Shown here piece by piece: positions 1 through 64,000 of a stretch of 64,000 bases of DNA (the first letter of the stretch is position 1; each line of letters opens with the position of its first letter). The notes under the pieces were generated by a model. The model saw only the letters and a list, made by a program, of their open reading frames with translations, made no database searches and was not told the origin of the DNA. The position numbers and the translations under genes are program-made. This stretch comes from Ilumatobacteraceae bacterium (GTDB lineage: Bacteria; Actinomycetota; Acidimicrobiia; Acidimicrobiales; Ilumatobacteraceae): NCBI GenBank assembly GCA_032121425.1, contig JAUMDU010000071.1, positions 6,317 to 70,316 of the forward strand. The letters are read 5' to 3'.

Positions 1-1
1 G

Positions 2-742
2 CTCAAGATGCGCTTCGAACTTGACCTTTATGTCAACCAGCGACCTTTCTCGGGTGTGGCCCCTGGTCATGTGACACCACACGATTTCATTTGTATTCGT
101 GAAAACACCGAAGGTCCATACGTTGGTGAAGGTGGCGTGTTGCGTAAAGGTACTCCCTATGAAGTAGCCACACAGGGAAGTGTCAACTCTCGTATGGGAG
201 TGGAGCGTTGTATTCGTTACGCCTTTGAGTTGGCCGCGCAAAGAGAGCGCAAGCATGTCACCTTGGTGCACAAGACAAACGTGTTGACCTTTGCTGGTGA
301 TTTGTGGCAGCGCGCATTCAACGATGTCGCAGCGCAGTTTCCGCAGGTGTCTACTGCTTATAACCATGTGGATGCCGCATGCATTTACTTCGTGCAAGAT
401 CCTCATCGCTACGACGTCATCGTGACAGACAATCTTTTTGGTGACATCCTCACAGATCTGGGCGGTGCTGTAAGTGGAGGAATTGGCTTGGCTTCTTCGG
501 CAAACCTCAACCCTGCGCGTACAGGTCCGTCAATGTTTGAACCTGTGCATGGCTCGGCACCCGACATCGTGGGTACTGGCAAGGCAAATCCCACAGCTGC
601 GATTTTGTCGGCGGCGTTGATGCTTGATTTCTTGGGCGAAAACACTGCTGGAGATGTCATTCGAGCCGCCTGTGCCACGGCACCGACGGGTTCCACCGTA
701 GAAATTGGAAACGCCATCGCCTCAGCGGTCGCTTCCCACTAA
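2..742 (+). CDS. leuB: 3-isopropylmalate dehydrogenase, 5'-truncated at the window edge
   Basis: The frame is open to nt 2. Motifs [30 protein letters not shown] and HGSAPDI are typical of the isopropylmalate/isocitrate dehydrogenase family. ilvE and a LeuA-family synthase lie next to it. Confidence 0.85.
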
Positions 743-773
743 TCTTCCCTCAACACTGCAACAAGGAGCTTGT

Positions 774-1691
774 ATGCCCACATTGGTCCCCACACCGAAA
801 ATTTGGATGAACGGAAATCTTGTTGATTGGGACAAGGCACAGGTGCATGTGTTGACACATACCTTGCATTACGGCACAGGAGTGTTTGAAGGTATTCGAG
901 CTTATGAATCAGCCGATGGTCCTGCAGTGTTTCGTCTTACCGAACACATTGAGCGTTTGTTTCGTAGCGCAAAAATTTTAGGGATGGAAATTCCGTACAC
1001 AGTGGAAGAACTTGTACAAGCCACTAAGGACACAGTGCGTTCTACTGGACTGCCAGGTTGCTACATTCGCCCGATTGCCTATTACGGGTACGGGGAAATG
1101 GGTCTGAATACTCTTCCTTGTTCTGTAGATGTTGCAATTGCGTGCTGGCCTTGGGGTGCATATTTGGGTGAAGAGGCATTGACCAAAGGTGTGCGCATGA
1201 AGATTTCTTCATGGAAGCGTCTTGATCACAACATGTTGCCACCAGCTGCAAAAACAGTTGCTAACTATGCAAACTCATCGTTGGCAAAAGTGGAAGCGTT
1301 GCGCGCTGGATACGACGAGGCAATTCTTTTGAACAACGAAGGTCTTGTCAGTGAGTGCACAGGCGAGAATCTTTTCGTTGTGCGTAACGGCACGGTGATT
1401 ACTCCGCCAATTTCTGCTGGTGCGCTCGAGGGCATCACTCAAGCCAGTGTCATCACCATTCTCGAAGACATGGGATACAAGGTAGAAAAAGGCAATATCG
1501 CCCGCTCCGATCTCTACATCGCAGAAGAAATCTTCTGTGTGGGTACTGCAGCCGAAGTCAGTGCCATCAACTCGGTCGATGACCGCTCTGTGCCTTGCCC
1601 AGGCCCCATCACCTTGAAGGTGGCCGATACCTACGGCAAGGCAGTCCGCGGTCAGATCGGCCAGTACAAATCCTGGTGTGAACTGGCCTAG
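774..1691 (+). CDS. ilvE: branched-chain amino acid aminotransferase (class IV)
   Basis: AAGGAG lies about 7 nt upstream of the ATG at 774; the listed ORF start at 705 overlaps leuB. The N-terminus IWMNGNLVDWDKAQVHVLTHTLHYGTGVFEGIRAY and the EGITQ motif are typical of IlvE. Confidence 0.9.
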   Translation: MPTLVPTPKIWMNGNLVDWDKAQVHVLTHTLHYGTGVFEGIRAYESADGPAVFRLTEHIERLFRSAKILGMEIPYTVEELVQATKDTVRSTGLPGCYIRPIAYYGYGEMGLNTLPCSVDVAIACWPWGAYLGEEALTKGVRMKISSWKRLDHNMLPPAAKTVANYANSSLAKVEALRAGYDEAILLNNEGLVSECTGENLFVVRNGTVITPPISAGALEGITQASVITILEDMGYKVEKGNIARSDLYIAEEIFCVGTAAEVSAINSVDDRSVPCPGPITLKVADTYGKAVRGQIGQYKSWCELA

Positions 1692-1819
1692 AGGTCTCTA
1701 GAAGGGGCTCTGGGGCCTCTCTGGGGCTCAGAAATCTATTAAATATGCTGTGTTAATCCACAGCGAATTTCTTCATCCATAGGGGTTTTAAGGTTTGTCC
1801 ACAAGTTTGCCCACAGGGG

Positions 1820-1848
1820 TTGACGAAGCCTGTGGGTGAGGCGATACT
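1820..1848 (+). promoter_or_regulatory. sigma-70/SigA-like promoter (TTGACG-17 nt-GATACT) driving a leaderless leader peptide
   Basis: TTGACG is at 1820-1825, followed by a 17-nt spacer and GATACT at 1843-1848. The leader ATG at 1856 sits 7-8 nt past the -10 element with no SD, consistent with a leaderless transcript. Confidence 0.5.
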
Positions 1849-1855
1849 TAAGTCC

Positions 1856-1921
1856 ATGTTCACCGTTTTGACCTCCAACCGCATCGCCGGTTCGTCAGAC
1901 GCCATCATCATTATTCTCTAG
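1856..1921 (+). CDS. 21-aa Ile-rich attenuation leader peptide (MFTVLTSNRIAGSSDAIIIIL)
   Basis: I translated this by hand. Four consecutive Ile codons plus Leu come just before the TAG stop. A hairpin and an intrinsic terminator follow immediately, upstream of the CimA/LeuA-family gene. Confidence 0.6.
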   Translation: MFTVLTSNRIAGSSDAIIIIL

Positions 1922-1951
1922 CGCACGCCGGCCTCCGACGTGCGCGTTTCC

Positions 1952-1975
1952 GCCGCCGAAAAGGGCGGCTTTTTC
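1952..1975 (+). terminator. intrinsic terminator (attenuator) GCCGCC-gaaaag-GGCGGC-TTTTT
   Basis: A perfect 6-bp GC stem (1952-1957 with 1964-1969) is followed by a T5 run. A second hairpin, GCGCACG(1921-1927)/CGTGCGC(1939-1945), precedes it. The element lies 68 nt upstream of the synthase start codon. Confidence 0.7.
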
Positions 1976-2042
1976 ATTTCTCAAAACACCTCACCGGTGT
2001 ATTCAGCCGACAGACTTACGTAATCCAAATGGAGACAACCCA

Positions 2043-3629
2043 ATGACACAGACACCCACACAATTAGAGATGGTCGAAGCCTTCGACACCACTTTGCGCG
2101 ATGGAATGCAAGTGGAAGGCGTATCGGCAACTGTTGAAGACAAACTTCGCATCGCAGAACAACTCGACTACCTCGGTGTGCATTTCATTGAAGGTGGTTG
2201 GCCAGGGGCGAACCCTAAAGACATCGAGTTTTTCGCACGTGCGTCAAAGGAGTTGAAGTTACACAACTCCACTCTTGTGGCTTTTGGATCAACGCGTCGT
2301 CCTGCAGGAAAAGTTGACGATGATGTGACCTTGCGCAACCTGTTGGATGCCAATACGTCTGCGGTGTGCATTGTTGCCAAGTCATGGGATTACCACGTGA
2401 CGAATGCATTACAGACAACACTTGAAGAAGGTGTTGCGATGGTGGCAGATTCTGTTGATTTTTTGAATCTCAATGGTCGTCGCGTACTTGTTGACCTCGA
2501 ACATTTCTTTGATGGCTATAAGAACAATCCTGAATTTGCGATGCAGGTCATTGAAGCTGCTGTGATGAAGGGTGCCACCCATTTGGTGTTGTGTGATACC
2601 AACGGTGGTTCTTTGCCGCACGAAGTTGCCGACATCGTGGGACGTGTGAAGTCGTTTGTGGGAAATGACGCCACTTTGGGAATCCATTGTCATGATGACA
2701 CTGGGTGTGCAGTAGCGAACTCAATGGCCGCAGTCATTGCTGGCGTGCGTCATGTACAAGGCACATTGAATGGCTTAGGTGAAAGAACGGGAAACACCAA
2801 TCTCACCACGGTCATTCCAAACTTGCAGTTGAAAATGGGCTTTCAGTGTCTACCCGAGGGCCATCTGGATCGATTGACAGCAGTGAGTAATCACGTGGCA
2901 GAGGTTCTTAATCGTCCGCTGAATCCTCAGGCGCCATATGTGGGTGCGTCTGCATTCGCCCATAAAGCAGGGCTGCATGTCTCGGCAATTGCACGAGCAA
3001 AAGACGCCTACGAGCACGTAGCTCCGGAGACCGTAGGTAATGGAACACGCTTTGTTGTTTCAGAGATGGCAGGTCGTGCCACCATTCAAATGAAAGCCGA
3101 AGAACTAAAACTGGAGATGGATGGAGCAGCTGTCAACCAAGTGATTGATGACTTGAAGCGCCTGGAGCATGAGGGCTACCACTTTGAAGCAGCTGATGCG
3201 TCTCTTGAATTGTTGATGCGTCGGGCATCAGGGTGGCAACAAGATGCATTCCGCGTGGAATCTATGCGTGTCATCACCGATGAAACTGCTGATGGCCGAT
3301 TCACCACTGAGGCCACTGTCAAGGTGTGGGTGGGCGATGATCGCTATGTGCACACCGCAGAGGGAAACGGCCCTGTGAATGCCATCGATACAGCATTTCG
3401 TGCCGCTTTAGCATCTCGATATCCGCAACTCAATAAAGTGCACCTCACCGACTACAAAGTGCGCATTCTCGATGGTGCAACTGCAACTGGCGCGGTGACT
3501 CGAGTGTTGATTGACGCCACTAACGGGGACCGTTCATGGACAACCATTGGCGTGTCCGCCAACATCATTGAGGCGTCATGGCAAGCGTTGGAAGAGTCAC
3601 TGATTTACGGGCTTTTACACGCTTCGTAA
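2043..3629 (+). CDS. cimA: citramalate synthase / 2-isopropylmalate synthase family protein (CimA-type, 528 aa)
   Basis: GGAGA SD upstream. The N-terminus FDTTLRDGMQVEGVS...DKLRIAEQLDYLGVHFIEGGWPGANPKDIEFF, the HCHDDTGCAVANS motif and a C-terminal LeuA-dimer-type regulatory domain fit. Length and N-terminus match the short CimA clade better than long LeuA. Confidence 0.75.
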   Translation: MTQTPTQLEMVEAFDTTLRDGMQVEGVSATVEDKLRIAEQLDYLGVHFIEGGWPGANPKDIEFFARASKELKLHNSTLVAFGSTRRPAGKVDDDVTLRNLLDANTSAVCIVAKSWDYHVTNALQTTLEEGVAMVADSVDFLNLNGRRVLVDLEHFFDGYKNNPEFAMQVIEAAVMKGATHLVLCDTNGGSLPHEVADIVGRVKSFVGNDATLGIHCHDDTGCAVANSMAAVIAGVRHVQGTLNGLGERTGNTNLTTVIPNLQLKMGFQCLPEGHLDRLTAVSNHVAEVLNRPLNPQAPYVGASAFAHKAGLHVSAIARAKDAYEHVAPETVGNGTRFVVSEMAGRATIQMKAEELKLEMDGAAVNQVIDDLKRLEHEGYHFEAADASLELLMRRASGWQQDAFRVESMRVITDETADGRFTTEATVKVWVGDDRYVHTAEGNGPVNAIDTAFRAALASRYPQLNKVHLTDYKVRILDGATATGAVTRVLIDATNGDRSWTTIGVSANIIEASWQALEESLIYGLLHAS

Positions 3630-3676
3630 TCGTTGTCTTCACTCAGTGTTGAATAGGGGCGTAGAGTCTGTGGTCT

Positions 3677-4204
3677 ATGGCCACACCGCGATATGCCCCC
3701 GTTTCTCCAGTTGAGCCGGTTCGTTACTACGAATCTCCAGAGGTGATTCCCGACAATTGGAGCCCCGGTCGTCCTGGCGAAATTGAAGGTCGCCAACCAG
3801 TTGGTGAGCGTCTTGGATATCAAGGTCCCGATCAGGGCTACATCATCACATTGGCGGAGCGTGCGCGCACTCGCATCAAGGTTGCAGCTGGCGAATCAGT
3901 AGATGACGCATTGCGCGGTTGTTCACTCATCGCATTACGCCGAGCATCTCTTTTTGGTCGCGCACCTGCTGTGCATGATCTCAATCTTGCATTAAGCCTG
4001 TGGGGATTTCTTTCCGACTCTCCTGCGCCTGATCTTGTGACCGTGCGTAAAGAGTTGTTTATTGGAGTTGGTCATGTGCACCACTACAAAGAAGGTCGTG
4101 CCTTGGCCGACATGGTGCCAGAGTCCACCTTGCGCATGACCCCGGAACAAGTGCAGGCACGAAGTGTGTCGGAGTGGCGAGTTTTGACGGGGTACACACG
4201 ATGA
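3677..4204 (+). CDS. conserved hypothetical protein
   Basis: 175-aa ORF with coding-like composition. It is translationally coupled (ATGA) to the downstream ACAD. I recognise no motif. Confidence 0.5.
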   Translation: MATPRYAPVSPVEPVRYYESPEVIPDNWSPGRPGEIEGRQPVGERLGYQGPDQGYIITLAERARTRIKVAAGESVDDALRGCSLIALRRASLFGRAPAVHDLNLALSLWGFLSDSPAPDLVTVRKELFIGVGHVHHYKEGRALADMVPESTLRMTPEQVQARSVSEWRVLTGYTR

Positions 4205-5985
4205 CTATCTATTCTGCTCCTTTGAATGACATTCAATTTGTATTGAATGATTTCTGTCGACTTTCCGACATCATGGCTCTGCCGAAGTTTGCTGATCTAG
4301 ATCCAGCAACTGTGCCTGACTTGCTTGCTGAAGCAGCACGTTTTTTTGAAGAGACCTTTGCGCCTTTGAACTCGGTAGGTGACACTGTGGGGTCTCATCG
4401 AAACGATGACGGATCAGTGACAACACCTGCGGGCTTCAAAGAGGCCTACAGCGCTTATGTGGAAGCCGGCTGGGGGGCGGTGGGATTTGATCCTGGCTTT
4501 GGTGGCGGAGGATTTCCTTGGCTTGTCAACATTGCACTGCAAGAAATAATGAACTCAGCCAACATGGCTTTGACGATGGCGCCACTGCTTACCCAAGGCG
4601 CCATTGATGCGATTATGCATCACGGCGATGAAATTCAACGCATGACCTATCTGCCCAAGATGATCTCGGGACAATGGACAGGCACGATGAATCTCACAGA
4701 GCCCGATGCGGGCAGTGATGTGGGTGCAGTGCGCACAAAAGCTGTACAGCAAAATGATGGTTCGTATCTGATTAGTGGCACAAAGATTTACATCACCTTT
4801 GGTGAACACGATATGGCTGAAAACATCGTGCACTTAGTTTTGGCTCGTACACCTGATGCGCCTCCCGGAACTAAAGGCATTTCCTGTTTTATTGTGCCGA
4901 AGTTTCTTCTTGACGAAAAAGGAAATCCAAGTGCCCGCAATGATGTGCACTGTGTGAGCATCGAACACAAAACAGGCATTAAAGCTAGCCCTACCTGTGT
5001 GTTGTCGTTTGGTGACAATGGTGGTGCAGTGGGATATCTCATTGGAGAAGAAAATCGCGGCATGGCCTACATGTTCACCATGATGAACCAGGCTCGTCTT
5101 GGAGTGGGATTAGAAGGCCTTGCTCTCATCGAGCGTGCATATCAACAGTCTTTGGAATATGCCGGATTACGTAAACAAGGCCGTGCGCCTGGTGCCCCCG
5201 TTGGTGAAGCATCTCCCATTGTTGATCACCCTGATGTCAAGCGCATGTTGCTAACAATGAAGAGCACCATTGAGGCTTTGCGACGGGTGATCTATTGGAA
5301 TGCTGCGTGTTTGGATATCGCTGCTCATCATCCCGATGCTGCTGAACGTGAAAAAGCAAATGACATGGCTGCACTGTTGACTCCTATCTCTAAGGGGTGG
5401 GGTACCGACATGGCTGTTGAGTTAACCGGTATGGCAGTGCAGATTCATGGCGGTATGGGCTTTATTGAAGAAACTGGCGTAGCTCAGCATTATCGCGACG
5501 CACGTATCACCACCATTTATGAAGGCACAAATGGCATTCAAGCTATGGATCTTGTCGGTCGCAAGTTACCGATGAAGGGTGGCGCCGTGGTGATGGGCTT
5601 GTTCGACGAGATTGCATCTATTGATTCACATCTTATGAAGCACGCAGAAAGCGTGCAGATTGCGACTCAACTACGCAGTGCTCTTTCCGCAGTGCGCACA
5701 ACAACTCAATGGCTCATGGATAACGCTGCGTCACAGACCGCAGTGTTGTCTGCTGCGACGCCCTATCTTCGCCAGTTATCTGTATTGGTTGGCGGATATG
5801 TCATGGCTAAATCAGCTGATATGGCCTTGCATTCCACGATGCCGGATGAACACAAGGCGGCCAAGATCGGCTCGGCGCGATTTTTCTGTGAGCAGATTCT
5901 TCCTTCGGTGCACGGTTTAAGTGCTGCAGTGATGGGAGACGACGAGTTGCTGATGTCGTTTGACCAGACTCGCTTGGCGCTTTAA
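4201..5985 (+). CDS. long acyl-CoA dehydrogenase (FadE5-like, with extra C-terminal domain)
   Basis: The ATG at 4201 overlaps the upstream stop. ACAD motifs are present (TEPDAGSD, GTKIYITFGEHD, IHGGMGFIEETG..YRDARITTIYEGTNGIQ). The ~595 aa length is typical of the long FadE class. Confidence 0.85.
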   Translation: MTIYSAPLNDIQFVLNDFCRLSDIMALPKFADLDPATVPDLLAEAARFFEETFAPLNSVGDTVGSHRNDDGSVTTPAGFKEAYSAYVEAGWGAVGFDPGFGGGGFPWLVNIALQEIMNSANMALTMAPLLTQGAIDAIMHHGDEIQRMTYLPKMISGQWTGTMNLTEPDAGSDVGAVRTKAVQQNDGSYLISGTKIYITFGEHDMAENIVHLVLARTPDAPPGTKGISCFIVPKFLLDEKGNPSARNDVHCVSIEHKTGIKASPTCVLSFGDNGGAVGYLIGEENRGMAYMFTMMNQARLGVGLEGLALIERAYQQSLEYAGLRKQGRAPGAPVGEASPIVDHPDVKRMLLTMKSTIEALRRVIYWNAACLDIAAHHPDAAEREKANDMAALLTPISKGWGTDMAVELTGMAVQIHGGMGFIEETGVAQHYRDARITTIYEGTNGIQAMDLVGRKLPMKGGAVVMGLFDEIASIDSHLMKHAESVQIATQLRSALSAVRTTTQWLMDNAASQTAVLSAATPYLRQLSVLVGGYVMAKSADMALHSTMPDEHKAAKIGSARFFCEQILPSVHGLSAAVMGDDELLMSFDQTRLAL

Positions 5986-5995
5986 AAATTCTTCC

Positions 5996-6379
5996 CTACA
6001 GGTCAATGGCGTGGGCGCGCAGTGCGTCCATGTCGCAGAATTCTGCGGCTGCAATGTGTGTGCTTGCAAGTTTCACCTGTGGTGCATGTCCTGCTTCGAA
6101 TGCCTCTTGCCAACGGGGTGCGCACAAGCACCACTGGTCGCCGGCAACTAGACCGGGGAAACCATATTGAGGCATTGGAGTGGAGAGATCATTTCCTGCA
6201 TCTTTGGAGAACTGTAAGAACTCCTCAGTCATTACTGCACATACTGCGTGCACTCCCACATCATCTCCACCCACTTCGCAACATCCTGTGCGGTAAAAGC
6301 CCGTCATGGGAGAGGTGCAACATGTCTGAAGCGGTTCTCCAAGAACATTAAGTTGATCAGTTGAGGTGAAACCGTCCAT
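5996..6379 (-). CDS. DUF2237 family protein
   Basis: 127 aa. NVLGEPLQTCC..PMTGFYRTGCC..HAVCAVMTEEFLQFS..GNDLSTP..WCLCAPRW is a characteristic DUF2237 pattern. Confidence 0.8.
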   Translation of the reverse strand: MDGFTSTDQLNVLGEPLQTCCTSPMTGFYRTGCCEVGGDDVGVHAVCAVMTEEFLQFSKDAGNDLSTPMPQYGFPGLVAGDQWCLCAPRWQEAFEAGHAPQVKLASTHIAAAEFCDMDALRAHAIDL

Positions 6380-6436
6380 GGGGCAACGCTATCCGTGCCC
6401 ATAGTGGGCCTTGTGTGACAAGTAGCCTGAGACGGC

Positions 6437-7840
6437 ATGTCTGAGTCACCTCGTTACCGTTTCGCCCCTTCACCTACGGGTTTTTTCCATGTGGGCGGCG
6501 CTCGAACTGCTTTGTATAACTGGGCCCTCACATTGCGCACCGGCGGCACTTTTGTTTTGCGCATTGAAGACACCGATGAATCACGTAATAGTCCAGAATG
6601 GACCCAAGGAATCATTGAGGCGATGTCCTGGCTGGGAATCGATGCATCGCATCCTCAGTTTGAAGGACCATATTTTCAGTCGGCCAACGCAGACAAACAT
6701 GTAGCGGCAGCTCATCAACTGTATGAGCAAGGTGCTGCGTACTGGTGCGATATGACATCAGAACAAATACAAGAACGCGCCAAAGAAACTGGCAAGCAAG
6801 GCTATGACGGCTATTCCCGTGATCGCGGTCTAGAACCCGGCCCTGGTCGTGTGTTGCGCTTTCGTGTACCCGACGGTGTCACGGTTGTTCATGACCTGGT
6901 GCGCGGTGATGTGGAATTCTCGAACAACACAATTGAAGATTTCGTTTTGTTACGCGGTAACGGCACTCCAATGTTTCTCTTGGCAAATGTGGTCGACGAC
7001 ATTGAGATGCGAATCACACATGTGGTGCGCGCAGAAGAACATCTTCCCAACACGCCCAAGCAACAGTTGATATGGAGTGCCTTGGGCAAGTCATCACCTA
7101 TTTGGGCCCATGTGCCCGTATTGGTGAATGAACAACGCAAAAAACTTTCCAAGAGACGCGACAAAGTAGCACTTGAGCAATACCGCGAGGAAGGCATCTT
7201 GGCCGATGCAATGATCAACTATTTGATGACATTGGGTTGGGCACCTGCGGGTGACAACGAAATTGTTCCGTGGTCACAGATGGTTGAAGAGTTCCGTTTG
7301 GAAAACGTGAATCACTCGCCAGCTTTTTTTGATATCAAGAAACTCACTGCATTCAATGGTGAATATATTCGCGCGTTATCACCTGAATCCTTCGTGTCTG
7401 CTTGTGCGCCATTCCTTACACAGGGCTCATGGCCTGCTGACAAATTTGATGCATCGGTGTTTGATGTAGTTGCCCCACTTGTGCATACCCGCGTGGCCAC
7501 ATTGTCTGAAGTACCCGCAATGGTTGATTTCTTTTTCCTTGATGAACCCGTCATGGATGATGCGGCGTGGAATAAGACAATGTCTGCTGATTTTGCGCGC
7601 GATGTTGTCGCTGATTTTTGCGCGGCAGCACCTGGAATGGACTGGACTCACGATGTGCTCAAACAGCATCTGGAAACATGGTCAACTGAGCGCGAACTTA
7701 AATTAGGTAAGACACAAGCACCGATTCGAGTTGCAGTGACGGGGCGAACAGTTGGGCCACCACTATTTGAAAGCATTGAGATTTTGGGTCGTGACGAGAC
7801 AATCAAGAGATTGACAACTGCTCTGTCGCGAATGGGATAA
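6437..7840 (+). CDS. gltX: glutamyl-tRNA synthetase
   Basis: [22 protein letters not shown] is the HIGH region and KLSKRR the KMSKS-like region. Length 467 aa. tRNA-Gln and tRNA-Glu lie downstream. Confidence 0.95.
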
Positions 7841-7844
7841 CCGC

Positions 7845-8453
7845 ATGCGCCTTGTGCTTTCTTGCACGCTGCGACTGATCAGTGCAGCGTGTCTCGCTGG
7901 ATTTTTGTACGTGGTGGTTGTAGGTATCACAGTGGTGAATGCGGGTACCCGTGATGCTGGACGCACAGCCGATGTCATTGTGGTGATGGGTGCGGCGCAA
8001 TACGACGGGCGACCATCAGAATTGCTCGAATCTCGTTTGGCCCATGCGTTGTTGCTGTGGAAAGACCAGCAGAGAGCACCGCTCATAGCAGTCACTGGCG
8101 GTAAGCAAGAGGGCGATCGATTTACTGAATCTGAAGCGAGTGCACAGTGGTTAATTGAGAACGGTGTCGAAGCTGGCGTGATTCTTCAGGAGAATATTGG
8201 GCAATCGACCTGGCAGTCCTTGAATGAATTAACGCCTACATTGAAAAACAATTCAGTGACGAACGTGGTGATGGTGACAAGTGATTGGCACGCCGCACGA
8301 TCTGCTTTAACGCTTGAGGAAATGGGGTTTTCGGTGTCTACATCTGCAATAGACAGCCCCACACCTTCGTTACAGCGATGGCTGAGAGAAACAGCCGGTG
8401 TGGCTGTTGGTCGCATTATTGGTTTTGAGGAGCTTTTTACCCTTACTGGGTAA
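7845..8453 (+). CDS. YdcF/ElyC-like DUF218 domain protein with N-terminal TM anchor
   Basis: Hydrophobic N-terminus. VIVVMGAAQYDGRPSELLESRL..IAVTGGKQEGDRFTESEA matches the DUF218 pattern. Confidence 0.7.
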   Translation: MRLVLSCTLRLISAACLAGFLYVVVVGITVVNAGTRDAGRTADVIVVMGAAQYDGRPSELLESRLAHALLLWKDQQRAPLIAVTGGKQEGDRFTESEASAQWLIENGVEAGVILQENIGQSTWQSLNELTPTLKNNSVTNVVMVTSDWHAARSALTLEEMGFSVSTSAIDSPTPSLQRWLRETAGVAVGRIIGFEELFTLTG

Positions 8454-8487
8454 TAGGGCCTACTCAAGTCGTACTTATACTTCTCCC

Positions 8488-9126
8488 GTGGGAAATACCG
8501 TAAAGAAGAGCACAACCGATCGACCATCGGGTGAGCGGGAAAAAACAAAAGATGCTCTTTTGCGTGTAGCGATTGCAGCCATCGAAGAAGTGGGCGAGGC
8601 CCATGTGCGCCTTGACGACATCTTGCGTGACGCTGATGCATCGGTGAGTTCCTTGTATCACCACTATGGAAACATGCGTGGCTTACTAGACGAAGCGCAG
8701 TTGGCGCGATTTGATGCTGAGACAGGCAACAACATCAAGGTTTTTCATGACGCAGTGTTGCGAGTGCGGAATAAGGATGAATTCAAAGTTCTTGTCCGGA
8801 ACACAGTTCAAGAAGCTTTTTCTCCATCAAGGGCTCATAATCGTTCTTCTGCGGTGAACGCATTCGGCAGCATTTTTGAGACACCCAATGTAAAAGGGCG
8901 AGTAGTAGCTCTTGAGAGAGCGCACATTGCAATGTTGACTTATGCAATTTCCCATGCAAGATCACAAGGTTTTGTTCGTGACGATCTTGATGTTGAGGGT
9001 TTTTCCGCATGGTTGATGGGTTTAACTTTCGCCCGCGTGATTCCCGACATTATGAATGATGAGGCGATTGTGGATAGCTGGATGGAGATGACCATTGAGT
9101 CCATCAACCATCTCTTGGGTCTGTAA
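8488..9126 (+). CDS. TetR family transcriptional regulator
   Basis: HTH region ALLRVAIAAIEEVGEAHVRLDDILRDADASVSSLYHHYGNMRGLL. I placed the start at the GTG at 8488 to avoid overlapping the upstream gene; this start is uncertain. Confidence 0.7.
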   Translation: MGNTVKKSTTDRPSGEREKTKDALLRVAIAAIEEVGEAHVRLDDILRDADASVSSLYHHYGNMRGLLDEAQLARFDAETGNNIKVFHDAVLRVRNKDEFKVLVRNTVQEAFSPSRAHNRSSAVNAFGSIFETPNVKGRVVALERAHIAMLTYAISHARSQGFVRDDLDVEGFSAWLMGLTFARVIPDIMNDEAIVDSWMEMTIESINHLLGL

Positions 9127-9194
9127 TACCTTCGGAGTTGCGGCAAGAATTCTGTGGTAGGGGACACTGAGCACCGCTACAATTTCTGATGCAC

Positions 9195-9269
9195 TGGGGA
9201 ATGGTGTAATTGGCAACACAGCAGTTTCTGGTACTGTTATTCAGGGTTCGAGTCCTTGTTCCCCAACCA
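9195..9269 (+). tRNA. tRNA-Gln (anticodon CTG), CCA encoded
   Basis: Cloverleaf folded by hand. The 7-bp acceptor stem is TGGGGAA/TTCCCCA, the D stem GTGT/ACAC, the anticodon stem GCAGT/ACTGT with loop TTCTGGT, and the T arm CAGGG-TTCGAGT-CCTTG. Confidence 0.9.
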
Positions 9270-9315
9270 CTTGGCGCAATTACGGCCATCGCAGATAGCC
9301 TGACACCCGCTACAG

Positions 9316-9391
9316 GCTCCCATCGTCTAGTGGCCTAGGACACCACCCTCTCAAGGTGGCGGCACGGGTTCGAATCCCGTTGGGAGTGCCA
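9316..9391 (+). tRNA. tRNA-Glu (anticodon CTC), CCA encoded
   Basis: Folded by hand. The acceptor stem is GCTCCCA/TGGGAGT, the D arm GTCTAGTGGCCTAGGAC, the anticodon stem CCACC/GGTGG with loop CTCTCAA, and the T arm ACGGG-TTCGAAT-CCCGT. Confidence 0.9.
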
Positions 9392-9547
9392 ATCGCTTAT
9401 CGCAACATAGAGAAGTGGCTTCTGAAAACAGACACAATGTTTCTCGTCTGCAATCGCTACATGAAGTGCCACGAACCTGTCACGAACGGACAAGCTCATT
9501 GAGCTCGGCAAGTTCTGATGTTCTAGGGGTGATTAGAGTAGGGCCAG

Positions 9548-12217
9548 ATGAAATCAAAGAGTTACGTCCGTTCTCTAGTTCTCGGTGGCGTGCTAACTCT
9601 TCTTCTGGCGGCATGTGGAAATGGGCCTGCAACTGAGCCTGTTGAACCTGTTGAGCCAACCGAGCCCAGACACATTGTCATCTCGGAGATCTACTACCAC
9701 TCAATCACAGATGATGATTCGGATGACTTTATTGAACTGTTTAATGCTCATGACCAGCCAGTGGCATTGACAGGATGGTGCATTAAGGGAGTTGGGTATT
9801 GTTTTACCGATACCACGGTGTTGGAGTCTCAACAATATGTTGTTGTGTACGGGAAAGACTTTTCTGGTCGTTTAGGGAACAAGGGCGAACAAATTCGCAT
9901 TGTTGATGCACAAGAAAACATTCGCGACGAAATCGATTATTCAGATTCAAATCCGTGGCCACAATCTGCAGATGGAGATGGGGATGCACTCCATAGGAAG
10001 AATCTTTTACTGAGCGCAAATTCTGTAGATAATTGGGTTGCTGCGCCACCGACACCAGGCGAAATGTTTGACGAGGCCAAGAAGTTATCTACCCGAGACA
10101 ATTCTGATGTGGTGATGACAGAGATTCACTACAACCCCGTCGATGGCAACCCTGCAGCCGAATTCATTGAATTACAGAACTTGACATCGCAGGCACTGAC
10201 TCTTTCGGGATGGTGCATTGATGGTGCATCTATTTGCCTGACCCAACAAGATGTCATAGAACCACTTGGAAGTTTTGTGGTGTCGGGATTAACCGGGGCG
10301 TTGTCGTTGAGTAACTCAGGTCAAGCATTGCGATTGGTTGACAGCGATGGATCTGTTCATGACTTTGTGAGATACGCCAATAACGACCCGTGGCCAGCCC
10401 TTGCAGATGGCTTTGGGCACTCGTTGCATAGACGGAGCACTTCGTTACAAGGGAATTCACCAGCCAATTGGGTCTCGGGAGACCCTAGTCCGGGAAAGAA
10501 TTCAGCGATTGATATCGCTGAGCCTCTCCAGTTTTTTGAAAAAGTGACGCATACACGCTCACCTGCACCTGGGACACCTGTAGCTGTTTCAGCCTTCAAC
10601 GGAAACTTAACAACGGCAACTTTGCACTATCGCTATGGTTTCGATGAAGAACAATCTGCTGTGATGACGAAAAACACTGAGGGTAAGTGGACCGGCTCAA
10701 TTCCGGGATCTGGAGACGGCACTTTGATTCGCTTTCGACTCACCGGCGAACTGGGTGACGCAGTCGCTCAATGGCCCCGACAGGGCGATGGTTCGCAGTA
10801 CGCGGGGACAGTGGTCTTGTCACCCAGTGCATCTCCTTTGCCACGTCTTCAATGGTTCATGGATGCCAGAAGCTTTTCTGATTTGCGGAATAAGAGAAAA
10901 CTTGTTGGTGATACTGGTTTTCCTGCAGTCTTTGCATTCAACGGTGAAGTTATTGATAATGCATTGATTCGGGTCAAAGGTCAGGAATCTCGAGGACGTG
11001 AAAAAAACAAATACAAGGTGACCTTGCCCGCAGGACGCTTGTGGGACATGGGGGGGAGTCTTGAAAGTCCCGTGAATGAATTTGGTCTGCATTCAATGCT
11101 GACAGATAAGTCTTATTCCAGAGAACTGCTGACTTATGACTTGCAAAAGGTTTCAGGTGGAATGGCCCAACAGGTTTTCCCATTGCGTCTTGAGTTAAAC
11201 AATGAGTTCTATGGGCTCTATCTCTACCATGAACAGCCAGACGGAAGATGGCGAAAGAAATATGGTTTTGATGGAAATTCTGTGGCCATTAAGGGTGAGC
11301 GCATTTCCACGTTACGTCGTTCACATACGATGCGCACTGATCAGAAAATGGATATCGATTATCGTCGTCAGACGCAGAGGTATAACTTTCATCACAATGA
11401 AATGCGTTGGTTGATCGACCAAGTTAACCAAGACGAGAGCAAGGTCATTGACTTTATTTATCGCCATGTAGATGTTCCGCAAGTTGTCAATGCACTAGCT
11501 GTACAACGTGTGGCACAACATGTTGAACTTGAACACAAGAACTGGTTGATGTTTTTTGATCCCCGAGATGAGAAGTGGCGTTTTCAGGCAATTGACCATG
11601 ACTTGAACTTTGGAAAAAAATGGACCGCTGGGTGCAAATCACGATGTGATGAGGTATTTGCAAATCCATACATGACCTACATGCAAGCGAATCGTTTCAC
11701 GAGAAGTTTTGTGATCATTCCTGAGTTTCGTGAACTTGTCGACAGGCGTACGAGAACTCTGGTCGACGCATTCCTAAAAGAGGGAATCATCGAGAGCCGA
11801 TTAACAGAGCTGCATGCGGCGATGGAAATAGATGCAAAACTCGACAAGGCCAAGTGGGGGCAATATGGAATCCGTCAAACCCTAAAAGAGGCACAAGACT
11901 TGATTGTTGAAGGGTATGTCAAGCCTAAGCGCGGGTTTTACCTGCGCTTAGATGAAAAGTACTTACCACTTTCCCAGAAAAATGTGATTTCTTATGTTCT
12001 TGACGATTCACAGGCCGGAGTGGTGCGTATCTCTAATTCGGACACAACGAGTATTGATCTTTCCGGAATATCGCTACCCAGTATCGAGGGTCGTGTTGCT
12101 TCAGGAACTGTTCTTTGGCCAGGACAATCGGTTGTTGTCACGAGCAGAAGAATTCCCCGTGGAGAAGTGCAGAACAAGGATTTGCATGTTGCCATGGCAC
12201 CTGTTGCCAACGATTAG
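9548..12217 (+). CDS. lipoprotein with two lamin-tail domains, an Ig-like domain and a CotH kinase domain (CotH-A)
   Basis: Signal peptide with lipobox LLLAAC(23). Two LTD-like repeats (ISEIYYH..DDFIELFN..LTGWC..; MTEIHYNP..EFIELQN..LSGWC). The CotH core includes NEFGLHSMLTDKSYSRELLTYDL, FYGLYLYHEQPD and IDHDLNFG. The C-terminal segment also looks LTD-like. Confidence 0.8.
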   Translation: MKSKSYVRSLVLGGVLTLLLAACGNGPATEPVEPVEPTEPRHIVISEIYYHSITDDDSDDFIELFNAHDQPVALTGWCIKGVGYCFTDTTVLESQQYVVVYGKDFSGRLGNKGEQIRIVDAQENIRDEIDYSDSNPWPQSADGDGDALHRKNLLLSANSVDNWVAAPPTPGEMFDEAKKLSTRDNSDVVMTEIHYNPVDGNPAAEFIELQNLTSQALTLSGWCIDGASICLTQQDVIEPLGSFVVSGLTGALSLSNSGQALRLVDSDGSVHDFVRYANNDPWPALADGFGHSLHRRSTSLQGNSPANWVSGDPSPGKNSAIDIAEPLQFFEKVTHTRSPAPGTPVAVSAFNGNLTTATLHYRYGFDEEQSAVMTKNTEGKWTGSIPGSGDGTLIRFRLTGELGDAVAQWPRQGDGSQYAGTVVLSPSASPLPRLQWFMDARSFSDLRNKRKLVGDTGFPAVFAFNGEVIDNALIRVKGQESRGREKNKYKVTLPAGRLWDMGGSLESPVNEFGLHSMLTDKSYSRELLTYDLQKVSGGMAQQVFPLRLELNNEFYGLYLYHEQPDGRWRKKYGFDGNSVAIKGERISTLRRSHTMRTDQKMDIDYRRQTQRYNFHHNEMRWLIDQVNQDESKVIDFIYRHVDVPQVVNALAVQRVAQHVELEHKNWLMFFDPRDEKWRFQAIDHDLNFGKKWTAGCKSRCDEVFANPYMTYMQANRFTRSFVIIPEFRELVDRRTRTLVDAFLKEGIIESRLTELHAAMEIDAKLDKAKWGQYGIRQTLKEAQDLIVEGYVKPKRGFYLRLDEKYLPLSQKNVISYVLDDSQAGVVRISNSDTTSIDLSGISLPSIEGRVASGTVLWPGQSVVVTSRRIPRGEVQNKDLHVAMAPVAND

Positions 12218-12963
12218 GGCTTGAGAAGATGCAGTACAGATTTCCAGGGGGCCCCTCCAAGATCGGGGCGCAGTGCTGTCAGGGCCACGCAGTACTTACT
12301 CACACTTGAGGGGCGAATTCCCATCTGCGTGAAAATTCGATGAGTTGGACCTACTTGGGCGGGAGACTTTATTTCAACAATTGCGTTATGGGCACCAAGA
12401 TTTGTTGATGCGTCATGAAGTGTCGCATGTAAATTCGTGTCGATGGTAATTCTTTCTACCGCAGTAGGAATAAAAAAAGTGCTGCGTAGAAATGTGGTCT
12501 CTAGGGTTTTTACAAAGGTGCCCTTGAGGGCATCGTAGGAAGCATTCGCCAAAGCACCGTTAATCATTCCTCTGTGCCCATCCCCCAAAGGGCTGTGTAC
12601 ATCGTTGACATCCAGTGCCCAACGAACTTTCTGCGTCTGTCCTCGAGACATCTTTATTTTGATCTCAAGATATCCATCTGATGATGCTCCGTAATAACGC
12701 GTTCGAATTTTGAAGCGCTTCCGACGCTGTTTCAGGTGATCAAAATAAGTCTGAAAGTCAACAGTGTCGTAATAGTTAGTTACATACGAAGTATTGGAGT
12801 TTCCTTCAATTGTGAGAATTTTCGTCGATGATGGCAGTGCGTCATAGAGTTGACTGAGTTGATGTAACGGCACAACATATTTAGTGTCAAAACGACGTAG
12901 AAGCTCCGCTTGTGAAGATAACTCTTCTAATGAAATTGTTTCAAAGCGAGATAGAGAGCCCAT
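12214..12963 (-). CDS. VTC domain protein (Vtc4-like triphosphate-tunnel / polyphosphate polymerase-type)
   Basis: 249 aa. Charged beta-strand motifs RFDTKYVV, NYYDT, RFKIRTRYY and YLEIKIKM are typical of the TTM/VTC catalytic tunnel. Its stop overlaps the CotH-A stop, and its start overlaps the DUF4956 stop (TAATG). Confidence 0.7.
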   Translation of the reverse strand: MGSLSRFETISLEELSSQAELLRRFDTKYVVPLHQLSQLYDALPSSTKILTIEGNSNTSYVTNYYDTVDFQTYFDHLKQRRKRFKIRTRYYGASSDGYLEIKIKMSRGQTQKVRWALDVNDVHSPLGDGHRGMINGALANASYDALKGTFVKTLETTFLRSTFFIPTAVERITIDTNLHATLHDASTNLGAHNAIVEIKSPAQVGPTHRIFTQMGIRPSSVSKYCVALTALRPDLGGAPWKSVLHLLKP

Positions 12964-13529
12964 TAGTGGTTAGCACGCACATCCAAACGCATTGTCTCGC
13001 GCACAAAATCAATTTCAAGCACCGTAAGTCGCTTTACAGATCCAGCGATACGCGTCTCAACAAAGGATTGCAGTTCTGATTCATCGGTAATGATGCGGTC
13101 TAGTTCAATACGAAGTTTTTGGTACTGCTGGGGCTTAATGAGTAATGGATGGTCGATGATGAACATGGTGACAACGAGCAAGGTGGAGAATACAATTTTG
13201 ATGTCTGTACTGAGGCCGGGAAGCCCCGTCATGAGACCGATGACAAGTGACACCATTGTGTAACCAATCTCTGATTGGGTGGCCTCATCGGAGCGAAGAC
13301 GAACTATTGATAAGACAGCAAATAGTCCAAACCCGACGCCCACATTCAAAGTGGTGGATGAGGATAGAGCCGCAGATACGACGAAGAGGCTGACGTTGGT
13401 GGCGATATAGCCCACGGTTGCATCGCGACGTCGATGCCGCAGATAGTAGATAAAGAAAGCCAATATGACAATGGCAACTGCATTGATCGTAAAGTCTCGG
13501 AGAAGGGTGGGTAGATCAAGTTCGTTCAT
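12963..13529 (-). CDS. DUF4956 family integral membrane protein
   Basis: About 4-5 hydrophobic helices. GFGLFAVLSIVRLRSDEATQSEIGYTMVSLVIGLMTG resembles the DUF4956 core, and a ~65-aa soluble tail follows. I chose the ATG at 13529 (MNELDLP) over the listed 13589 start. Confidence 0.65.
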   Translation of the reverse strand: MNELDLPTLLRDFTINAVAIVILAFFIYYLRHRRRDATVGYIATNVSLFVVSAALSSSTTLNVGVGFGLFAVLSIVRLRSDEATQSEIGYTMVSLVIGLMTGLPGLSTDIKIVFSTLLVVTMFIIDHPLLIKPQQYQKLRIELDRIITDESELQSFVETRIAGSVKRLTVLEIDFVRETMRLDVRANH

Positions 13530-13568
13530 GACAAACGGTGAGCATAGTCGTCTCGTTACACTCTTTCT

Positions 13569-16235
13569 GTGACGCGTAATGGCAAACATGTACGAATAGT
13601 TGCGATTTCCGCAGTGTTTGCGGTTGTGGCGATTGTGGTAGCCGTGGTGCCCGTATTGCTGTCCCGTGGGAGCGACTCAGTTGCACGTACTGAGGGTCAA
13701 GTCTTTATATCTGAGGTGAACTACCACGATGTGTCTGATCTCGACTCGGCGGACTTTCTTGAGATTCACAATCAGGGCCCCAGCGATGTGGCCTTAACGA
13801 AGTGGTGTGTGACAGGTGTGGGTTTTTGTTTCCAAGACAACACAATTCTTGCTGCTGGCGCCACGGTTGTTGTGTCTGGTACTCAGTTAGAGGGAAAGCT
13901 CAATAACAAGGGTGAGTCTCTTCAATTACGAGACTCGGTGGACAATCTTGTCGATGAAGTTAAGTATTTGGCGAAGCCGCAATGGGCGTATATGTCTGCA
14001 GGGCGAGGTCATTCGTTGCATAGAAGTAAAAGCCAGATAAGCGACGTAGGTGCAGAAAATTGGATTACAGATGTTCCTTCTCCAGGAAAAATTTATAGTG
14101 AGGCTTATAGAAGTACGAAACGAGAAAATGTCTCTGTAGTGATCAGTGAAATTCATTATCATCCTGAAAATGACAACCCAGAAGAAGAGTTTGTTGAGAT
14201 AATTAACATTTCTGACCAAACCGTAGATATTCAAAATTGGTGTCTTGAAGAACTCTCCGTCTGTTTTGGGGCCAATGAGAATTTGGCTCCAAATGAAGTG
14301 CGTGTTGTGCGTCAAGATTCAAAGTCATTTTCACTGAGTAATGGTGGTGGAATCGTTCGACTGGTAGACGGCGTGGGGAAGTTGCAGGATCTGGCGCGTT
14401 ATGAAGACAATGGTTCGTGGCCGGCTTATGCCGATGGTCATGGAATGTCATTGCATCGTCGTGACGGTCATCTGTGGGGCACAGAACCAGGCAACTGGGA
14501 AGCACAAGATCCAACACCAGGCTTTGTAGATGCAATAAAGATGCGTGGGTATCTACCGATCATTGACGAGGTCACAGTGACTCGGTCACCCACCTCTATT
14601 CAACCCATAACGATGAGTGCTCAAGTGCGAGATGGTTCACAATTGGTGCTGCACTATCGTGTGAATTTTGACGATGAAGTAGCAATTCCGCTGCAGCAAG
14701 CTTTCTCTGGGGAGTGGAAAGGAATCATTCCGCCACAGCCAGAAGGTTCCTTGGTTCGCTATCGCCTGAGTGCCAAAGGAGAGAACGAGCAAGGCACCTG
14801 GCCTCGTGCTGGTGACGGGATGGTCTACCGCGGCACTGTTGTCACATCTAGTACCGACACTTTGCTACCACGACTTCAATGGTTTGCTGAAGATGAGTAT
14901 TACGAACAGATATATAGCGATGTGAATATTTATGGAGATAATGGCTATCCCACTGTTATCGCCTTTGATGGTGAAGTTTTTGACGGATCACTGATACGTA
15001 TTCGTGGAAATCAGTCGCGACTGAATCAAAAGAGAAAGTGGAAGATTGTCTTACCGCCTGGCTACGAGACGACATTAGGGGGCCGTTTGGCGCAGCCTGT
15101 CAATGAGTTTGCACTGAATTCTGCTGTGACGGATAAATCTTTTGTTCGCGAGATTTTGACAAGCGAACTTCAAAAGGTTGGGGGAGGAATTGGCCAACAG
15201 ATATTTCCCTTGCGATTGGAACGCAATAATCAATTTTATGGGCTGTATTTGTATCAAGAGCAGCCTGATGGGCGATGGAGACAACGTTGGGGATTCTCAA
15301 ATGAAGCTGTTGCGTTCAAATCTGATCGTCAAGCCACACTGAAAGAGGGTCATCTTGAATTACCTAATTCAGAAATGCGGCAACGATACCAGCGAAGAAC
15401 GCAACGTTGGCTCGACCATACCGATGAGATTCGTGAACTTATACGACAGATAAATAACGATAACCAGAAGGAACTTTTAGCCTTTATATACCGACATCTT
15501 GATATTCCTCAAATTGTTGAGGCAATCGCAACTATGCGGGTCGCCCAACATCTTGAATGGGAGCACAAGAATCATCTTCTTATCTTTGATCCTGCAGATG
15601 AGAAATGGCGTCTCATTCCTATTGACTTTGATTTGAACTTTGGGCGGCAGTATGTGGCGGGCTGTAATTCTCTATGTGATGAGGTGTCCGCTAGTGGATA
15701 CATGGAGTACATGGAAGCAAATCGTCTGGGACGTTTGTTTCTTAAGATTCCAGAATTACGCGAAATGCTCGACAGGCGAACTCGAACATTGGCGGATACA
15801 TTTCTCGCTGAGGGATACATTGAAAAGCGCATAGCTGTCTTGGAAGAACTGATTCGTGAAGATGCAGCCAAGGATCGGAAGTCGTGGTTCACCTATGGCG
15901 AGAAGCAATCCATTCAACGTGGACAAGAAATCTTGATAACGAATTATGTGATACCCAAGAGAGAGATGTTGATTGGTCCGAAAGCACGTCGATTACCTGC
16001 TGCCCAGAGTCCAGAAATTCAGTACTCGATAGCGGAACAAGGAGAGGTGACAATCACAAACAATGAACTTGTTGCCATTGACGTGTCCGGTGTTCAGTTA
16101 ACACGTCTGAATGCCCTAGTTCCAGCAGGCACCGTTATTCTTCCCGGCCAGTCTGCTGTTTTTACTCTTGAGAGAACACCAGTTTCAACATTGTTGCCTG
16201 GTCAGTTGCATGTTTGGGTGGCGGCTTTACAGTAA
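13569..16235 (+). CDS. membrane-anchored protein with two lamin-tail domains, an Ig-like domain and a CotH kinase domain (CotH-B, paralog of CotH-A)
   Basis: GTG start and an N-terminal signal-anchor helix. It is collinear with CotH-A over its whole length (ISEVNYHD..DFLEIHN, ISEIHYHP..EFVEIIN, NEFALNSAVTDKSFVREILTSEL, FYGLYLYQEQPDGRWR, IDFDLNFG). Confidence 0.8.
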   Translation: MTRNGKHVRIVAISAVFAVVAIVVAVVPVLLSRGSDSVARTEGQVFISEVNYHDVSDLDSADFLEIHNQGPSDVALTKWCVTGVGFCFQDNTILAAGATVVVSGTQLEGKLNNKGESLQLRDSVDNLVDEVKYLAKPQWAYMSAGRGHSLHRSKSQISDVGAENWITDVPSPGKIYSEAYRSTKRENVSVVISEIHYHPENDNPEEEFVEIINISDQTVDIQNWCLEELSVCFGANENLAPNEVRVVRQDSKSFSLSNGGGIVRLVDGVGKLQDLARYEDNGSWPAYADGHGMSLHRRDGHLWGTEPGNWEAQDPTPGFVDAIKMRGYLPIIDEVTVTRSPTSIQPITMSAQVRDGSQLVLHYRVNFDDEVAIPLQQAFSGEWKGIIPPQPEGSLVRYRLSAKGENEQGTWPRAGDGMVYRGTVVTSSTDTLLPRLQWFAEDEYYEQIYSDVNIYGDNGYPTVIAFDGEVFDGSLIRIRGNQSRLNQKRKWKIVLPPGYETTLGGRLAQPVNEFALNSAVTDKSFVREILTSELQKVGGGIGQQIFPLRLERNNQFYGLYLYQEQPDGRWRQRWGFSNEAVAFKSDRQATLKEGHLELPNSEMRQRYQRRTQRWLDHTDEIRELIRQINNDNQKELLAFIYRHLDIPQIVEAIATMRVAQHLEWEHKNHLLIFDPADEKWRLIPIDFDLNFGRQYVAGCNSLCDEVSASGYMEYMEANRLGRLFLKIPELREMLDRRTRTLADTFLAEGYIEKRIAVLEELIREDAAKDRKSWFTYGEKQSIQRGQEILITNYVIPKREMLIGPKARRLPAAQSPEIQYSIAEQGEVTITNNELVAIDVSGVQLTRLNALVPAGTVILPGQSAVFTLERTPVSTLLPGQLHVWVAALQ

Positions 16236-16237
16236 GG

Positions 16238-17347
16238 CTACGACTGCGATGCGTAGCGCTGGATGAACCTTGAGCGTCGCGCGGGCTGTTCAACCCAGTA
16301 ATACGAGAGTGCACCCAAAGCAAGCGTGGACGCCACGGCAAGTAGAAGCAGAAGAATTTGATTCCATTCACCGGCATGGCGATTCAAAATTGTAAGGACG
16401 GGAATTTGCCAGATATAGAGACCATATGAAATCTTCCCCAGCCATACCATGGGCGAAAGTGTCAAGATGCCGACAATAGGGAAGACGCCATATGCCAGTG
16501 CTAGAACCACAATCATGGTGGAGATATCAAATAATGCCATTCCGCCGTCCCACACAAATGGTTTCCACCCGTCTGCAATGGAATGGATAACGACCATTGC
16601 CAAAACTGCGGGAAGCGACAACATGCGAAGAGTTAATGGCGACAGATAACTGGTCTTCAACCACAACACTGCACCAAGTGCACCCACAACCAAACTGACA
16701 ATGCGAGCATCTGTTCGCAAGTAGGCAGAGAGATATCCGTTGTGATGAAAAATCCATGCAAGCCAAAAATACAGAATCGGTACTAAGGCTGTAAGTAAAA
16801 CAACACTTAGGGTGATTTTTTTGATGACGCGAAATAGAAGGAACATTATGAAAGGCCACACAACGTAAAAGTGGCCTTCCACAGAAAGTGACCACAACGC
16901 GCCATTTTCTTCAAGTAGATCTGTGTTTGACAAGATTGCATAGTTTGCAAACTGGAAAATAGTTGCAGCAACCATGAGAAATTCTTCGCTCATGTTGCCA
17001 AATGGTGGAAAGTCGAAGGCAATGGCATAGATGAAATGCGCAACAAGGAACACAATGACCGCCGGCATTATTCGCACGGTACGGCTGATGTAAAAACGTC
17101 GTAATGCGAGTCGACCATCACCATGGCGAGTGATGAGCAATTTGTAGGTAATGAGAAATCCACTAAGGACAAAGAACATATTGACGCCCAAAAATCCCGC
17201 AGTGCGGAACTGGTTGAACCATGTTTGCTGATCAAGCCATGTGATGGCGATAGGTAGGTGTGACAAGAAGACAACAGCCACTGCGATAGCTCGAATTCCA
17301 TCGAGGCCTGTAATTGGCGAATCGCGTTGTGCGGTGTTGCTGTTCAT
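16238..17347 (-). CDS. acyltransferase family 3 (OafA/YrhL-like) membrane protein
   Basis: ITGLDGIRAIAVAVVFLSHL N-terminal motif and about 10 hydrophobic helices in 369 aa. Confidence 0.8.
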   Translation of the reverse strand: MNSNTAQRDSPITGLDGIRAIAVAVVFLSHLPIAITWLDQQTWFNQFRTAGFLGVNMFFVLSGFLITYKLLITRHGDGRLALRRFYISRTVRIMPAVIVFLVAHFIYAIAFDFPPFGNMSEEFLMVAATIFQFANYAILSNTDLLEENGALWSLSVEGHFYVVWPFIMFLLFRVIKKITLSVVLLTALVPILYFWLAWIFHHNGYLSAYLRTDARIVSLVVGALGAVLWLKTSYLSPLTLRMLSLPAVLAMVVIHSIADGWKPFVWDGGMALFDISTMIVVLALAYGVFPIVGILTLSPMVWLGKISYGLYIWQIPVLTILNRHAGEWNQILLLLLAVASTLALGALSYYWVEQPARRSRFIQRYASQS

Positions 17348-17425
17348 TCAGTAACTCCCATGGGGTATCAACCTAGTGGGCGAGATGTTCTGCCTTGGGG
17401 TGTATGAGATGCGAGACTAGACATA

Positions 17426-18250
17426 ATGGCTGGCGATCTCCTTTCCCTTCCCGAAGCGATCCTTCTGGGCATTGTTGAGGGGATTACCGAATTCTTGCCC
17501 ATCTCATCTACGGGTCACCTTTTAGTGGTTTCTGATCTCATTGGATTTGGGCAGGGCGATGCTGCCAACGCTGCGGACACTTACGCAATTGCTATCCAAT
17601 TTGGTGCAATTTTGGCAGTGTTCGCGCTGTACCGCATGCGTGTATGGTCAATGATGCAAGGTGCAGTTGGGCGTGATACCAATGGCCTGTCTGTATTAAA
17701 GGCACTGGTTGTCGCGTTCTTGCCCGCCGCCCTTCTTGGTGCTGTCTTAGGTGATCGCATCAAGGACGCACTGTTCGGGCCATTACCCGTTGCTGTTGCA
17801 TGGGCAATAGGTGGTCTTGTATTGCTTGTATGGGCCCCACGAGGTGGCACTACGTCTCTTCATCAACTCTCGCTGCGTTCGTCACTCATTATCGGTGTGG
17901 CGCAAGGAGTTGCATTGTGGCCAGGAGTCAGTCGCAGTTTGGTCACACTCATTGCAGGTTTAGCAATAGGGCTTTCACTTGCAGCCGCTATTGAATTCAG
18001 TTTTCTTCTTGGGCTCATTACTTTGACGGCAGCAACAGTGTTTGATACCGCCCGAAATGGAGGAGAACTCATCGACATGTTTGGTATCGCAACACCACTA
18101 GTAGGTGTGGTAACTGCGTTCATTACAGCACTGATTGCGGTGCGTTGGATGGTGAACTATCTCAATAGCCGTTCTCTTGCAATCTTCGGCTGGTATCGAC
18201 TGTGTATTGCAGCTATGGCGTTTGCGTTGATGGCCACCAACGCTTTGTAG
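17426..18250 (+). CDS. uppP: undecaprenyl-diphosphate phosphatase
   Basis: LGIVEGITEFLPISSTGHL motif in a 274-aa polytopic protein. Confidence 0.9.
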   Translation: MAGDLLSLPEAILLGIVEGITEFLPISSTGHLLVVSDLIGFGQGDAANAADTYAIAIQFGAILAVFALYRMRVWSMMQGAVGRDTNGLSVLKALVVAFLPAALLGAVLGDRIKDALFGPLPVAVAWAIGGLVLLVWAPRGGTTSLHQLSLRSSLIIGVAQGVALWPGVSRSLVTLIAGLAIGLSLAAAIEFSFLLGLITLTAATVFDTARNGGELIDMFGIATPLVGVVTAFITALIAVRWMVNYLNSRSLAIFGWYRLCIAAMAFALMATNAL

Positions 18251-18259
18251 AAAACGAAA

Positions 18260-19192
18260 CTATTGTACAAACGGTAAAACTTTGTCTCCAATGAGTGAGA
18301 TGTGATCCAAATCATCGAGATCAAGAACTTGTAAATACATACGAGATGCACCGGTTGTTTTCCATGAAGATATTTTTTCAATCACTTCATCGGGTGTTCC
18401 ACAGATGCCGTTTTGGCGTAATTCGCTGACCTCGCGCCCAATGCGTGTGGCCCGATGTGCAATCTCATTTTCGGTAGAGCCCACACACACCACTTGTGCC
18501 ACTGAATAAATCAATGAATCTGGGTCGCGCTGTACGGCATCGCACGCCGTTCTCACTCGATCACGTTGAGCAACAAAAACATCGGCACTACTGAAAGGGA
18601 GATTGAACTCTGCGGCATACATGGCTGCCAAGCGTGGCGTGCGACGTGGTCCGCCGCCACCCACGATGATAGGGGGTGGGCTTTGAATGGGTTTTGGCAA
18701 TGCAGGGGAGTTCACCACGTTGTAGTGAGCACCGCTATAGGAAAAATTCTCTCCATGTGGGGTGTTCCATAAACCTGTAATCACGGCGAGTTGCTCTGTG
18801 AGAATGTCGAAACGAGTACCAAGCTCGGGGAATGGAATGCCATAGGAGCGATGTTCATCGACATACCACCCCGCACCCAGGCCTAATTCCACGCGGCCAC
18901 CCGACATATCGTCCACGTTGGCCACGCTGATTGCAAGAACACCAGGGTTCCGAAATGTTGCGGAGTTCACTAAAGTGCCGAGACGAATTGTGGAAGTTTC
19001 TCGGGCAATCCCGGCCAAGGTGATCCATGCATCGCTTGGACCTGGCAGTCCGGTTACATGCGTTCCCATTTTTTGGTAATGGTCGCTACGGAAAAATGCA
19101 TCGAAGCCGGCATGCTCGGCACGTTGCGCTACGGCGAGAAGTTGAGAATAACTAGCGCCTTGTTGGGGCTCGGTGAATACACGAAGTTGCAT
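18260..19192 (-). CDS. LLM-class F420-dependent oxidoreductase
   Basis: MQLRVFTEPQQGASY..AEHAGFDAFFRSDH is the typical N-terminus of the F420-dependent luciferase-like family. Length 310 aa. Confidence 0.75.
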   Translation of the reverse strand: MQLRVFTEPQQGASYSQLLAVAQRAEHAGFDAFFRSDHYQKMGTHVTGLPGPSDAWITLAGIARETSTIRLGTLVNSATFRNPGVLAISVANVDDMSGGRVELGLGAGWYVDEHRSYGIPFPELGTRFDILTEQLAVITGLWNTPHGENFSYSGAHYNVVNSPALPKPIQSPPPIIVGGGGPRRTPRLAAMYAAEFNLPFSSADVFVAQRDRVRTACDAVQRDPDSLIYSVAQVVCVGSTENEIAHRATRIGREVSELRQNGICGTPDEVIEKISSWKTTGASRMYLQVLDLDDLDHISLIGDKVLPFVQ

Positions 19193-19201
19193 GACACGAA
19201 C

Positions 19202-19645
19202 TTAACGGGGATGCACCCAGTCCTGGTGTGCAATGCGAAGTTGCAGCGGAAGTCGTGCAAGATGTCTCACGGGTAGATGTGGCAAAACTGTGCGTACAGA
19301 AACCGTGTAGACCGGCTCTAGAGCAACATATTGACTTACGCCGAACATCGAGCAACGATGCAGTGCCCGCGCGAAGGGATTGTGACGGCCTTGGGTATAG
19401 GACACTCCAAGGGCTTGAGCAAGTTCGGTCATCTCACAGACGTATCCCTCAGGTTGGTGAAGTAATCCTGAGACCAGTCGGCGGGCGAGCCAGGTTGCTG
19501 TGGGACCAAGAATGGGAAGCCAGAACATCTCTATGTAGGGATCATCGACTGCATAACCCTGTGTCTCCACAACGGGGTCATTCCATCGAATCACCCTGAT
19601 AGATGACTGTGTTGCAGGCACGGCAATAGGACGTGAAGTTTTCAT
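19202..19645 (-). CDS. conserved hypothetical protein (possible HTH)
   Basis: I chose the start at ATG 19645 (MKTSRPIAV), which has a purine-rich stretch upstream. The longer listed ORF would run into the divergent Sir2 gene. MTELAQALGVS is HTH-like. Confidence 0.45.
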   Translation of the reverse strand: MKTSRPIAVPATQSSIRVIRWNDPVVETQGYAVDDPYIEMFWLPILGPTATWLARRLVSGLLHQPEGYVCEMTELAQALGVSYTQGRHNPFARALHRCSMFGVSQYVALEPVYTVSVRTVLPHLPVRHLARLPLQLRIAHQDWVHPR

Positions 19646-19700
19646 GGACTCTCTTTCTTGCTGGTTCGGCGAGATGTGTGCAAAACAGCAAGAATGAAGG

Positions 19701-20492
19701 GTGATGTTTGATGATCTTCCCGATGATGAATCCATGAGCGAGGTTGCACAGTGGGTGCGAGAGGCGCAACGAATTGTGGTTTTCACTGGTGCAGGTATTT
19801 CTACTGATTCAGGAATTCCTGATTTCCGAGGTCCGAATGGATTGTGGACACAGAACCCATTGGCTGAAAAAACATCAACACTGAGTTATTACCTTGGAGA
19901 CCCCGAGGTACGCAAGGTTGCATGGGAGGGTCGTGTGCGCACATTCGGTGGCACTGCTCAACCCAATGCTGGACATTTTGCTGTCACTCAACTACATCGG
20001 TCGAAGAAATTGCATGCGGTGGTGACACAAAATGTTGACGGCCTGCACCAAGCAGCAGGTCTCGATGATGAGATGGTTGTAGAGGTGCACGGCACTATTC
20101 GCTATGCACGATGTTGGCAATGTAAAGACCGACGACCGATGAGTGAATTCATAGAACGTGTGAAAGCTGGCGAGGTAGATCCACCATGTGAACTCTGCGG
20201 TGGCATTGTCAAGAGCGATGCAATTTTGTTTGAGCAAGCATTGGTTCCAGAAGTGATCAATCGCGCAATGCAAGTGGCTCAAGAATGCGACTTGATGTTG
20301 GCAGTGGGGTCCACCTTGGCGGTGACGCCAGCGGCATATGTGGTTGACCGTGCGCGAGCAAGTGATGCCAAGGTGGCAATTATCAATGGTGGTCCCACAG
20401 AGCGAGATCGCTATGCCCATGTCCTTTTGAGAGGTGGAATCAGCCCCATTTTGTCTGCCTTGTTGGAGCGAGCAGGCCTCGCGGATCAGTGA
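19701..20492 (+). CDS. cobB: NAD-dependent protein deacylase (sirtuin, Sir2 family)
   Basis: FTGAGISTDSGIPDFRG, VTQNVDGLH, and a Zn ribbon CWQC...CELCGG. Confidence 0.9.
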   Translation: MMFDDLPDDESMSEVAQWVREAQRIVVFTGAGISTDSGIPDFRGPNGLWTQNPLAEKTSTLSYYLGDPEVRKVAWEGRVRTFGGTAQPNAGHFAVTQLHRSKKLHAVVTQNVDGLHQAAGLDDEMVVEVHGTIRYARCWQCKDRRPMSEFIERVKAGEVDPPCELCGGIVKSDAILFEQALVPEVINRAMQVAQECDLMLAVGSTLAVTPAAYVVDRARASDAKVAIINGGPTERDRYAHVLLRGGISPILSALLERAGLADQ

Positions 20493-20522
20493 ATTCCCGA
20501 CTTAGTCGGTAGGGTTTTGGTC

Positions 20523-21689
20523 ATGGCAACGTTTCGTGACCTTCTCGCACAAGCAAAATCTCACATTACTGAAATAGATACAGCTGAAGCCCAGCAAAAG
20601 ATTGAGGGCGGAGGCGTCTTGGTCCTGGATGTACGTGAGCCCGATGAATTCGAACAAGGTGCGCTACCTGAGGTCTTGCATATTCCTCGCGGACATCTTG
20701 AAGCCCAAATTGAAGGTCGTGCTACAGACCGCGATCAAGCCATTGTGGTGTATTGCGCCGGTGGTGTGCGCAGTGCCTTTGCCGCGCGCACTCTTCAAGA
20801 ACTTGGCTACACGAATGTGTTTTCCATGGCCGGTGGATTTGGCAAGTGGAAAGACGAAGGTCGCCAATGGCGTCAACCTGTCACATTGACACCTGATCAA
20901 CGCAACCGTTACCAGCGACACTTGTTGTTGCCGGAAGTGGGAGTAGAAGGACAAGCCAAACTTCTCGGTGCCAAAGTGTTGATGCTGGGTGCAGGCGGAC
21001 TTGGTTCACCTGCGGCGTTGTATCTTGCAGCAGCTGGTGTGGGCACCATTGGTATTGTCGATATGGACGAAGTCGATGCATCTAACTTGCAACGTCAAAT
21101 TCTTCACAACATTGATCGTGTGGGGCAACGCAAAGTGGAGTCTGCTCGTCAAACAATCGCCAAACTCAACCCCGATGTTGTGGTGAATACCTATGACACT
21201 CGACTTGACGCGAGCAACATCATGGAGATCATGGCGGGCTATGACGTAGTCGTTGACGGCGCAGACAACTTCCCCAGTCGTTACTTGTTAAATGATGCAA
21301 GCGTGAAGTTAGGCATTCCAGTTGTGCACGGAAGTATCTTCCGATTCGAAGGAATGGTGTCGGTCTTCCATCCAAAACTTGGACCTACCTATCGCGACAT
21401 GGTTCCCGAGCCGCCACCTGCTGAACTGGCACCTTCGTGTGCAGAAGCGGGAGTTCTTGGTGTGTTGCCAGGAATTGTGGGATCCATTCAGGCACTCGAG
21501 ACACTCAAGATTATTTTGGAATTGGGCGAACCATTAATTGGTCGCATCTTGACAATTGACACCACCGAGATGTCATTTCGGGTGTTCAAATTGCGAGCAG
21601 ACCCCAATAATCAGGTTGTTTGGGAGAATCGGGACCGTATTGAAGTGCGAGATCTCGACGGATTGTGTGCTCCCTGGTTGAGCCACTAA
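20523..21689 (+). CDS. rhodanese-ThiF/MoeB fusion (E1-like adenylyltransferase/sulfurtransferase, rhodanese N-terminal)
   Basis: The N-terminal rhodanese domain carries the active-site loop CAGGVRS. It is followed by NRYQRHLLLPEVG..GAGGLGSPAALYLAAAGVG..DASNLQRQ and SCAEAGVLGV. I chose ATG 20523; a TTG at 20517 is also possible. Confidence 0.8.
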   Translation: MATFRDLLAQAKSHITEIDTAEAQQKIEGGGVLVLDVREPDEFEQGALPEVLHIPRGHLEAQIEGRATDRDQAIVVYCAGGVRSAFAARTLQELGYTNVFSMAGGFGKWKDEGRQWRQPVTLTPDQRNRYQRHLLLPEVGVEGQAKLLGAKVLMLGAGGLGSPAALYLAAAGVGTIGIVDMDEVDASNLQRQILHNIDRVGQRKVESARQTIAKLNPDVVVNTYDTRLDASNIMEIMAGYDVVVDGADNFPSRYLLNDASVKLGIPVVHGSIFRFEGMVSVFHPKLGPTYRDMVPEPPPAELAPSCAEAGVLGVLPGIVGSIQALETLKIILELGEPLIGRILTIDTTEMSFRVFKLRADPNNQVVWENRDRIEVRDLDGLCAPWLSH

Positions 21690-21756
21690 ACACACTCTTT
21701 GTTCAGTAGTGCCAGCAAGACCATTTAGTTGTGCCGCGCCTACTAGCGTTTCCTAG

Positions 21757-22905
21757 ATGACAGCTTCGATTGTGATTGTGGGCGCCGGGTTCTCTGGCGC
21801 TGTTATCGCTCGGCAACTGGCCGAGGCTGGTATTGCATCATGGGTCGTGGACGGTCGAAACCACGTGGCAGGCAATGCCCACACGGAACGGCGAAGTAAT
21901 GGCGTAATGGTGCATGTGTATGGCCCACACATCTTTCATACAGCTGACACTCGCGTATGGGAGTACATCAATCGTTTTGGTGCAATGGAGCCCTACAACC
22001 ATCGAGTGAAAGCAACCTCTCAAGGTGCGGTGTATTCCTTGCCGGTCAACTTGCACACCATTAATCAATTTTTTGATCTCACGTTGTCGCCAAGTGAAGC
22101 CGAACAATTCATTTCTTCACGGGCAGATACCTCCATTGGAACCCCTGTGTCATTTGAAGATCAAGCTTTGAAATTTGTGGGACGCGAACTCTATGAAGCC
22201 TTCTTTAAGGGATACACACAAAAGCAATGGGGAGTGTCTCCTACAGAACTTCCTGCATCAATTCTTGCGCGCCTTCCTGTGCGTTTTTCTTATGAGGACA
22301 GTTACTTCAATCATCCTTATCAGGCGATTCCTCGCGAGGGGTACACCCCAATTGTGGAAGCAATGCTGGATCACCCACTGATCGAAGTGACGTTGAATAA
22401 AAAAGTGACGCCAGATGAATTGAAAACTGCAGAACATGTGTTTTGGTCTGGACCCATCGATGAATACTTTGGTGGGCAATTTGGGCGACTTGGGTATCGC
22501 ACTTTGGACTTTGTGGAAACCGAAACACAAGGGGACTTTCAGGGGTGTCCCGTGATGAATTATTGCGATCTTGACGTTCCTTACACGCGCATCACTGAGC
22601 ACAAACATTTTGCGCCATGGGAGACCCACGCGGGAACCACGCTGTACACCGAGTACAGCCGACTGGCCGAAGAGGGCGACATTGAGTACTACCCAATTCG
22701 CCAGGTGAAAGAAAAAGAACAGCTGCACCAATATGTGGAAGCTGCAAGAAATGCTCAAAAGGTAACTTTTATGGGCCGATTGGGCACCTATCGCTATCTA
22801 GACATGGATGTCACCATCAAAGAGGCTCTCGAAGTTGCCGATGAATTCTTGGCATGCCGGCGTGACTCTCGCCCAATGACACCTTTGGTGGTTCAACCCC
22901 TGTGA
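21757..22905 (+). CDS. glf: UDP-galactopyranose mutase
   Basis: IVGAGFSGAVIA FAD motif and GPHIFHT, 382 aa, followed by a GlfT2-like GT2. Confidence 0.9.
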   Translation: MTASIVIVGAGFSGAVIARQLAEAGIASWVVDGRNHVAGNAHTERRSNGVMVHVYGPHIFHTADTRVWEYINRFGAMEPYNHRVKATSQGAVYSLPVNLHTINQFFDLTLSPSEAEQFISSRADTSIGTPVSFEDQALKFVGRELYEAFFKGYTQKQWGVSPTELPASILARLPVRFSYEDSYFNHPYQAIPREGYTPIVEAMLDHPLIEVTLNKKVTPDELKTAEHVFWSGPIDEYFGGQFGRLGYRTLDFVETETQGDFQGCPVMNYCDLDVPYTRITEHKHFAPWETHAGTTLYTEYSRLAEEGDIEYYPIRQVKEKEQLHQYVEAARNAQKVTFMGRLGTYRYLDMDVTIKEALEVADEFLACRRDSRPMTPLVVQPL

Positions 22906-22915
22906 AACTAGGGGG

Positions 22916-24667
22916 GTGACGCTTCATCCCCTAGCTCGGATTCAGATTCCCAAAGCCTCTTTCTCGGAGCCTTCTTTGTATTTGCGCACCGAGCCAGGAG
23001 TGTTAACCGACAGTGGTGCGCGGCTCAATATTGGAGATCGCATCTCTTTTGATACTGCATTTGGCGTATTTGCCGTTGGGCGCTGGAAGCGGCTGAGCAC
23101 CATCGTTGATGTGGTGGCCAATATCGACATTGAGGGCGCTGCGCGTATTGATCTAGTAGCCCATAGTTCTGGTGCCGACATTGTTATTGATTCAACAGAT
23201 ACAGAGAGCAGTGTGTGTTGCCCCAATTTGTCCACACTTGATTGCGAATCTCTTTATGTCACGGTGACTGCACTTGCAGATGGAGTGTACGTCACCGGTG
23301 GACAATGGTTAACGTCGACGGCCCCAGAGCGAGATGTCCATCTCGGTGTTGCAATCACTACGTTCAATCGACAGGAATACGTGCTTGCGACCATTGACAA
23401 ACTCATTGAGATTGAAGCAACAATTTCAAGCGTGACGGGTCATATGCAAGTGTTGGTTGTAGATAATGCAAGAAATCTTTCGCCACAGATTCCCGCAGGG
23501 GCACCAGTGAAGGTTTTGGAGAATCCCAACCTGGGTGGTGCTGGCGGTTTTGCACGCGGCCTCATTGAGTTTCGTGAAGCGGGGTGGAGCACTCATGTGG
23601 TGTTCATGGATGATGATATTTCTCTTGAACCAGAATCAATCTTGCGCACAATTTCATTACTGACGTATGCGCGTTCAAAAGATTTGTGTATTCACGGAGC
23701 CATGATGAGCGAAGAGTTGCCATGGATGCAGTTTGAGGCGGGATCGGCGTACGAGTTTCGATCCGTGTATCCCTTGCGGGCACACGGGCGCGGGATTGAC
23801 TTGCGCGATAGAAATGAAATCCTTTCGGACGCAGCAGAAATCGATCTTGATTACTCTGCATGGTGGTTCACCGTGTTTCCTATGCATATTGCAACAGAGA
23901 ACCCTTTGCCAGTATTTGTGCGAGGCGATGACGTCGCTTTTGGCCTTATGCACACGGGTCAACACACGGTGACAATGCATGGCATTGCGGTATGGCATGC
24001 AGACTTCGCGCTCAAGAACAATCCCTCATCGTTGTATTACGAGGTGCGCAACTTTGCCCTAATTGACACCTTGGTCTTTGATAAGCACACACGCTGGCAT
24101 CTGGCATGGCGCTATCTCGGGTTTGGTTTCCGCAATGCGTATTCACATCGTTATGCAAGCGCGGAATACATGATTTGGGGAATGAAGGATTTTCTTGCGG
24201 GCCCTAGTGAATGGATGAAGATTGATCATTCTGCAAAACATGACGAATTGCGCCAAGTTCAAGAGGAGAAAGCATCTTCGTTAACTCCAGAGATGCTGCA
24301 ACTAGGTTTTACTCCGACCAAGCACAAGGCAATTCGACTTGTGGGGTTCATGATGTCGCCGCTATTTGGAGGCGGGCGTTGGTTGCCACAGGCCTTGCGT
24401 ACAAAGAAGTTCGGCGTTGCACAAATTGATGTGCGTGCAGTCGGCTTGGCAATCCGACACGACAAGATCTTGTATCGTCATCCACGTTTTGAAGAGGGCT
24501 TTATTTGTGAACGTGATGCGGTTCGTTTTTCACGTATTCAGAAGGAAGTTTTCACAACGACTTTGAGGCTTTTGCGCACTTATAAAGCGCTTAAGAAGTC
24601 GTATCGCAATCAGTATCCCGAAATGGTGAGTACTGAAGCGTGGAAAAAACGTTTTTCACCCTACTAA
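22916..24667 (+). CDS. galactofuranosyltransferase GlfT2-like glycosyltransferase (GT2)
   Basis: GVAITTFNRQEYV..VVDNA..NLGGAGGFARG..FMDDDI..RGDDVAFG pattern in a 583-aa protein, immediately downstream of glf. Confidence 0.7.
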   Translation: MTLHPLARIQIPKASFSEPSLYLRTEPGVLTDSGARLNIGDRISFDTAFGVFAVGRWKRLSTIVDVVANIDIEGAARIDLVAHSSGADIVIDSTDTESSVCCPNLSTLDCESLYVTVTALADGVYVTGGQWLTSTAPERDVHLGVAITTFNRQEYVLATIDKLIEIEATISSVTGHMQVLVVDNARNLSPQIPAGAPVKVLENPNLGGAGGFARGLIEFREAGWSTHVVFMDDDISLEPESILRTISLLTYARSKDLCIHGAMMSEELPWMQFEAGSAYEFRSVYPLRAHGRGIDLRDRNEILSDAAEIDLDYSAWWFTVFPMHIATENPLPVFVRGDDVAFGLMHTGQHTVTMHGIAVWHADFALKNNPSSLYYEVRNFALIDTLVFDKHTRWHLAWRYLGFGFRNAYSHRYASAEYMIWGMKDFLAGPSEWMKIDHSAKHDELRQVQEEKASSLTPEMLQLGFTPTKHKAIRLVGFMMSPLFGGGRWLPQALRTKKFGVAQIDVRAVGLAIRHDKILYRHPRFEEGFICERDAVRFSRIQKEVFTTTLRLLRTYKALKKSYRNQYPEMVSTEAWKKRFSPY

Positions 24668-24671
24668 GTAG

Positions 24672-27107
24672 TTAGCTATGAGAAAGACGTGCAACTGTCA
24701 CCATGAGTGACGTCCACGTTTGTGGCCCCACTTGGCCATTGGCTTTTATCTTGGCTCGACGTTGATACGTCTTTACGTCATTTGCCAAAGAATTGGTGAA
24801 GACTCCAGTGGGCGTGATTCTCTTTTTAAGAACGCGCCCCAGCGAAGTTTGGAGTGATTTCACCGAAGCACTGCGTGTGCCTACGCGAAGAACTCCGAGA
24901 TCGGGTCGGTTGGCGAGCCCAAGTGCATCCCAAGTTGGTCGGTCGATGACGCCGGTCGCTTTCACGCCGACAGATTTTTGAAACTTTTTTACGGCATTTA
25001 TCGAAGCGGTTCCATATTGCCCATCAAGAACAAGACGATTACGGCCCTTGAGTTTCAATTTTGCGTTGAGCTTATTCTGAACCGTTTTGACCATCGCACC
25101 TTGGTCGTTGCGTCGTATGGGAAGGCCTAAAACCACCGAAGAGGATGAAGCAGTGACAGGGAGAACATTTTGATTCCGCAGTGCATCAAGTTGCTCACGG
25201 AGAAACAGTGCGAACTCTGCTCGACCCGAAGGGTTGAGATGAACCCAGCAACATAATGAATCGTTATCGAACCATCGCCATTTATCTTGTGCAGAACTGT
25301 GCGCATTCCAATCAAAGATTGTGATGTTGGGATTGCTAGCCACAAGTGAGGCGAGAACTTGATTGGACTGTGTGTAGTTGCGCGAAGTGAAACGCGTAGA
25401 AAGATTGACAAAGATGACACGTTGCACTGCTTTGGATGTGAGCGCAGCAATCATTTGGTTCACTTCGCTGGCAAAAGTTGCAGAATTATCGTTGTAGCCC
25501 AGTTGAACGATTGCAATGGCCGGAGTAGTTGAGGTGTCGACAACTCCAACGCCATCAAGATTGATCTGTGGGGTCTTTACTTGATTGATACAAGCAGCAC
25601 CTGCCATGCCTCTTCCTGCACATGCTTGGTAATTCACATTGGGATAACTGGACATCACCACTGTTCGGAATTCTTTGGAAATGCTTTCTCCCACTGAATC
25701 GCCGACAAAAAGAATGGGTCCCACTGTTGCAGCGTTGGGGTCTGGTCCCATAATGGGTGAGACGTGATACCAGGGGTTTGGTAACGAGAAATCTGACCTG
25801 AATTCCCAACCCGTCCGTCGAACTGATCCTGCAGTGCCGTTGATGACAACTTGAGTTGTGTAACCGCCCCAGTCACCTCCGAGATTGTCATGAACAGAGG
25901 TAGCGCTAAGAAACACTCCGATTGAGGGATACTTTTTCTGGATGTCTTCTGCAGAAAAAACTCTGGTCCACGATTGCCACACCGCATTGGCGGCAATGTC
26001 GCCGGGATCAACTTTTGCAGGGAAAGTGCCACCCGCAGTGCGTCCTCCGTTTGATGACGTGTATTCGGTTTTCACAATGTCGCCGCTTGGCCGGTCTTGT
26101 TTCTTTGGCCATCGCATGACATAGCCGGCGGTATCTGTGATTGCGCGGTCGCTACGTGGATCTTCAAGGATTTGCACAGTGGATGATCCAACGGCGCGCA
26201 GTGCTGCGCCACCGTACACTTGGCAACTCATGCTGTCGCACGTTTTTGCATAGCTATATCGAGATTCCGACAATGCATATGAACGCGCCGCGACAGCTTG
26301 GGCACGTAAAGCATTGATGCCAGCCCCTCCTGCTGAGCCGGCCCATGAGGCTGGTGACTCGCGTGGAACCACGCCTCGCAAATACGATTCGGTTGCCACG
26401 CGATTCACGGTTCTGTAGGCGCCGTTTCCATCTGTGACTGCACGAAGCGTTCCCCTGTAATAGCGAATCCGTGCTCTGTGCGCACTTGTTGCAGGTTCAC
26501 ACACGCCGATAAGTTGCGTGTGATTCGTCGCTGTAGGCGATGCCCCGTTAGCAGTACTTAACTCAATAGGGCCAGCCACATTGGATCTGATCAATGTAAA
26601 TCCTTTAGGTGTGCCAGTGGTGCTCCCACATGAGACAGTGGCAGAAGCATAGATGTTGTATCGATTGCGACTGATGGGACGCGCAATGATTGATGCGTGA
26701 GGTCCTGAATGACCGACCCATGACAACGACGAGTTTTGCGAAATAGCGGCGGTCTGTTTTCCGTCGTGCACCGTGAGACGGGTAGTCATGAGTCCTTCGG
26801 GAAGAAAACGAGAATCGTTACTTGTGAAGGGCGACAGTGTTCTACCACTGCCGCCGTAATAGAAATTCAAGATGGCATCCCAAGAGATTCCTGGTTGCCC
26901 AGCCCAGCCAGTGGCCCATCCGTAGGCACCAAACTGACTCATGCCACGTCCGTGACCGTTACCGCGTCCCCGTACTGTTATTCCGGACGGAGGAGAAGAC
27001 TCCGCAGATGCTGGTTCTGGGCCAGAAGGCACGTAAGAAGAAACGAGAAGCGTGGCGAACAGCACGAATGACAGCGCAAAGGCGCGTGATGTGCGTCGGG
27101 AAACCAT
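24672..27107 (-). CDS. secreted multidomain cell-wall protein: SpoIID/LytB domain + SGNH-like hydrolase domain + two peptidoglycan-binding (PG_binding_1) repeats
   Basis: Signal peptide present. SpoIID motifs are YLRGVVPRESP..ALRAQAVAARSYAL..CDSMSCQVYGG. ILFVGDSVGESI is a GDS-type block. The C-terminus has LDGQYG..AVKKFQ..GVKATGVIDRPTW and a second similar repeat. Confidence 0.75.
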   Translation of the reverse strand: MVSRRTSRAFALSFVLFATLLVSSYVPSGPEPASAESSPPSGITVRGRGNGHGRGMSQFGAYGWATGWAGQPGISWDAILNFYYGGSGRTLSPFTSNDSRFLPEGLMTTRLTVHDGKQTAAISQNSSLSWVGHSGPHASIIARPISRNRYNIYASATVSCGSTTGTPKGFTLIRSNVAGPIELSTANGASPTATNHTQLIGVCEPATSAHRARIRYYRGTLRAVTDGNGAYRTVNRVATESYLRGVVPRESPASWAGSAGGAGINALRAQAVAARSYALSESRYSYAKTCDSMSCQVYGGAALRAVGSSTVQILEDPRSDRAITDTAGYVMRWPKKQDRPSGDIVKTEYTSSNGGRTAGGTFPAKVDPGDIAANAVWQSWTRVFSAEDIQKKYPSIGVFLSATSVHDNLGGDWGGYTTQVVINGTAGSVRRTGWEFRSDFSLPNPWYHVSPIMGPDPNAATVGPILFVGDSVGESISKEFRTVVMSSYPNVNYQACAGRGMAGAACINQVKTPQINLDGVGVVDTSTTPAIAIVQLGYNDNSATFASEVNQMIAALTSKAVQRVIFVNLSTRFTSRNYTQSNQVLASLVASNPNITIFDWNAHSSAQDKWRWFDNDSLCCWVHLNPSGRAEFALFLREQLDALRNQNVLPVTASSSSVVLGLPIRRNDQGAMVKTVQNKLNAKLKLKGRNRLVLDGQYGTASINAVKKFQKSVGVKATGVIDRPTWDALGLANRPDLGVLRVGTRSASVKSLQTSLGRVLKKRITPTGVFTNSLANDVKTYQRRAKIKANGQVGPQTWTSLMVTVARLSHS

Positions 27108-27117
27108 GTAAACAAGG

Positions 27118-28014
27118 CTAGATGGTTTGTGGCTCTATTTGGTGTCGGTCAATTCGCTCTCGCTCTTGTATTGCAACGCCTGTAAGAACTAGCGCCATTC
27201 CTGCAAGGTCCACGATCGTGGGAGTTTGATCAAGGAACAAAAATCCAAACACTGCAGCACACACAGGCAACAGTGCAAGAAGTACAGAAAATCTCCTCAC
27301 GGGAATTCGACGAAGCGTGGATTGATCAATGCCGTAACCGATTGCGTTGGACAACACTCCAACAAGGACTGCGGCGACAAACAGATCAAGATGAGTAAAT
27401 GCAATGCTTGCATCGCTGGATGCAAATGGTGTGATCACAAGTCCACCAATAATTAATCCCACGCCCAGTCCGGCAATTCCTCGGTTTGCCAAAGCCACAC
27501 GAGAACCAATCACGATGTATCCCGCCCACATCACCGATGCCAAAAGAATGAAAACCAATCCAAGCGGTTCAGTTCCAATTTCCACGCCACCGAGTACAAC
27601 CACACCCACTGCAGCACACAGCAATGCAACAGTGTTGCGCTTTGTGCGCGTTTGAATGGCAGCTACTGCAATAGGGCCGATGAATTCGATGGTGACTCCC
27701 TTGCCTAGTGGCAGACGATCGATTGCGAGATAGAAAAACAAATTCATGAGAGCCGTAGAAAGGCCGAAGGCAGCGGCAGCCATGAAGTCTTGGCGTGTCC
27801 ATCGTGGCGAGAAATGTCGCCACGACACGGCAGTAATGATGATGCCAGCGCTGAGGACACGAAGCCATGCAACAGTTGCCGGTGACATTTCATCAAACAA
27901 GCCAATTGCGATGACGGCACCCGTGTATTGGGCCGCAGCAGAGAGAATGAAAAAAACTTCAGGCGGCGCGACGTCAAATAACTTTTCAGTCGACACCCTC
28001 TGGGGGAGGGACAC
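27118..28014 (-). CDS. EamA/DMT family transporter
   Basis: 298 aa with about 10 TM helices and the two-repeat EamA-like organisation. Confidence 0.7.
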   Translation of the reverse strand: MSLPQRVSTEKLFDVAPPEVFFILSAAAQYTGAVIAIGLFDEMSPATVAWLRVLSAGIIITAVSWRHFSPRWTRQDFMAAAAFGLSTALMNLFFYLAIDRLPLGKGVTIEFIGPIAVAAIQTRTKRNTVALLCAAVGVVVLGGVEIGTEPLGLVFILLASVMWAGYIVIGSRVALANRGIAGLGVGLIIGGLVITPFASSDASIAFTHLDLFVAAVLVGVLSNAIGYGIDQSTLRRIPVRRFSVLLALLPVCAAVFGFLFLDQTPTIVDLAGMALVLTGVAIQERERIDRHQIEPQTI

Positions 28015-28026
28015 TGTGAGTTCTAC

Positions 28027-28863
28027 TTAATCGAAGAGGTCAGGATCGGTGCGGCAAATTTCTTGCCACAGCGGCTGAAAGTGCATCCATCCACTGATGG
28101 GGTTGCCTGCATTTTCGCGGGTGTACACAGCGCTCTCGTGTGGGATGAGTTTTGGCGTGCCCGCAGCCATGGCAGCCAACTGTGCTTGGGCGCAACGTTC
28201 GAAACAGACATACCAGAACACTGCTTCATCGATGGTGCCACCCACAGTGAAATGGCCATGGTTTTGGTGAATGGCTGCGCGGTTGTTGCCAAATGCTTGC
28301 GCAAAGTCGCGACCAGCGGATTCTTCAAACACCACTGCACCGCCATGTTCTGAAATGACAGTGTTCGTCTCATAGAAAGCACATGCATCTTGTGTGATGG
28401 GGTCAAGTGGAATTCCCAGTGCGCTAAATGCTTTGCCGTAGACCGAATGAGCATGAGCTGCGGCAACAACGTCTGGTCGGGCAGCGTGTACTGCAGCGTG
28501 CAACACATATGCCGCGCGGTTAACGCTGTGCTTTCCGATAACCACTTCACCGTGATGGTTGACGAGTAACAAGTCCGACACAGTCATGTGGCGAAATGAG
28601 AGACCTAATGGGTTCACCCAGAAGTGATCAGGGAATTCTGGGTCGCGCACAGTGATGTGTCCAGCAACACCTTCACCGAATCCGAAACGGCCAAAGATGC
28701 GCAGCGCGCCGGCAAGTTTTTGCTTGCGACGTAGTCTTTCCTCGGCCATGGTGGGCTTTGGTGCGAGTTCCTCGAGATACAAAGTGGTGACATCTTTGGG
28801 AGTCAATGGGATGCCATCGATCATGAGTGGTGTGGTCACGGGTGCGTCTGGCGTGATGGTCAT
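28027..28863 (-). CDS. class II aldolase/adducin family protein
   Basis: GVAGHITVRDPE..VNPLG..VNHHGEVV..HAAVHAARPDV..HAHS pattern. I chose ATG 28863 (MTITPDAP). Confidence 0.75.
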   Translation of the reverse strand: MTITPDAPVTTPLMIDGIPLTPKDVTTLYLEELAPKPTMAEERLRRKQKLAGALRIFGRFGFGEGVAGHITVRDPEFPDHFWVNPLGLSFRHMTVSDLLLVNHHGEVVIGKHSVNRAAYVLHAAVHAARPDVVAAAHAHSVYGKAFSALGIPLDPITQDACAFYETNTVISEHGGAVVFEESAGRDFAQAFGNNRAAIHQNHGHFTVGGTIDEAVFWYVCFERCAQAQLAAMAAGTPKLIPHESAVYTRENAGNPISGWMHFQPLWQEICRTDPDLFD

Positions 28864-28882
28864 GGCTTCACAATAGGCCAGA

Positions 28883-29290
28883 ATGGACGATATGGGAATC
28901 AGTGAGATACAGCCAGAACACATGGCGCCACCGGCCGCCAAGTACGCCCATGCCGTCAAAGTGGATCAAGTCCAGTCCTTGGTGTTCACGTCCGGGGTGG
29001 TGCCCACCATGCCCGATGGCACTGTTCCGGCATCCATGGAAGGCCAAGCCCGTGTGGTGTGGGCCAATTTGTTGGAGATTCTCCGTGCGGCCGAGATGAA
29101 TGTGGCCAATGTGGTCAGCATCACCACCTACGTGGTTGCCAGTCCCACGCTGTCAGATGATCTGGCCGCTGTGATGGCCGTTCGAGATGAAGTGATGGGT
29201 TCTCATCGCGCGGCAAGCACTTTGGTGACGGTGCCTGCCTTGGCCCGCGCCGAATGGTTGATGGAAATCAGCCTCGTTGCAGCCCAATAG
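28883..29290 (+). CDS. RidA/YjgF family protein
   Basis: 135 aa. [15 protein letters not shown]...TTYV matches the RidA family pattern. Confidence 0.7.
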
Positions 29291-29370
29291 AGGCAAAAAC
29301 TCACCGATTCCGCCATATTGATCACTCCCCATTAGGGCAGGCACACTCATCACTCGTACCATTGAGACCT

Positions 29371-30954
29371 ATGGCTGAAGACGTAAAGCGCACCGACTCG
29401 GGTATTGACATTGCCCCCCTTTATACCGAGGCCGATTTGGCCAACTGGAATGCCCAGGAGAGGCTCGGTGTGCCTGGTGTTGCCCCGTACACGCGCGGTG
29501 TGTATCCCACGATGTATCGCGGCAAGTTATGGACGATGCGCCAATACGCAGGCTTCGGCACGGCTGAATCCACCAACGAGCGTTTTAAGTTCCTCTTGCA
29601 AGCCGGCCAGACAGGTTTGTCGTGTGCATTCGACTTACCCACCCAGATGGGATATGACTCTGACCATCCACGTGCCGAAGGTGAAGTGGGCAAAGTGGGC
29701 GTGGCTATTAGTTGTCTCGATGACATGCGCTTGTTATTGAAAGATCTTCCGTTGGACAAGGTGTCCACCTCGATGACCATTAACTCCACTGCTGCAATTT
29801 TGTTGTTGATGTATGAATTGGTGGCAGAAGAGCAAGGCGTGCCCGCCAATGCAATCAGCGGCACCATTCAAAATGATTTGCTGAAGGAGTACATCGCTCG
29901 CGGCACATACGTGTATCCACCGCGACCTTCGATGCGCATCATTACTGACATCTTTGAGTACTGCTCAAAGAATGTGCCGAAGTGGAACACCATTTCTATT
30001 TCTGGTTATCACATTCGTGAAGCAGGAAGCACTGCCGTGCAAGAAATTGCATTTACTTTGGCAAATGCAATTGCCTACGTGCAAGCAGCTGTTGATGCCG
30101 GTCTCGATGTAGACGACTTCGCTCCACGACTGTCATTTTTCTGGAATGGTCACAACAACTTCTTTGAAGAAGTGGCCAAGTTCCGTGCCAGCCGCCGTAT
30201 GTGGCACAAAATTATGACTGAGCGTTTCGGTGCAAAGAAAGAAAGCAGCAAGCTGTTGCGTTTCCATACGCAAACTGGTGGAAGCACTCTCACTGCGCAA
30301 CAACCACTCAACAACGTGGTACGCGTGGCTGTGCAGTCCTTGGCTGCTGTAATGGGTGGCACGCAAAGTTTGCACACAAATGGTTATGACGAAGCACTTG
30401 GATTACCCACTGAAGACGCTGCGCGCATTGCACTGCGCACACAGCAAATCATTGGCTATGAAAGCGGCGTAGTGGATACACCAGATCCATTGGCTGGTTC
30501 ATACTTTGTGGAATCACTTACCGATGAAGTGGAGCGTTTGGCTTGGGAATACATCGAGCGCATTGACGCCATGGGTGGAGCAGTAGATGCCATTGAAGCT
30601 GGATTCCAGATGGATGAAATCGAACAAAGTGCGTATGAATACACCAAATCCATCGATGATGATGAGCGGTTAATCGTGGGCGTGAACAAGTTCACTGTTG
30701 ATAACGAACCAGAACCAAATGTGTTTCCCATTGATCCAAGTTTGGCCAAGGGGCAACTCGCGCGCCTTAAAGAGTTCAAGGCAAACCGAGATCATGCAGC
30801 TGTTGATGCAGCCTTGGAGCGCGTGCGTGAAGCAGCACATGGAACAGAGAACATTTTGATTCCCATGAAAGAAGCACTTCGTGCGCACGCCACATTGGGT
30901 GAAGTGAGTGACGCGATGCGTGATGTATTCGGGATGTACCAACCAGGTCGTTAA
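29371..30954 (+). CDS. methylmalonyl-CoA mutase family, catalytic (N-terminal) subunit without B12-binding domain
   Basis: [48 protein letters not shown] and [12 protein letters not shown]. The protein ends at about 527 aa, before any DxHxxG cobalamin-binding domain. I chose ATG 29371. Confidence 0.85.
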
Positions 30955-30976
30955 CGACTGCTGGGTTCAAGAGCCG

Positions 30977-31531
30977 CTAACTCAGCCAGTGCACAGTTGG
31001 GTCAGGGCGTTCCTTGGTGGCGGATTCGCGAGTTCCCCAACCGAGATAGACAATTCCCACTACATGGTCGGTGTCGTCAAATTGACAGAACTGGGTCATC
31101 GTTGAATGTGTGCCCTTTGCAGGCGTGCTCCAAAGAGCCGTCATGTCTAAAGACTCAATAAGTAACAACATGTTCTGTATGCCGGCTGCGACTGCATAGT
31201 GATTCTCTTGCGTCTCTAACTCACTTGCGCCACGAGCCGATGCAACAACCAATACCACGGGTGCGCGTCCGTACTTAGTACGGGTCTTGTCTACTTTTAT
31301 CTGTTCGTCACCGTTGTGCTGCATGGTGTCGGCTACTGCCTCACCAAAACGAAGGCGTGCATCGTCTTGCAACACCGCCACCCGCAACGGGCGAGTCTTG
31401 CGGTGGTTAGGTGCTGCTTGGGCAGCGCGCACGATGCGTTCAATAATGTCGTGGGCGACAGGCTTATCTCGATCGATAGTCATTGCGCTGATGCGCGAAT
31501 GAATAATGCGTTCGATGTCGTCGGAAGACAT
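30977..31531 (-). CDS. nitroreductase family protein
   Basis: 184 aa. The AAQAAPNHRKTRPLR motif is typical of the nitroreductase fold. Confidence 0.65.
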   Translation of the reverse strand: MSSDDIERIIHSRISAMTIDRDKPVAHDIIERIVRAAQAAPNHRKTRPLRVAVLQDDARLRFGEAVADTMQHNGDEQIKVDKTRTKYGRAPVVLVVASARGASELETQENHYAVAAGIQNMLLLIESLDMTALWSTPAKGTHSTMTQFCQFDDTDHVVGIVYLGWGTRESATKERPDPTVHWLS

Positions 31532-31533
31532 TG

Positions 31534-32451
31534 TTAGTTCTTGTGAAGATCTGCGTTCAGCCCACCCCAGGAACCGGTACGAGAAATAACTTCAACAGCA
31601 CCAGTCAGTGAGTTGCGACGGTAGAGCAATCCAGATTGACCCGAGAGAAGTTTTGCTTTTACGGCGTTTCCAGAAGGGTCCAGTACCACCGTGCCGGCCG
31701 TGACATAAAGTCCCGCTTCCACGATGCAGTCATCGCCAAGGCTGATACCAATGCCCGCATTGGCGCCAAGTAGACATCGCTCACCAATGGTGACCATTTC
31801 TTTGCCGCCACCGGACAGTGTGCCCATGATGGAAGCGCCGCCACCGATATCTGAGCCATCACCCACGATGACGCCTTGTGAGATGCGGCCTTCGACCATG
31901 GATGCGCCCAATGTGCCGGCGTTAAAGTTACAAAATCCTTCGTGCATCACTGTGGTGCCAGAGGCAAGGTATGCGCCAAGACGAACGCGACTTGCATCAG
32001 CAATGCGCACTCCGCTGGGAACTACGTAGTCAGTCATGCGGGGGAATTTGTCGACACCGTGCACGGTGAGGTGTTCATTGCGTCGAGCGAAATTCCATGT
32101 CACCGATTCGATAGCGCTCACGGGAACTGGACCTCGCGAAGTCCATGCAACATTTTGCAGATGACCAAACATGCCATCGAGATTGATGGTACGTGGCTGC
32201 ATATGGCGATGCGACAACAGATTCAAACGAAGGTATGCATCTTGGGCGTTGGAGGGGCTTGTCGCAGTATCGATAGATACCGACACCGCACGAAAGGCAA
32301 CGCCTCGTTCAGGGTCCGAATCAGATGCAGGGTCGTGAGAGGGAAGTGATGCGGGGGCGTCGCCTAATCCCAATGCACGAAATCGGACGTCGAGTGTTGC
32401 GCCATCGGCGTCCAAAGTGGCAATACCCACTCCCCATGCTGTTGTTGACAT
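31534..32451 (-). CDS. dapD: 2,3,4,5-tetrahydropyridine-2,6-dicarboxylate N-succinyltransferase (actinobacterial type)
   Basis: Near-collinear with my recollection of mycobacterial DapD. Shared segments include [72 protein letters not shown] and [26 protein letters not shown]. Confidence 0.9.
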
Positions 32452-34002
32452 TTACATGACCTCCGGTCGAAGAGTAGGGAACAAGATGACATCTCGAATG
32501 GATTGAGCGCCACCAATCAACATGACAAGTCGATCGATACCGATGCCCAACCCGCCTGTGGGTGGCATGCCAAATTCCAAAGCGCGCAGGTAATCCTCGT
32601 CAACAGTGCCCGCTTCAGCATTGCCTGCTTCTTTAGAGGCTTGTTCGTCTTCAAAGCGAAGGCGCTGCTCTACTGGGTCGTTGAGTTCGGAATATGCATT
32701 TGCTAATTCGCGCCCGCCCACAAATAACTCGAAACGTTCGGTGAGGAATGGATCGTTACGATCAACTCGGGCAAGTGGGCTGATTTCTACAGGATGTCCA
32801 GTAACGAATGTGGGTGCGCGAAGCGCACTTTCACACGTTGCCTCGAAAAGCTCTTCAATGATTTTTCCTGTGCCGTGATGTGCTTCCACTTTTACGTTGT
32901 GTGTCTGTGCCAGTGCCACAAGTTCTTCTCGTGGTTGTGAAGGATGAACTTTCACGCCAGTGGCTTCTGCGACAAGATCGATCATGCGGGCACGACGCCA
33001 AGGCTGTGCAAGATCTACTGTCTCGCCGTCAATCGTGACGGTGCTCGACCCTGTGGCGTCAATTGCAGATTGTGTAATGAGGGCTTCGGTGAGGTCCATA
33101 ATGTCGGTGTAGTCAGCAAAGGCTTGGTAGAGCTCCATCATGGTGAACTCTGGGTTGTGGCGTGTGGAGATTCCTTCGTTGCGGAACACTCGACCAATTT
33201 CATACACGCGTTCCATGCCTCCCACAATGAGGCGCTTGAGGTGAAGTTCGAGAGCGATGCGTAAAAACAACTGCATGTCGAGTGCATTGTGATGTGTCAC
33301 AAAAGGACGAGCATGTGCGCCACCAGCTTCCACATGCAACACGGGAGTTTCTACTTCAATGAAGCCACGATCATGGAGTGTGCGACGGAAACTTGCAATC
33401 ACCGAATGTCGAATTTCAAACATGCGACGTGATTCTTCATTACCAATGAGATCGGCATATCGCTGGCGATAGCGAGTGTCGGTGTCGGTGAGTCCGTGCC
33501 ATTTATCTGGCATAGGACGAATGGCTTTTGACAAAAGTTGTAGTGATGACACTTTGATAGACAACTCACCTTTGCGGGTGGACATCACTATTCCTTCAAC
33601 ACCGACCCAATCACCAAGATCGAGATCAGCGATTGCATCAAAGGCATCGTCACCGACAACTGCGCGGGAGACAAAGAGTTGAAGAGATCCAGAGCGATCT
33701 TGAAGTGTGGCAAAAATGAGTTTGCCCTGGTCGCGTTTTAGCATGATGCGTCCAGCAACGCTGACGTGAGTATCGGTCTCGGTGCCAGGCTCTAGTGCGT
33801 TATGGTCGCGTCGAATCTCGCCCAGTGTGTGCGAACGATCAAAGCGGTAGGGGTAAGGGTTTGTGCCCGAATCTCGCATAGTGGCAAGGGCAGATAAACG
33901 ACGAGCTTTTTCGTGCTCGAGGCCACCGGCAACTTGTTCTTGGATTTCTTCATTCACAGACCTCCTACGGTAGTGGGCACAGCGTGTTGATGAGGAAGTC
34001 AT
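32452..34002 (-). CDS. lysS: lysyl-tRNA synthetase (class II)
   Basis: NPYPYRF, OB-fold region, FIEVETP, RIALELHLKRL, FRNEG and GLGIGIDRLVM. An alternative GTG start at 33957 follows an AGGAGG. The stop abuts the dapD start. Confidence 0.9.
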   Translation of the reverse strand: MTSSSTRCAHYRRRSVNEEIQEQVAGGLEHEKARRLSALATMRDSGTNPYPYRFDRSHTLGEIRRDHNALEPGTETDTHVSVAGRIMLKRDQGKLIFATLQDRSGSLQLFVSRAVVGDDAFDAIADLDLGDWVGVEGIVMSTRKGELSIKVSSLQLLSKAIRPMPDKWHGLTDTDTRYRQRYADLIGNEESRRMFEIRHSVIASFRRTLHDRGFIEVETPVLHVEAGGAHARPFVTHHNALDMQLFLRIALELHLKRLIVGGMERVYEIGRVFRNEGISTRHNPEFTMMELYQAFADYTDIMDLTEALITQSAIDATGSSTVTIDGETVDLAQPWRRARMIDLVAEATGVKVHPSQPREELVALAQTHNVKVEAHHGTGKIIEELFEATCESALRAPTFVTGHPVEISPLARVDRNDPFLTERFELFVGGRELANAYSELNDPVEQRLRFEDEQASKEAGNAEAGTVDEDYLRALEFGMPPTGGLGIGIDRLVMLIGGAQSIRDVILFPTLRPEVM

Positions 34003-34056
34003 TGTGTAACGAGGTGTTTACTATCTGCCCCACACATCGCAGGTAGCCTTCACCCT

Positions 34057-35424
34057 GTGAATCTCAATAAGCGTCTCGTTGTTATTGGTGGAGGCCCAGC
34101 GGGTCACGCCGCAGCAAGTCTGGCGGCGCGAAAAGGTGTACATGTCACTGTGGTGGAGCGTGAAATTCTCGGCGGTGCAGCCCACTTGTTGGACTGTGTC
34201 CCTTCGAAAACAATGATTGCCACTGGAAGCGCGGTGAGCTTCACTGAGGGTCTCAGCGGGATGGGCCTAGAGAACCGAGACGCCGAAGTGGATGTGGCTG
34301 CTCTTACAAATCGCATTGAAGGCATCAAGGATCGTCTTTCCCGCGATGTGGAGACTCTCTTAACCAGTCAAGGCGTGCGTATTTTGCGAGGCACTGCAAC
34401 TTTGGTGGACCGTTTCCATGTGCGTGTTCTTTTAGCTGGTGGAACTGAAGAAGTAATAGAGACTGACGACATTTTGATCTCCACCGGGAGTCGTCCTCGA
34501 ATTCCAGATTTTGTGCAGCCCGATGGTGATCGTATTTTGACCACCCGTGATTGCTACCCGCCGAAAATTTTCCCTGAGAGCGTCACGATTGTGGGCTCTG
34601 GAGTCACTGGTGTGGAATTCGCACACATGTTTGAATCATTCGGATCCAAAGTCACACTGGTGGTCAGTCGTCAACAAGTACTCCCCGGTAAAGATCCTGA
34701 AGTGGCTGCTGTTCTTGAAGACACGTTTTTGGCACGCGGTGTGCGCCTGTTTAAAGGTGCACGTGCCACAACAATTGAACGAACAACTAACGGCGTGCGC
34801 GTGGTGTGTGACGATGGGCGAGTGTCTGAGACCACTCATGCGGTTCTTGCAATTGGATCTCTGCCCAATACCGAAGGACTTGGCTTAGAAGACGTTGGCG
34901 TGAAGACCGATGGTGGATACATCGTGATTAATCGTCACTGCCAAAGCAATATCGAAAATATCTACGCAGCAGGTGACGTGAGCGGCAAATTGCCATTGTC
35001 TTCGGTGGCTTCTATGCAAGGGCGAAAAGTTGCCGAGCAAGTAGTTGGTGGACCCAAAGGTCCGCATCGTCATTTGGATTATGACAAAGCAGCGTCTGCA
35101 ATTTTCACTGAGCCAGAGATTGCCGATGTGGGTCTTGCTGAAGCAGAAGCCTTTGCATCGGGTCGAAAAATTCGTGTCACGAAAGTGCCGTTCTCGTCTA
35201 CTGCGAAAGCATTAATCAATAACGATTCGCGTGGCTTTGTCAAGATCATTAGTGATCCAGCAACTGGCGAGGTGTTGGGTGGATCAATTGTGGGGCGTCA
35301 TGCAGCAGAACTCATCAGCGTGATTGCACTTGCAGTGACTGCAAATCTCAAAGTCACCGACATTGAAGAATCTTTGTTGGTGCACCCGGCTCTTGCCGAA
35401 GCACTTTCTGAAGCTGCTGATTAG
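34057..35424 (+). CDS. pyridine nucleotide-disulfide oxidoreductase, LpdA-like NAD(P)H-quinone dehydrogenase
   Basis: VIGGGPAGH FAD motif. GGAAHLLDCVPSK has only one Cys where the canonical motif is GGTCxxxGCxPSK, as I recall for Mtb LpdA (Rv3303c). GTG start. Confidence 0.7.
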   Translation: MNLNKRLVVIGGGPAGHAAASLAARKGVHVTVVEREILGGAAHLLDCVPSKTMIATGSAVSFTEGLSGMGLENRDAEVDVAALTNRIEGIKDRLSRDVETLLTSQGVRILRGTATLVDRFHVRVLLAGGTEEVIETDDILISTGSRPRIPDFVQPDGDRILTTRDCYPPKIFPESVTIVGSGVTGVEFAHMFESFGSKVTLVVSRQQVLPGKDPEVAAVLEDTFLARGVRLFKGARATTIERTTNGVRVVCDDGRVSETTHAVLAIGSLPNTEGLGLEDVGVKTDGGYIVINRHCQSNIENIYAAGDVSGKLPLSSVASMQGRKVAEQVVGGPKGPHRHLDYDKAASAIFTEPEIADVGLAEAEAFASGRKIRVTKVPFSSTAKALINNDSRGFVKIISDPATGEVLGGSIVGRHAAELISVIALAVTANLKVTDIEESLLVHPALAEALSEAAD

Positions 35425-37200
35425 TTATTCAATAACGACGACAACGTCGCCCGCACCCACGGTGTCACCTGGTGACACGTTGATTGCCTTCACAACGCCA
35501 CTCTTGTCCGCCTCGATTTGGTTTTCCATTTTCATGGCTTCGAGAACAACAACGCTTTGTCCGGCTTCAACGCTTTGGCCCACTTCAACAAGGACCTTCA
35601 CGATGGTTCCCTGCATCGGTACTGCGACCTTGCCAGTTCCTGCGCCTGCTCCGCCGCCTGCACCAGAGGCAGATCGCGGTGCCTTCTTCTTTGCTGGTGC
35701 ACTTGCAGCAACTCCTGCAGATTCTGGAACCCACAACTTCACATCGAAACGACGACCGTTTACTTCCACGGTTGTCTGTCGTTGCACAAGGGGAGCATCA
35801 TCGTCACTTGACGGCGCACCCACTGGTGTCACACCAATGTGAGAGAGATCAAGGACTTGTTCTACCCACTTGGTGGAGTGAGTGACAGCTGCGAAATCGG
35901 GATGCTCGAGGATGGCGATGTCTGCTGGAATTGTTGTTGCAACACCTTCGACGACCATTTCTTTGAGGCAACGAAGTGTGCGCGCAATTGCAGTGGGACG
36001 ATCTTTACCCCACACGATCAACTTGCCGACCAAGTTGTCGTAGTACTGGCTGATTTCGTCGCCAGATTCGTATCCACTGTCAAAACGCACCCCAAAGCCA
36101 TCGGGTGGAACCAATTTTGTGATCGGTCCAGGTGAAGGCAAGAACTTGCCGCCAGCAGGGTTTTCTGCGTTGATACGAATTTCAATGGCGGCACCGCTTT
36201 GACGTGCACGCACTTCTTTTTGTGTCATCGGCAATTTTTCGCCTGCGGCGACACGGATTTGCCATTCCACAAGATCAATTCCTGTGATCACTTCAGTGAC
36301 TGGGTGTTCCACCTGAAGACGTGTATTCATCTCCAAGAAAAAGAATTCACCATCTTGATAAATGAATTCCACAGTTCCTGCGTTGTAGTAGCCCACAGCT
36401 TTGGCAGCTTTTACAGCCGCAGCACCCATGGCTTCTTCCACACCATCAGGCAAACCAGGTGCGGGTGCTTCTTCCACCAGTTTTTGGTGACGGCGTTGTG
36501 CGGAACAATCGCGAGTAGAGACCCACACAACATTTCCATGCTTGTCACCAACTAGTTGCACTTCAATGTGTCGTGGCCAAGTGAGGTAGCGCTCTACATA
36601 GACCTCATCGCGGCCAAAAAAGTTTTTCGCTTCGCGTTGAGCTGAATCCATTGCTTCTTGTACTTCGGATTCTGATTGCACAACTTTCATTCCACGACCG
36701 CCGCCGCCATATGCAGCCTTGATGGCAACGGGCCAACCAAACTCTTTGCCGAAGTCGATGATCTCTTGGGCACTTTGTGCGAACTCTGTCGTGCCGGGAA
36801 CAATCGGGGCTCCGCCACGAAGTGCTGCTTTGCGACTGGAGACCTTGTCACCCATTTCATCGATGGCTTCAGGTGGTGGTCCAATGAACTGCACACCCAT
36901 CGCGCTGATGGCGCGAGCGAACTCTGCGTTCTCGCTGAAGAAGCCGTATCCAGGATGCACGGCGTCTGCGCCACTGTCCTTGATGGCCTTCAAGATGGCT
37001 TCGGTATTGATGTAGCTCTCGGCTGCGGTTTGTCCGCCCAGGGCATAGGCCTCATCGGCAAGACGCACGTGAAGTGCATTGCGGTCGAGTTCGGAATAGA
37101 CCGCCACAGTGGCGATCCCCATCTCACGGGCGGCACGGATAACGCGGACGGCAATTTCGCCGCGGTTGGCAATCAGGATTTTCTTTAGCACAGGTGACAA
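35425..37200 (-). CDS. accA: acetyl/propionyl-CoA carboxylase alpha subunit (biotin carboxylase + BCCP)
   Basis: KILIANRGEIAVRVIRA, an ATP-grasp core, an Ala/Gly-rich linker and the biotinylation motif EAMKMEN. Confidence 0.95.
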   Translation of the reverse strand: MSPVLKKILIANRGEIAVRVIRAAREMGIATVAVYSELDRNALHVRLADEAYALGGQTAAESYINTEAILKAIKDSGADAVHPGYGFFSENAEFARAISAMGVQFIGPPPEAIDEMGDKVSSRKAALRGGAPIVPGTTEFAQSAQEIIDFGKEFGWPVAIKAAYGGGGRGMKVVQSESEVQEAMDSAQREAKNFFGRDEVYVERYLTWPRHIEVQLVGDKHGNVVWVSTRDCSAQRRHQKLVEEAPAPGLPDGVEEAMGAAAVKAAKAVGYYNAGTVEFIYQDGEFFFLEMNTRLQVEHPVTEVITGIDLVEWQIRVAAGEKLPMTQKEVRARQSGAAIEIRINAENPAGGKFLPSPGPITKLVPPDGFGVRFDSGYESGDEISQYYDNLVGKLIVWGKDRPTAIARTLRCLKEMVVEGVATTIPADIAILEHPDFAAVTHSTKWVEQVLDLSHIGVTPVGAPSSDDDAPLVQRQTTVEVNGRRFDVKLWVPESAGVAASAPAKKKAPRSASGAGGGAGAGTGKVAVPMQGTIVKVLVEVGQSVEAGQSVVVLEAMKMENQIEADKSGVVKAINVSPGDTVGAGDVVVVIE

Positions 37201-37210
37201 TATTGCCTTG

Positions 37211-37960
37211 ATGAGAGACCAAAATGCTAACCAACCAGAAAACTGGCATATTCGCCGCGTTTCAGAGACGGGAAGTACGAATACAGATTTGCTCCAAGAA
37301 GGGGCCCAAGGAGCACCTGACCGCTCCGTTTTGAGGTCTGACTACCAGTCTGCAGGCCGTGGACGCCTTGATAGGGCTTGGGAAGCCCCCAGGGGGGCCA
37401 ATTTGTTGGTCTCCATGCTTTTCCGCCAAGTACCTGTCCATACCCACGTGCTGACCCAGGTGGTGGCTTTGGCGGCGGCTCGGGTTGCTCGGGAAACGTG
37501 TGGGGTCAATGTGGTGATGAAGTGGCCCAATGATCTTTTGGTGAATAACGAGAAGGTCGCGGGAATTTTGGCCCAGGCTGGATCTCTCGACGCTCAAGGT
37601 GTTCCCACTTTTGTGGTTGTGGGAATTGGTCTCAATCTGCAGTGGGCGCCACCGGGGGCAACCTCATTGGCCGCAAGTGGATGGACACATGCGATGAACC
37701 CGGATGAATTCTTGGTCTCGATGTTGCCGTGTATTGATGAGTTACTGGCATTGTCCGTAGAGCAGATGCACGATCGATATGTTGCAGAACTTGGCACACT
37801 GGGCATGCGTGTGCGTGCTGAACTGCCACGTGATCAAGAAATTGTGGGACATGCAACTGGTGTTGAAGTTGACGGTCGATTGATAGTTCTTGACGAATGT
37901 GGTGTTACGCATCGCATAGACACAGCAGATGTGGTGCACCTTCGCCCAGTAGTTGACTGA
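37211..37960 (+). CDS. birA: biotin--[acetyl-CoA-carboxylase] ligase (class I, no HTH domain)
   Basis: GSTNTDL and the GRGRLDRAWEAP (GRGRxGRxW) motif. I chose ATG 37211; the listed longer ORF overlaps accA. Confidence 0.85.
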   Translation: MRDQNANQPENWHIRRVSETGSTNTDLLQEGAQGAPDRSVLRSDYQSAGRGRLDRAWEAPRGANLLVSMLFRQVPVHTHVLTQVVALAAARVARETCGVNVVMKWPNDLLVNNEKVAGILAQAGSLDAQGVPTFVVVGIGLNLQWAPPGATSLAASGWTHAMNPDEFLVSMLPCIDELLALSVEQMHDRYVAELGTLGMRVRAELPRDQEIVGHATGVEVDGRLIVLDECGVTHRIDTADVVHLRPVVD

Positions 37961-37974
37961 CTACCGTAGACACT

Positions 37975-38991
37975 GTGTTGTCTGATCCAGGAATCTCTCG
38001 CCTGACAGGTGCACCAAAGTGGATGTGGGTGTTGTCCGTAGCCCTGGTTGTCTCACTGGCTGGCGCATTGGGAATTGTGCGCGCAACACAGGCACAACTC
38101 AACGATGTTGGCCGCATAGGCACACTGTCAACAGTTCTTTCGCCTCCCTCGGCAAATGTGGAAAACATCTTGCTTGTGGGTTCGGATTCTCGCGAAGGTG
38201 CAGATCCAGCTGATTCTGATTTTGCATCCACAGGACCAACTGACACCACGCCAGGGATGCGCTCCGACACGCTCATCGTGGTGCGCATAGATAAGGCAAG
38301 TGGCGACATTGCGTTGATGTCTATTCCTCGTGACTTGAGGGTCAAAATTGGTGATGGCGAAAAGTCGGCCAAAATCAACTCTGCATATGGCGAGGGCCCA
38401 GAAGTTTTGGTGCGCACCGTGCAGCGTGCACTCAACATTCCCATTCATCAGTACATGGAAATCGATTTTTCAGGGTTCAAAACAATTGTTGATGCAATTG
38501 GAGGAGTGAACGTTTGTGTGCCACATGCTTCACGCGACAAAGCGACGGGTTTCTATATTGGCCGCAAGGGTTGCAAACTTCTTGACGGAACTCGCTCTTT
38601 GGCTTACGCCCGTTCGCGTTATCTAGAACAGAAAATTGATGGCAAATGGGTGATGGATCGCACGGGCGACACGGGGCGTGGAGAGCGTCAACGTGAATTC
38701 ATCTCCGCGCTCGCAAAAGACGCAGTGCGCTATTTGGTACGCAATCCGTTACAGACCCATATTGTGCTCGACGCGGTGACCTCTGCAATGACAGTGAATG
38801 TGGGGCTCGACATATTGGAAACAGGTCAAAAATTGCGTGTGTTGGGTACTGGTAAGACCTTGTCATACGCCTTGCCCGTGTCGAGTGAAATGCTGAACGA
38901 CAGTTTCATTTTTCGACTTTCACGTGACGCAACACCAGTTCTTGCCTATTTTGCCGGATTAGGTCCTGCGCCAACTGTTGAAGAGAATTAG
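37975..38991 (+). CDS. LCP (LytR-CpsA-Psr) family protein
   Basis: N-terminal TM helix, then ILLVGSDSREG..RSDTLIVVRID..SIPRDL..KINSAY.. Confidence 0.85.
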   Translation: MLSDPGISRLTGAPKWMWVLSVALVVSLAGALGIVRATQAQLNDVGRIGTLSTVLSPPSANVENILLVGSDSREGADPADSDFASTGPTDTTPGMRSDTLIVVRIDKASGDIALMSIPRDLRVKIGDGEKSAKINSAYGEGPEVLVRTVQRALNIPIHQYMEIDFSGFKTIVDAIGGVNVCVPHASRDKATGFYIGRKGCKLLDGTRSLAYARSRYLEQKIDGKWVMDRTGDTGRGERQREFISALAKDAVRYLVRNPLQTHIVLDAVTSAMTVNVGLDILETGQKLRVLGTGKTLSYALPVSSEMLNDSFIFRLSRDATPVLAYFAGLGPAPTVEEN

Positions 38992-38997
38992 AACGAC

Positions 38998-41076
38998 TTA
39001 TTGCTGGCGGGCGTTTGACTTACGCCGGACTTTGTCGGCAAAGGTCTGAGCGTCTACTGCTTCTCCGATGCGATTTCCTTGCAATAGGTCACATCCCAAA
39101 ACTTTAAGTCGCTGCACGTGGTCATCTGTCGTCACCCATTCAGCACATACCGTCAAATTGAGAGAGTGTGCAAGTTGGATTAATGATCGCACCATTGGAT
39201 CATCTCCTCCATCGGTGCGTCCTACGTCGCGTACCAAGGTTCCATCAAGTTTCAAAATATCTGCGGGGAATGTGCGTAGTGATGCAAGTGATGAATAGCC
39301 GGAACCAAAGTCATCTACAGCAATTTTAATTCCCTGGCGAGTTAATGCATTTACTGTTCGCAAAACAGATGGATTGTTTTCGATCAAGTTTGATTCAGAT
39401 GTTTCCAAGACCAACTGCGAGGCATCGAGCTTGTGAGTACGAAGAATTGTCAAAGTGCGATCGACAAACGTGATGTCAGAGAGTTGTCGTCGAGAAGCAT
39501 TGATGTGCAATGCAGTGCTTGGGTCCACAAGACCATCGTCAATCCAATGGGAAATTGTGCGAGCACCTTCATCAAGAATCCAATCACCAATTGGTGCGAT
39601 AAGTCCGGACTCATCAGCTAGATCGAGAAATGCCCCAGGGGCCAAAAGTCCGCGTGTGGGGTGATTCCAGCGCAGCAACGCTTCGGCTGCGACAATTCGT
39701 CCAGTGTGTGCAGATTCAATGGGTTGATACACCACTGAAAATTGATCTCCAGCAAGAGCTTGTTCAAGTTCTGATGCAAGCGATTGTCTTTCTTGTGCAA
39801 CTCGTCGCATCTCTTCGCTGTACAACTCGCTGCGTCCACGACCGCGTTGCTTAGCTTTGTACATTGCAGTGTCGGCCGAGCGCAACAAGGTGACGGCGGC
39901 GTCTGCTGGTGACTGTGTGGCCAGTAGATCTGGGGTGGACATTGCCACGCCTACGCTTGCCCCAGCCTCAATTTCTACGCCTTGCAGTACCAGGGACCCA
40001 GTGATCGCTGTTCGTATACGTTCTGCGACATCAAGTGCCACGTGTTCGTCGAGAAGGCCTTCACATAACACCACAAATTCATCACCGCTAATGCGTGCCA
40101 CTAAGTCACTTGGTCGAGTGGCAGCTGCGAGTCGCTTTGCAATCGTCACGATCAATTGATCACCTACTGCATGACCAATGGTGTCATTGACGTGTTTGAG
40201 TTTGTCGAGATCAATAAACAGCACGCCGACTGATGCATGCGTAGTTTTACTGCGCTCCAGTGCTTCAGTTGTCTTGCGCACGAACAGCACACGATTAGGT
40301 AATCCAGTGAGGGCATCATGGGTGGCTTGACGAGCAAGTTCGGCTTGGGCATGGCGTTCTTCGGTGATGTCGCGACTGATAGTCGCCCAGTGCTGAATGC
40401 TGCCATCTGCATTGCGCACAACTTGGACAACGATGTGTAAGACGCGTGCAATTCCATCTGGGGAGCGAAACCCAATTTCGCCATCCCATCTACTGGGTGA
40501 ACCGGTGGGTGCAGCGGGATCAAGAAGAACTCGTGGTAACTGATCGCGCACTGCTTGCATGAAAGTGCGCGAGGCAACATCGTCAAATGTGGTGTGTGGA
40601 TCATGTACGCCGACCAATGTTTTGGCGGTGTCGTTGGCAAAGATCACTTCGCCAACACGATTAAACACAATGACTGCATCACCAGAGACATCGAGTAGTC
40701 CAATGAGTTGCTCAGAAAGTTGACGTTGGTCCGTGTGTGATGTGACGTTGAGTGCGGTCCCGACATGACCTGTCAAAATTCCATCAATGATGATGGGTTG
40801 TGTACTGATTGCAATCGATGCGCTTTCGCCAGTAGGCAGTCCAATGCGAAATTCCACGGCAAACGCATCAGATGGTGCACCACGCTGCGTCCATTGTTTT
40901 TCGCATTCGGTGCGTTCATGGGGCATTGCATTTGTCCAAGGTGCAGTCCCAGGAACAACAGGTGCTCCGTGTAACACCAATGTGCGAAAAGCATCGTTTG
41001 CAGATAGGAGACGACAATTGAGGTCTGTCTCAAATACGCCAATTGGCAAGGCAACAAGTGATGCGTCTATAGACAC
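38998..41076 (-). CDS. PAS-PAS-GGDEF(degenerate SGDEF)-EAL signalling protein
   Basis: HDALTGLPNR, then SGDEF at 40075-40089 in place of GGDEF. The EAL domain shows EALLRW, DDFGSGYSS and KLDG. Confidence 0.85.
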   Translation of the reverse strand: MSIDASLVALPIGVFETDLNCRLLSANDAFRTLVLHGAPVVPGTAPWTNAMPHERTECEKQWTQRGAPSDAFAVEFRIGLPTGESASIAISTQPIIIDGILTGHVGTALNVTSHTDQRQLSEQLIGLLDVSGDAVIVFNRVGEVIFANDTAKTLVGVHDPHTTFDDVASRTFMQAVRDQLPRVLLDPAAPTGSPSRWDGEIGFRSPDGIARVLHIVVQVVRNADGSIQHWATISRDITEERHAQAELARQATHDALTGLPNRVLFVRKTTEALERSKTTHASVGVLFIDLDKLKHVNDTIGHAVGDQLIVTIAKRLAAATRPSDLVARISGDEFVVLCEGLLDEHVALDVAERIRTAITGSLVLQGVEIEAGASVGVAMSTPDLLATQSPADAAVTLLRSADTAMYKAKQRGRGRSELYSEEMRRVAQERQSLASELEQALAGDQFSVVYQPIESAHTGRIVAAEALLRWNHPTRGLLAPGAFLDLADESGLIAPIGDWILDEGARTISHWIDDGLVDPSTALHINASRRQLSDITFVDRTLTILRTHKLDASQLVLETSESNLIENNPSVLRTVNALTRQGIKIAVDDFGSGYSSLASLRTFPADILKLDGTLVRDVGRTDGGDDPMVRSLIQLAHSLNLTVCAEWVTTDDHVQRLKVLGCDLLQGNRIGEAVDAQTFADKVRRKSNARQQ

Positions 41077-41146
41077 ATTCTCACAGATTAAACACCCAGT
41101 GCGGTGGACTGACCCCTCTCGGTGATGAATTATCTTGCGCGGTGAT

Positions 41147-41740
41147 TTAGCGCCTTTGGTAGGTGAAAATGCTGCTCACTGCATCGAGTGCCACTTCTTG
41201 CAAGGCATCGCGCATTTGACGAGCAGGTGTGTTGGGGGCACTTTCAAGGGGAAACTCTTGGGCATAGACGGTGATCTCAAATTGCTGCGTGACACCGGCA
41301 TCGGGACAAGGGGCCTGGTATCCCAGCGTTCCCGATGCGTTTACTGATGCGATAGCACCCTCGGGTGCGAGGCCTTCCACAAGGTTGCGGGTTCCAAGGG
41401 GGATGTCTGCCATTGCCCACAGCGCCGTGTCGGGATCATCTACTTCGGTAAGCACAAGTCCGTAGGCCCGTGTCATCTCAGGGCCTTCGCCCCACACCAT
41501 AGGTGGCGAGATTGCCTCGCCATCGCAGGTGTAGCGAATGTTGATCTCGCTAGAGACTTCCCATGGTGTCGTTAGTTTCCACCCCGATGAATTCGCATCA
41601 CCTGTGGGCGCAGTGGTGCCCACAACGGGTGGGCCACCGATGGGCTCTTGCATGTCTCGGCCGTCATCTGTGGAACAGCTGGTCACAACAATCGTGGCCA
41701 CACCGATAAGTGCAACGGATCGGCGAAAAATAGGCTTCAT
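41147..41740 (-). CDS. PEBP/YbhB family lipoprotein
   Basis: Signal peptide with a Cys (VVTSCS). YTCDGEAISPPMVW and DDPD motifs. Confidence 0.7.
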   Translation of the reverse strand: MKPIFRRSVALIGVATIVVTSCSTDDGRDMQEPIGGPPVVGTTAPTGDANSSGWKLTTPWEVSSEINIRYTCDGEAISPPMVWGEGPEMTRAYGLVLTEVDDPDTALWAMADIPLGTRNLVEGLAPEGAIASVNASGTLGYQAPCPDAGVTQQFEITVYAQEFPLESAPNTPARQMRDALQEVALDAVSSIFTYQRR

Positions 41741-41801
41741 TGGTCACACTCTATGCAGAACTGTTGGTGTTGAATCATCGGTTCTCACTAACCTGAGAGC
41801 G

Positions 41802-42737
41802 ATGTCTCTTTCGCCCACGTCAATTTCTGGTGAGCCGTTGTGTCTCATGACAGTTCATGCGCACCCTGATGATGAGGCATCGAAAGGCGCACCTACCGTT
41901 GCTCGTTATTTTACAGAAGGCGTCTCTACGGTTTTGGTGTGCTGCACTGGTGGAGAAGAAGGCGACCTACAAAATCCTGCGTTGCGTGAACTAGGACAGC
42001 CTTTTCATGAAGTAACCCCAGAACAAGAACGTTCACTTCTTGCAAAGATCCGCCCACGCGAACTTGAACAATCAACAAAGGCCATTGGTTTTACACATGT
42101 GCATATGTTGGGGTATCGAGATTCAGGTATGGCAGGGGCTGAATCAAATAATCATCCTGATTGTTTTCATATGGCAGACATTGATGAAGCCACTGGTCGA
42201 CTTGTGGCACTTATTCGCCAGCATCGCCCGCAAGTGATTCTGACGTACAACGATGATCAGCGTGGTTATCCGCATCCTGATCACTTGCGTGTACATGACA
42301 TCAGTGTCATGGCATTTGATCGCGCAGGTGATCCCATGTGGTATCCAGAGATGGGTGAGCCTTGGCAAGTGTCCAAGATGTATTACACCTTGTGGGCAAA
42401 ACAGCGCATTGAGGTAGTGCACAATGCGCTGTTAGAAAAGTTTGGTGAATCACCGTTTGATGAGAACTGGCTCAAGAGATCATCACAAGACCACCGCATT
42501 ACTACTCGCTTGGAAATTAGTAAGTACTTGTCGGCACGTACACAATCTTTATTGGCTCACGCCACACAAATCGATCCCACTTCAAAATGGTGGTTCGGTC
42601 TTGATGATGACGAACTTGCGCGCGTGTATCCGTGGGAAGATTGGATTCTGGCGCGATCAGCTCTTGATCCGTTGCCAGAAGGATGCATCGAAGACGATGT
42701 GTTTATGAATGTCCGTTCCATAACTAAGGGTTCGTAG
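41802..42737 (+). CDS. mca: mycothiol S-conjugate amidase (PIG-L/LmbE family; Mca, possibly MshB)
   Basis: LMTVHAHPDDE, LGYRDSGM and HPDH motifs. I chose ATG 41802; the listed longer ORF overlaps the divergent PEBP gene. Confidence 0.75.
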   Translation: MSLSPTSISGEPLCLMTVHAHPDDEASKGAPTVARYFTEGVSTVLVCCTGGEEGDLQNPALRELGQPFHEVTPEQERSLLAKIRPRELEQSTKAIGFTHVHMLGYRDSGMAGAESNNHPDCFHMADIDEATGRLVALIRQHRPQVILTYNDDQRGYPHPDHLRVHDISVMAFDRAGDPMWYPEMGEPWQVSKMYYTLWAKQRIEVVHNALLEKFGESPFDENWLKRSSQDHRITTRLEISKYLSARTQSLLAHATQIDPTSKWWFGLDDDELARVYPWEDWILARSALDPLPEGCIEDDVFMNVRSITKGS

Positions 42738-42964
42738 TGTCCATTCAATTTCGTGTTGTGTTTAAGAAAAACGATGAGGCCATTGAGGGACCCGATGATG
42801 CTGATGTAGTGGTGCGAATTGATGCCAAAAATGCATCCATGAATCCCACGACGGCGTTTATGGCTGGAAAATTAAAAGCCGAAGGTAATACGCGTCGCCT
42901 ATTCGAGGCATTGTGGTCGGGAGAAGCTGAAAAAGTAATCAGCCAGCTCGCATCGCGTCCCTAA
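42737..42964 (+). CDS. small SCP2 sterol-carrier-like domain protein
   Basis: 75 aa with AFMAGKLKAEGN, an SCP2-type motif. The GTG start overlaps the mca stop (TAGTG). Confidence 0.55.
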   Translation: MSIQFRVVFKKNDEAIEGPDDADVVVRIDAKNASMNPTTAFMAGKLKAEGNTRRLFEALWSGEAEKVISQLASRP

Positions 42965-43781
42965 GCTCGCGATAGCCAATAAGAACAGCACCGCTTTTTT
43001 CAATCTGGGCGATCAGCTCTTTGTCCTCGGTGACAAAGATGTAGTCATCGATCCAGCCTTGGGCATCTTTGCCCAAGGCACGTACCTCAGGAGTGTCGAT
43101 TGCGGGTTGAATGTGAATCTCAGTCACACCTGGCTGTAGGTGTTGTAATGCGTGCAGCACGCGCTCGCGACTCCCCGAACGCCAGTCATGGTCGAAATGA
43201 TCAGGGAAAACAACGCCTTCTTCGGTGGCAAGTTGTCGGAATGGAAAACCTGCAACATCTGCACTGATAGTTGAAGGCAATCGAATGGGGAGTGCGAATT
43301 CCACTGCAAGTTCTAGATACACATCAAAAAACTCGGGACGCAAAGTGATGGAAGTGAGGTGTGGTGCAAGATGCGTGACATCAATTCCCCATGCAAGGGC
43401 ACGTTCTATTTGTGCACGACATTCACGCAGTACCTCCACAGAGTCGGCATGTTCCCACAAGTCATCAACAGTGCGAGGAAAGCCACCTTCACCGGACAAC
43501 AAAGAGGGTGCATGTGTTAACGGACCCCATCGGTATGAAGGATTTTCTGCGTTCAGCGTGAGATGTACACCAATGTCTTCACCTGAGTAGTTGTCTGCTG
43601 CGTAGCGTGCCCAAGGAGCAGGCATCATGATGGACGCACAGGTTGCTACACCGTGACGCAGTGCGCCGTACACACCTTCGGTGGCACCGTGGCATGCACC
43701 CAGGTCATCGCAAGAAATGATCACTAGTCGCGCGTCGGCGTTGTAGCCGAGTCGAGTTGCGAGCACTGAAGTATCAGACAT
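42939..43781 (-). CDS. ChbG/YdjC-like carbohydrate deacetylase family protein
   Basis: LVIISCDDLGACHGATEG..ASIMMPAPW pattern. I chose ATG 43781. Confidence 0.6.
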   Translation of the reverse strand: MSDTSVLATRLGYNADARLVIISCDDLGACHGATEGVYGALRHGVATCASIMMPAPWARYAADNYSGEDIGVHLTLNAENPSYRWGPLTHAPSLLSGEGGFPRTVDDLWEHADSVEVLRECRAQIERALAWGIDVTHLAPHLTSITLRPEFFDVYLELAVEFALPIRLPSTISADVAGFPFRQLATEEGVVFPDHFDHDWRSGSRERVLHALQHLQPGVTEIHIQPAIDTPEVRALGKDAQGWIDDYIFVTEDKELIAQIEKSGAVLIGYRELRDAMRAG

Positions 43782-43792
43782 ACACCCAAACC

Positions 43793-44305
43793 CTACCTGC
43801 GACACAACGCCCACATCCCCACACCATTGCGTTGTGCGGTGAGCGCAAGAGCAGCAAATTCGATGGAGAACATGTTGTTGGGCTCAAAAGGGTAGGCAGC
43901 AGCGTGGCCATGTTCTAGTAATGCCTTATTGAGAAATAGCCCGTCATGTTGGCGAAATACATAAGCCAGGAGTCGACCAAAGCGATCGCGGGCTTCAATG
44001 TCTCGAACAATTTCAACTTTTGTGCCTCGTGGAAACTGTGTTGCAGTAAATGCTGATGCCTCTGGTCCGCCACACTCAACAGGCTTGTTCGGGTGCTTGG
44101 TCTCAGGTGTGTCCACGCCGATGAGACGTATGTCTTGGTGGCGGCCTCTGAGGCGAATTGTCAAAGTGTCGCCATCGATGGGTTCTATCACTGTGGCTAT
44201 AACGCGTTCACCCGCACCAGATGTGGTGCGGGTGAACGTACATGAAGTAGGCGTGAGGAAAAGCCCCACGAGAGTTAGTGCGTGTGCACGCTTAAGAACG
44301 CGCAC
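43793..44305 (-). CDS. thermonuclease (SNase) family lipoprotein
   Basis: The GTG at 44305 gives VRVLKRAHALTLVGLFLTPTSC, which reads as a signal peptide plus Cys. SNase motifs IDGDTL and RLIGVDTPE are present. The listed 273-aa ORF overlaps the thiolase and is an artefactual extension. Confidence 0.7.
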   Translation of the reverse strand: MRVLKRAHALTLVGLFLTPTSCTFTRTTSGAGERVIATVIEPIDGDTLTIRLRGRHQDIRLIGVDTPETKHPNKPVECGGPEASAFTATQFPRGTKVEIVRDIEARDRFGRLLAYVFRQHDGLFLNKALLEHGHAAAYPFEPNNMFSIEFAALALTAQRNGVGMWALCRR

Positions 44306-44312
44306 AAGTGAT

Positions 44313-45500
44313 TTAGATGCGCTCGATGAGTGTTCCGGTTCCGAGGCCGCCACCACAGCACATGGAGATGAGTCCGTAGCGTCCACCTGTGCGCTCAAGT
44401 TCGTTGAGTGCTTTGGTGACCAAGAACGCGCCTGTTGCACCAAGTGGGTGACCCAATGCAATTGCACCGCCGTTGGGGTTTGTGCGATCGAGGTCTGCGC
44501 CGACTTCTTTTGCCCATGCAAGAACAACTGATGCAAAAGCTTCGTTGATTTCAAAGACATCGATGTCGCCAATCTTGAGATTGTTGCGCTCCAGCAGTCG
44601 CTGGGTTGCATCAATTGGACCGGTCAACATGAGTACAGGATCGACGCCAACGAGGCAGGTGTCTACAACGCGGGCACGGGCCTTGAGTCCAAGAGCCTTT
44701 GCTTTTTCTTCCGTCATCATCAACAACGCAGCTGCGCCGTCAGAGATTTGTGATGAGTTGCCTGCAGTGTGAACACCATCGGGGCGTGCGACTGGCTTGA
44801 GGGTCGACAACTTCTCAAGTGTTGTCTCGCGCAAGCCTTCATCTTTAGACACGCGACGTGTGCCAATTACTTCGCCGGCTTCGTTGACCTCTGGGGCGTC
44901 TACCTCGATGTACTGACCAGCAAAGCGGTCTTCGTTCCATGCGCGAATAGCGCGCTCCTGAGAGGCAAGTCCCCATGCATCGGTATCTGCACGTGTGATG
45001 TTCCACTTGTCGGCAATGCGCTCTGCACCTTCAAACTGTGATGTCATTTCGTAGTTATCGAAATATGTTTTTGGAATGGGTACACCCAATCCGAGTTCTT
45101 TGCGGCTGTTGCTTCCAATGGGTACTCGGCTCATTGCTTCTACGCCACATGCAATGGCAACATCAACGACGCCCGAGCCCAGCAAAGAAGTGGCTAAGCC
45201 TGTTGCTTGCTGAGAAGATCCACACTGTGTATCCACTGTGGTGGCAGCCGTGGTGAGTGGAAGACCTGCGGCCAACCATGCGGTACGGGTGATATTGAAA
45301 GACTGTTCGCCCACTTGGCTGACATTGCCGCCAACAACTTGTTCCACGATGGCGGGGTCAATGCCGGAACGTTCAATGATTGCTTTTTGAACGAGACCTA
45401 AAGTCTCGCCTGGGTGAAGGGTGGATAGACCGCCATTGCGACGCCCAACGGGGGTGCGTACTGCATCAACGATTACAACTGGATTTTGATTACGTGCCAT
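44313..45500 (-). CDS. acetyl-CoA C-acetyltransferase (thiolase)
   Basis: VDTQCGSSQQA contains the active-site Cys. NEAFA, GGAIALGHPLGATG and CGGGGLG motifs are present. Confidence 0.95.
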   Translation of the reverse strand: MARNQNPVVIVDAVRTPVGRRNGGLSTLHPGETLGLVQKAIIERSGIDPAIVEQVVGGNVSQVGEQSFNITRTAWLAAGLPLTTAATTVDTQCGSSQQATGLATSLLGSGVVDVAIACGVEAMSRVPIGSNSRKELGLGVPIPKTYFDNYEMTSQFEGAERIADKWNITRADTDAWGLASQERAIRAWNEDRFAGQYIEVDAPEVNEAGEVIGTRRVSKDEGLRETTLEKLSTLKPVARPDGVHTAGNSSQISDGAAALLMMTEEKAKALGLKARARVVDTCLVGVDPVLMLTGPIDATQRLLERNNLKIGDIDVFEINEAFASVVLAWAKEVGADLDRTNPNGGAIALGHPLGATGAFLVTKALNELERTGGRYGLISMCCGGGLGTGTLIERI

Positions 45501-45544
45501 TGGATAATCCTAGGCAGGGAGACAGCCACTACCGTCAGTGGGCG

Positions 45545-46342
45545 ATGAATACCAGTAATCCATTTTTCCGCCCCTCGTTGCGCCCTGCAGAAGATGTAAC
45601 GCACCACAGATACATCCATGTGGTGGGGAGCAAAGTCTTTATTGATGACCGCGCGGCCGATGAAGAATGGAATTGTTTGTTTCTTGGGATGCACGGCGAC
45701 ACTGCGTGTTGGGGAATAGATGTACCGGCCGGCCAGGACCCTGCATACGGTGCTGATTACGATTTGCGTTCACTCTTTGGCATGGTGTCAGAAGCTGAAT
45801 GGGCAATGGCGGGCCGCGCTGTGCAGTTAGTGGAATGGTCACGAACGCATCGATTCTGTGGGCGATGCGGAACCCAGACGCGCATGGCTGACAATGACAG
45901 AGCTTTCGTGTGTCCGTCGTGTGCGTTGATGTCGTTTCCCCGACTGGCGCCTGCAATCATCACCTTGATTACTCGCGGTGAGGGAGATGACGAACAAGCC
46001 CTACTTGCTCGTGGTGCACAATTTCCGGTCCCCATGTTTTCTTGTCTTGCTGGTTTTGTGGAAGCAGGTGAAAATCTTGAACAAGCTGTGGTGCGTGAAG
46101 TGGAAGAAGAAGTTGGTCTTGCTGTTGACTCTGTGCAGTATGTGGCAAGCCAGCCATGGCCATTTCCGCATTCCATCATGTTGGGATTCCGTGCGCGCTG
46201 GGTGAGCGGCGACATCTCATGTGATCCTGTCGAAATTGCTGAAGCCCATTGGTACAGCCGTGATGATCTACCAATGATTCCGCCTGGAATCTCCATTGCG
46301 CGTCGCCTTATTGATGACTGGGTGTTCCGTCGGTACAACTAA
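45545..46342 (+). CDS. nudC: NAD+ diphosphatase (Nudix, NudC-type)
   Basis: Zn ribbon CGRCG..CPSC and Nudix box GFVEAGENLEQAVVREVEEEVGL. I chose ATG 45545. Confidence 0.8.
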   Translation: MNTSNPFFRPSLRPAEDVTHHRYIHVVGSKVFIDDRAADEEWNCLFLGMHGDTACWGIDVPAGQDPAYGADYDLRSLFGMVSEAEWAMAGRAVQLVEWSRTHRFCGRCGTQTRMADNDRAFVCPSCALMSFPRLAPAIITLITRGEGDDEQALLARGAQFPVPMFSCLAGFVEAGENLEQAVVREVEEEVGLAVDSVQYVASQPWPFPHSIMLGFRARWVSGDISCDPVEIAEAHWYSRDDLPMIPPGISIARRLIDDWVFRRYN

Positions 46343-46371
46343 TTGAGGTCACAGCACCTAGATTTCTTTTC

Positions 46372-47262
46372 ATGAGTTCAGTACCTATGGGAAGAGTTGG
46401 TCTGTGGTCTGCAGACTTTGACCTACAGCCAATGACCAAGGCCCAAGAGGCCATTGCCGAAGTGGAAGAGATGGGATACTCCGCGGTATGGGTTCCCGAA
46501 GCTGTACTGCGAGAACCGTTTGCATCGACTGCATTACTGCTTTCTGCGACAAAGAAACTTGTCTTAGCTACAGGTATTGCAAGTCTTCATGCACGCACTG
46601 CACAAACGATGAATGCTGGCTGGAAAACCGTGACTGAAGCTTTTCCTGATCGTTTTGTATTGGGAATTGGTGTGAGCCATGCACCGATGGTGAACGGTGT
46701 GCATAAGGGTGCCTATGACAAGCCATATTCCACAATGGTGGAATACCTCAATGCGATGGATTCAGGTTTGTATTTTTCGCCTGCACCTGCCACAACTCCA
46801 CGCCGTGTCCTTGCTGCGCTTGGACCAAAGATGTTGGCTCTTGCAGCAGAACGTGCCGATGGCGCTCATCCATATTTCACTCCTGCAGAACACACCGCAT
46901 TTGCTCGAACCACAATGGGTAGCGAAGCCTTCTTGGCTCCGGAGGTCGCAGTTGTTCTTGAAACTGATGCAACTAAGGCACGTGAAATCGCGCGCGGTTT
47001 CATGAAGACCTATACCGGTTTGCCCAACTATGCGAACAATCTCAAACGGTTCGGTTTCGAACACGACGAAATCGTTGGTCAAAATGATCGCTTAGTAGAC
47101 GCAATTGTGGGATGGGGTAGCACCGACACTGTGGTGTCACGTATCAAAGAACATTTCGATGCTGGCGCAGACCACGTATGCATTCAAGTTCTTACCGATG
47201 CAACAGGCACGTTGCCGATGCATCAATGGCGTGAATTAGCTGAAGCTACACGAGGCCTTTAA
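46372..47262 (+). CDS. LLM-class (probably F420-dependent) oxidoreductase
   Basis: MGRVGLWS..EEMGYSAVWVPE N-terminus and luciferase-like length (296 aa). Confidence 0.65.
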   Translation: MSSVPMGRVGLWSADFDLQPMTKAQEAIAEVEEMGYSAVWVPEAVLREPFASTALLLSATKKLVLATGIASLHARTAQTMNAGWKTVTEAFPDRFVLGIGVSHAPMVNGVHKGAYDKPYSTMVEYLNAMDSGLYFSPAPATTPRRVLAALGPKMLALAAERADGAHPYFTPAEHTAFARTTMGSEAFLAPEVAVVLETDATKAREIARGFMKTYTGLPNYANNLKRFGFEHDEIVGQNDRLVDAIVGWGSTDTVVSRIKEHFDAGADHVCIQVLTDATGTLPMHQWRELAEATRGL

Positions 47263-47266
47263 GCAA

Positions 47267-48292
47267 TTACTCAGCGATTCCTACGGGTGAACCGTCAATA
47301 ATTTGATCAAGGTATTCAGACATTCCATAACCCGTTGCACCTGCATGTTCGCCCGAGGTAATGGTCCATTTGGTCATGCCCTCGCTAATGCGTGTCATTA
47401 ACCAATTGCCCTCAGGGTCTTGACGGCGGTTGCGCAAAGGAATCAATGTTTGCACTTCACCTTCGAAGTTCCAGGACCGTTGTGACTTGCTCGATGAAAT
47501 GACACCAGTAACTTTCTGGTGGTACTGATCATCACCAGTTGTCACTGTGGTGATTTGCACATCATCACATAAGTGAATCTGTCCGTGATCCCACACGAAT
47601 CCACCGCGTGTTCCCGGCGCATCTTTTTTCGCCACACGACTAGCCATGAATCCAAGGTTCTCGCCAAAGTTTGCAGTGAGCCATCGGTAGTACCACGGTG
47701 CTTGCCAATAACGTGGACCCCACGAATGATCACGCAACCCAAAACCTTCAATCTGCCACTCGCGATCACCGACGCGAATGGAACCGTGAGCGGCGATGAG
47801 TTGTTCGTAATGGCCTTTGGCGAATTCCTCGCCAGGTGTTTCATGTGGCGTATCTGGCTCACCACCAAACATTGAAGGGCGACCTTTTCCTGTGAACACC
47901 AAGTTCACACTGCATTGCGCAAATGGATTGTTCTTGAAGGCACTCTTTGGGTCGGCCATCTCTTTGGGATCATCAAGGACGACCACTTTTCCTTCGTAGG
48001 CAATTCGCAATTCTTCAAATGGGGTGACCATTGTCCATGTGAGTCCACCCGCATCGAATGCATCATTGGATGAAATTTCTGGCCTCTTGTACATGAAACC
48101 CACTTGGCCACCGGGCAGGTACAAGCACACTGTCATTTCCGCGTAACCCTCATTGGCGCGATTGCCAATACGAAACCAACCTCCTACGCCGCTGGTTGGA
48201 TCAAAACAGTTGATGTACATCGACTCATTGAAGTTGGGCTCGGGTCCGAGTTCGTGCATGTATTCATCGGCTGGGTCTAAACGAACGCCCAT
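47267..48292 (-). CDS. hypothetical protein (possible AttH/CrtC-like beta-barrel fold)
   Basis: 341 aa with good coding composition. The LRDHSWGPRYW motif is reminiscent of AttH/CrtC-like proteins. The functional call is weak. Confidence 0.4.
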   Translation of the reverse strand: MGVRLDPADEYMHELGPEPNFNESMYINCFDPTSGVGGWFRIGNRANEGYAEMTVCLYLPGGQVGFMYKRPEISSNDAFDAGGLTWTMVTPFEELRIAYEGKVVVLDDPKEMADPKSAFKNNPFAQCSVNLVFTGKGRPSMFGGEPDTPHETPGEEFAKGHYEQLIAAHGSIRVGDREWQIEGFGLRDHSWGPRYWQAPWYYRWLTANFGENLGFMASRVAKKDAPGTRGGFVWDHGQIHLCDDVQITTVTTGDDQYHQKVTGVISSSKSQRSWNFEGEVQTLIPLRNRRQDPEGNWLMTRISEGMTKWTITSGEHAGATGYGMSEYLDQIIDGSPVGIAE

Positions 48293-48316
48293 CTGATTTC
48301 CCCCTTGGTGTGTGTT

Positions 48317-49132
48317 TTAACTATTAAAGATTCGACTCTGCAACTTGCGCATTCCGGCAAGCCAACGATCACGGTCATCTACTTTGCGTTGTTCGTAGGT
48401 ATGCACTTCTGCATGCGGCATCACAAGAAACTTCTCCGCAAGAATTGTGTCATAGACAATGTTGGCAACTTCGGCTGGTTCGAGAACAGCGCCTGATGCC
48501 TTCACGACGTCGCCACCGCGCTTGTCAATGCCGTCTTGGCGCCCTGGGGGATTCAACATGTTGGTGTTGACACCTTGCGGGCACAGACAAGTAACTTTTA
48601 GACCTCGATCTCCATAGGTGATAGAGAGCCATTCAGCAAACGCAACCGCGGCGTGTTTTGTCACGCTGTAGGGAGCACTTCCAATTTGTGAAAGTAGGCC
48701 CGCAGCAGATGCAGTGCTGCAGAAATATCCCTCACCGGCAGCGAGCCAATCACCAATGAGATGTTTTGCGGCCCATCGATGGCTATGAAGGTTGATATTC
48801 ATCGCTGCTTCCCATGTGGGCTCGTCGGTGTCTTCAAGAAAAGTCCCCATTGCAACTCCAGCATTTGCAAAAAACAGGTGAATGAATCCAAATGCTTTTT
48901 GAGCGTCACGAATGAGTTCGATATTTCCTTGTTCACTTCCAATATCGGCCACTACTGCTACGGCTGAACCTGGTCGCTGGGCATTGAGTTGCGATGTGAT
49001 GTTCTCAAGGGGTGCTTGGTCACGGTCGGCGAGAACAACTCGGGCGCCGGCCTGGTGGAACCGCGTTGCGAGTGCGGCTCCAATTCCATTTGCTGCTCCG
49101 GTGACTACTGCTGTTTTTCCCTCGAGATCCAT
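48317..49132 (-). CDS. SDR family oxidoreductase
   Basis: TAVVTGAANGIGAALA Rossmann motif, NAG, and YSVTKHA (YxxxK). Confidence 0.85.
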   Translation of the reverse strand: MDLEGKTAVVTGAANGIGAALATRFHQAGARVVLADRDQAPLENITSQLNAQRPGSAVAVVADIGSEQGNIELIRDAQKAFGFIHLFFANAGVAMGTFLEDTDEPTWEAAMNINLHSHRWAAKHLIGDWLAAGEGYFCSTASAAGLLSQIGSAPYSVTKHAAVAFAEWLSITYGDRGLKVTCLCPQGVNTNMLNPPGRQDGIDKRGGDVVKASGAVLEPAEVANIVYDTILAEKFLVMPHAEVHTYEQRKVDDRDRWLAGMRKLQSRIFNS

Positions 49133-49277
49133 ATGGTGACCTTATGGCACGAGTCACCTTCGTTTTTCATTGGATAATCACAAGTGCCCCACTTGGGCAC
49201 ATGGCATCTGTACGATGAGGGGGACAGTCAGAACCTGGGAAACCAAGTGAAGTCTGTCCAGTTGAGAGGAGCTCCAC

Positions 49278-49442
49278 ATGATTGACACCCGCGAACCGGT
49301 GATCACCGAGGCGCTCGCCGTCATTGATAAGGCACTTGCCGAAATGTTGCGCCGTGAATTGGTGTCTTCCGGAGAGGTAGCAGACCTTCTGCTAGATCTT
49401 CGTTCGCTGCTTACCGCGAGCGAAACCACCACCGTCGCCTAG
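49278..49442 (+). CDS. small hypothetical protein (54 aa; below the ORF-track cutoff)
   Basis: Translated by hand: MIDTREPVITEALAVIDKALAEMLRRELVSSGEVADLLLDLRSLLTASETTTVA. A strong SD (GAGAGGAG) lies 6 nt upstream of the ATG. The sequence has helical heptad-like composition. Confidence 0.4.
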   Translation: MIDTREPVITEALAVIDKALAEMLRRELVSSGEVADLLLDLRSLLTASETTTVA

Positions 49443-50892
49443 AGCGCAACGCACCATCATTTTCCACGGCACTTGGTCCTGCGTCGGTGGACTGTTGCCC
49501 AATTTGGGCAAGTTCGTGGAATGAATCCACAAGACAATCGCGTAAAAGAGTCGGGCTCTCAACGGCTGCTTCATCAATATTGATTCCTACATCAAGGCTG
49601 CCCAAATACGACATGAGTGTCACGTTGAAGGCAACTCCGGCCAATGGACCTACGGGGTAATTCTCCAAAAGTTTGGCGCCGCCTACATAGAGAGCCACTC
49701 CTGCACCACGCACGTTCGATGTCGCAAAGTCCACAGTTTCTGATTGTGCACGTGCAAGTCGTGTGACAACCGACGTGGGGAGCAAGGTAGAAAAAGTTGC
49801 AATTGTGTCAAGCGAGCCTGAACTGCTTCCAGCCCGAGCAGCTACAAGAATTTCATTGATTGCTGCGAATCTTTCTTGAATGGGCATTTCTGCTGTGGGT
49901 ACCAACATGCGCGCCAGAGTGAATGAATTACCCCCAGATGCTGCATCTTGCTCACTGCGAGTACTGATGGCCATTGAAGTGCGAAGTGATTCCACAGGCG
50001 CGCCTAGTTCACGGTGGTATCGACCTGCTGCGTGAGCTGCGGCAGTAACGAACGCAGTATTGAGAGTTCCGTCCATCTGCTTGGCTGCACTGCGCATGTC
50101 GTAATACGAGATGCGAGCAGTTTCTAATCGACGACGAAGCGAGCGCTGAGTCCATAAAGGTGATCGTGCAGCATCTGTTTCGCTGAGTTGAGCGAGGATC
50201 TCTTTGACCGTGGCAGATGTTGATGCACCAATAGAAGTGAGCAACGAAGGATCAGAGACCACATCGCGCACTTGTCGCAGTAAAGCAAGTGGAAGGCGAA
50301 CTGAATCAGCCATAGCCCCGCGTAATGCATCTGTGGCATCAGGTGATGCTGCGTGCATTGCAGCATTGGCAATTTCTGGATCAAGTGGCGGCAAGGGGCC
50401 AGGGTTGCGCTGTAAATCGAGATAGTGCATCGAAAGCTCAACGCCACCTTGACCATCTGTCACTGTGTGGTGCAGTTTTTGAACAAGTGCACTGCGACCG
50501 CCGGCAAGTCCATCCACCACGATGAAATGCCAGAGCGGACGAGAACGATCAAAAGGATCGGCGACCATCAAAGTGGTGAGATCAAGCAGTTGTCGAAGAT
50601 CGCCAGGTTCAGCAAGAGAGATTCTTCGAACGTGATAACGAATATCAAAAGATGGATCGTCAACCCATGTGGGGTTACCGATGTTTCCTGGAGATGGTTG
50701 GACGCGTCGACGTAAACGCGGGAAAAGAAGTGACGCGCGTTCCATGCGCGCATAGAGCTCGTCCATGTTGGGTGCACGATCAAGAATGGTGATGTTGGCA
50801 AAGGTGGATGCGAGGTGTGGATCTTTTTCAAGTCTCCACATCAGTGATTCAGAATCACTCATTCTTTTCTGATGATCAGACATGAGACTCAA
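49411..50892 (-). CDS. wax ester synthase/diacylglycerol acyltransferase (WS/DGAT)
   Basis: Catalytic HHTVTDGQGG (HHxxxDG) motif in a 493-aa protein. Confidence 0.85.
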   Translation of the reverse strand: MSLMSDHQKRMSDSESLMWRLEKDPHLASTFANITILDRAPNMDELYARMERASLLFPRLRRRVQPSPGNIGNPTWVDDPSFDIRYHVRRISLAEPGDLRQLLDLTTLMVADPFDRSRPLWHFIVVDGLAGGRSALVQKLHHTVTDGQGGVELSMHYLDLQRNPGPLPPLDPEIANAAMHAASPDATDALRGAMADSVRLPLALLRQVRDVVSDPSLLTSIGASTSATVKEILAQLSETDAARSPLWTQRSLRRRLETARISYYDMRSAAKQMDGTLNTAFVTAAAHAAGRYHRELGAPVESLRTSMAISTRSEQDAASGGNSFTLARMLVPTAEMPIQERFAAINEILVAARAGSSSGSLDTIATFSTLLPTSVVTRLARAQSETVDFATSNVRGAGVALYVGGAKLLENYPVGPLAGVAFNVTLMSYLGSLDVGINIDEAAVESPTLLRDCLVDSFHELAQIGQQSTDAGPSAVENDGALRSRRRWWFRSR

Positions 50893-50902
50893 CCTACAAC
50901 GA

Positions 50903-51508
50903 CTACATCGGAATGCTGGTGTGCTTCAGTTCGTTGAGAATGGGCCAGTCAATATCGTCCAAAATCCGCTCGATTGTTGCCTTACCTACTGATTGATTTC
51001 CATGGGCATGGTCGAGGAGGCGCACAAAGACTGCCTTTTCCCCCACAACGAAGGTGGGGGTTCCCCACACCTGATGGCTACGGACGTATTTTTCGTGTTC
51101 GCGACGTACAACCTCAAGGGTTCTGCCATTTTTGACATCGTCGAACACAGCATTGGCGTCAGCACCAGCATCGGTGAGAATTTTTGTCAGAATTTTGTGA
51201 TCGTTGAGTGATCCACCACCGGTGTGGCGATGGTTGAACATTGACTGATGAACATCAAGGAATGCATGGGGTTGATTGTCGCGCACAGAGATGGCCAATT
51301 GCAGAGCAAGTAATCCTGAATCCGAGTCAGGCCTATCCCACACATCAATGTCACCTTCTTCAACGTGGGCTTGACCGAGACAAAAGGGGAGAAAAGTGAC
51401 ATCCCAATCAGCTCCAGCGCGAAGGCCTTCCACAACATGGTCGTGTACTAATCGTGCGAATGGGCAGCGATAGTCGAATGTGAGTCCAAAAGTTCGTGCC
51501 ATAGACAA
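50903..51508 (-). CDS. DsbA-like thioredoxin-fold protein (single-Cys CPFA motif)
   Basis: FDYRCPFAR occupies the position of the CxxC motif. 201 aa. Confidence 0.55.
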   Translation of the reverse strand: MSMARTFGLTFDYRCPFARLVHDHVVEGLRAGADWDVTFLPFCLGQAHVEEGDIDVWDRPDSDSGLLALQLAISVRDNQPHAFLDVHQSMFNHRHTGGGSLNDHKILTKILTDAGADANAVFDDVKNGRTLEVVRREHEKYVRSHQVWGTPTFVVGEKAVFVRLLDHAHGNQSVGKATIERILDDIDWPILNELKHTSIPM

Positions 51509-51570
51509 GAGGTCAACACCTATTTACCGATGTGTATTCCCTGAGGAGAAAACCCTTGCGGGTGTTGTGC

Positions 51571-52092
51571 TCAGCCGATGATGGTTGAGATAACTGGGAC
51601 GGCAATAGTGCCAAGAATTGCCCCAGTGGCAATGCCTCCAAGGATGTCTGTGGCATGGTGAATCCGCACTACTACTCGAGATAGTGCAATCACCAACGCG
51701 AGTGCAATCCACAAAAGTCCAAGTGGGAAGCCGGTGTACGAGATGAGGATAAAAACAGCAAAGGTTGCCGACGATGCATGACCTGACGGAAAGCTTGATG
51801 TGCGTGGTGTGCGGATATCGAATCGAACATCACCTGAGGTTGTGGGTCGCTCGCGTCGGAACATTCGTTTGATGCCTTGGTTGACAATCAAGCTCTCTAT
51901 TCCAAGCGCGACCGATAATGCCACTGCTTGTCCGAGGCGCTCCATCGATCCCAGTGCACGTGTGAACCCGATGATGTGCCACGCAATACTGAAATCACCT
52001 ACGGTGCTCGCAATACCAAAACAGGTAACAAAAAATTTACGTTGACGTAGTGGCTCAAGAAGAGCATCACCCAGAGTATCGATGTGGTTCAT
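51571..52092 (-). CDS. PAP2 family phosphatase (membrane)
   Basis: KRMFRRERP, SFPSGHAS and SRVVVRIHHATD are the three PAP2 motifs. ATG 52092 overlaps the upstream stop (ATGA). Confidence 0.8.
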   Translation of the reverse strand: MNHIDTLGDALLEPLRQRKFFVTCFGIASTVGDFSIAWHIIGFTRALGSMERLGQAVALSVALGIESLIVNQGIKRMFRRERPTTSGDVRFDIRTPRTSSFPSGHASSATFAVFILISYTGFPLGLLWIALALVIALSRVVVRIHHATDILGGIATGAILGTIAVPVISTIIG

Positions 52093-52970
52093 CACAATTG
52101 TGTGGCTACGTTCTGAGTCAATGTGGCCAACATGTCGGGGCGTTCCAGTGGTCCGAAGTGACCGAGTTCGTCGTACTGGATGTAGGTGGCATGTGGAATC
52201 TGTTCTGCGACGCTGAGTGCAAATGACGATGGTTGAAATGGCGCAGGTGCACCAGAAACAACCCACACCGGAGTGGTGATGGAAGGTAATTCATCCCATG
52301 CACCACTTGTTCCACCAGTTTCATATGTACGAGCTTCGTGTTCGGGAAGACACTTCAATTCGATGTCACCCTCGTTGGTTACAGCAAAGCCGTGGCGTAC
52401 ATATGCCTCACGCGCCGTGGGATGAAATGTGGACATTGGTGGCTTAGAGGCAAAATTTTCCAGTGCTTCATCAAAGGATGGAAACCGCGATCGTCTTTTA
52501 CGTGCCCCACCGGCGAGTGGATTCTCTGGGCGAGGAGGAGCATTGGGTGGAGGAGGCGGAAACACAATTGGTTCAAACACGATGAGTGCTGAAAAAAGTT
52601 TGGGATCGCGATGGGCGGCCATCAACAACGAAGCGCCACCCATTGAATGACCCACGCCAATAATCTTTTGCTCTCCGGCTGCGAAATAGAGATGACGAGC
52701 AGCAGCAAGTGCGTCGCTGCCGTACATCTTCCACTCAATTGTTGCCGGGTCAATGCGTTCGGCATCGCCGTATCCACGATGATCAAAACCCATCACGTGA
52801 TGTTGTGGGCGTAATTGTTGCGCAAGAGGTTCGAAGCAATGTGCATGAAAACCAGTTGCATGCGACAACAACACCGGTGATCCTTGCCCACCGAAATCGT
52901 GCATGACAATTGTGATTCCATCAAGTGAGGGAATCACATGTGCATCGGTGCACGCAATGTGTTGTGTCAT
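52092..52970 (-). CDS. alpha/beta hydrolase
   Basis: HATGFHA oxyanion region and GVGHSMGG nucleophile elbow. Confidence 0.75.
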   Translation of the reverse strand: MTQHIACTDAHVIPSLDGITIVMHDFGGQGSPVLLSHATGFHAHCFEPLAQQLRPQHHVMGFDHRGYGDAERIDPATIEWKMYGSDALAAARHLYFAAGEQKIIGVGHSMGGASLLMAAHRDPKLFSALIVFEPIVFPPPPPNAPPRPENPLAGGARKRRSRFPSFDEALENFASKPPMSTFHPTAREAYVRHGFAVTNEGDIELKCLPEHEARTYETGGTSGAWDELPSITTPVWVVSGAPAPFQPSSFALSVAEQIPHATYIQYDELGHFGPLERPDMLATLTQNVATQL

Positions 52971-53002
52971 GGCAATTGCTGCACCGTCAGCACTGAAATT
53001 CT

Positions 53003-53902
53003 CTAGGCATCCTTGAGCGCATTGAAGAACAAGCCTGTTTCTTCGGGTACGCCAGATGGGATGACATATCCATCCGTGTTGCGAATTTGGCTCCAGTTGT
53101 CACGAACGTCTTCCAAGCTAAGACCTGGCTTGAAGAATCCTTGGGTTTCTCCAATAAACACCCGTGCGACTCGTCCGCCACCGACTGAATAAATTTCTCC
53201 CGATACGTCGCAATCTTCATGTGCAAGCCACGCCACAATCGGGGTAACAAGTGATGGATCAAGCTTGTCGCCAAGTGCTCCCATGAGATTTTCTGTCATA
53301 CGAGTGAGTGCCAGTGGTGCAATGGCGTTGGCTCGGATGTTGTACTTGGCGCCTTCTGCGGCAAGAACACGTGTGAAACCTACAAGGCCCATTTTTGCTG
53401 CGCCATAGTTTGCTTGGCCAAAGTTGCCAAAGATTCCTGCTGCTGAAGAAGTGGAGATAATGCGACCATACTTTTGTTCACGCATACGAATCCACGCAGG
53501 GCGCGTCACATTGAATGCTCCCTTGAGATGCACTTCAATCACGGAGTCCACAAGATCTGGAGTCATGTTGTGAAAGGTCTTGTCGCGCAAAATTCCTGCG
53601 TTGTTGATCACAATGTCCACGCGGCCATAGGCGTCAATGGCTGTTTGGATGATTGCTTCGCCGCCGTCTGGTGTAGAGACGCTGTCATGGTTGGCTACTG
53701 CTTCTCCGCCTGCTGCGCGAATCTCATCGACAACTTTTTGCGCAGCACTGGCGTCGGCGCCTGTGCCTTCCACGTTTCCACCGAGGTCATTAACCACCAC
53801 AAGGGCGCCACGTTCTGCCAAAAGAAGCGCATGTTGTCTTCCTAGGCCTCCACCAGCTCCGGTGATTACTGCAACTTTTCCGTCATATGTCAACTTTGTC
53901 AT
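53003..53902 (-). CDS. SDR family oxidoreductase (hydroxyacyl-CoA dehydrogenase-like, MFE-2 N-terminal type)
   Basis: KVAVITGAGGGLGRQHALLLAERGALVVVNDLGG, NNAG and YGAAK. Confidence 0.8.
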   Translation of the reverse strand: MTKLTYDGKVAVITGAGGGLGRQHALLLAERGALVVVNDLGGNVEGTGADASAAQKVVDEIRAAGGEAVANHDSVSTPDGGEAIIQTAIDAYGRVDIVINNAGILRDKTFHNMTPDLVDSVIEVHLKGAFNVTRPAWIRMREQKYGRIISTSSAAGIFGNFGQANYGAAKMGLVGFTRVLAAEGAKYNIRANAIAPLALTRMTENLMGALGDKLDPSLVTPIVAWLAHEDCDVSGEIYSVGGGRVARVFIGETQGFFKPGLSLEDVRDNWSQIRNTDGYVIPSGVPEETGLFFNALKDA

Positions 53903-53939
53903 GGCTTCTACCGTAGTCGTGGACGCCTACTGTGACCAC

Positions 53940-55103
53940 ATGGACGAATTGCTCCCTTCAGACAACGACCCACGCCGTCAACAAATGCGCCAATGGATTG
54001 CCGATCATCGCACCCCTACAAATAAAGAATTAGCCGAATCGGGCTACGTCGCTCCGCATTGGCCAGCGCCATATGGGTTGGGTGCAGACCCTGTGCATCA
54101 ATTGATCATCGATGACGAACTTGCGCGTGCAGGCATCACGCGCCCGTCAAATCAAATAGGCATCGGATGGGCGGCTCCCACAATTATCTATGCGGGAACA
54201 CAAGAACAAAAAGATCGTTATGTCATGCCGGCATTGTCTGCAGAAGAAATTTGGTGTCAGTTGTTTTCGGAGCCCGGCGCGGGAAGTGACCTTGCCTCTT
54301 TATCTACTCGAGCCATACGCGATGGAGATGAGTGGGTGATTAATGGTCAAAAAGTTTGGACGACTGGTGCTCACTATTCAAAGTTTGGGATTTTGATTGC
54401 ACGGACAAATCCCGATGCACCAAAACACAAGGGCATCACATATTTCATTTGCCCAATGGATACGCCAGGTATTGAGATACGTACCATTCGCAATATTGCT
54501 GGCGCGGAAAGTTTCAACGAAGTCTTCTTTACCGATGTGCGACTTCCCAATGATTGCGTAGTAGGTCAAGTAGACGAGGGTTGGAGACTTGCAAAAGTCA
54601 CACTCGGTAATGAACGAGTATCGCTGTCGACGGGGGGAGTGTTGTGGGGCAATGGCCCGACGGCTTTGGATGTTGTTGCTGAAGCACAAAAGTTGGGTGT
54701 TACCCATCCTGTTCTGCGCCAACGCATTGCAAAGATCTACATCGAGCATGTTGTCCTGGAGATCATTCGCATGCGTACATTGACGGCTCGCTTGCGGGGA
54801 ACCCAACCAGGTCCAGAAGCCAGTATTCGAAAAATCATGGCTGATGAGCACGGCCAAAAGGTGATGGAAGTTGCTCGCGACCTCATTGGTGCCGATGCAA
54901 TGTTGATTGGACTCGATGATGCCCTTGGTGGAAAGAACATTCGCTCCAAGAGTTGGTATAGCGGGTATATGTTTTCTCGCGCACTCACAATTGGTGGTGG
55001 AACTGGCGAAGTGCAACGCAACATCTTGGGCGAACGCGTTCTTGGCTTGCCTAGTGAACCAGACCCCACCAAGGGTCTATCGTGGGGTCAATCACACAGA
55101 TGA
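53940..55103 (+). CDS. acyl-CoA dehydrogenase
   Basis: I chose ATG 53940. The listed longer ORF is antisense to the SDR. FSEPGAGSDLAS, WTTGAH and IGGGTGEVQRNILGE motifs. Confidence 0.85.
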   Translation: MDELLPSDNDPRRQQMRQWIADHRTPTNKELAESGYVAPHWPAPYGLGADPVHQLIIDDELARAGITRPSNQIGIGWAAPTIIYAGTQEQKDRYVMPALSAEEIWCQLFSEPGAGSDLASLSTRAIRDGDEWVINGQKVWTTGAHYSKFGILIARTNPDAPKHKGITYFICPMDTPGIEIRTIRNIAGAESFNEVFFTDVRLPNDCVVGQVDEGWRLAKVTLGNERVSLSTGGVLWGNGPTALDVVAEAQKLGVTHPVLRQRIAKIYIEHVVLEIIRMRTLTARLRGTQPGPEASIRKIMADEHGQKVMEVARDLIGADAMLIGLDDALGGKNIRSKSWYSGYMFSRALTIGGGTGEVQRNILGERVLGLPSEPDPTKGLSWGQSHR

Positions 55104-55115
55104 CGGGGGGTCACT

Positions 55116-56303
55116 ATGTCGGTGTCATCAGATCGCTTACAGGTGGATTTATTAGATCCTGATCTCTATCAAAAAAATCCACACGACGTGTGGTCATGGA
55201 TGCGCGCAAATGAACCCGTGTATCGCGATGAAAAGAATGGTCTGTGGGGCATTAGCCGACATGCCGACGTGATGGATGTGGAACGTCGCTCCACAGTGTT
55301 TTCATCCAACGGCGTGTATCGCGCGGTTCTTTCTCCCGGTGAGAGCAACATGATTGCTCAAGATGACCCGCGCCATCGTCAGCAACGCATGTTGGTTCAA
55401 CCCCAGTTAACTCGATCAGGTGTTGCCCAGCGCACTGATGAAGTTCGACAATTAGTGGCCGAACTTGTTGATGAGGTCATAGCACAAGGTGAGTGCGACA
55501 TTGTGGAGACATTGGCGGCACAACTACCGGCACGTTTAACTTCTCGATTGTTGGGCTTTCCTGAAGAGATGTGGCCACAGTTGAAATCGTGGAGTGAGCG
55601 ATTAATGCGCACAGACATGCGTGATCGTGATCCTGAAGTGATGACCGAATTCATTGCAGCCAATCAAGAGTTTGTCTCGGCCATGATCCCAGTTCTTCAT
55701 GAAGTATCAGGTTGTCCACGCCATGACTTCATGTCGATATGGGCAAATGCTCTCATTGATGGTCAACCATTTTCTCCTGAATCCATCGTGCATGAAGTGG
55801 GCTTGTTTATTGCAGGTGGCGCAGAAACAACTCGCACGGCAATTAGTCATGGACTTCGAGTTTTTTGTGATCATCTTGACCAGTGGGACATGATGGCCGC
55901 ACAACCTGCACTTGTAGAGCCTGCTGTCGAAGAAGTTCTTCGTTGGGTCACTCCGCTGAACAATTTTTTCCGTATGGCCCTGACCGATGATGAAGTGGGC
56001 GGTCAAGCAATTGCAGCTGGAGATCGGGTAGTGATGTTGTACCCATCTGCAAATAGAGACGAAAAGGTCTTCACCTCTCCGTTCTCCTTCGACATCACGC
56101 GGTCTCCAAATCCACATTTGTCTTTTGGTTTCGGAACGCACCTATGTGTGGGTGCCAATTTGGCAAGGCTGGTATTAGAAACAGTATTTGCCGAGATGTC
56201 TGCACGAATTAGTCGTCTTGAGCCCATCTCGGAGCCCGATGTTGAAGCAAACATTTTTGCCCGTGCTGTGAAATCTTTCCATCTTCGCGTAGTGCCGAGG
56301 TAG
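55116..56303 (+). CDS. cytochrome P450
   Basis: AGGAETT I-helix, EVLRW (ExxR), and the heme loop FGFGTHLCVGANLAR. Confidence 0.9.
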   Translation: MSVSSDRLQVDLLDPDLYQKNPHDVWSWMRANEPVYRDEKNGLWGISRHADVMDVERRSTVFSSNGVYRAVLSPGESNMIAQDDPRHRQQRMLVQPQLTRSGVAQRTDEVRQLVAELVDEVIAQGECDIVETLAAQLPARLTSRLLGFPEEMWPQLKSWSERLMRTDMRDRDPEVMTEFIAANQEFVSAMIPVLHEVSGCPRHDFMSIWANALIDGQPFSPESIVHEVGLFIAGGAETTRTAISHGLRVFCDHLDQWDMMAAQPALVEPAVEEVLRWVTPLNNFFRMALTDDEVGGQAIAAGDRVVMLYPSANRDEKVFTSPFSFDITRSPNPHLSFGFGTHLCVGANLARLVLETVFAEMSARISRLEPISEPDVEANIFARAVKSFHLRVVPR

Positions 56304-56348
56304 TACGTTTCAACCCTTTGGCCGTGGTTCCCCGTTAGCGTAGAAGCC

Positions 56349-57401
56349 ATGCGAACTTCACGATGGTTATCAATTTCAGTTGTTGCAGCATTTGGTATTG
56401 CGGGGTGTGCTTCCGAGTCTGAGTCACTTTTGCCCACCGACGCTGATGTCGCAGCAAAGGAAACCTGCATGTCGGTGAAAGAGATAACTGGTCGTGCGCC
56501 AAAGCTTGTGTCGACCGTTGCGCCGATCACCAATCTCATTGCCATGGTGGTGGGTGATCTTGGACCCACAGTTGATGGTCTAGTTCCAGAAGGAACAAAC
56601 TCCCACACCTTTGAGCCTCCGCCGAGTGCTGCAGCAGTAGTGGAAGATGCAGATGTGGTGTTCGTGAATGGTCTTGGTCTTGAGGATCCTTCTATTGAGT
56701 TGGCGAAAGACAATGCAGCAAATGCTGTGATTTGTGAATTGGGAACTTCAGTTCTCCCCAGTGATGAATGGGTGTATGACTTTTCCTTCCCCAAAGAAGG
56801 CGGCAAGCCCAACCCTCACCTGTGGACCAACCCACCAATGGTGCAGCAATACGTTGATCTCATTCGCGATGTGGTGGTCGCACTCGATCCATCAAACATC
56901 GATGGCTACAACGCCAACCATGCCAAGATCTCTCGAGTGATAACAGAACTTGATGATGCGATGACAACAGCAGCACAAACTGTGCCTGAGGCAAGCCGAA
57001 AATTGCTCACCTATCACGACGCATATGCATATTTTGCGCTGCGGTATGACTTTGAGGTGGTGGGCGCCATTCAGCCTTCGTCGTTTGAAGAGCCCTCGCC
57101 AAAAGAAATTGCAGACCTGATTGATCAAGTGAAGGAACTTGGAGTCAAGGCTGTGTTTGGAAGCGAAGTATTCCCATCTCCTGTCTTGGCCCAAATTGGT
57201 GAGGAGACTGGTGTGCGTTATGTCGACGTTCTTCGTGACGACGATTTGTTGGGTGAGCCTGGTGATGCACAGCACAGTTGGGCAGATCTCATGAAGTTCA
57301 ACTTCATCACCATGGTGGAATCGCTTGGTGGAAACGCATCAGCATTGAAGGCAGTGAACACAAATGCGGGTGTGACTGATAAAGCGTTTTATCCGCAGTG
57401 A
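56349..57401 (+). CDS. metal (Zn/Mn) ABC transporter substrate-binding lipoprotein
   Basis: Lipobox FGIAGC and a ZnuA/TroA-like pattern (NPHLWTNP, HDAYAYF). ATPase and permease genes follow. Confidence 0.8.
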   Translation: MRTSRWLSISVVAAFGIAGCASESESLLPTDADVAAKETCMSVKEITGRAPKLVSTVAPITNLIAMVVGDLGPTVDGLVPEGTNSHTFEPPPSAAAVVEDADVVFVNGLGLEDPSIELAKDNAANAVICELGTSVLPSDEWVYDFSFPKEGGKPNPHLWTNPPMVQQYVDLIRDVVVALDPSNIDGYNANHAKISRVITELDDAMTTAAQTVPEASRKLLTYHDAYAYFALRYDFEVVGAIQPSSFEEPSPKEIADLIDQVKELGVKAVFGSEVFPSPVLAQIGEETGVRYVDVLRDDDLLGEPGDAQHSWADLMKFNFITMVESLGGNASALKAVNTNAGVTDKAFYPQ

Positions 57402-58177
57402 GTGGAGGAATCCTTGTTGAGTGTGCGCATATTACGTGTGCATACGGAACAACTGTTGCAGTGCGTGATGCTCATGTCACTTTTCGTAGTGGTGATTTTG
57501 TAGGAATCGTTGGACCTTCAGGGTCTGGTAAGACAACACTATTGAAGGCCATTCTTGGAACAGTCACACCTCAACAGGGTCACGTCACAAAAAAGCCTGG
57601 CTTACGCATGGGGTATGTGCCTCAAGTGGAATCGGTGGACTGGAATTTCCCCGTCACTGTGCTTGAAGTCGTGGCAATGACTCGAACGACTCGTCGATAT
57701 TTTCCAAGAATTTCACCCGATGAGCGCCGAGATGCATTAGATGTGTTGGAGAGATTGGGCTTGAGCGGATTGCATGATCGTCACATTCGTGAACTCTCTG
57801 GTGGGCAACAACAAAGAGTGTTCGTTGCACGCGCGCTTTTTCATCGCCCTGAGTTATTGGTACTCGATGAGCCAACATCTGGCGTTGATGTGCGCACACG
57901 ACACGAAGTTCTGCATTTGCTGGCTGATCTTCACGATGATGGAGTATCTATTGTTCTTTCCACACACGATCTCAACGGATTGGCCGCACATCTTCCGCGC
58001 TTAATTTGCATGAATGTAGATGTGATTGCCGATGGCCCACCGCTTGAAGTTTTGAACTCCGAAGTTCTGGAACAGACCTATGGCGCACCTATGGAAGTGC
58101 TTGTGCATGGCGGAATGCCACTTGTGCTGGAACATGGCGCAGATGATGTCACGCGGCGACTTGGCGGCACCCGATGA
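57398..58177 (+). CDS. metal ABC transporter ATP-binding protein
   Basis: Walker A GPSGSGKTT, signature LSGGQQQR, Walker B LLVLDEP. The GTGA overlap couples it to the SBP gene. Confidence 0.9.
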   Translation: MSGGILVECAHITCAYGTTVAVRDAHVTFRSGDFVGIVGPSGSGKTTLLKAILGTVTPQQGHVTKKPGLRMGYVPQVESVDWNFPVTVLEVVAMTRTTRRYFPRISPDERRDALDVLERLGLSGLHDRHIRELSGGQQQRVFVARALFHRPELLVLDEPTSGVDVRTRHEVLHLLADLHDDGVSIVLSTHDLNGLAAHLPRLICMNVDVIADGPPLEVLNSEVLEQTYGAPMEVLVHGGMPLVLEHGADDVTRRLGGTR

Positions 58178-59037
58178 GCACATCCTCATTCGTGATTGCT
58201 GGGGTGTTTGAGCCCTACCGATATCAGTTCTTTACTAACGGGGTGATTGTGGCAACAATTGCCGGCGCATTGTGTGGACTCTTGGGTGTATTTGTTGTGT
58301 TACGTGGCATGAGCTACATCGGTCACGGGCTCTCACATGCGGTCTTTGGCGGTGCAGCAGCATCTGCTGTTATGCAATTGAATTATTTTGTGGGAGCAGG
58401 AATATGGGGTGTTGCGTCTGGTGTCATCATCGGTCGCATTGCCCGTCGTCGTTTGATTGGTGCTGATGCGGCGATCGGTGTTGTGACGACTGCATCGTTT
58501 GCACTTGGTCTTGCACTACTGAATCGTTTTGGTCAAGCAAAGAAAAGTATTGAAGCAGTGTTATTCGGAAGTGTGTTGGGTGTGCGCACCACAGACATTA
58601 TTGCTGTCGCGCTCGTAACTGTTTTGACGGTGGTTGTAGTGGTAGTGCTGTATCGGCGCTTGTTATTCGCCACCTTTGATCCCGATGTTGCGCAGGTTTC
58701 AGGAGTGAAAGTGGCATGGATTGAAGCGCTCTTGATGATTCTGTTATCGCTCACCATTTTGGTGACTATGCGCGTAATTGGAACATTATTGATCTCTGCA
58801 CTATTAGTGATTCCTGCATCAGTTGCACGCATGACCACTAACTCTTTTGCACGCATGTTGTGGATCTCTCCCATTGTCGGCGCATTATCTGGATTCTTGG
58901 GAATGAACTTGTCCTACCACCTAGATACCTCAGCCAGTGCAACTATCATCTTGGTAGCGACTGCCATGTTCATCGTCGTGTACACGGTGAGCGGTATTCG
59001 TGGGCGTTCCCGCATCGCCCATGTGCATCACGTGTAG
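58174..59037 (+). CDS. metal ABC transporter permease (ABC-3 family)
   Basis: 287 aa with about 8-9 TM helices. The ATGA overlap couples it to the ATPase gene. Confidence 0.85.
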   Translation: MSTSSFVIAGVFEPYRYQFFTNGVIVATIAGALCGLLGVFVVLRGMSYIGHGLSHAVFGGAAASAVMQLNYFVGAGIWGVASGVIIGRIARRRLIGADAAIGVVTTASFALGLALLNRFGQAKKSIEAVLFGSVLGVRTTDIIAVALVTVLTVVVVVVLYRRLLFATFDPDVAQVSGVKVAWIEALLMILLSLTILVTMRVIGTLLISALLVIPASVARMTTNSFARMLWISPIVGALSGFLGMNLSYHLDTSASATIILVATAMFIVVYTVSGIRGRSRIAHVHHV

Positions 59038-59038
59038 T

Positions 59039-60331
59039 TCACTTCTTTTCGTCGAGGATCCATTCCACACCATTGGGTGTATCGCGCACCTCAATGCCGA
59101 GGTTGGCAAACGCATCGCGAATTACATCTGAGAGATCAAATCTTTTTTCTGCTCGCACGGTTGCACGCACTTCAAGCATTGCTTCCACATATGGCCCAAC
59201 GACTTCGCGTGGGTCTTTGAGACCCCCAGAAGATGCATCACCTAATTGGCTAATCATGGAACGCAGTGATGCCCGTGCTCGATCTCCGATATCGCCTTGC
59301 AATGTGTCGCTAGACCAATCCACGATTGCTTGTTCTAGATCAAGACATGCCCGCAATGCTGAGTCTGCATCACGGGCCTCAATTGCAAGGCTAAAGATGT
59401 TATTGAGACGAGCAAGTGTGCCCTCAAGTGTGTCTTCGCCAGTATCAATCTGGTGTGGGCTTGGTGCATCTAAGGAAGTTGCATGGGAGTTCGGGTTGGT
59501 CTGCGAATTTGTAGAACCGAAATGGGCCCAAGGATTTTGCAGGACAGCAATGTCAACGGTTTCGCCATTTTTTATGGTGTGAGATTGAGAGCGGAGTCGG
59601 ATGGTGACTGTTCCGTTTCCTACAACGCGGGCGTTTCCGGCCTTGCTGTCAACGATTAATCCTGTGTGTTCGTCAACGCCAAGAACATAGGTGTCGTCAT
59701 CGAGAAGTGATTCAAACAAACGAAGACGTGTTTCGCCTAAGTAACAAAATCTTGTGTCGTGATTTCCGCCTTCGGCGTTATCAAAGTGGGGGATGACTGT
59801 GGCGTTTATGCCAAGTGCTGAAAGTAGGTCAAGACCATTGAGACGTTCGACGTCTTGGCCGACTTTGTAAATCTCATAGACCGGAACTGTCGATCGGCCC
59901 AACGTGAGTGCGGCGGCAGAAGCAAAGGTGACGATTCCACCATGTTGAATCTTGTCTTCAATAATGGACGCCACATTCGTTCCACTCCATTGGCGCAGCG
60001 CATAGGTAGGTGAGCCTGGTCCAGCAAAAATGTAGTGAGAGTCTGTGAGTGCACGAAGTCCTCGTTCAATGAGAACAGGATCTGCAGGTAGGTGAGTGTC
60101 ATGCATGCGCACAAGTCCTGCCACAGTGATGTCGATGTTGACTGAGGTGCGAAAATATGCGACTGCGCGTGCGGCAAGCTCGGGCGCATTTTCTTGAAAG
60201 CCGTAGGGCGTGTCGAGAAGAACTGCTCGTGCGGGGGAAGGTAGTTGAGCAACGAGTGCTCGATGGGTGGACACCATAGTTGGAGTGGTTTCCCCAGAAC
60301 CCATGATGGTGAGAATGCGTGGAAGGCTCAT
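59039..60331 (-). CDS. hypothetical two-domain protein: peptidase S51/cyanophycinase-like N-terminal half fused to a CysRS/MshC C-terminal-like helical domain
   Basis: The N-terminal half has IMGSGETTP..FAGPGSPTYAL..FASAAALTLG. The C-terminus RAEKRFDLSDVIRDAFANLGIEVRDTPNGVEW closely resembles the extreme C-terminus of cysteinyl-tRNA synthetases. The ATGA overlap couples it to the upstream hydrolase. Confidence 0.5.
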   Translation of the reverse strand: MSLPRILTIMGSGETTPTMVSTHRALVAQLPSPARAVLLDTPYGFQENAPELAARAVAYFRTSVNIDITVAGLVRMHDTHLPADPVLIERGLRALTDSHYIFAGPGSPTYALRQWSGTNVASIIEDKIQHGGIVTFASAAALTLGRSTVPVYEIYKVGQDVERLNGLDLLSALGINATVIPHFDNAEGGNHDTRFCYLGETRLRLFESLLDDDTYVLGVDEHTGLIVDSKAGNARVVGNGTVTIRLRSQSHTIKNGETVDIAVLQNPWAHFGSTNSQTNPNSHATSLDAPSPHQIDTGEDTLEGTLARLNNIFSLAIEARDADSALRACLDLEQAIVDWSSDTLQGDIGDRARASLRSMISQLGDASSGGLKDPREVVGPYVEAMLEVRATVRAEKRFDLSDVIRDAFANLGIEVRDTPNGVEWILDEKK

Positions 60332-61281
60332 GAGAAAAATCCTGTAGAAATTGCGTGATCGACTACTGCGGCGAATCGGTCGGGGAATTGGGCGTGAAGG
60401 TCATGGTCTGCGGGCTCAAACCATTCAACACGGGCATGAGGTAATTGAGAAATTGCATGTGCAATCTGTTGATGCTTGATGGAGGTGTGCTCGTCGTGTC
60501 CTTTTGATGCAGGAGTGAACATGACAGGCACCTTTATATTGGCCCATTTTTCTGCAGGTCGATCTTCCCAAAGGTGTCGCAGGATGGTCATGTGGCGTTC
60601 CATGGTGAGATGTGGCGCAATCGTTCCGTCGGAATACTTCTCCATGTTATGCATTTGTCCGTCTATGGCTTCTTCGGTCCAATCTGGATGTGCGGCGCGA
60701 ATGTAGGAACGAAGACGGTCGTAGTGCATGCCCGCAAGTTGAGGCGGTCGAAGTGTTCTTTCACATTCATCCCATTCGGTAAAAGAATGCGAGAGATCGA
60801 TAGTGCCGCCATCAACAGCAACAATTCCACGAATCAGATGAGAAAATTGGGACGCGAGTTCCACCACGATGTTGCCACCCCATGATTGGCCGATGACGAG
60901 AGGGCGTTTCCATTTCGAACTGGTGGCCGAGAGTGCCTCAATAAGGTGGGCCACATCGGCGGCAATTTCTGGAACTGAATAACCATGGTCAGGCTTCTCG
61001 CTGTGACCGTGTCCGCGAAGATCAACAGCGACCACGGAATGTCCGATTTGGGTGAGGCATCGAGCCGGCCCGTCCCAGAGGCGAGCATTTGAGGCAAGTC
61101 CATGTAAGAGCACGATGGGGACACCAGCCGACAGGGCCTGGGTTGACCAATCGATGACTCGTAGTTGGGTCCCGTCAGGTGCCGTGACGAAAGACGAAGC
61201 CAAGGAGAAACTCACGGTTCCATTGTCGCGCCCCAGGTGCGAAATAGCACCAGGAATCGTATGTGTCCCTTGTTTCGTCAT
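60328..61281 (-). CDS. alpha/beta hydrolase
   Basis: LLHGLASN and the GQSWGG nucleophile elbow. 317 aa. Confidence 0.75.
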   Translation of the reverse strand: MTKQGTHTIPGAISHLGRDNGTVSFSLASSFVTAPDGTQLRVIDWSTQALSAGVPIVLLHGLASNARLWDGPARCLTQIGHSVVAVDLRGHGHSEKPDHGYSVPEIAADVAHLIEALSATSSKWKRPLVIGQSWGGNIVVELASQFSHLIRGIVAVDGGTIDLSHSFTEWDECERTLRPPQLAGMHYDRLRSYIRAAHPDWTEEAIDGQMHNMEKYSDGTIAPHLTMERHMTILRHLWEDRPAEKWANIKVPVMFTPASKGHDEHTSIKHQQIAHAISQLPHARVEWFEPADHDLHAQFPDRFAAVVDHAISTGFFS

Positions 61282-61313
61282 AGGGTCTAGGGGACACCAA
61301 CCAAGGGGGAATC

Positions 61314-62366
61314 ATGAAGTTGTCAATGGGGATTAACTATTCGGGCGGATTCAAAGAAGCCGTAGATCGTGTGGTGCAGCTGGAAAAGGCAGGCCTCGAT
61401 CAGGTGTGGATTGCCGAGGCGTACAGCTTTGATGCAATTTCTCAAGTGGGGTATCTCGCAGCCAAGACAGAGCGCGTGGAAATTGGAACGGGAATCGTGA
61501 ATGTGTATTCACGTACAGCAGCCCTCATGGCCATGACAGCCGCAGGATGCGATTTCGTCAGCGATGGTCGATTCATCTTGGGACTTGGTGCATCGGGGCC
61601 TCAAGTGATTGAAGGTTTTCATGGAGTGCCCTATGACAAACCCATGCAACGCATTAAGGAATACATCGAAGTGTGTCGCAAGGTGTGGGCACGCGAGGAA
61701 GCGTTGCAATACGACGGTAAGACCGTGCAAATTCCATTACCCGAAGGTCAAGGAACTGGTCTGGGTAAGGCGCTAAAGATCATTAATCATCCTGTGCGCA
61801 AAGACATTCCCATTTGGTGGGCGTCGTTGAAAGACAAGAGCGTTGAAGCGACTGCAGAAATGGCAGATGGCTGGTTGCCGATCATGTTCTATCCCGAGAA
61901 ATATCACAATGTATGGGGAGCACAACTCAAGGCTGGACTTGCCAAGCGTGATCCCAATCGTGCACGGTTGGATATCTCTGCAGGTGGCATGTTGGCCATT
62001 GATGAATCCTTAACGGGGGATGCACAGACCAAGATCTTGGATATGGCACGTCCCAACATGGCGTTGTATGTAGGTGGCATGGGTGCACGTGGAAAGAATT
62101 TCTATAACGACGTATGTCGTGATTATGGATTCGAAAAAGAAGCAGTAGAGATTCAAGATTTGTATCTCGAAGGCAAAAAAGATGAAGCTGCAGCGGCTCT
62201 TCCCGCCGAATGGATCTTGAATGCCAACTTGGTGGGTTCTGCGGGCTTCATCAAAGAACGAGTAGCTGCATTCAAAGAGGCTGGTGTCACTGTGTTATCT
62301 GTGAACCCGATTGGCCCAGATCCAGTGGGGCAAATTGAAAAATTACGCGCCATTGTGGATGGCTGA
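61314..62366 (+). CDS. LLM-class F420-dependent oxidoreductase
   Basis: MKLSMGINYSG...LEKAGLDQVWIAEAYSFDA is the typical N-terminus of this actinobacterial LLM subfamily. Confidence 0.7.
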   Translation: MKLSMGINYSGGFKEAVDRVVQLEKAGLDQVWIAEAYSFDAISQVGYLAAKTERVEIGTGIVNVYSRTAALMAMTAAGCDFVSDGRFILGLGASGPQVIEGFHGVPYDKPMQRIKEYIEVCRKVWAREEALQYDGKTVQIPLPEGQGTGLGKALKIINHPVRKDIPIWWASLKDKSVEATAEMADGWLPIMFYPEKYHNVWGAQLKAGLAKRDPNRARLDISAGGMLAIDESLTGDAQTKILDMARPNMALYVGGMGARGKNFYNDVCRDYGFEKEAVEIQDLYLEGKKDEAAAALPAEWILNANLVGSAGFIKERVAAFKEAGVTVLSVNPIGPDPVGQIEKLRAIVDG

Positions 62367-62368
62367 TT

Positions 62369-63547
62369 GTGTCTCTGTTAACTGTTGAACATGTAGCTCC
62401 TGGTTGGGAGCCAGTTCGTGATGCATTATTAGAAGGTTTTCACAACGGTGAAGATCACGGAGCAGGCGTTGCGGTATATCACCGGGGAACATGTGTTGTA
62501 GACGTGATGGGCGGCTGGCGAGATTATGAACACACGATTCCCTACGGCCCAGATGCGTTACAAACAGTGTTCTCCACCACTAAAGGCATCATGTCGATTG
62601 CAGTGGCTATATGTGTTCAACGCGGCCTCATTGACTACGCAGAAAAAGTTGCTACGTATTGGCCCGAATTCGCTCAAGCAGGTAAACAAGATGTGACGGT
62701 GGCACAACTGCTTGCACATCGAGCTGGTTTGTACACATTGCGTGATCAGGTCAGTCTTGACGATGCGTTGAACTGGGACACAATGGTGACGCGCCTTGCA
62801 GCAACTGAACCGTTGCTTGCGTTGGGTTCGGCACATGCATATCACGCCATCACGTTTGGTTGGCTTTCTGGTGAGTTGGTGCGGCGTGTAGATGGGCGCA
62901 GTGTGTCTGAGTTTGTGCGTGATGAAATTGCTCGTCCATTGGGTGCCGAGTTCTTCGTTGGATTGCCCGAAGAATTAGAGCCACGTGTGGCGCGACTTAT
63001 GGCCCATCCTCTTCCTAGCTTTCCGCCTGAGATTGCAAAAATCATGCTTGATCGTGGTGGTCCGGGAACAAAAGGCGAGGCCGCACTCTCGTTAAATGGA
63101 GCTTTTGCTCCTGGAGCTTTCAATAAGCCTGAAGTGCATCGCGCACAAGTACCTGGTGCAAATGGCATTGGAAATGCACGTGCGCTGGCGAAAATTTATG
63201 CAGCGTGTGTCGGGGAAGTTGACGGTGTGCGATTGCTCACGCCTGGAACTGTTGCACAAGCAACCACGAGCATGACTCCGGAAGGTGAAACCGATTCGGT
63301 GTTGTTGTCGCAGACAGATTTTGCGATGGGCTTTATGCGTCACAACGAGCACTACAAGTTCACTGGGCCTGAAGCATTTGGTCATACGGGCGCAGGTGGT
63401 TCTGCATCATTTGCAGATCCAAGTCGGCATTTAGGTTTTTCCTATGTGATGAACACAATGATGACGGTGTATGACGAAGACCCGCGTCGTGCACGCCTTA
63501 TTGCTGCGGCGAAGCGTTGCGCAGACGCTGTCGAAGCGAGCGCGTAG
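62369..63547 (+). CDS. serine hydrolase (beta-lactamase/esterase class C family)
   Basis: FSTTKG (SxxK) motif, 392 aa, GTG start. Confidence 0.75.
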   Translation: MSLLTVEHVAPGWEPVRDALLEGFHNGEDHGAGVAVYHRGTCVVDVMGGWRDYEHTIPYGPDALQTVFSTTKGIMSIAVAICVQRGLIDYAEKVATYWPEFAQAGKQDVTVAQLLAHRAGLYTLRDQVSLDDALNWDTMVTRLAATEPLLALGSAHAYHAITFGWLSGELVRRVDGRSVSEFVRDEIARPLGAEFFVGLPEELEPRVARLMAHPLPSFPPEIAKIMLDRGGPGTKGEAALSLNGAFAPGAFNKPEVHRAQVPGANGIGNARALAKIYAACVGEVDGVRLLTPGTVAQATTSMTPEGETDSVLLSQTDFAMGFMRHNEHYKFTGPEAFGHTGAGGSASFADPSRHLGFSYVMNTMMTVYDEDPRRARLIAAAKRCADAVEASA

Positions 63548-64000
63548 AAGCCAAGTAGGTAATTGCTGCACATGCAGCAAGGCACGAAAACATCACGATG
63601 GTGCTTCGTACGCCTATTGATTCAGACACCAATCCTGCAGCAATGCTTGTAAGGCTCAACATCAAGGTGACAAGGGCGAAGTCACCAGCTATCACTCTTC
63701 CGCGCAACTCATCGGGAGCTTCCATTTGTAATCCAAGTGTGGACAGTGTCCACTGTGCACCTCCACCAAGGTGTGCAAGTGCAACAAAGACCACCGCCAC
63801 CATGAGACTCGGGCTCAGTCCCACTCCGAGATATGCGATGGAAAAACCAAGGCCAGACCAGCCACACACACGTAATAGCTTGGCCATGTCGCGTTGCACT
63901 AAACGCGCAGCAAGGATGGGGCCAAGCCCCGAGCCCACACCACGAGCTCCTAGAAGTGCACCGCGTCCTGCATCGCCGGCACTAAATGCATCAGATGCAA
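63498..64000 (-). CDS. MFS transporter, 5' end beyond the window (C-terminal part only)
   Basis: My hand translation shows the frame stays open to the window edge. Hydrophobic helices and a GARGVGSGLGPILAARL loop are present. Confidence 0.6.
   Translation of the reverse strand, partial: ASDAFSAGDAGRGALLGARGVGSGLGPILAARLVQRDMAKLLRVCGWSGLGFSIAYLGVGLSPSLMVAVVFVALAHLGGGAQWTLSTLGLQMEAPDELRGRVIAGDFALVTLMLSLTSIAAGLVSESIGVRSTIVMFSCLAACAAITYLASTRSLRQRLRNASPQQ

Follow-up and report, generated by a model that had tools for sequence, protein, structure and literature searches.

Accounts of polyphosphate (polyP) synthesis in bacteria still name PPK1 and PPK2 alone and place VTC among the eukaryotic enzymes. 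The stretch of DNA analyzed here (64 kb, hereafter the window) encodes a small stand-alone VTC protein, a DUF4956 membrane protein and two CotH-type proteins side by side, an arrangement in which the earlier note saw a membrane-bound polyP polymerase, and possible exporter, serving extracytoplasmic kinases. Does this module make polyP, and do the membrane protein and the CotH proteins belong to the same pathway? No ppk gene was found within the 64-kb window.

Organization of the module

The four open reading frames of the earlier note were all found where it had placed them (window positions 9548-16235). All four proteins scored above Pfam thresholds, with VTC, DUF4956, CotH and LTD each matched. 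The features of the module and of its right flank were as follows:

9548..12217, + strand, CotH1, 889 aa (Pfam LTD 2.1e-33, CotH 3.8e-30)
12214..12963, - strand, stand-alone VTC/TTM enzyme, 249 aa (Pfam VTC PF09359, 1.4e-27)
12963..13532, - strand, DUF4956 membrane protein (Pfam PF16316, 8.7e-45; reading frame open to 13589)
13533..13568, spacer of about 36 nt separating the divergent genes DUF4956 and CotH2 (read from the sequence)
13569..16235, + strand, CotH2, 888 aa (Pfam CotH 3.2e-33, LTD 1.5e-30)
16238..17347, - strand, Acyl_transf_3 membrane acyltransferase (Pfam 6.8e-29)
17426..18250, + strand, uppP/BacA undecaprenyl-diphosphate phosphatase (Pfam 8.6e-67)

Both CotH genes lay on the + strand and DUF4956, followed by VTC, on the - strand, so that the module comprises at least three transcription units. 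A single four-gene operon is ruled out by these opposite strands. CotH1 and VTC were convergent, with overlapping stop codons, and DUF4956 and CotH2 diverged from the spacer. The translational coupling claimed for VTC and DUF4956 corresponded to a real TAATG overlap of the DUF4956 stop and the VTC start, DUF4956 being the upstream gene of the pair. Kinases had been taken as the only neighbors, which was incorrect, as the acyltransferase and uppP/BacA genes abut the module.

An Acyl_transf_3 gene, possibly accessory, lay beside the module in 5 related loci (neighbour cluster 8, its family assigned from size and position with no cluster member scanned), and uppP/BacA was a conserved neighbor in 6 related loci (neighbour cluster 7, BacA). 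Genes for tRNA-Gln and tRNA-Glu were located just upstream of the module, and an Rfam scan of 8.5-18.5 kb returned nothing besides these two tRNAs. The promoter and terminator scan, uninformative for this phylum, gave no excess above shuffles, and none of the four module proteins matched NCBIfam. The sole PADLOC match was to an LTD domain (E 1.3e-4) at the CotH1 C-terminus, with no defence-system match; an anti-phage system was rejected, since no component fits a PADLOC defence-system model.

Fold and active site of the VTC protein

The VTC domain occupied the 249-aa protein alone, matching PF09359 at 97.2 bits (cutoff 23) over profile positions 2-234 of 235. Neither a signal peptide nor a transmembrane segment was found, and the protein is, as first proposed, a free soluble one coupled to DUF4956. 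The tunnel-strand motifs quoted in the earlier note (RFDTKYVV, NYYDT, RFKIRTRYY and YLEIKIKM) were all present in this reading frame and coincided with family-invariant residues, of which an alignment of 37 diverse homologs contained 24. Single-sequence phmmer searches of the PDB with VTC and CotH1 gave nothing useful, and profiles were needed. The VTC profile matched Vtc4 (3g3q, E 4e-6), and hhalign aligned it with fungal Vtc4 at a probability of 96.9%. Sequence searches with sub-profiles of the C-terminal half missed Vtc4, and the match over this half comes from hhalign with fungal Vtc4 fragments. The AF2 model was confident (pLDDT 93.3, pTM 0.90), and its nine best Foldseek matches were all Vtc4 chains (E 1e-13 to 7e-12, TM 0.57-0.66), which bears out the tunnel fold claimed for the protein.

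Vtc4 requires K200, R264, R266, K281, Y359, R361, E426 (for Mn2+), S457 and K458, the last of which is replaced by Ile or Leu in the inactive Vtc2/3. Eight of these nine triphosphate and Mn2+ ligands were kept in the window protein, K458 included: K200, R264, R266 and K281 correspond to K28, R87, R89 and K104, and R361, E426, S457 and K458 to R160, E197, S222 and K223, where the equivalents of E426 and S457 were assigned by hhalign and motif spacing, not by structural superposition. Seven of them (K28, R87, R89, R160, E197, S222 and K223) were invariant among the 37 homologs, of which 36 had K or R at the K104 position, and K223 stood in an invariant S-K-Y-C motif aligned with the fungal F-S-K-F motif. 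The ninth ligand differed: the Y359 position, F or Y across the family, is Phe (F158) in the window protein. In yeast, the Y359 hydroxyl contacts the triphosphate, and Y359F results in less polyP. The expectation that the Vtc4 tunnel residues would be present was thus borne out at eight positions and failed at Y359. Taken together, sequence and model support a tunnel enzyme of the Vtc4 type that has the catalytic residues, Y359 excepted, and make the protein a candidate polyP polymerase. Polymerase activity itself is considered likely.

The same fold could serve another reaction. The majority of TTM proteins with a characterised activity are hydrolases, and such enzymes formed the secondary Foldseek matches (ygiF, 3e-9; other TTMs, ThTPase and AtTTM3 among them, 6e-8 or weaker). 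The VTC protein might then hydrolyze triphosphate, polyP or NTP, or synthesize another phosphoanhydride, with DUF4956 as its sensor or regulator. The Phe at the Y359 position would fit this, as would an invariant Asp (D26) at the position of Vtc4 Thr198, a potential ligand for a second metal. However, Vtc4 outranked all hydrolase TTMs both by sequence and by fold, and the residues separating active Vtc4 from inactive Vtc2/3 were fully kept. Hydrolase-type tunnel enzymes carry ExExK in the N-terminal strand; the window protein has RxDxK, its first tunnel-motif position being Arg as at Vtc4 R196. A non-polymerase role is accordingly rated improbable.

Compared with the eukaryotic VTC complex (3g3q/3g3r, 8i6v, 7ytj), the bacterial protein shares the Pfam family, the tunnel fold, the eight ligands and the setting of a cytoplasmic catalytic domain at a membrane. 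Unlike its eukaryotic counterpart, it is free, without an SPX domain or a fused three-helix membrane domain, and has no Vtc1/2/3 partners. It shares only about 16-18% of its residues with Vtc4, and besides the Phe and D26 it differs from it by the extra basic residues R83 and K85.

The DUF4956 membrane protein

DUF4956 matched PF16316 at 152.9 bits (cutoff 30.6; positions 1-168 of 169). Alignment with homologs placed its start probably at 13532 (MNELD, 189 aa) rather than at 13589. Five helices and a C-terminal beta-alpha-beta-beta domain were predicted, and in the alignments 47 positions were invariant, among them those of two basic loops, RHRRRD and VRLRSDE. The AF2 model had low confidence for the membrane part (pLDDT 63.5) and higher confidence for the C-terminal domain (about 82).

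The earlier note had seen in DUF4956 the equivalent of the Vtc channel. This was not borne out, as neither the Vtc1/Vtc4 channel nor any other protein of solved structure resembled it detectably: the PDB profile search matched no chain, VTC subunits included, and Foldseek with the low-confidence model gave nothing significant, leaving DUF4956 unrelated to the eukaryotic subunits by sequence or detectable fold. Given this lack of relatives and the poorly modelled membrane part, no pore can be argued from DUF4956. In S. intermedius, the DUF4956 protein SIR_1592 was proposed to be MgtC-like with an ACT-like C-terminal domain (mBio 2025, PMC12345266). For the window protein, no Pfam match to MgtC was obtained at E<=1, and its C-terminal domain retrieved the ACT-type proteins AcuB, AHAS regulatory subunit and TyrA at non-significant values (E>0.1, low-confidence model). 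These weak matches, together with the ACT-like domain named by the mBio authors, are in favor of the sensor or regulator role that DUF4956 would have if the VTC protein were not a polymerase.

A two-gene core with facultative CotH linkage

The proposed co-occurrence of VTC and DUF4956 was upheld by a census of related loci. In 78 of 80 actinobacterial/Chloroflexota loci from GTDB, collected with the DUF4956 alignment as query, VTC directly followed DUF4956. DUF4956 directly followed VTC in all 58 Bacteroidota-type loci. DUF4956 and VTC are an invariant two-gene core, their pairing near-obligate across phyla. The VTC family is large (13,541 clusters at 50% identity, E<=1e-3), and its representatives almost all measured 240-290 aa. 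No DUF4956-VTC fusion occurred among the top 150 representatives, and among the longer ones a single VTC-WD40 protein was found, with no DUF4956 or CotH fusion. A physical complex of VTC and DUF4956 is regarded as highly probable.

The linkage to CotH was of another kind, lineage-dependent and recurrent but facultative. The partnership put forward in the earlier note was common in Acidimicrobiia and not constant elsewhere. CotH lay beside the pair in 20 of 29 Acidimicrobiia/Nitriliruptoria-type loci, in two Thermomicrobiales loci, and in an unclassified exopolysaccharide (EPS) locus next to GT2, UDP-glucose dehydrogenase and ManC genes (L086). Overall, 23 of the 80 actinobacterial/Chloroflexota loci had it within 10 kb, and one of 25 long Bacteroidota loci had it within 8 kb. 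In Alistipes it lay 8 kb away, and about 50 loci of the Streptomyces/Amycolatopsis/Actinomadura type lacked it. With CotH missing from these actinomycetes and from 24 of the 25 long Bacteroidota loci, the core appears to work without an adjacent CotH. All three pairwise combinations occurred: besides the core, two loci had DUF4956 and CotH without VTC (L023 and L057) and one had VTC and a CotH-like gene without DUF4956 (L087).

Could the four-gene arrangement be a local accident, with CotH functionally unlinked to the pair? The opposite strands, which preclude one transcript, and the absence of CotH from most loci outside Acidimicrobiia would agree with it. Yet the divergent CotH/DUF4956 layout persisted across Acidimicrobiia whose VTC was only 30-36% identical to that of the window, and the trio recurred in Firmicutes, Bifidobacteria, Thermomicrobiales and the unclassified EPS locus. 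In addition, two genomes sharing about 83% identity elsewhere reached 97.5% over a 3.7-kb tract covering CotH1, VTC and DUF4956. On these three observations, a chance arrangement was rejected as highly improbable. The high-identity tract shared with the related MAG (L004) broke at 13576-13694, by the DUF4956/CotH2 spacer.

CotH proteins as putative envelope kinases

The two CotH proteins flanking the pair were confirmed as paralogs of the announced size (889 and 888 aa, 44% identical over 846 aa). Their Pfam CotH scores (PF08757) were 105.9 and 116 bits (cutoff 23.8), and the CotH profile aligned with the whole domain of B. cereus CotH (5jd9, residues 3-349, E 4.8e-36). Their domains were as follows:

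CotH1: LTD, about 9662-9943; LTD, about 10094-10375; weak CBM-like segment, 10493-10870; CotH kinase, about 10967-11908; partial C-terminal LTD, about 11984-12151 (Pfam)
CotH2: membrane anchor or uncleaved signal at the N-terminus, about 13593-13661; LTD, LTD and a middle domain; CotH, about 14994-15941; then partial LTD (Pfam)

CotH1 is a predicted lipoprotein, its translation showing a lipobox (MKSK...LLLAAC, Cys24), and with the predicted N-terminal anchor of CotH2 this agrees with the envelope anchoring proposed earlier. In B. subtilis CotH, the catalytic residues are D228 (catalytic Asp), N233 and the metal-binding D251 (PMC7821199). Equivalents of N233 and D251 were kept (HKN..., IDHD/IDFD), whereas the D228 position was Glu in both paralogs (HLEWEHKN in CotH2), as in all Acidimicrobiia LTD-CotH aligned; Asp occupies it in CotH proteins further away. 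CotH1 and CotH2 are predicted to be extracytoplasmic and, given this Glu, are putative kinases. They resemble the Bacillus kinase (5jd9/5jda) over the whole kinase domain and differ from it by their LTD-flanked, predicted surface-anchored form in place of a spore coat protein, by the Glu, and by their host, which is no spore former and has no CotB/CotG-type substrates encoded nearby.

Relation to pel accessory genes

A trio of cotH, polyP-polymerase and DUF4956 genes was described beside Gram-positive pel operons (Whitfield et al. 2020, 10.1101/768473, PMC7112168), then as SIR_1594-1592 in S. intermedius (mBio 2025, PMC12345266), and the same accessory genes occur at the pel locus of C. perfringens NELoc-2 (PMC11677781); published pel loci with the trio come from Streptococcus, Clostridium and Bifidobacterium. 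The window module is a new member of this trio, outside any pel locus: among 44 ORFs scanned across the 64-kb window, no Pel-family or DUF4832 match was found, and the nearest GGDEF-EAL gene was 23 kb from the module. It is thereby a case outside pel loci, which the mBio paper reported not finding (PMC12345266). The two sets share adjoining cotH, polyP-polymerase-like and DUF4956 genes, a CotH predicted to be secreted, a VTC predicted to be cytoplasmic with catalytic residues, and a multi-TM DUF4956 with a small C-terminal domain. They differ in that the window has two CotH paralogs on the strand opposite to the pair, LTD instead of FN3 domains in CotH, and a host from another phylum and habitat (freshwater Acidimicrobiia).

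In S. intermedius, deletion of the DUF4956 or CotH gene changes Pel level and aggregation, and deletion of the VTC gene, unlike its neighbors, gives no aggregation phenotype (PMC12345266). The literature search found no functional study of the bacterial family, in line with the earlier note, which had called the function of these clusters experimentally undefined. The "VTC" of PMC6514570 was rejected as an unrelated Vms1 treble-clef domain.

Possible storage in the cytoplasm or delivery to the envelope

The pair could make or anchor polyP at the membrane on its cytoplasmic side, as a store of phosphate or energy or as a stress signal, with no export and with CotH nearby only because all these envelope or stress genes are co-regulated. 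A cytoplasmic location of polyP was proposed in the S. intermedius preprint, other VTC subunits being absent, and the lack of channel homology in DUF4956 and the facultative CotH linkage point the same way. So do the filamentous actinomycetes, where the pair lay beside two-component systems or a GGDEF-EAL gene and no secreted partner was identified. Against this, storage has no obvious need of an obligate polytopic partner, and within the same loci DUF4956 was better conserved (85-87%) than VTC (50-51%). A DUF2490 gene, with a signal peptide and weak matches to outer-membrane barrel families, came after the pair and co-directional with it in 44 of 48 Bacteroidota loci, and a TonB_C-like gene followed in 10 of 43; the barrel-like gene hints at a trans-envelope role. 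In several phyla, the pair was also repeatedly linked to exopolysaccharide genes and to genes for secreted CotH or Cthe_2159 proteins. Storage without export is held to be rather unlikely.

The reading preferred here, with a chance that we put at about even, is a membrane-docked polyP polymerase delivering its product to the envelope, where CotH acts. At the cytoplasmic membrane, DUF4956 and VTC would make up one machine of two proteins. VTC would sit on the cytoplasmic side of DUF4956, whose conserved Arg-rich loops and small C-terminal domain are candidate docking surfaces, and would there most likely polymerise polyP from nucleoside triphosphate. The product would be handed to, and probably through, the envelope; translocation of polyP taken alone is judged slightly short of an even chance. 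The two surface-anchored LTD-CotH kinases would belong to the same envelope pathway, acting on wall or exopolymer components, and might use exported polyP. Synthase-dependent exopolymer secretion (Pel, PNAG, cellulose, alginate) offers an analogy, not a homology: there too a cytoplasmic-face polymerase has an inner-membrane partner, a co-operonic outer-membrane barrel in diderms, and linked extracytoplasmic modifying enzymes. Unlike those systems, the pair would make an inorganic polymer; neither a c-di-GMP receptor nor a TPR scaffold was evident, and transport is putative.

Outside the cell, ATP is normally lacking. PolyP as the phosphodonor of CotH is nevertheless judged unlikely, and we give a low probability to the fuller proposal that DUF4956 and VTC are a minimal synthase-translocase and that surface CotH-type kinases take polyP, not ATP, as donor. 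Under that proposal, phosphoanhydride energy would be pushed into the ATP-free space outside the membrane, CotH would modify wall polymers, exopolysaccharides or surface proteins, and the pair would be a third bacterial polyP route, from which the eukaryotic VTC complex may have descended.

Significance

Stand-alone bacterial VTC proteins form a very large family that keeps the Vtc4 catalytic set and nearly always comes with one membrane protein. If active, they would be an overlooked polyP enzyme in gut Bacteroidota (among them B. thetaiotaomicron, with BT3498-99 and their neighbor gene), streptococci, clostridia, Streptomyces and abundant freshwater actinobacteria. The comparative data narrow the problem to a two-gene core, testable in tractable organisms. 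If the product leaves the cell, it would explain the phosphoryl donor supply of secreted CotH-type kinases and would tie polyP to biofilm and wall polymers.

Organization of the module

Four open reading frames with nearly no spacing occupied positions 9548-16235 of the window:

9548-12217, plus strand, CotH1, 889 aa, with a lipoprotein signal at its start (…LLLAAC)
12214-12963, minus strand, VTC, a 249-aa ORF
12963-13589, minus strand, DUF4956 membrane-protein ORF, likeliest start at 13532 (MNELD) from comparison with homologs
13569-16235, plus strand, CotH2, 888 aa, N-terminus made of a basic stretch and then a hydrophobic anchor

All domains named by the earlier note were present, namely Pfam LTD and CotH in both large proteins, VTC, and DUF4956. 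The module was confirmed, with corrections needed to strand, gene order and neighbours; strands had not been given in the earlier note. DUF4956 was located 5' of VTC on the minus strand, its TAA overlapping the VTC ATG, while CotH1 and VTC were convergent with overlapping stop codons and about 36 nt separated the divergent CotH2 and DUF4956 genes. As the CotH genes lie on the plus strand and the DUF4956/VTC pair on the minus strand, the module is compact, yet comprises at least three transcription units.

The predicted VTC active site

The VTC ORF matched the Pfam VTC domain over the full profile (97 bits). Alignment of 37 homologs (identity down to about 30%) displayed 24 invariant residues at alternating positions of predicted strands: R24-x-D26-x-K28, Y60/Y64/D66, R83-x-K85-x-R87-x-R89-x-Y91, E100-x-K102, T110-x-K112, R160-x-T162, R171-x-T173-x-D175, E197-x-K199 and S222-K223. 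The first tunnel strand carried RxDxK, its Arg corresponding to R196 of Vtc4, the catalytic subunit of the eukaryotic VTC polyphosphate (polyP) polymerase; hydrolase-type tunnel enzymes typically display ExExK at this strand. The alignment profile retrieved yeast Vtc4 from the PDB (E 4e-6). The AlphaFold model of VTC was confident (pLDDT 93.3), and Foldseek placed Vtc4 structures at the top rank (E ~1e-13, TM 0.66), with E. coli YgiF and other tunnel enzymes below.

In the yeast VTC cryo-EM study, triphosphate/Mn2+ is held by the nine Vtc4 residues tabulated here, of which K458 is the only one substituted in the inactive paralogous subunits Vtc2/Vtc3. These ligands were mapped through the profile alignment, fungal Vtc4 fragments and a profile-profile alignment of VTC against fungal Vtc4 (probability 96.9%, E 1.5e-10, 218 columns).

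Table. Triphosphate/Mn2+ ligands of yeast Vtc4 and corresponding positions of the window VTC
Vtc4 K200: VTC K28
Vtc4 R264: VTC R87
Vtc4 R266: VTC R89
Vtc4 K281: VTC K104 (K/R in 36/37)
Vtc4 Y359: VTC F158 (Phe or Tyr across the family)
Vtc4 R361: VTC R160
Vtc4 E426: VTC E197
Vtc4 S457: VTC S222
Vtc4 K458: VTC K223

According to these sequence alignments, eight of the nine ligands were conserved, Y359 (replaced by Phe) being the exception. Beside this ligand set, a reading in which VTC carries out tunnel chemistry other than polymerisation and is regulated by DUF4956 appeared unlikely.

Compared with Vtc4, the bacterial VTC is devoid of SPX and membrane domains, and neither a signal peptide nor a membrane segment was found in the protein. 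The family encompassed 13,541 representatives at E<=1e-3 (2,748 at E<=1e-30), almost uniformly stand-alone and nearly all of 240-290 aa. Of the top 150 representatives, only P0340 (611 aa) departed from the usual architecture, its VTC domain being fused to WD40 repeats.

The DUF4956 protein

The membrane-protein ORF matched Pfam DUF4956 at 153 bits. Its model predicted five helices and, at the C-terminus, a small beta-alpha-beta-beta domain, with fair confidence for this domain only. Both Arg-rich loops, RHRRRD and VRLRSDE, were highly conserved; following the positive-inside rule, these loops and the C-terminal domain would face the cytoplasm, on the VTC side. Since no significant PDB relative was obtained by fold or sequence, and MgtC gave no Pfam match even at E<=1, neither the published MgtC/ACT description of DUF4956 nor a channel role could be confirmed.

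DUF4956 was far better conserved than its partners. In the related loci L007-L009, it shared 85-87% identity with the window protein, against 71-76% for the CotH domains and 50-51% for VTC (DUF4956 vs VTC: 87% vs 51% in L007, 93% vs 63% in L005). Small uncharacterised membrane proteins are not usually so much better conserved than the enzyme they are coupled to.

Distribution of the pair and its partners

The first census covered 80 genome loci fetched with the DUF4956 alignment, whose ORFs were scored by our own HMMs. VTC was found directly 3' of DUF4956 in 78 of them. CotH was located within 10 kb in only part of the loci (23/80), distributed among Acidimicrobiia/Nitriliruptoria-type loci (20/29), two Thermomicrobiales and one further Acidimicrobiia. 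In their recurrent core, CotH and DUF4956->VTC were divergently oriented, with a single CotH, two in tandem, or one per side as in the window; chance adjacency of CotH and the pair is highly improbable beside such recurrence.

About 50 loci from Streptomyces, Amycolatopsis, Actinomadura and related genera harbored the pair without CotH, an OmpR-type response regulator adjoining it in 21 of them and histidine kinases or a GGDEF-EAL gene lying nearby in individual cases. No nearby CotH was seen in L033-L083 (Streptomyces, Amycolatopsis, Actinomadura, others), L001 and L085. In Microbacterium and filamentous actinomycetes, the genes adjoining the pair (for OmpR-type regulators, HAMP-HisKA kinases or a PAS-GGDEF-EAL protein) suggest that its expression is signal-controlled. 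Single look-ups displayed a sensor kinase next to the pair in Microbacterium, a secreted Cthe_2159 carbohydrate-binding protein following the pair in one locus and, in another, a CotH protein following the pair, with genes for GT2, UDP-glucose dehydrogenase, a NosD-like protein and ManC before it.

Incomplete sets were also encountered. VTC was absent at E<=10 from two loci carrying CotH and DUF4956, L023 (Pontimonas MAG, 807-3920, also encoding an LTD protein) and L057 (Acidimicrobiia MAG, 1133-3347). In L087 (Carboxylicivirga, Bacteroidota, 8001-9841), VTC was directly followed by a short CotH-like ORF, without DUF4956.

The second census covered 80 Bacteroidota-type metagenome loci, counts being restricted to loci long enough for the feature to be assessed. 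A co-directional operon VTC -> DUF4956 -> DUF2490 was conserved (L090-L169, L002, L003, L084), sometimes continued by a TonB_C-like gene. VTC preceded DUF4956 in 58/58 loci, DUF2490 came next in 44/48 and the TonB_C-like gene in 10/43, and CotH was found within 8 kb in 1 of 25 long loci. DUF2490 harbored a signal peptide and weakly matched families of outer-membrane barrels; BT3498-99 of B. thetaiotaomicron is a DUF4956/DUF2490 pair, BT3498 being the DUF4956 gene and the VTC gene presumably its neighbour. Such a set would extend from the cytoplasm through the inner membrane to the outer membrane.

The CotH proteins

CotH1 and CotH2 shared 44% identity over 846 aa. Segment scans gave the order signal or anchor, two LTD domains, a sub-threshold CBM56/CBM48-like segment, CotH and a partial LTD. 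The kinase-domain profile aligned with B. cereus CotH end to end (E 4.8e-36). In B. subtilis CotH, D228Q or D251A abolishes activity (PMC7821199). The D228 position was occupied by Glu in CotH1 (HVELEHKN, window ~11468-11491, approximate) and CotH2 (HLEWEHKN, ~15498-15521, approximate), as in all Acidimicrobiia LTD-CotH proteins aligned, and by Asp in more distant CotH proteins. Because the Asn five residues on and the metal-binding D251 equivalent (IDHD / IDFD) were retained beside this Glu, kinase activity appears plausible but not assured. That the Asp-to-Glu change reflects a different substrate or donor is speculation.

Genomic surroundings

G+C content was 0.46-0.475 within the module and about 0.51 in its flanks. 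Upstream, tRNA-Gln(CTG) and tRNA-Glu(CTC) genes (9195-9269 and 9316-9391) separated gltX, DUF218 and TetR genes from CotH1; a low-G+C module beside tRNA genes is compatible with insertion there. Downstream were found Acyl_transf_3 membrane acyltransferase, uppP/BacA, luciferase-like, SIR2 and MoeB-like genes. Farther downstream, envelope genes at 21757-27107 and 37975-41076 encoded a UDP-galactopyranose mutase, a GlfT2-like galactofuranosyltransferase, an 811-aa SpoIID plus peptidoglycan-binding protein, an LCP (LytR-CpsA-Psr) ligase and a PAS-GGDEF-EAL protein, so that this Acidimicrobiia lineage may have a wall polymer of galactofuran type. The ORFs scanned over the 64-kb window included no pel, DUF4832 or ppk gene.

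An Ilumatobacteraceae MAG from Lake Mendota (Acidimicrobiia; JBIIBO010000006.1, locus L004), a close relative but a different genome, encoded a DUF4956 protein with 100% identity to that of the window. DNA identity reached 97.5% over 9868-13576 (CotH1, VTC and DUF4956) and only about 83% (72-90% per 500 nt) over 13694-23544, from CotH2 onward and including housekeeping genes, the break falling within the DUF4956/CotH2 intergenic spacer. The 97.5% segment has the appearance of a tract exchanged recently by recombination or transfer, whose left limit is not visible in L004 as the MAG contig ends inside CotH1.

Relation to known gene sets and proposed function

In streptococci, clostridia and bifidobacteria, genes for CotH, a 'poly-phosphate polymerase', DUF4956 and DUF4832 were described as accessory to, and directly adjoining, Gram-positive pel operons (Whitfield et al. 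2020, PMC7112168), and the same families occur in C. perfringens NELoc-2 (PMC11677781). In a study of S. intermedius, the model of SIR_1593 resembled Vtc4, and that of SIR_1592 showed several TM segments and a small domain at the C-terminus; mutants lacking SIR_1592 (DUF4956) or SIR_1594 (CotH) were changed in Pel level and aggregation, the SIR_1593 (VTC) mutant was reported to show no significant change, and the authors stated that they had seen no such trio away from pel loci (PMC12345266). VTC is still listed as eukaryotic in 2023-2026 reviews and papers, and our literature search turned up no biochemical work on a bacterial VTC/DUF4956 member. The window module is a further member of a gene set described before but functionally uncharacterised, notable for its location outside any pel locus and its duplicated LTD-CotH genes.

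The earlier note had proposed VTC and DUF4956 as a candidate membrane polyP polymerase, and perhaps exporter, whose product would serve the extracytoplasmic CotH kinases, which was partly supported. The best-supported reading is a single machine, in which a Vtc4-like polyP polymerase would be docked on DUF4956 as its dedicated membrane protein. The outer-membrane-barrel gene of the Bacteroidota operon and the repeated linkage to exopolysaccharide genes and to secreted CotH or Cthe_2159 proteins argue, by comparison and not as demonstration, that its product would be meant for the envelope or the space outside it. A less probable, though still credible, reading is that polyP stays in the cytoplasm and CotH is linked by co-regulation alone. 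As ATP is normally unavailable in the extracytoplasmic space, polyP as a hypothetical supply for CotH kinases is attractive, but in both censuses CotH was a facultative partner of the pair. More than for the module itself, the window is of value as a pointer to a very large VTC family of candidate enzymes, approachable by a clear two-gene experiment.
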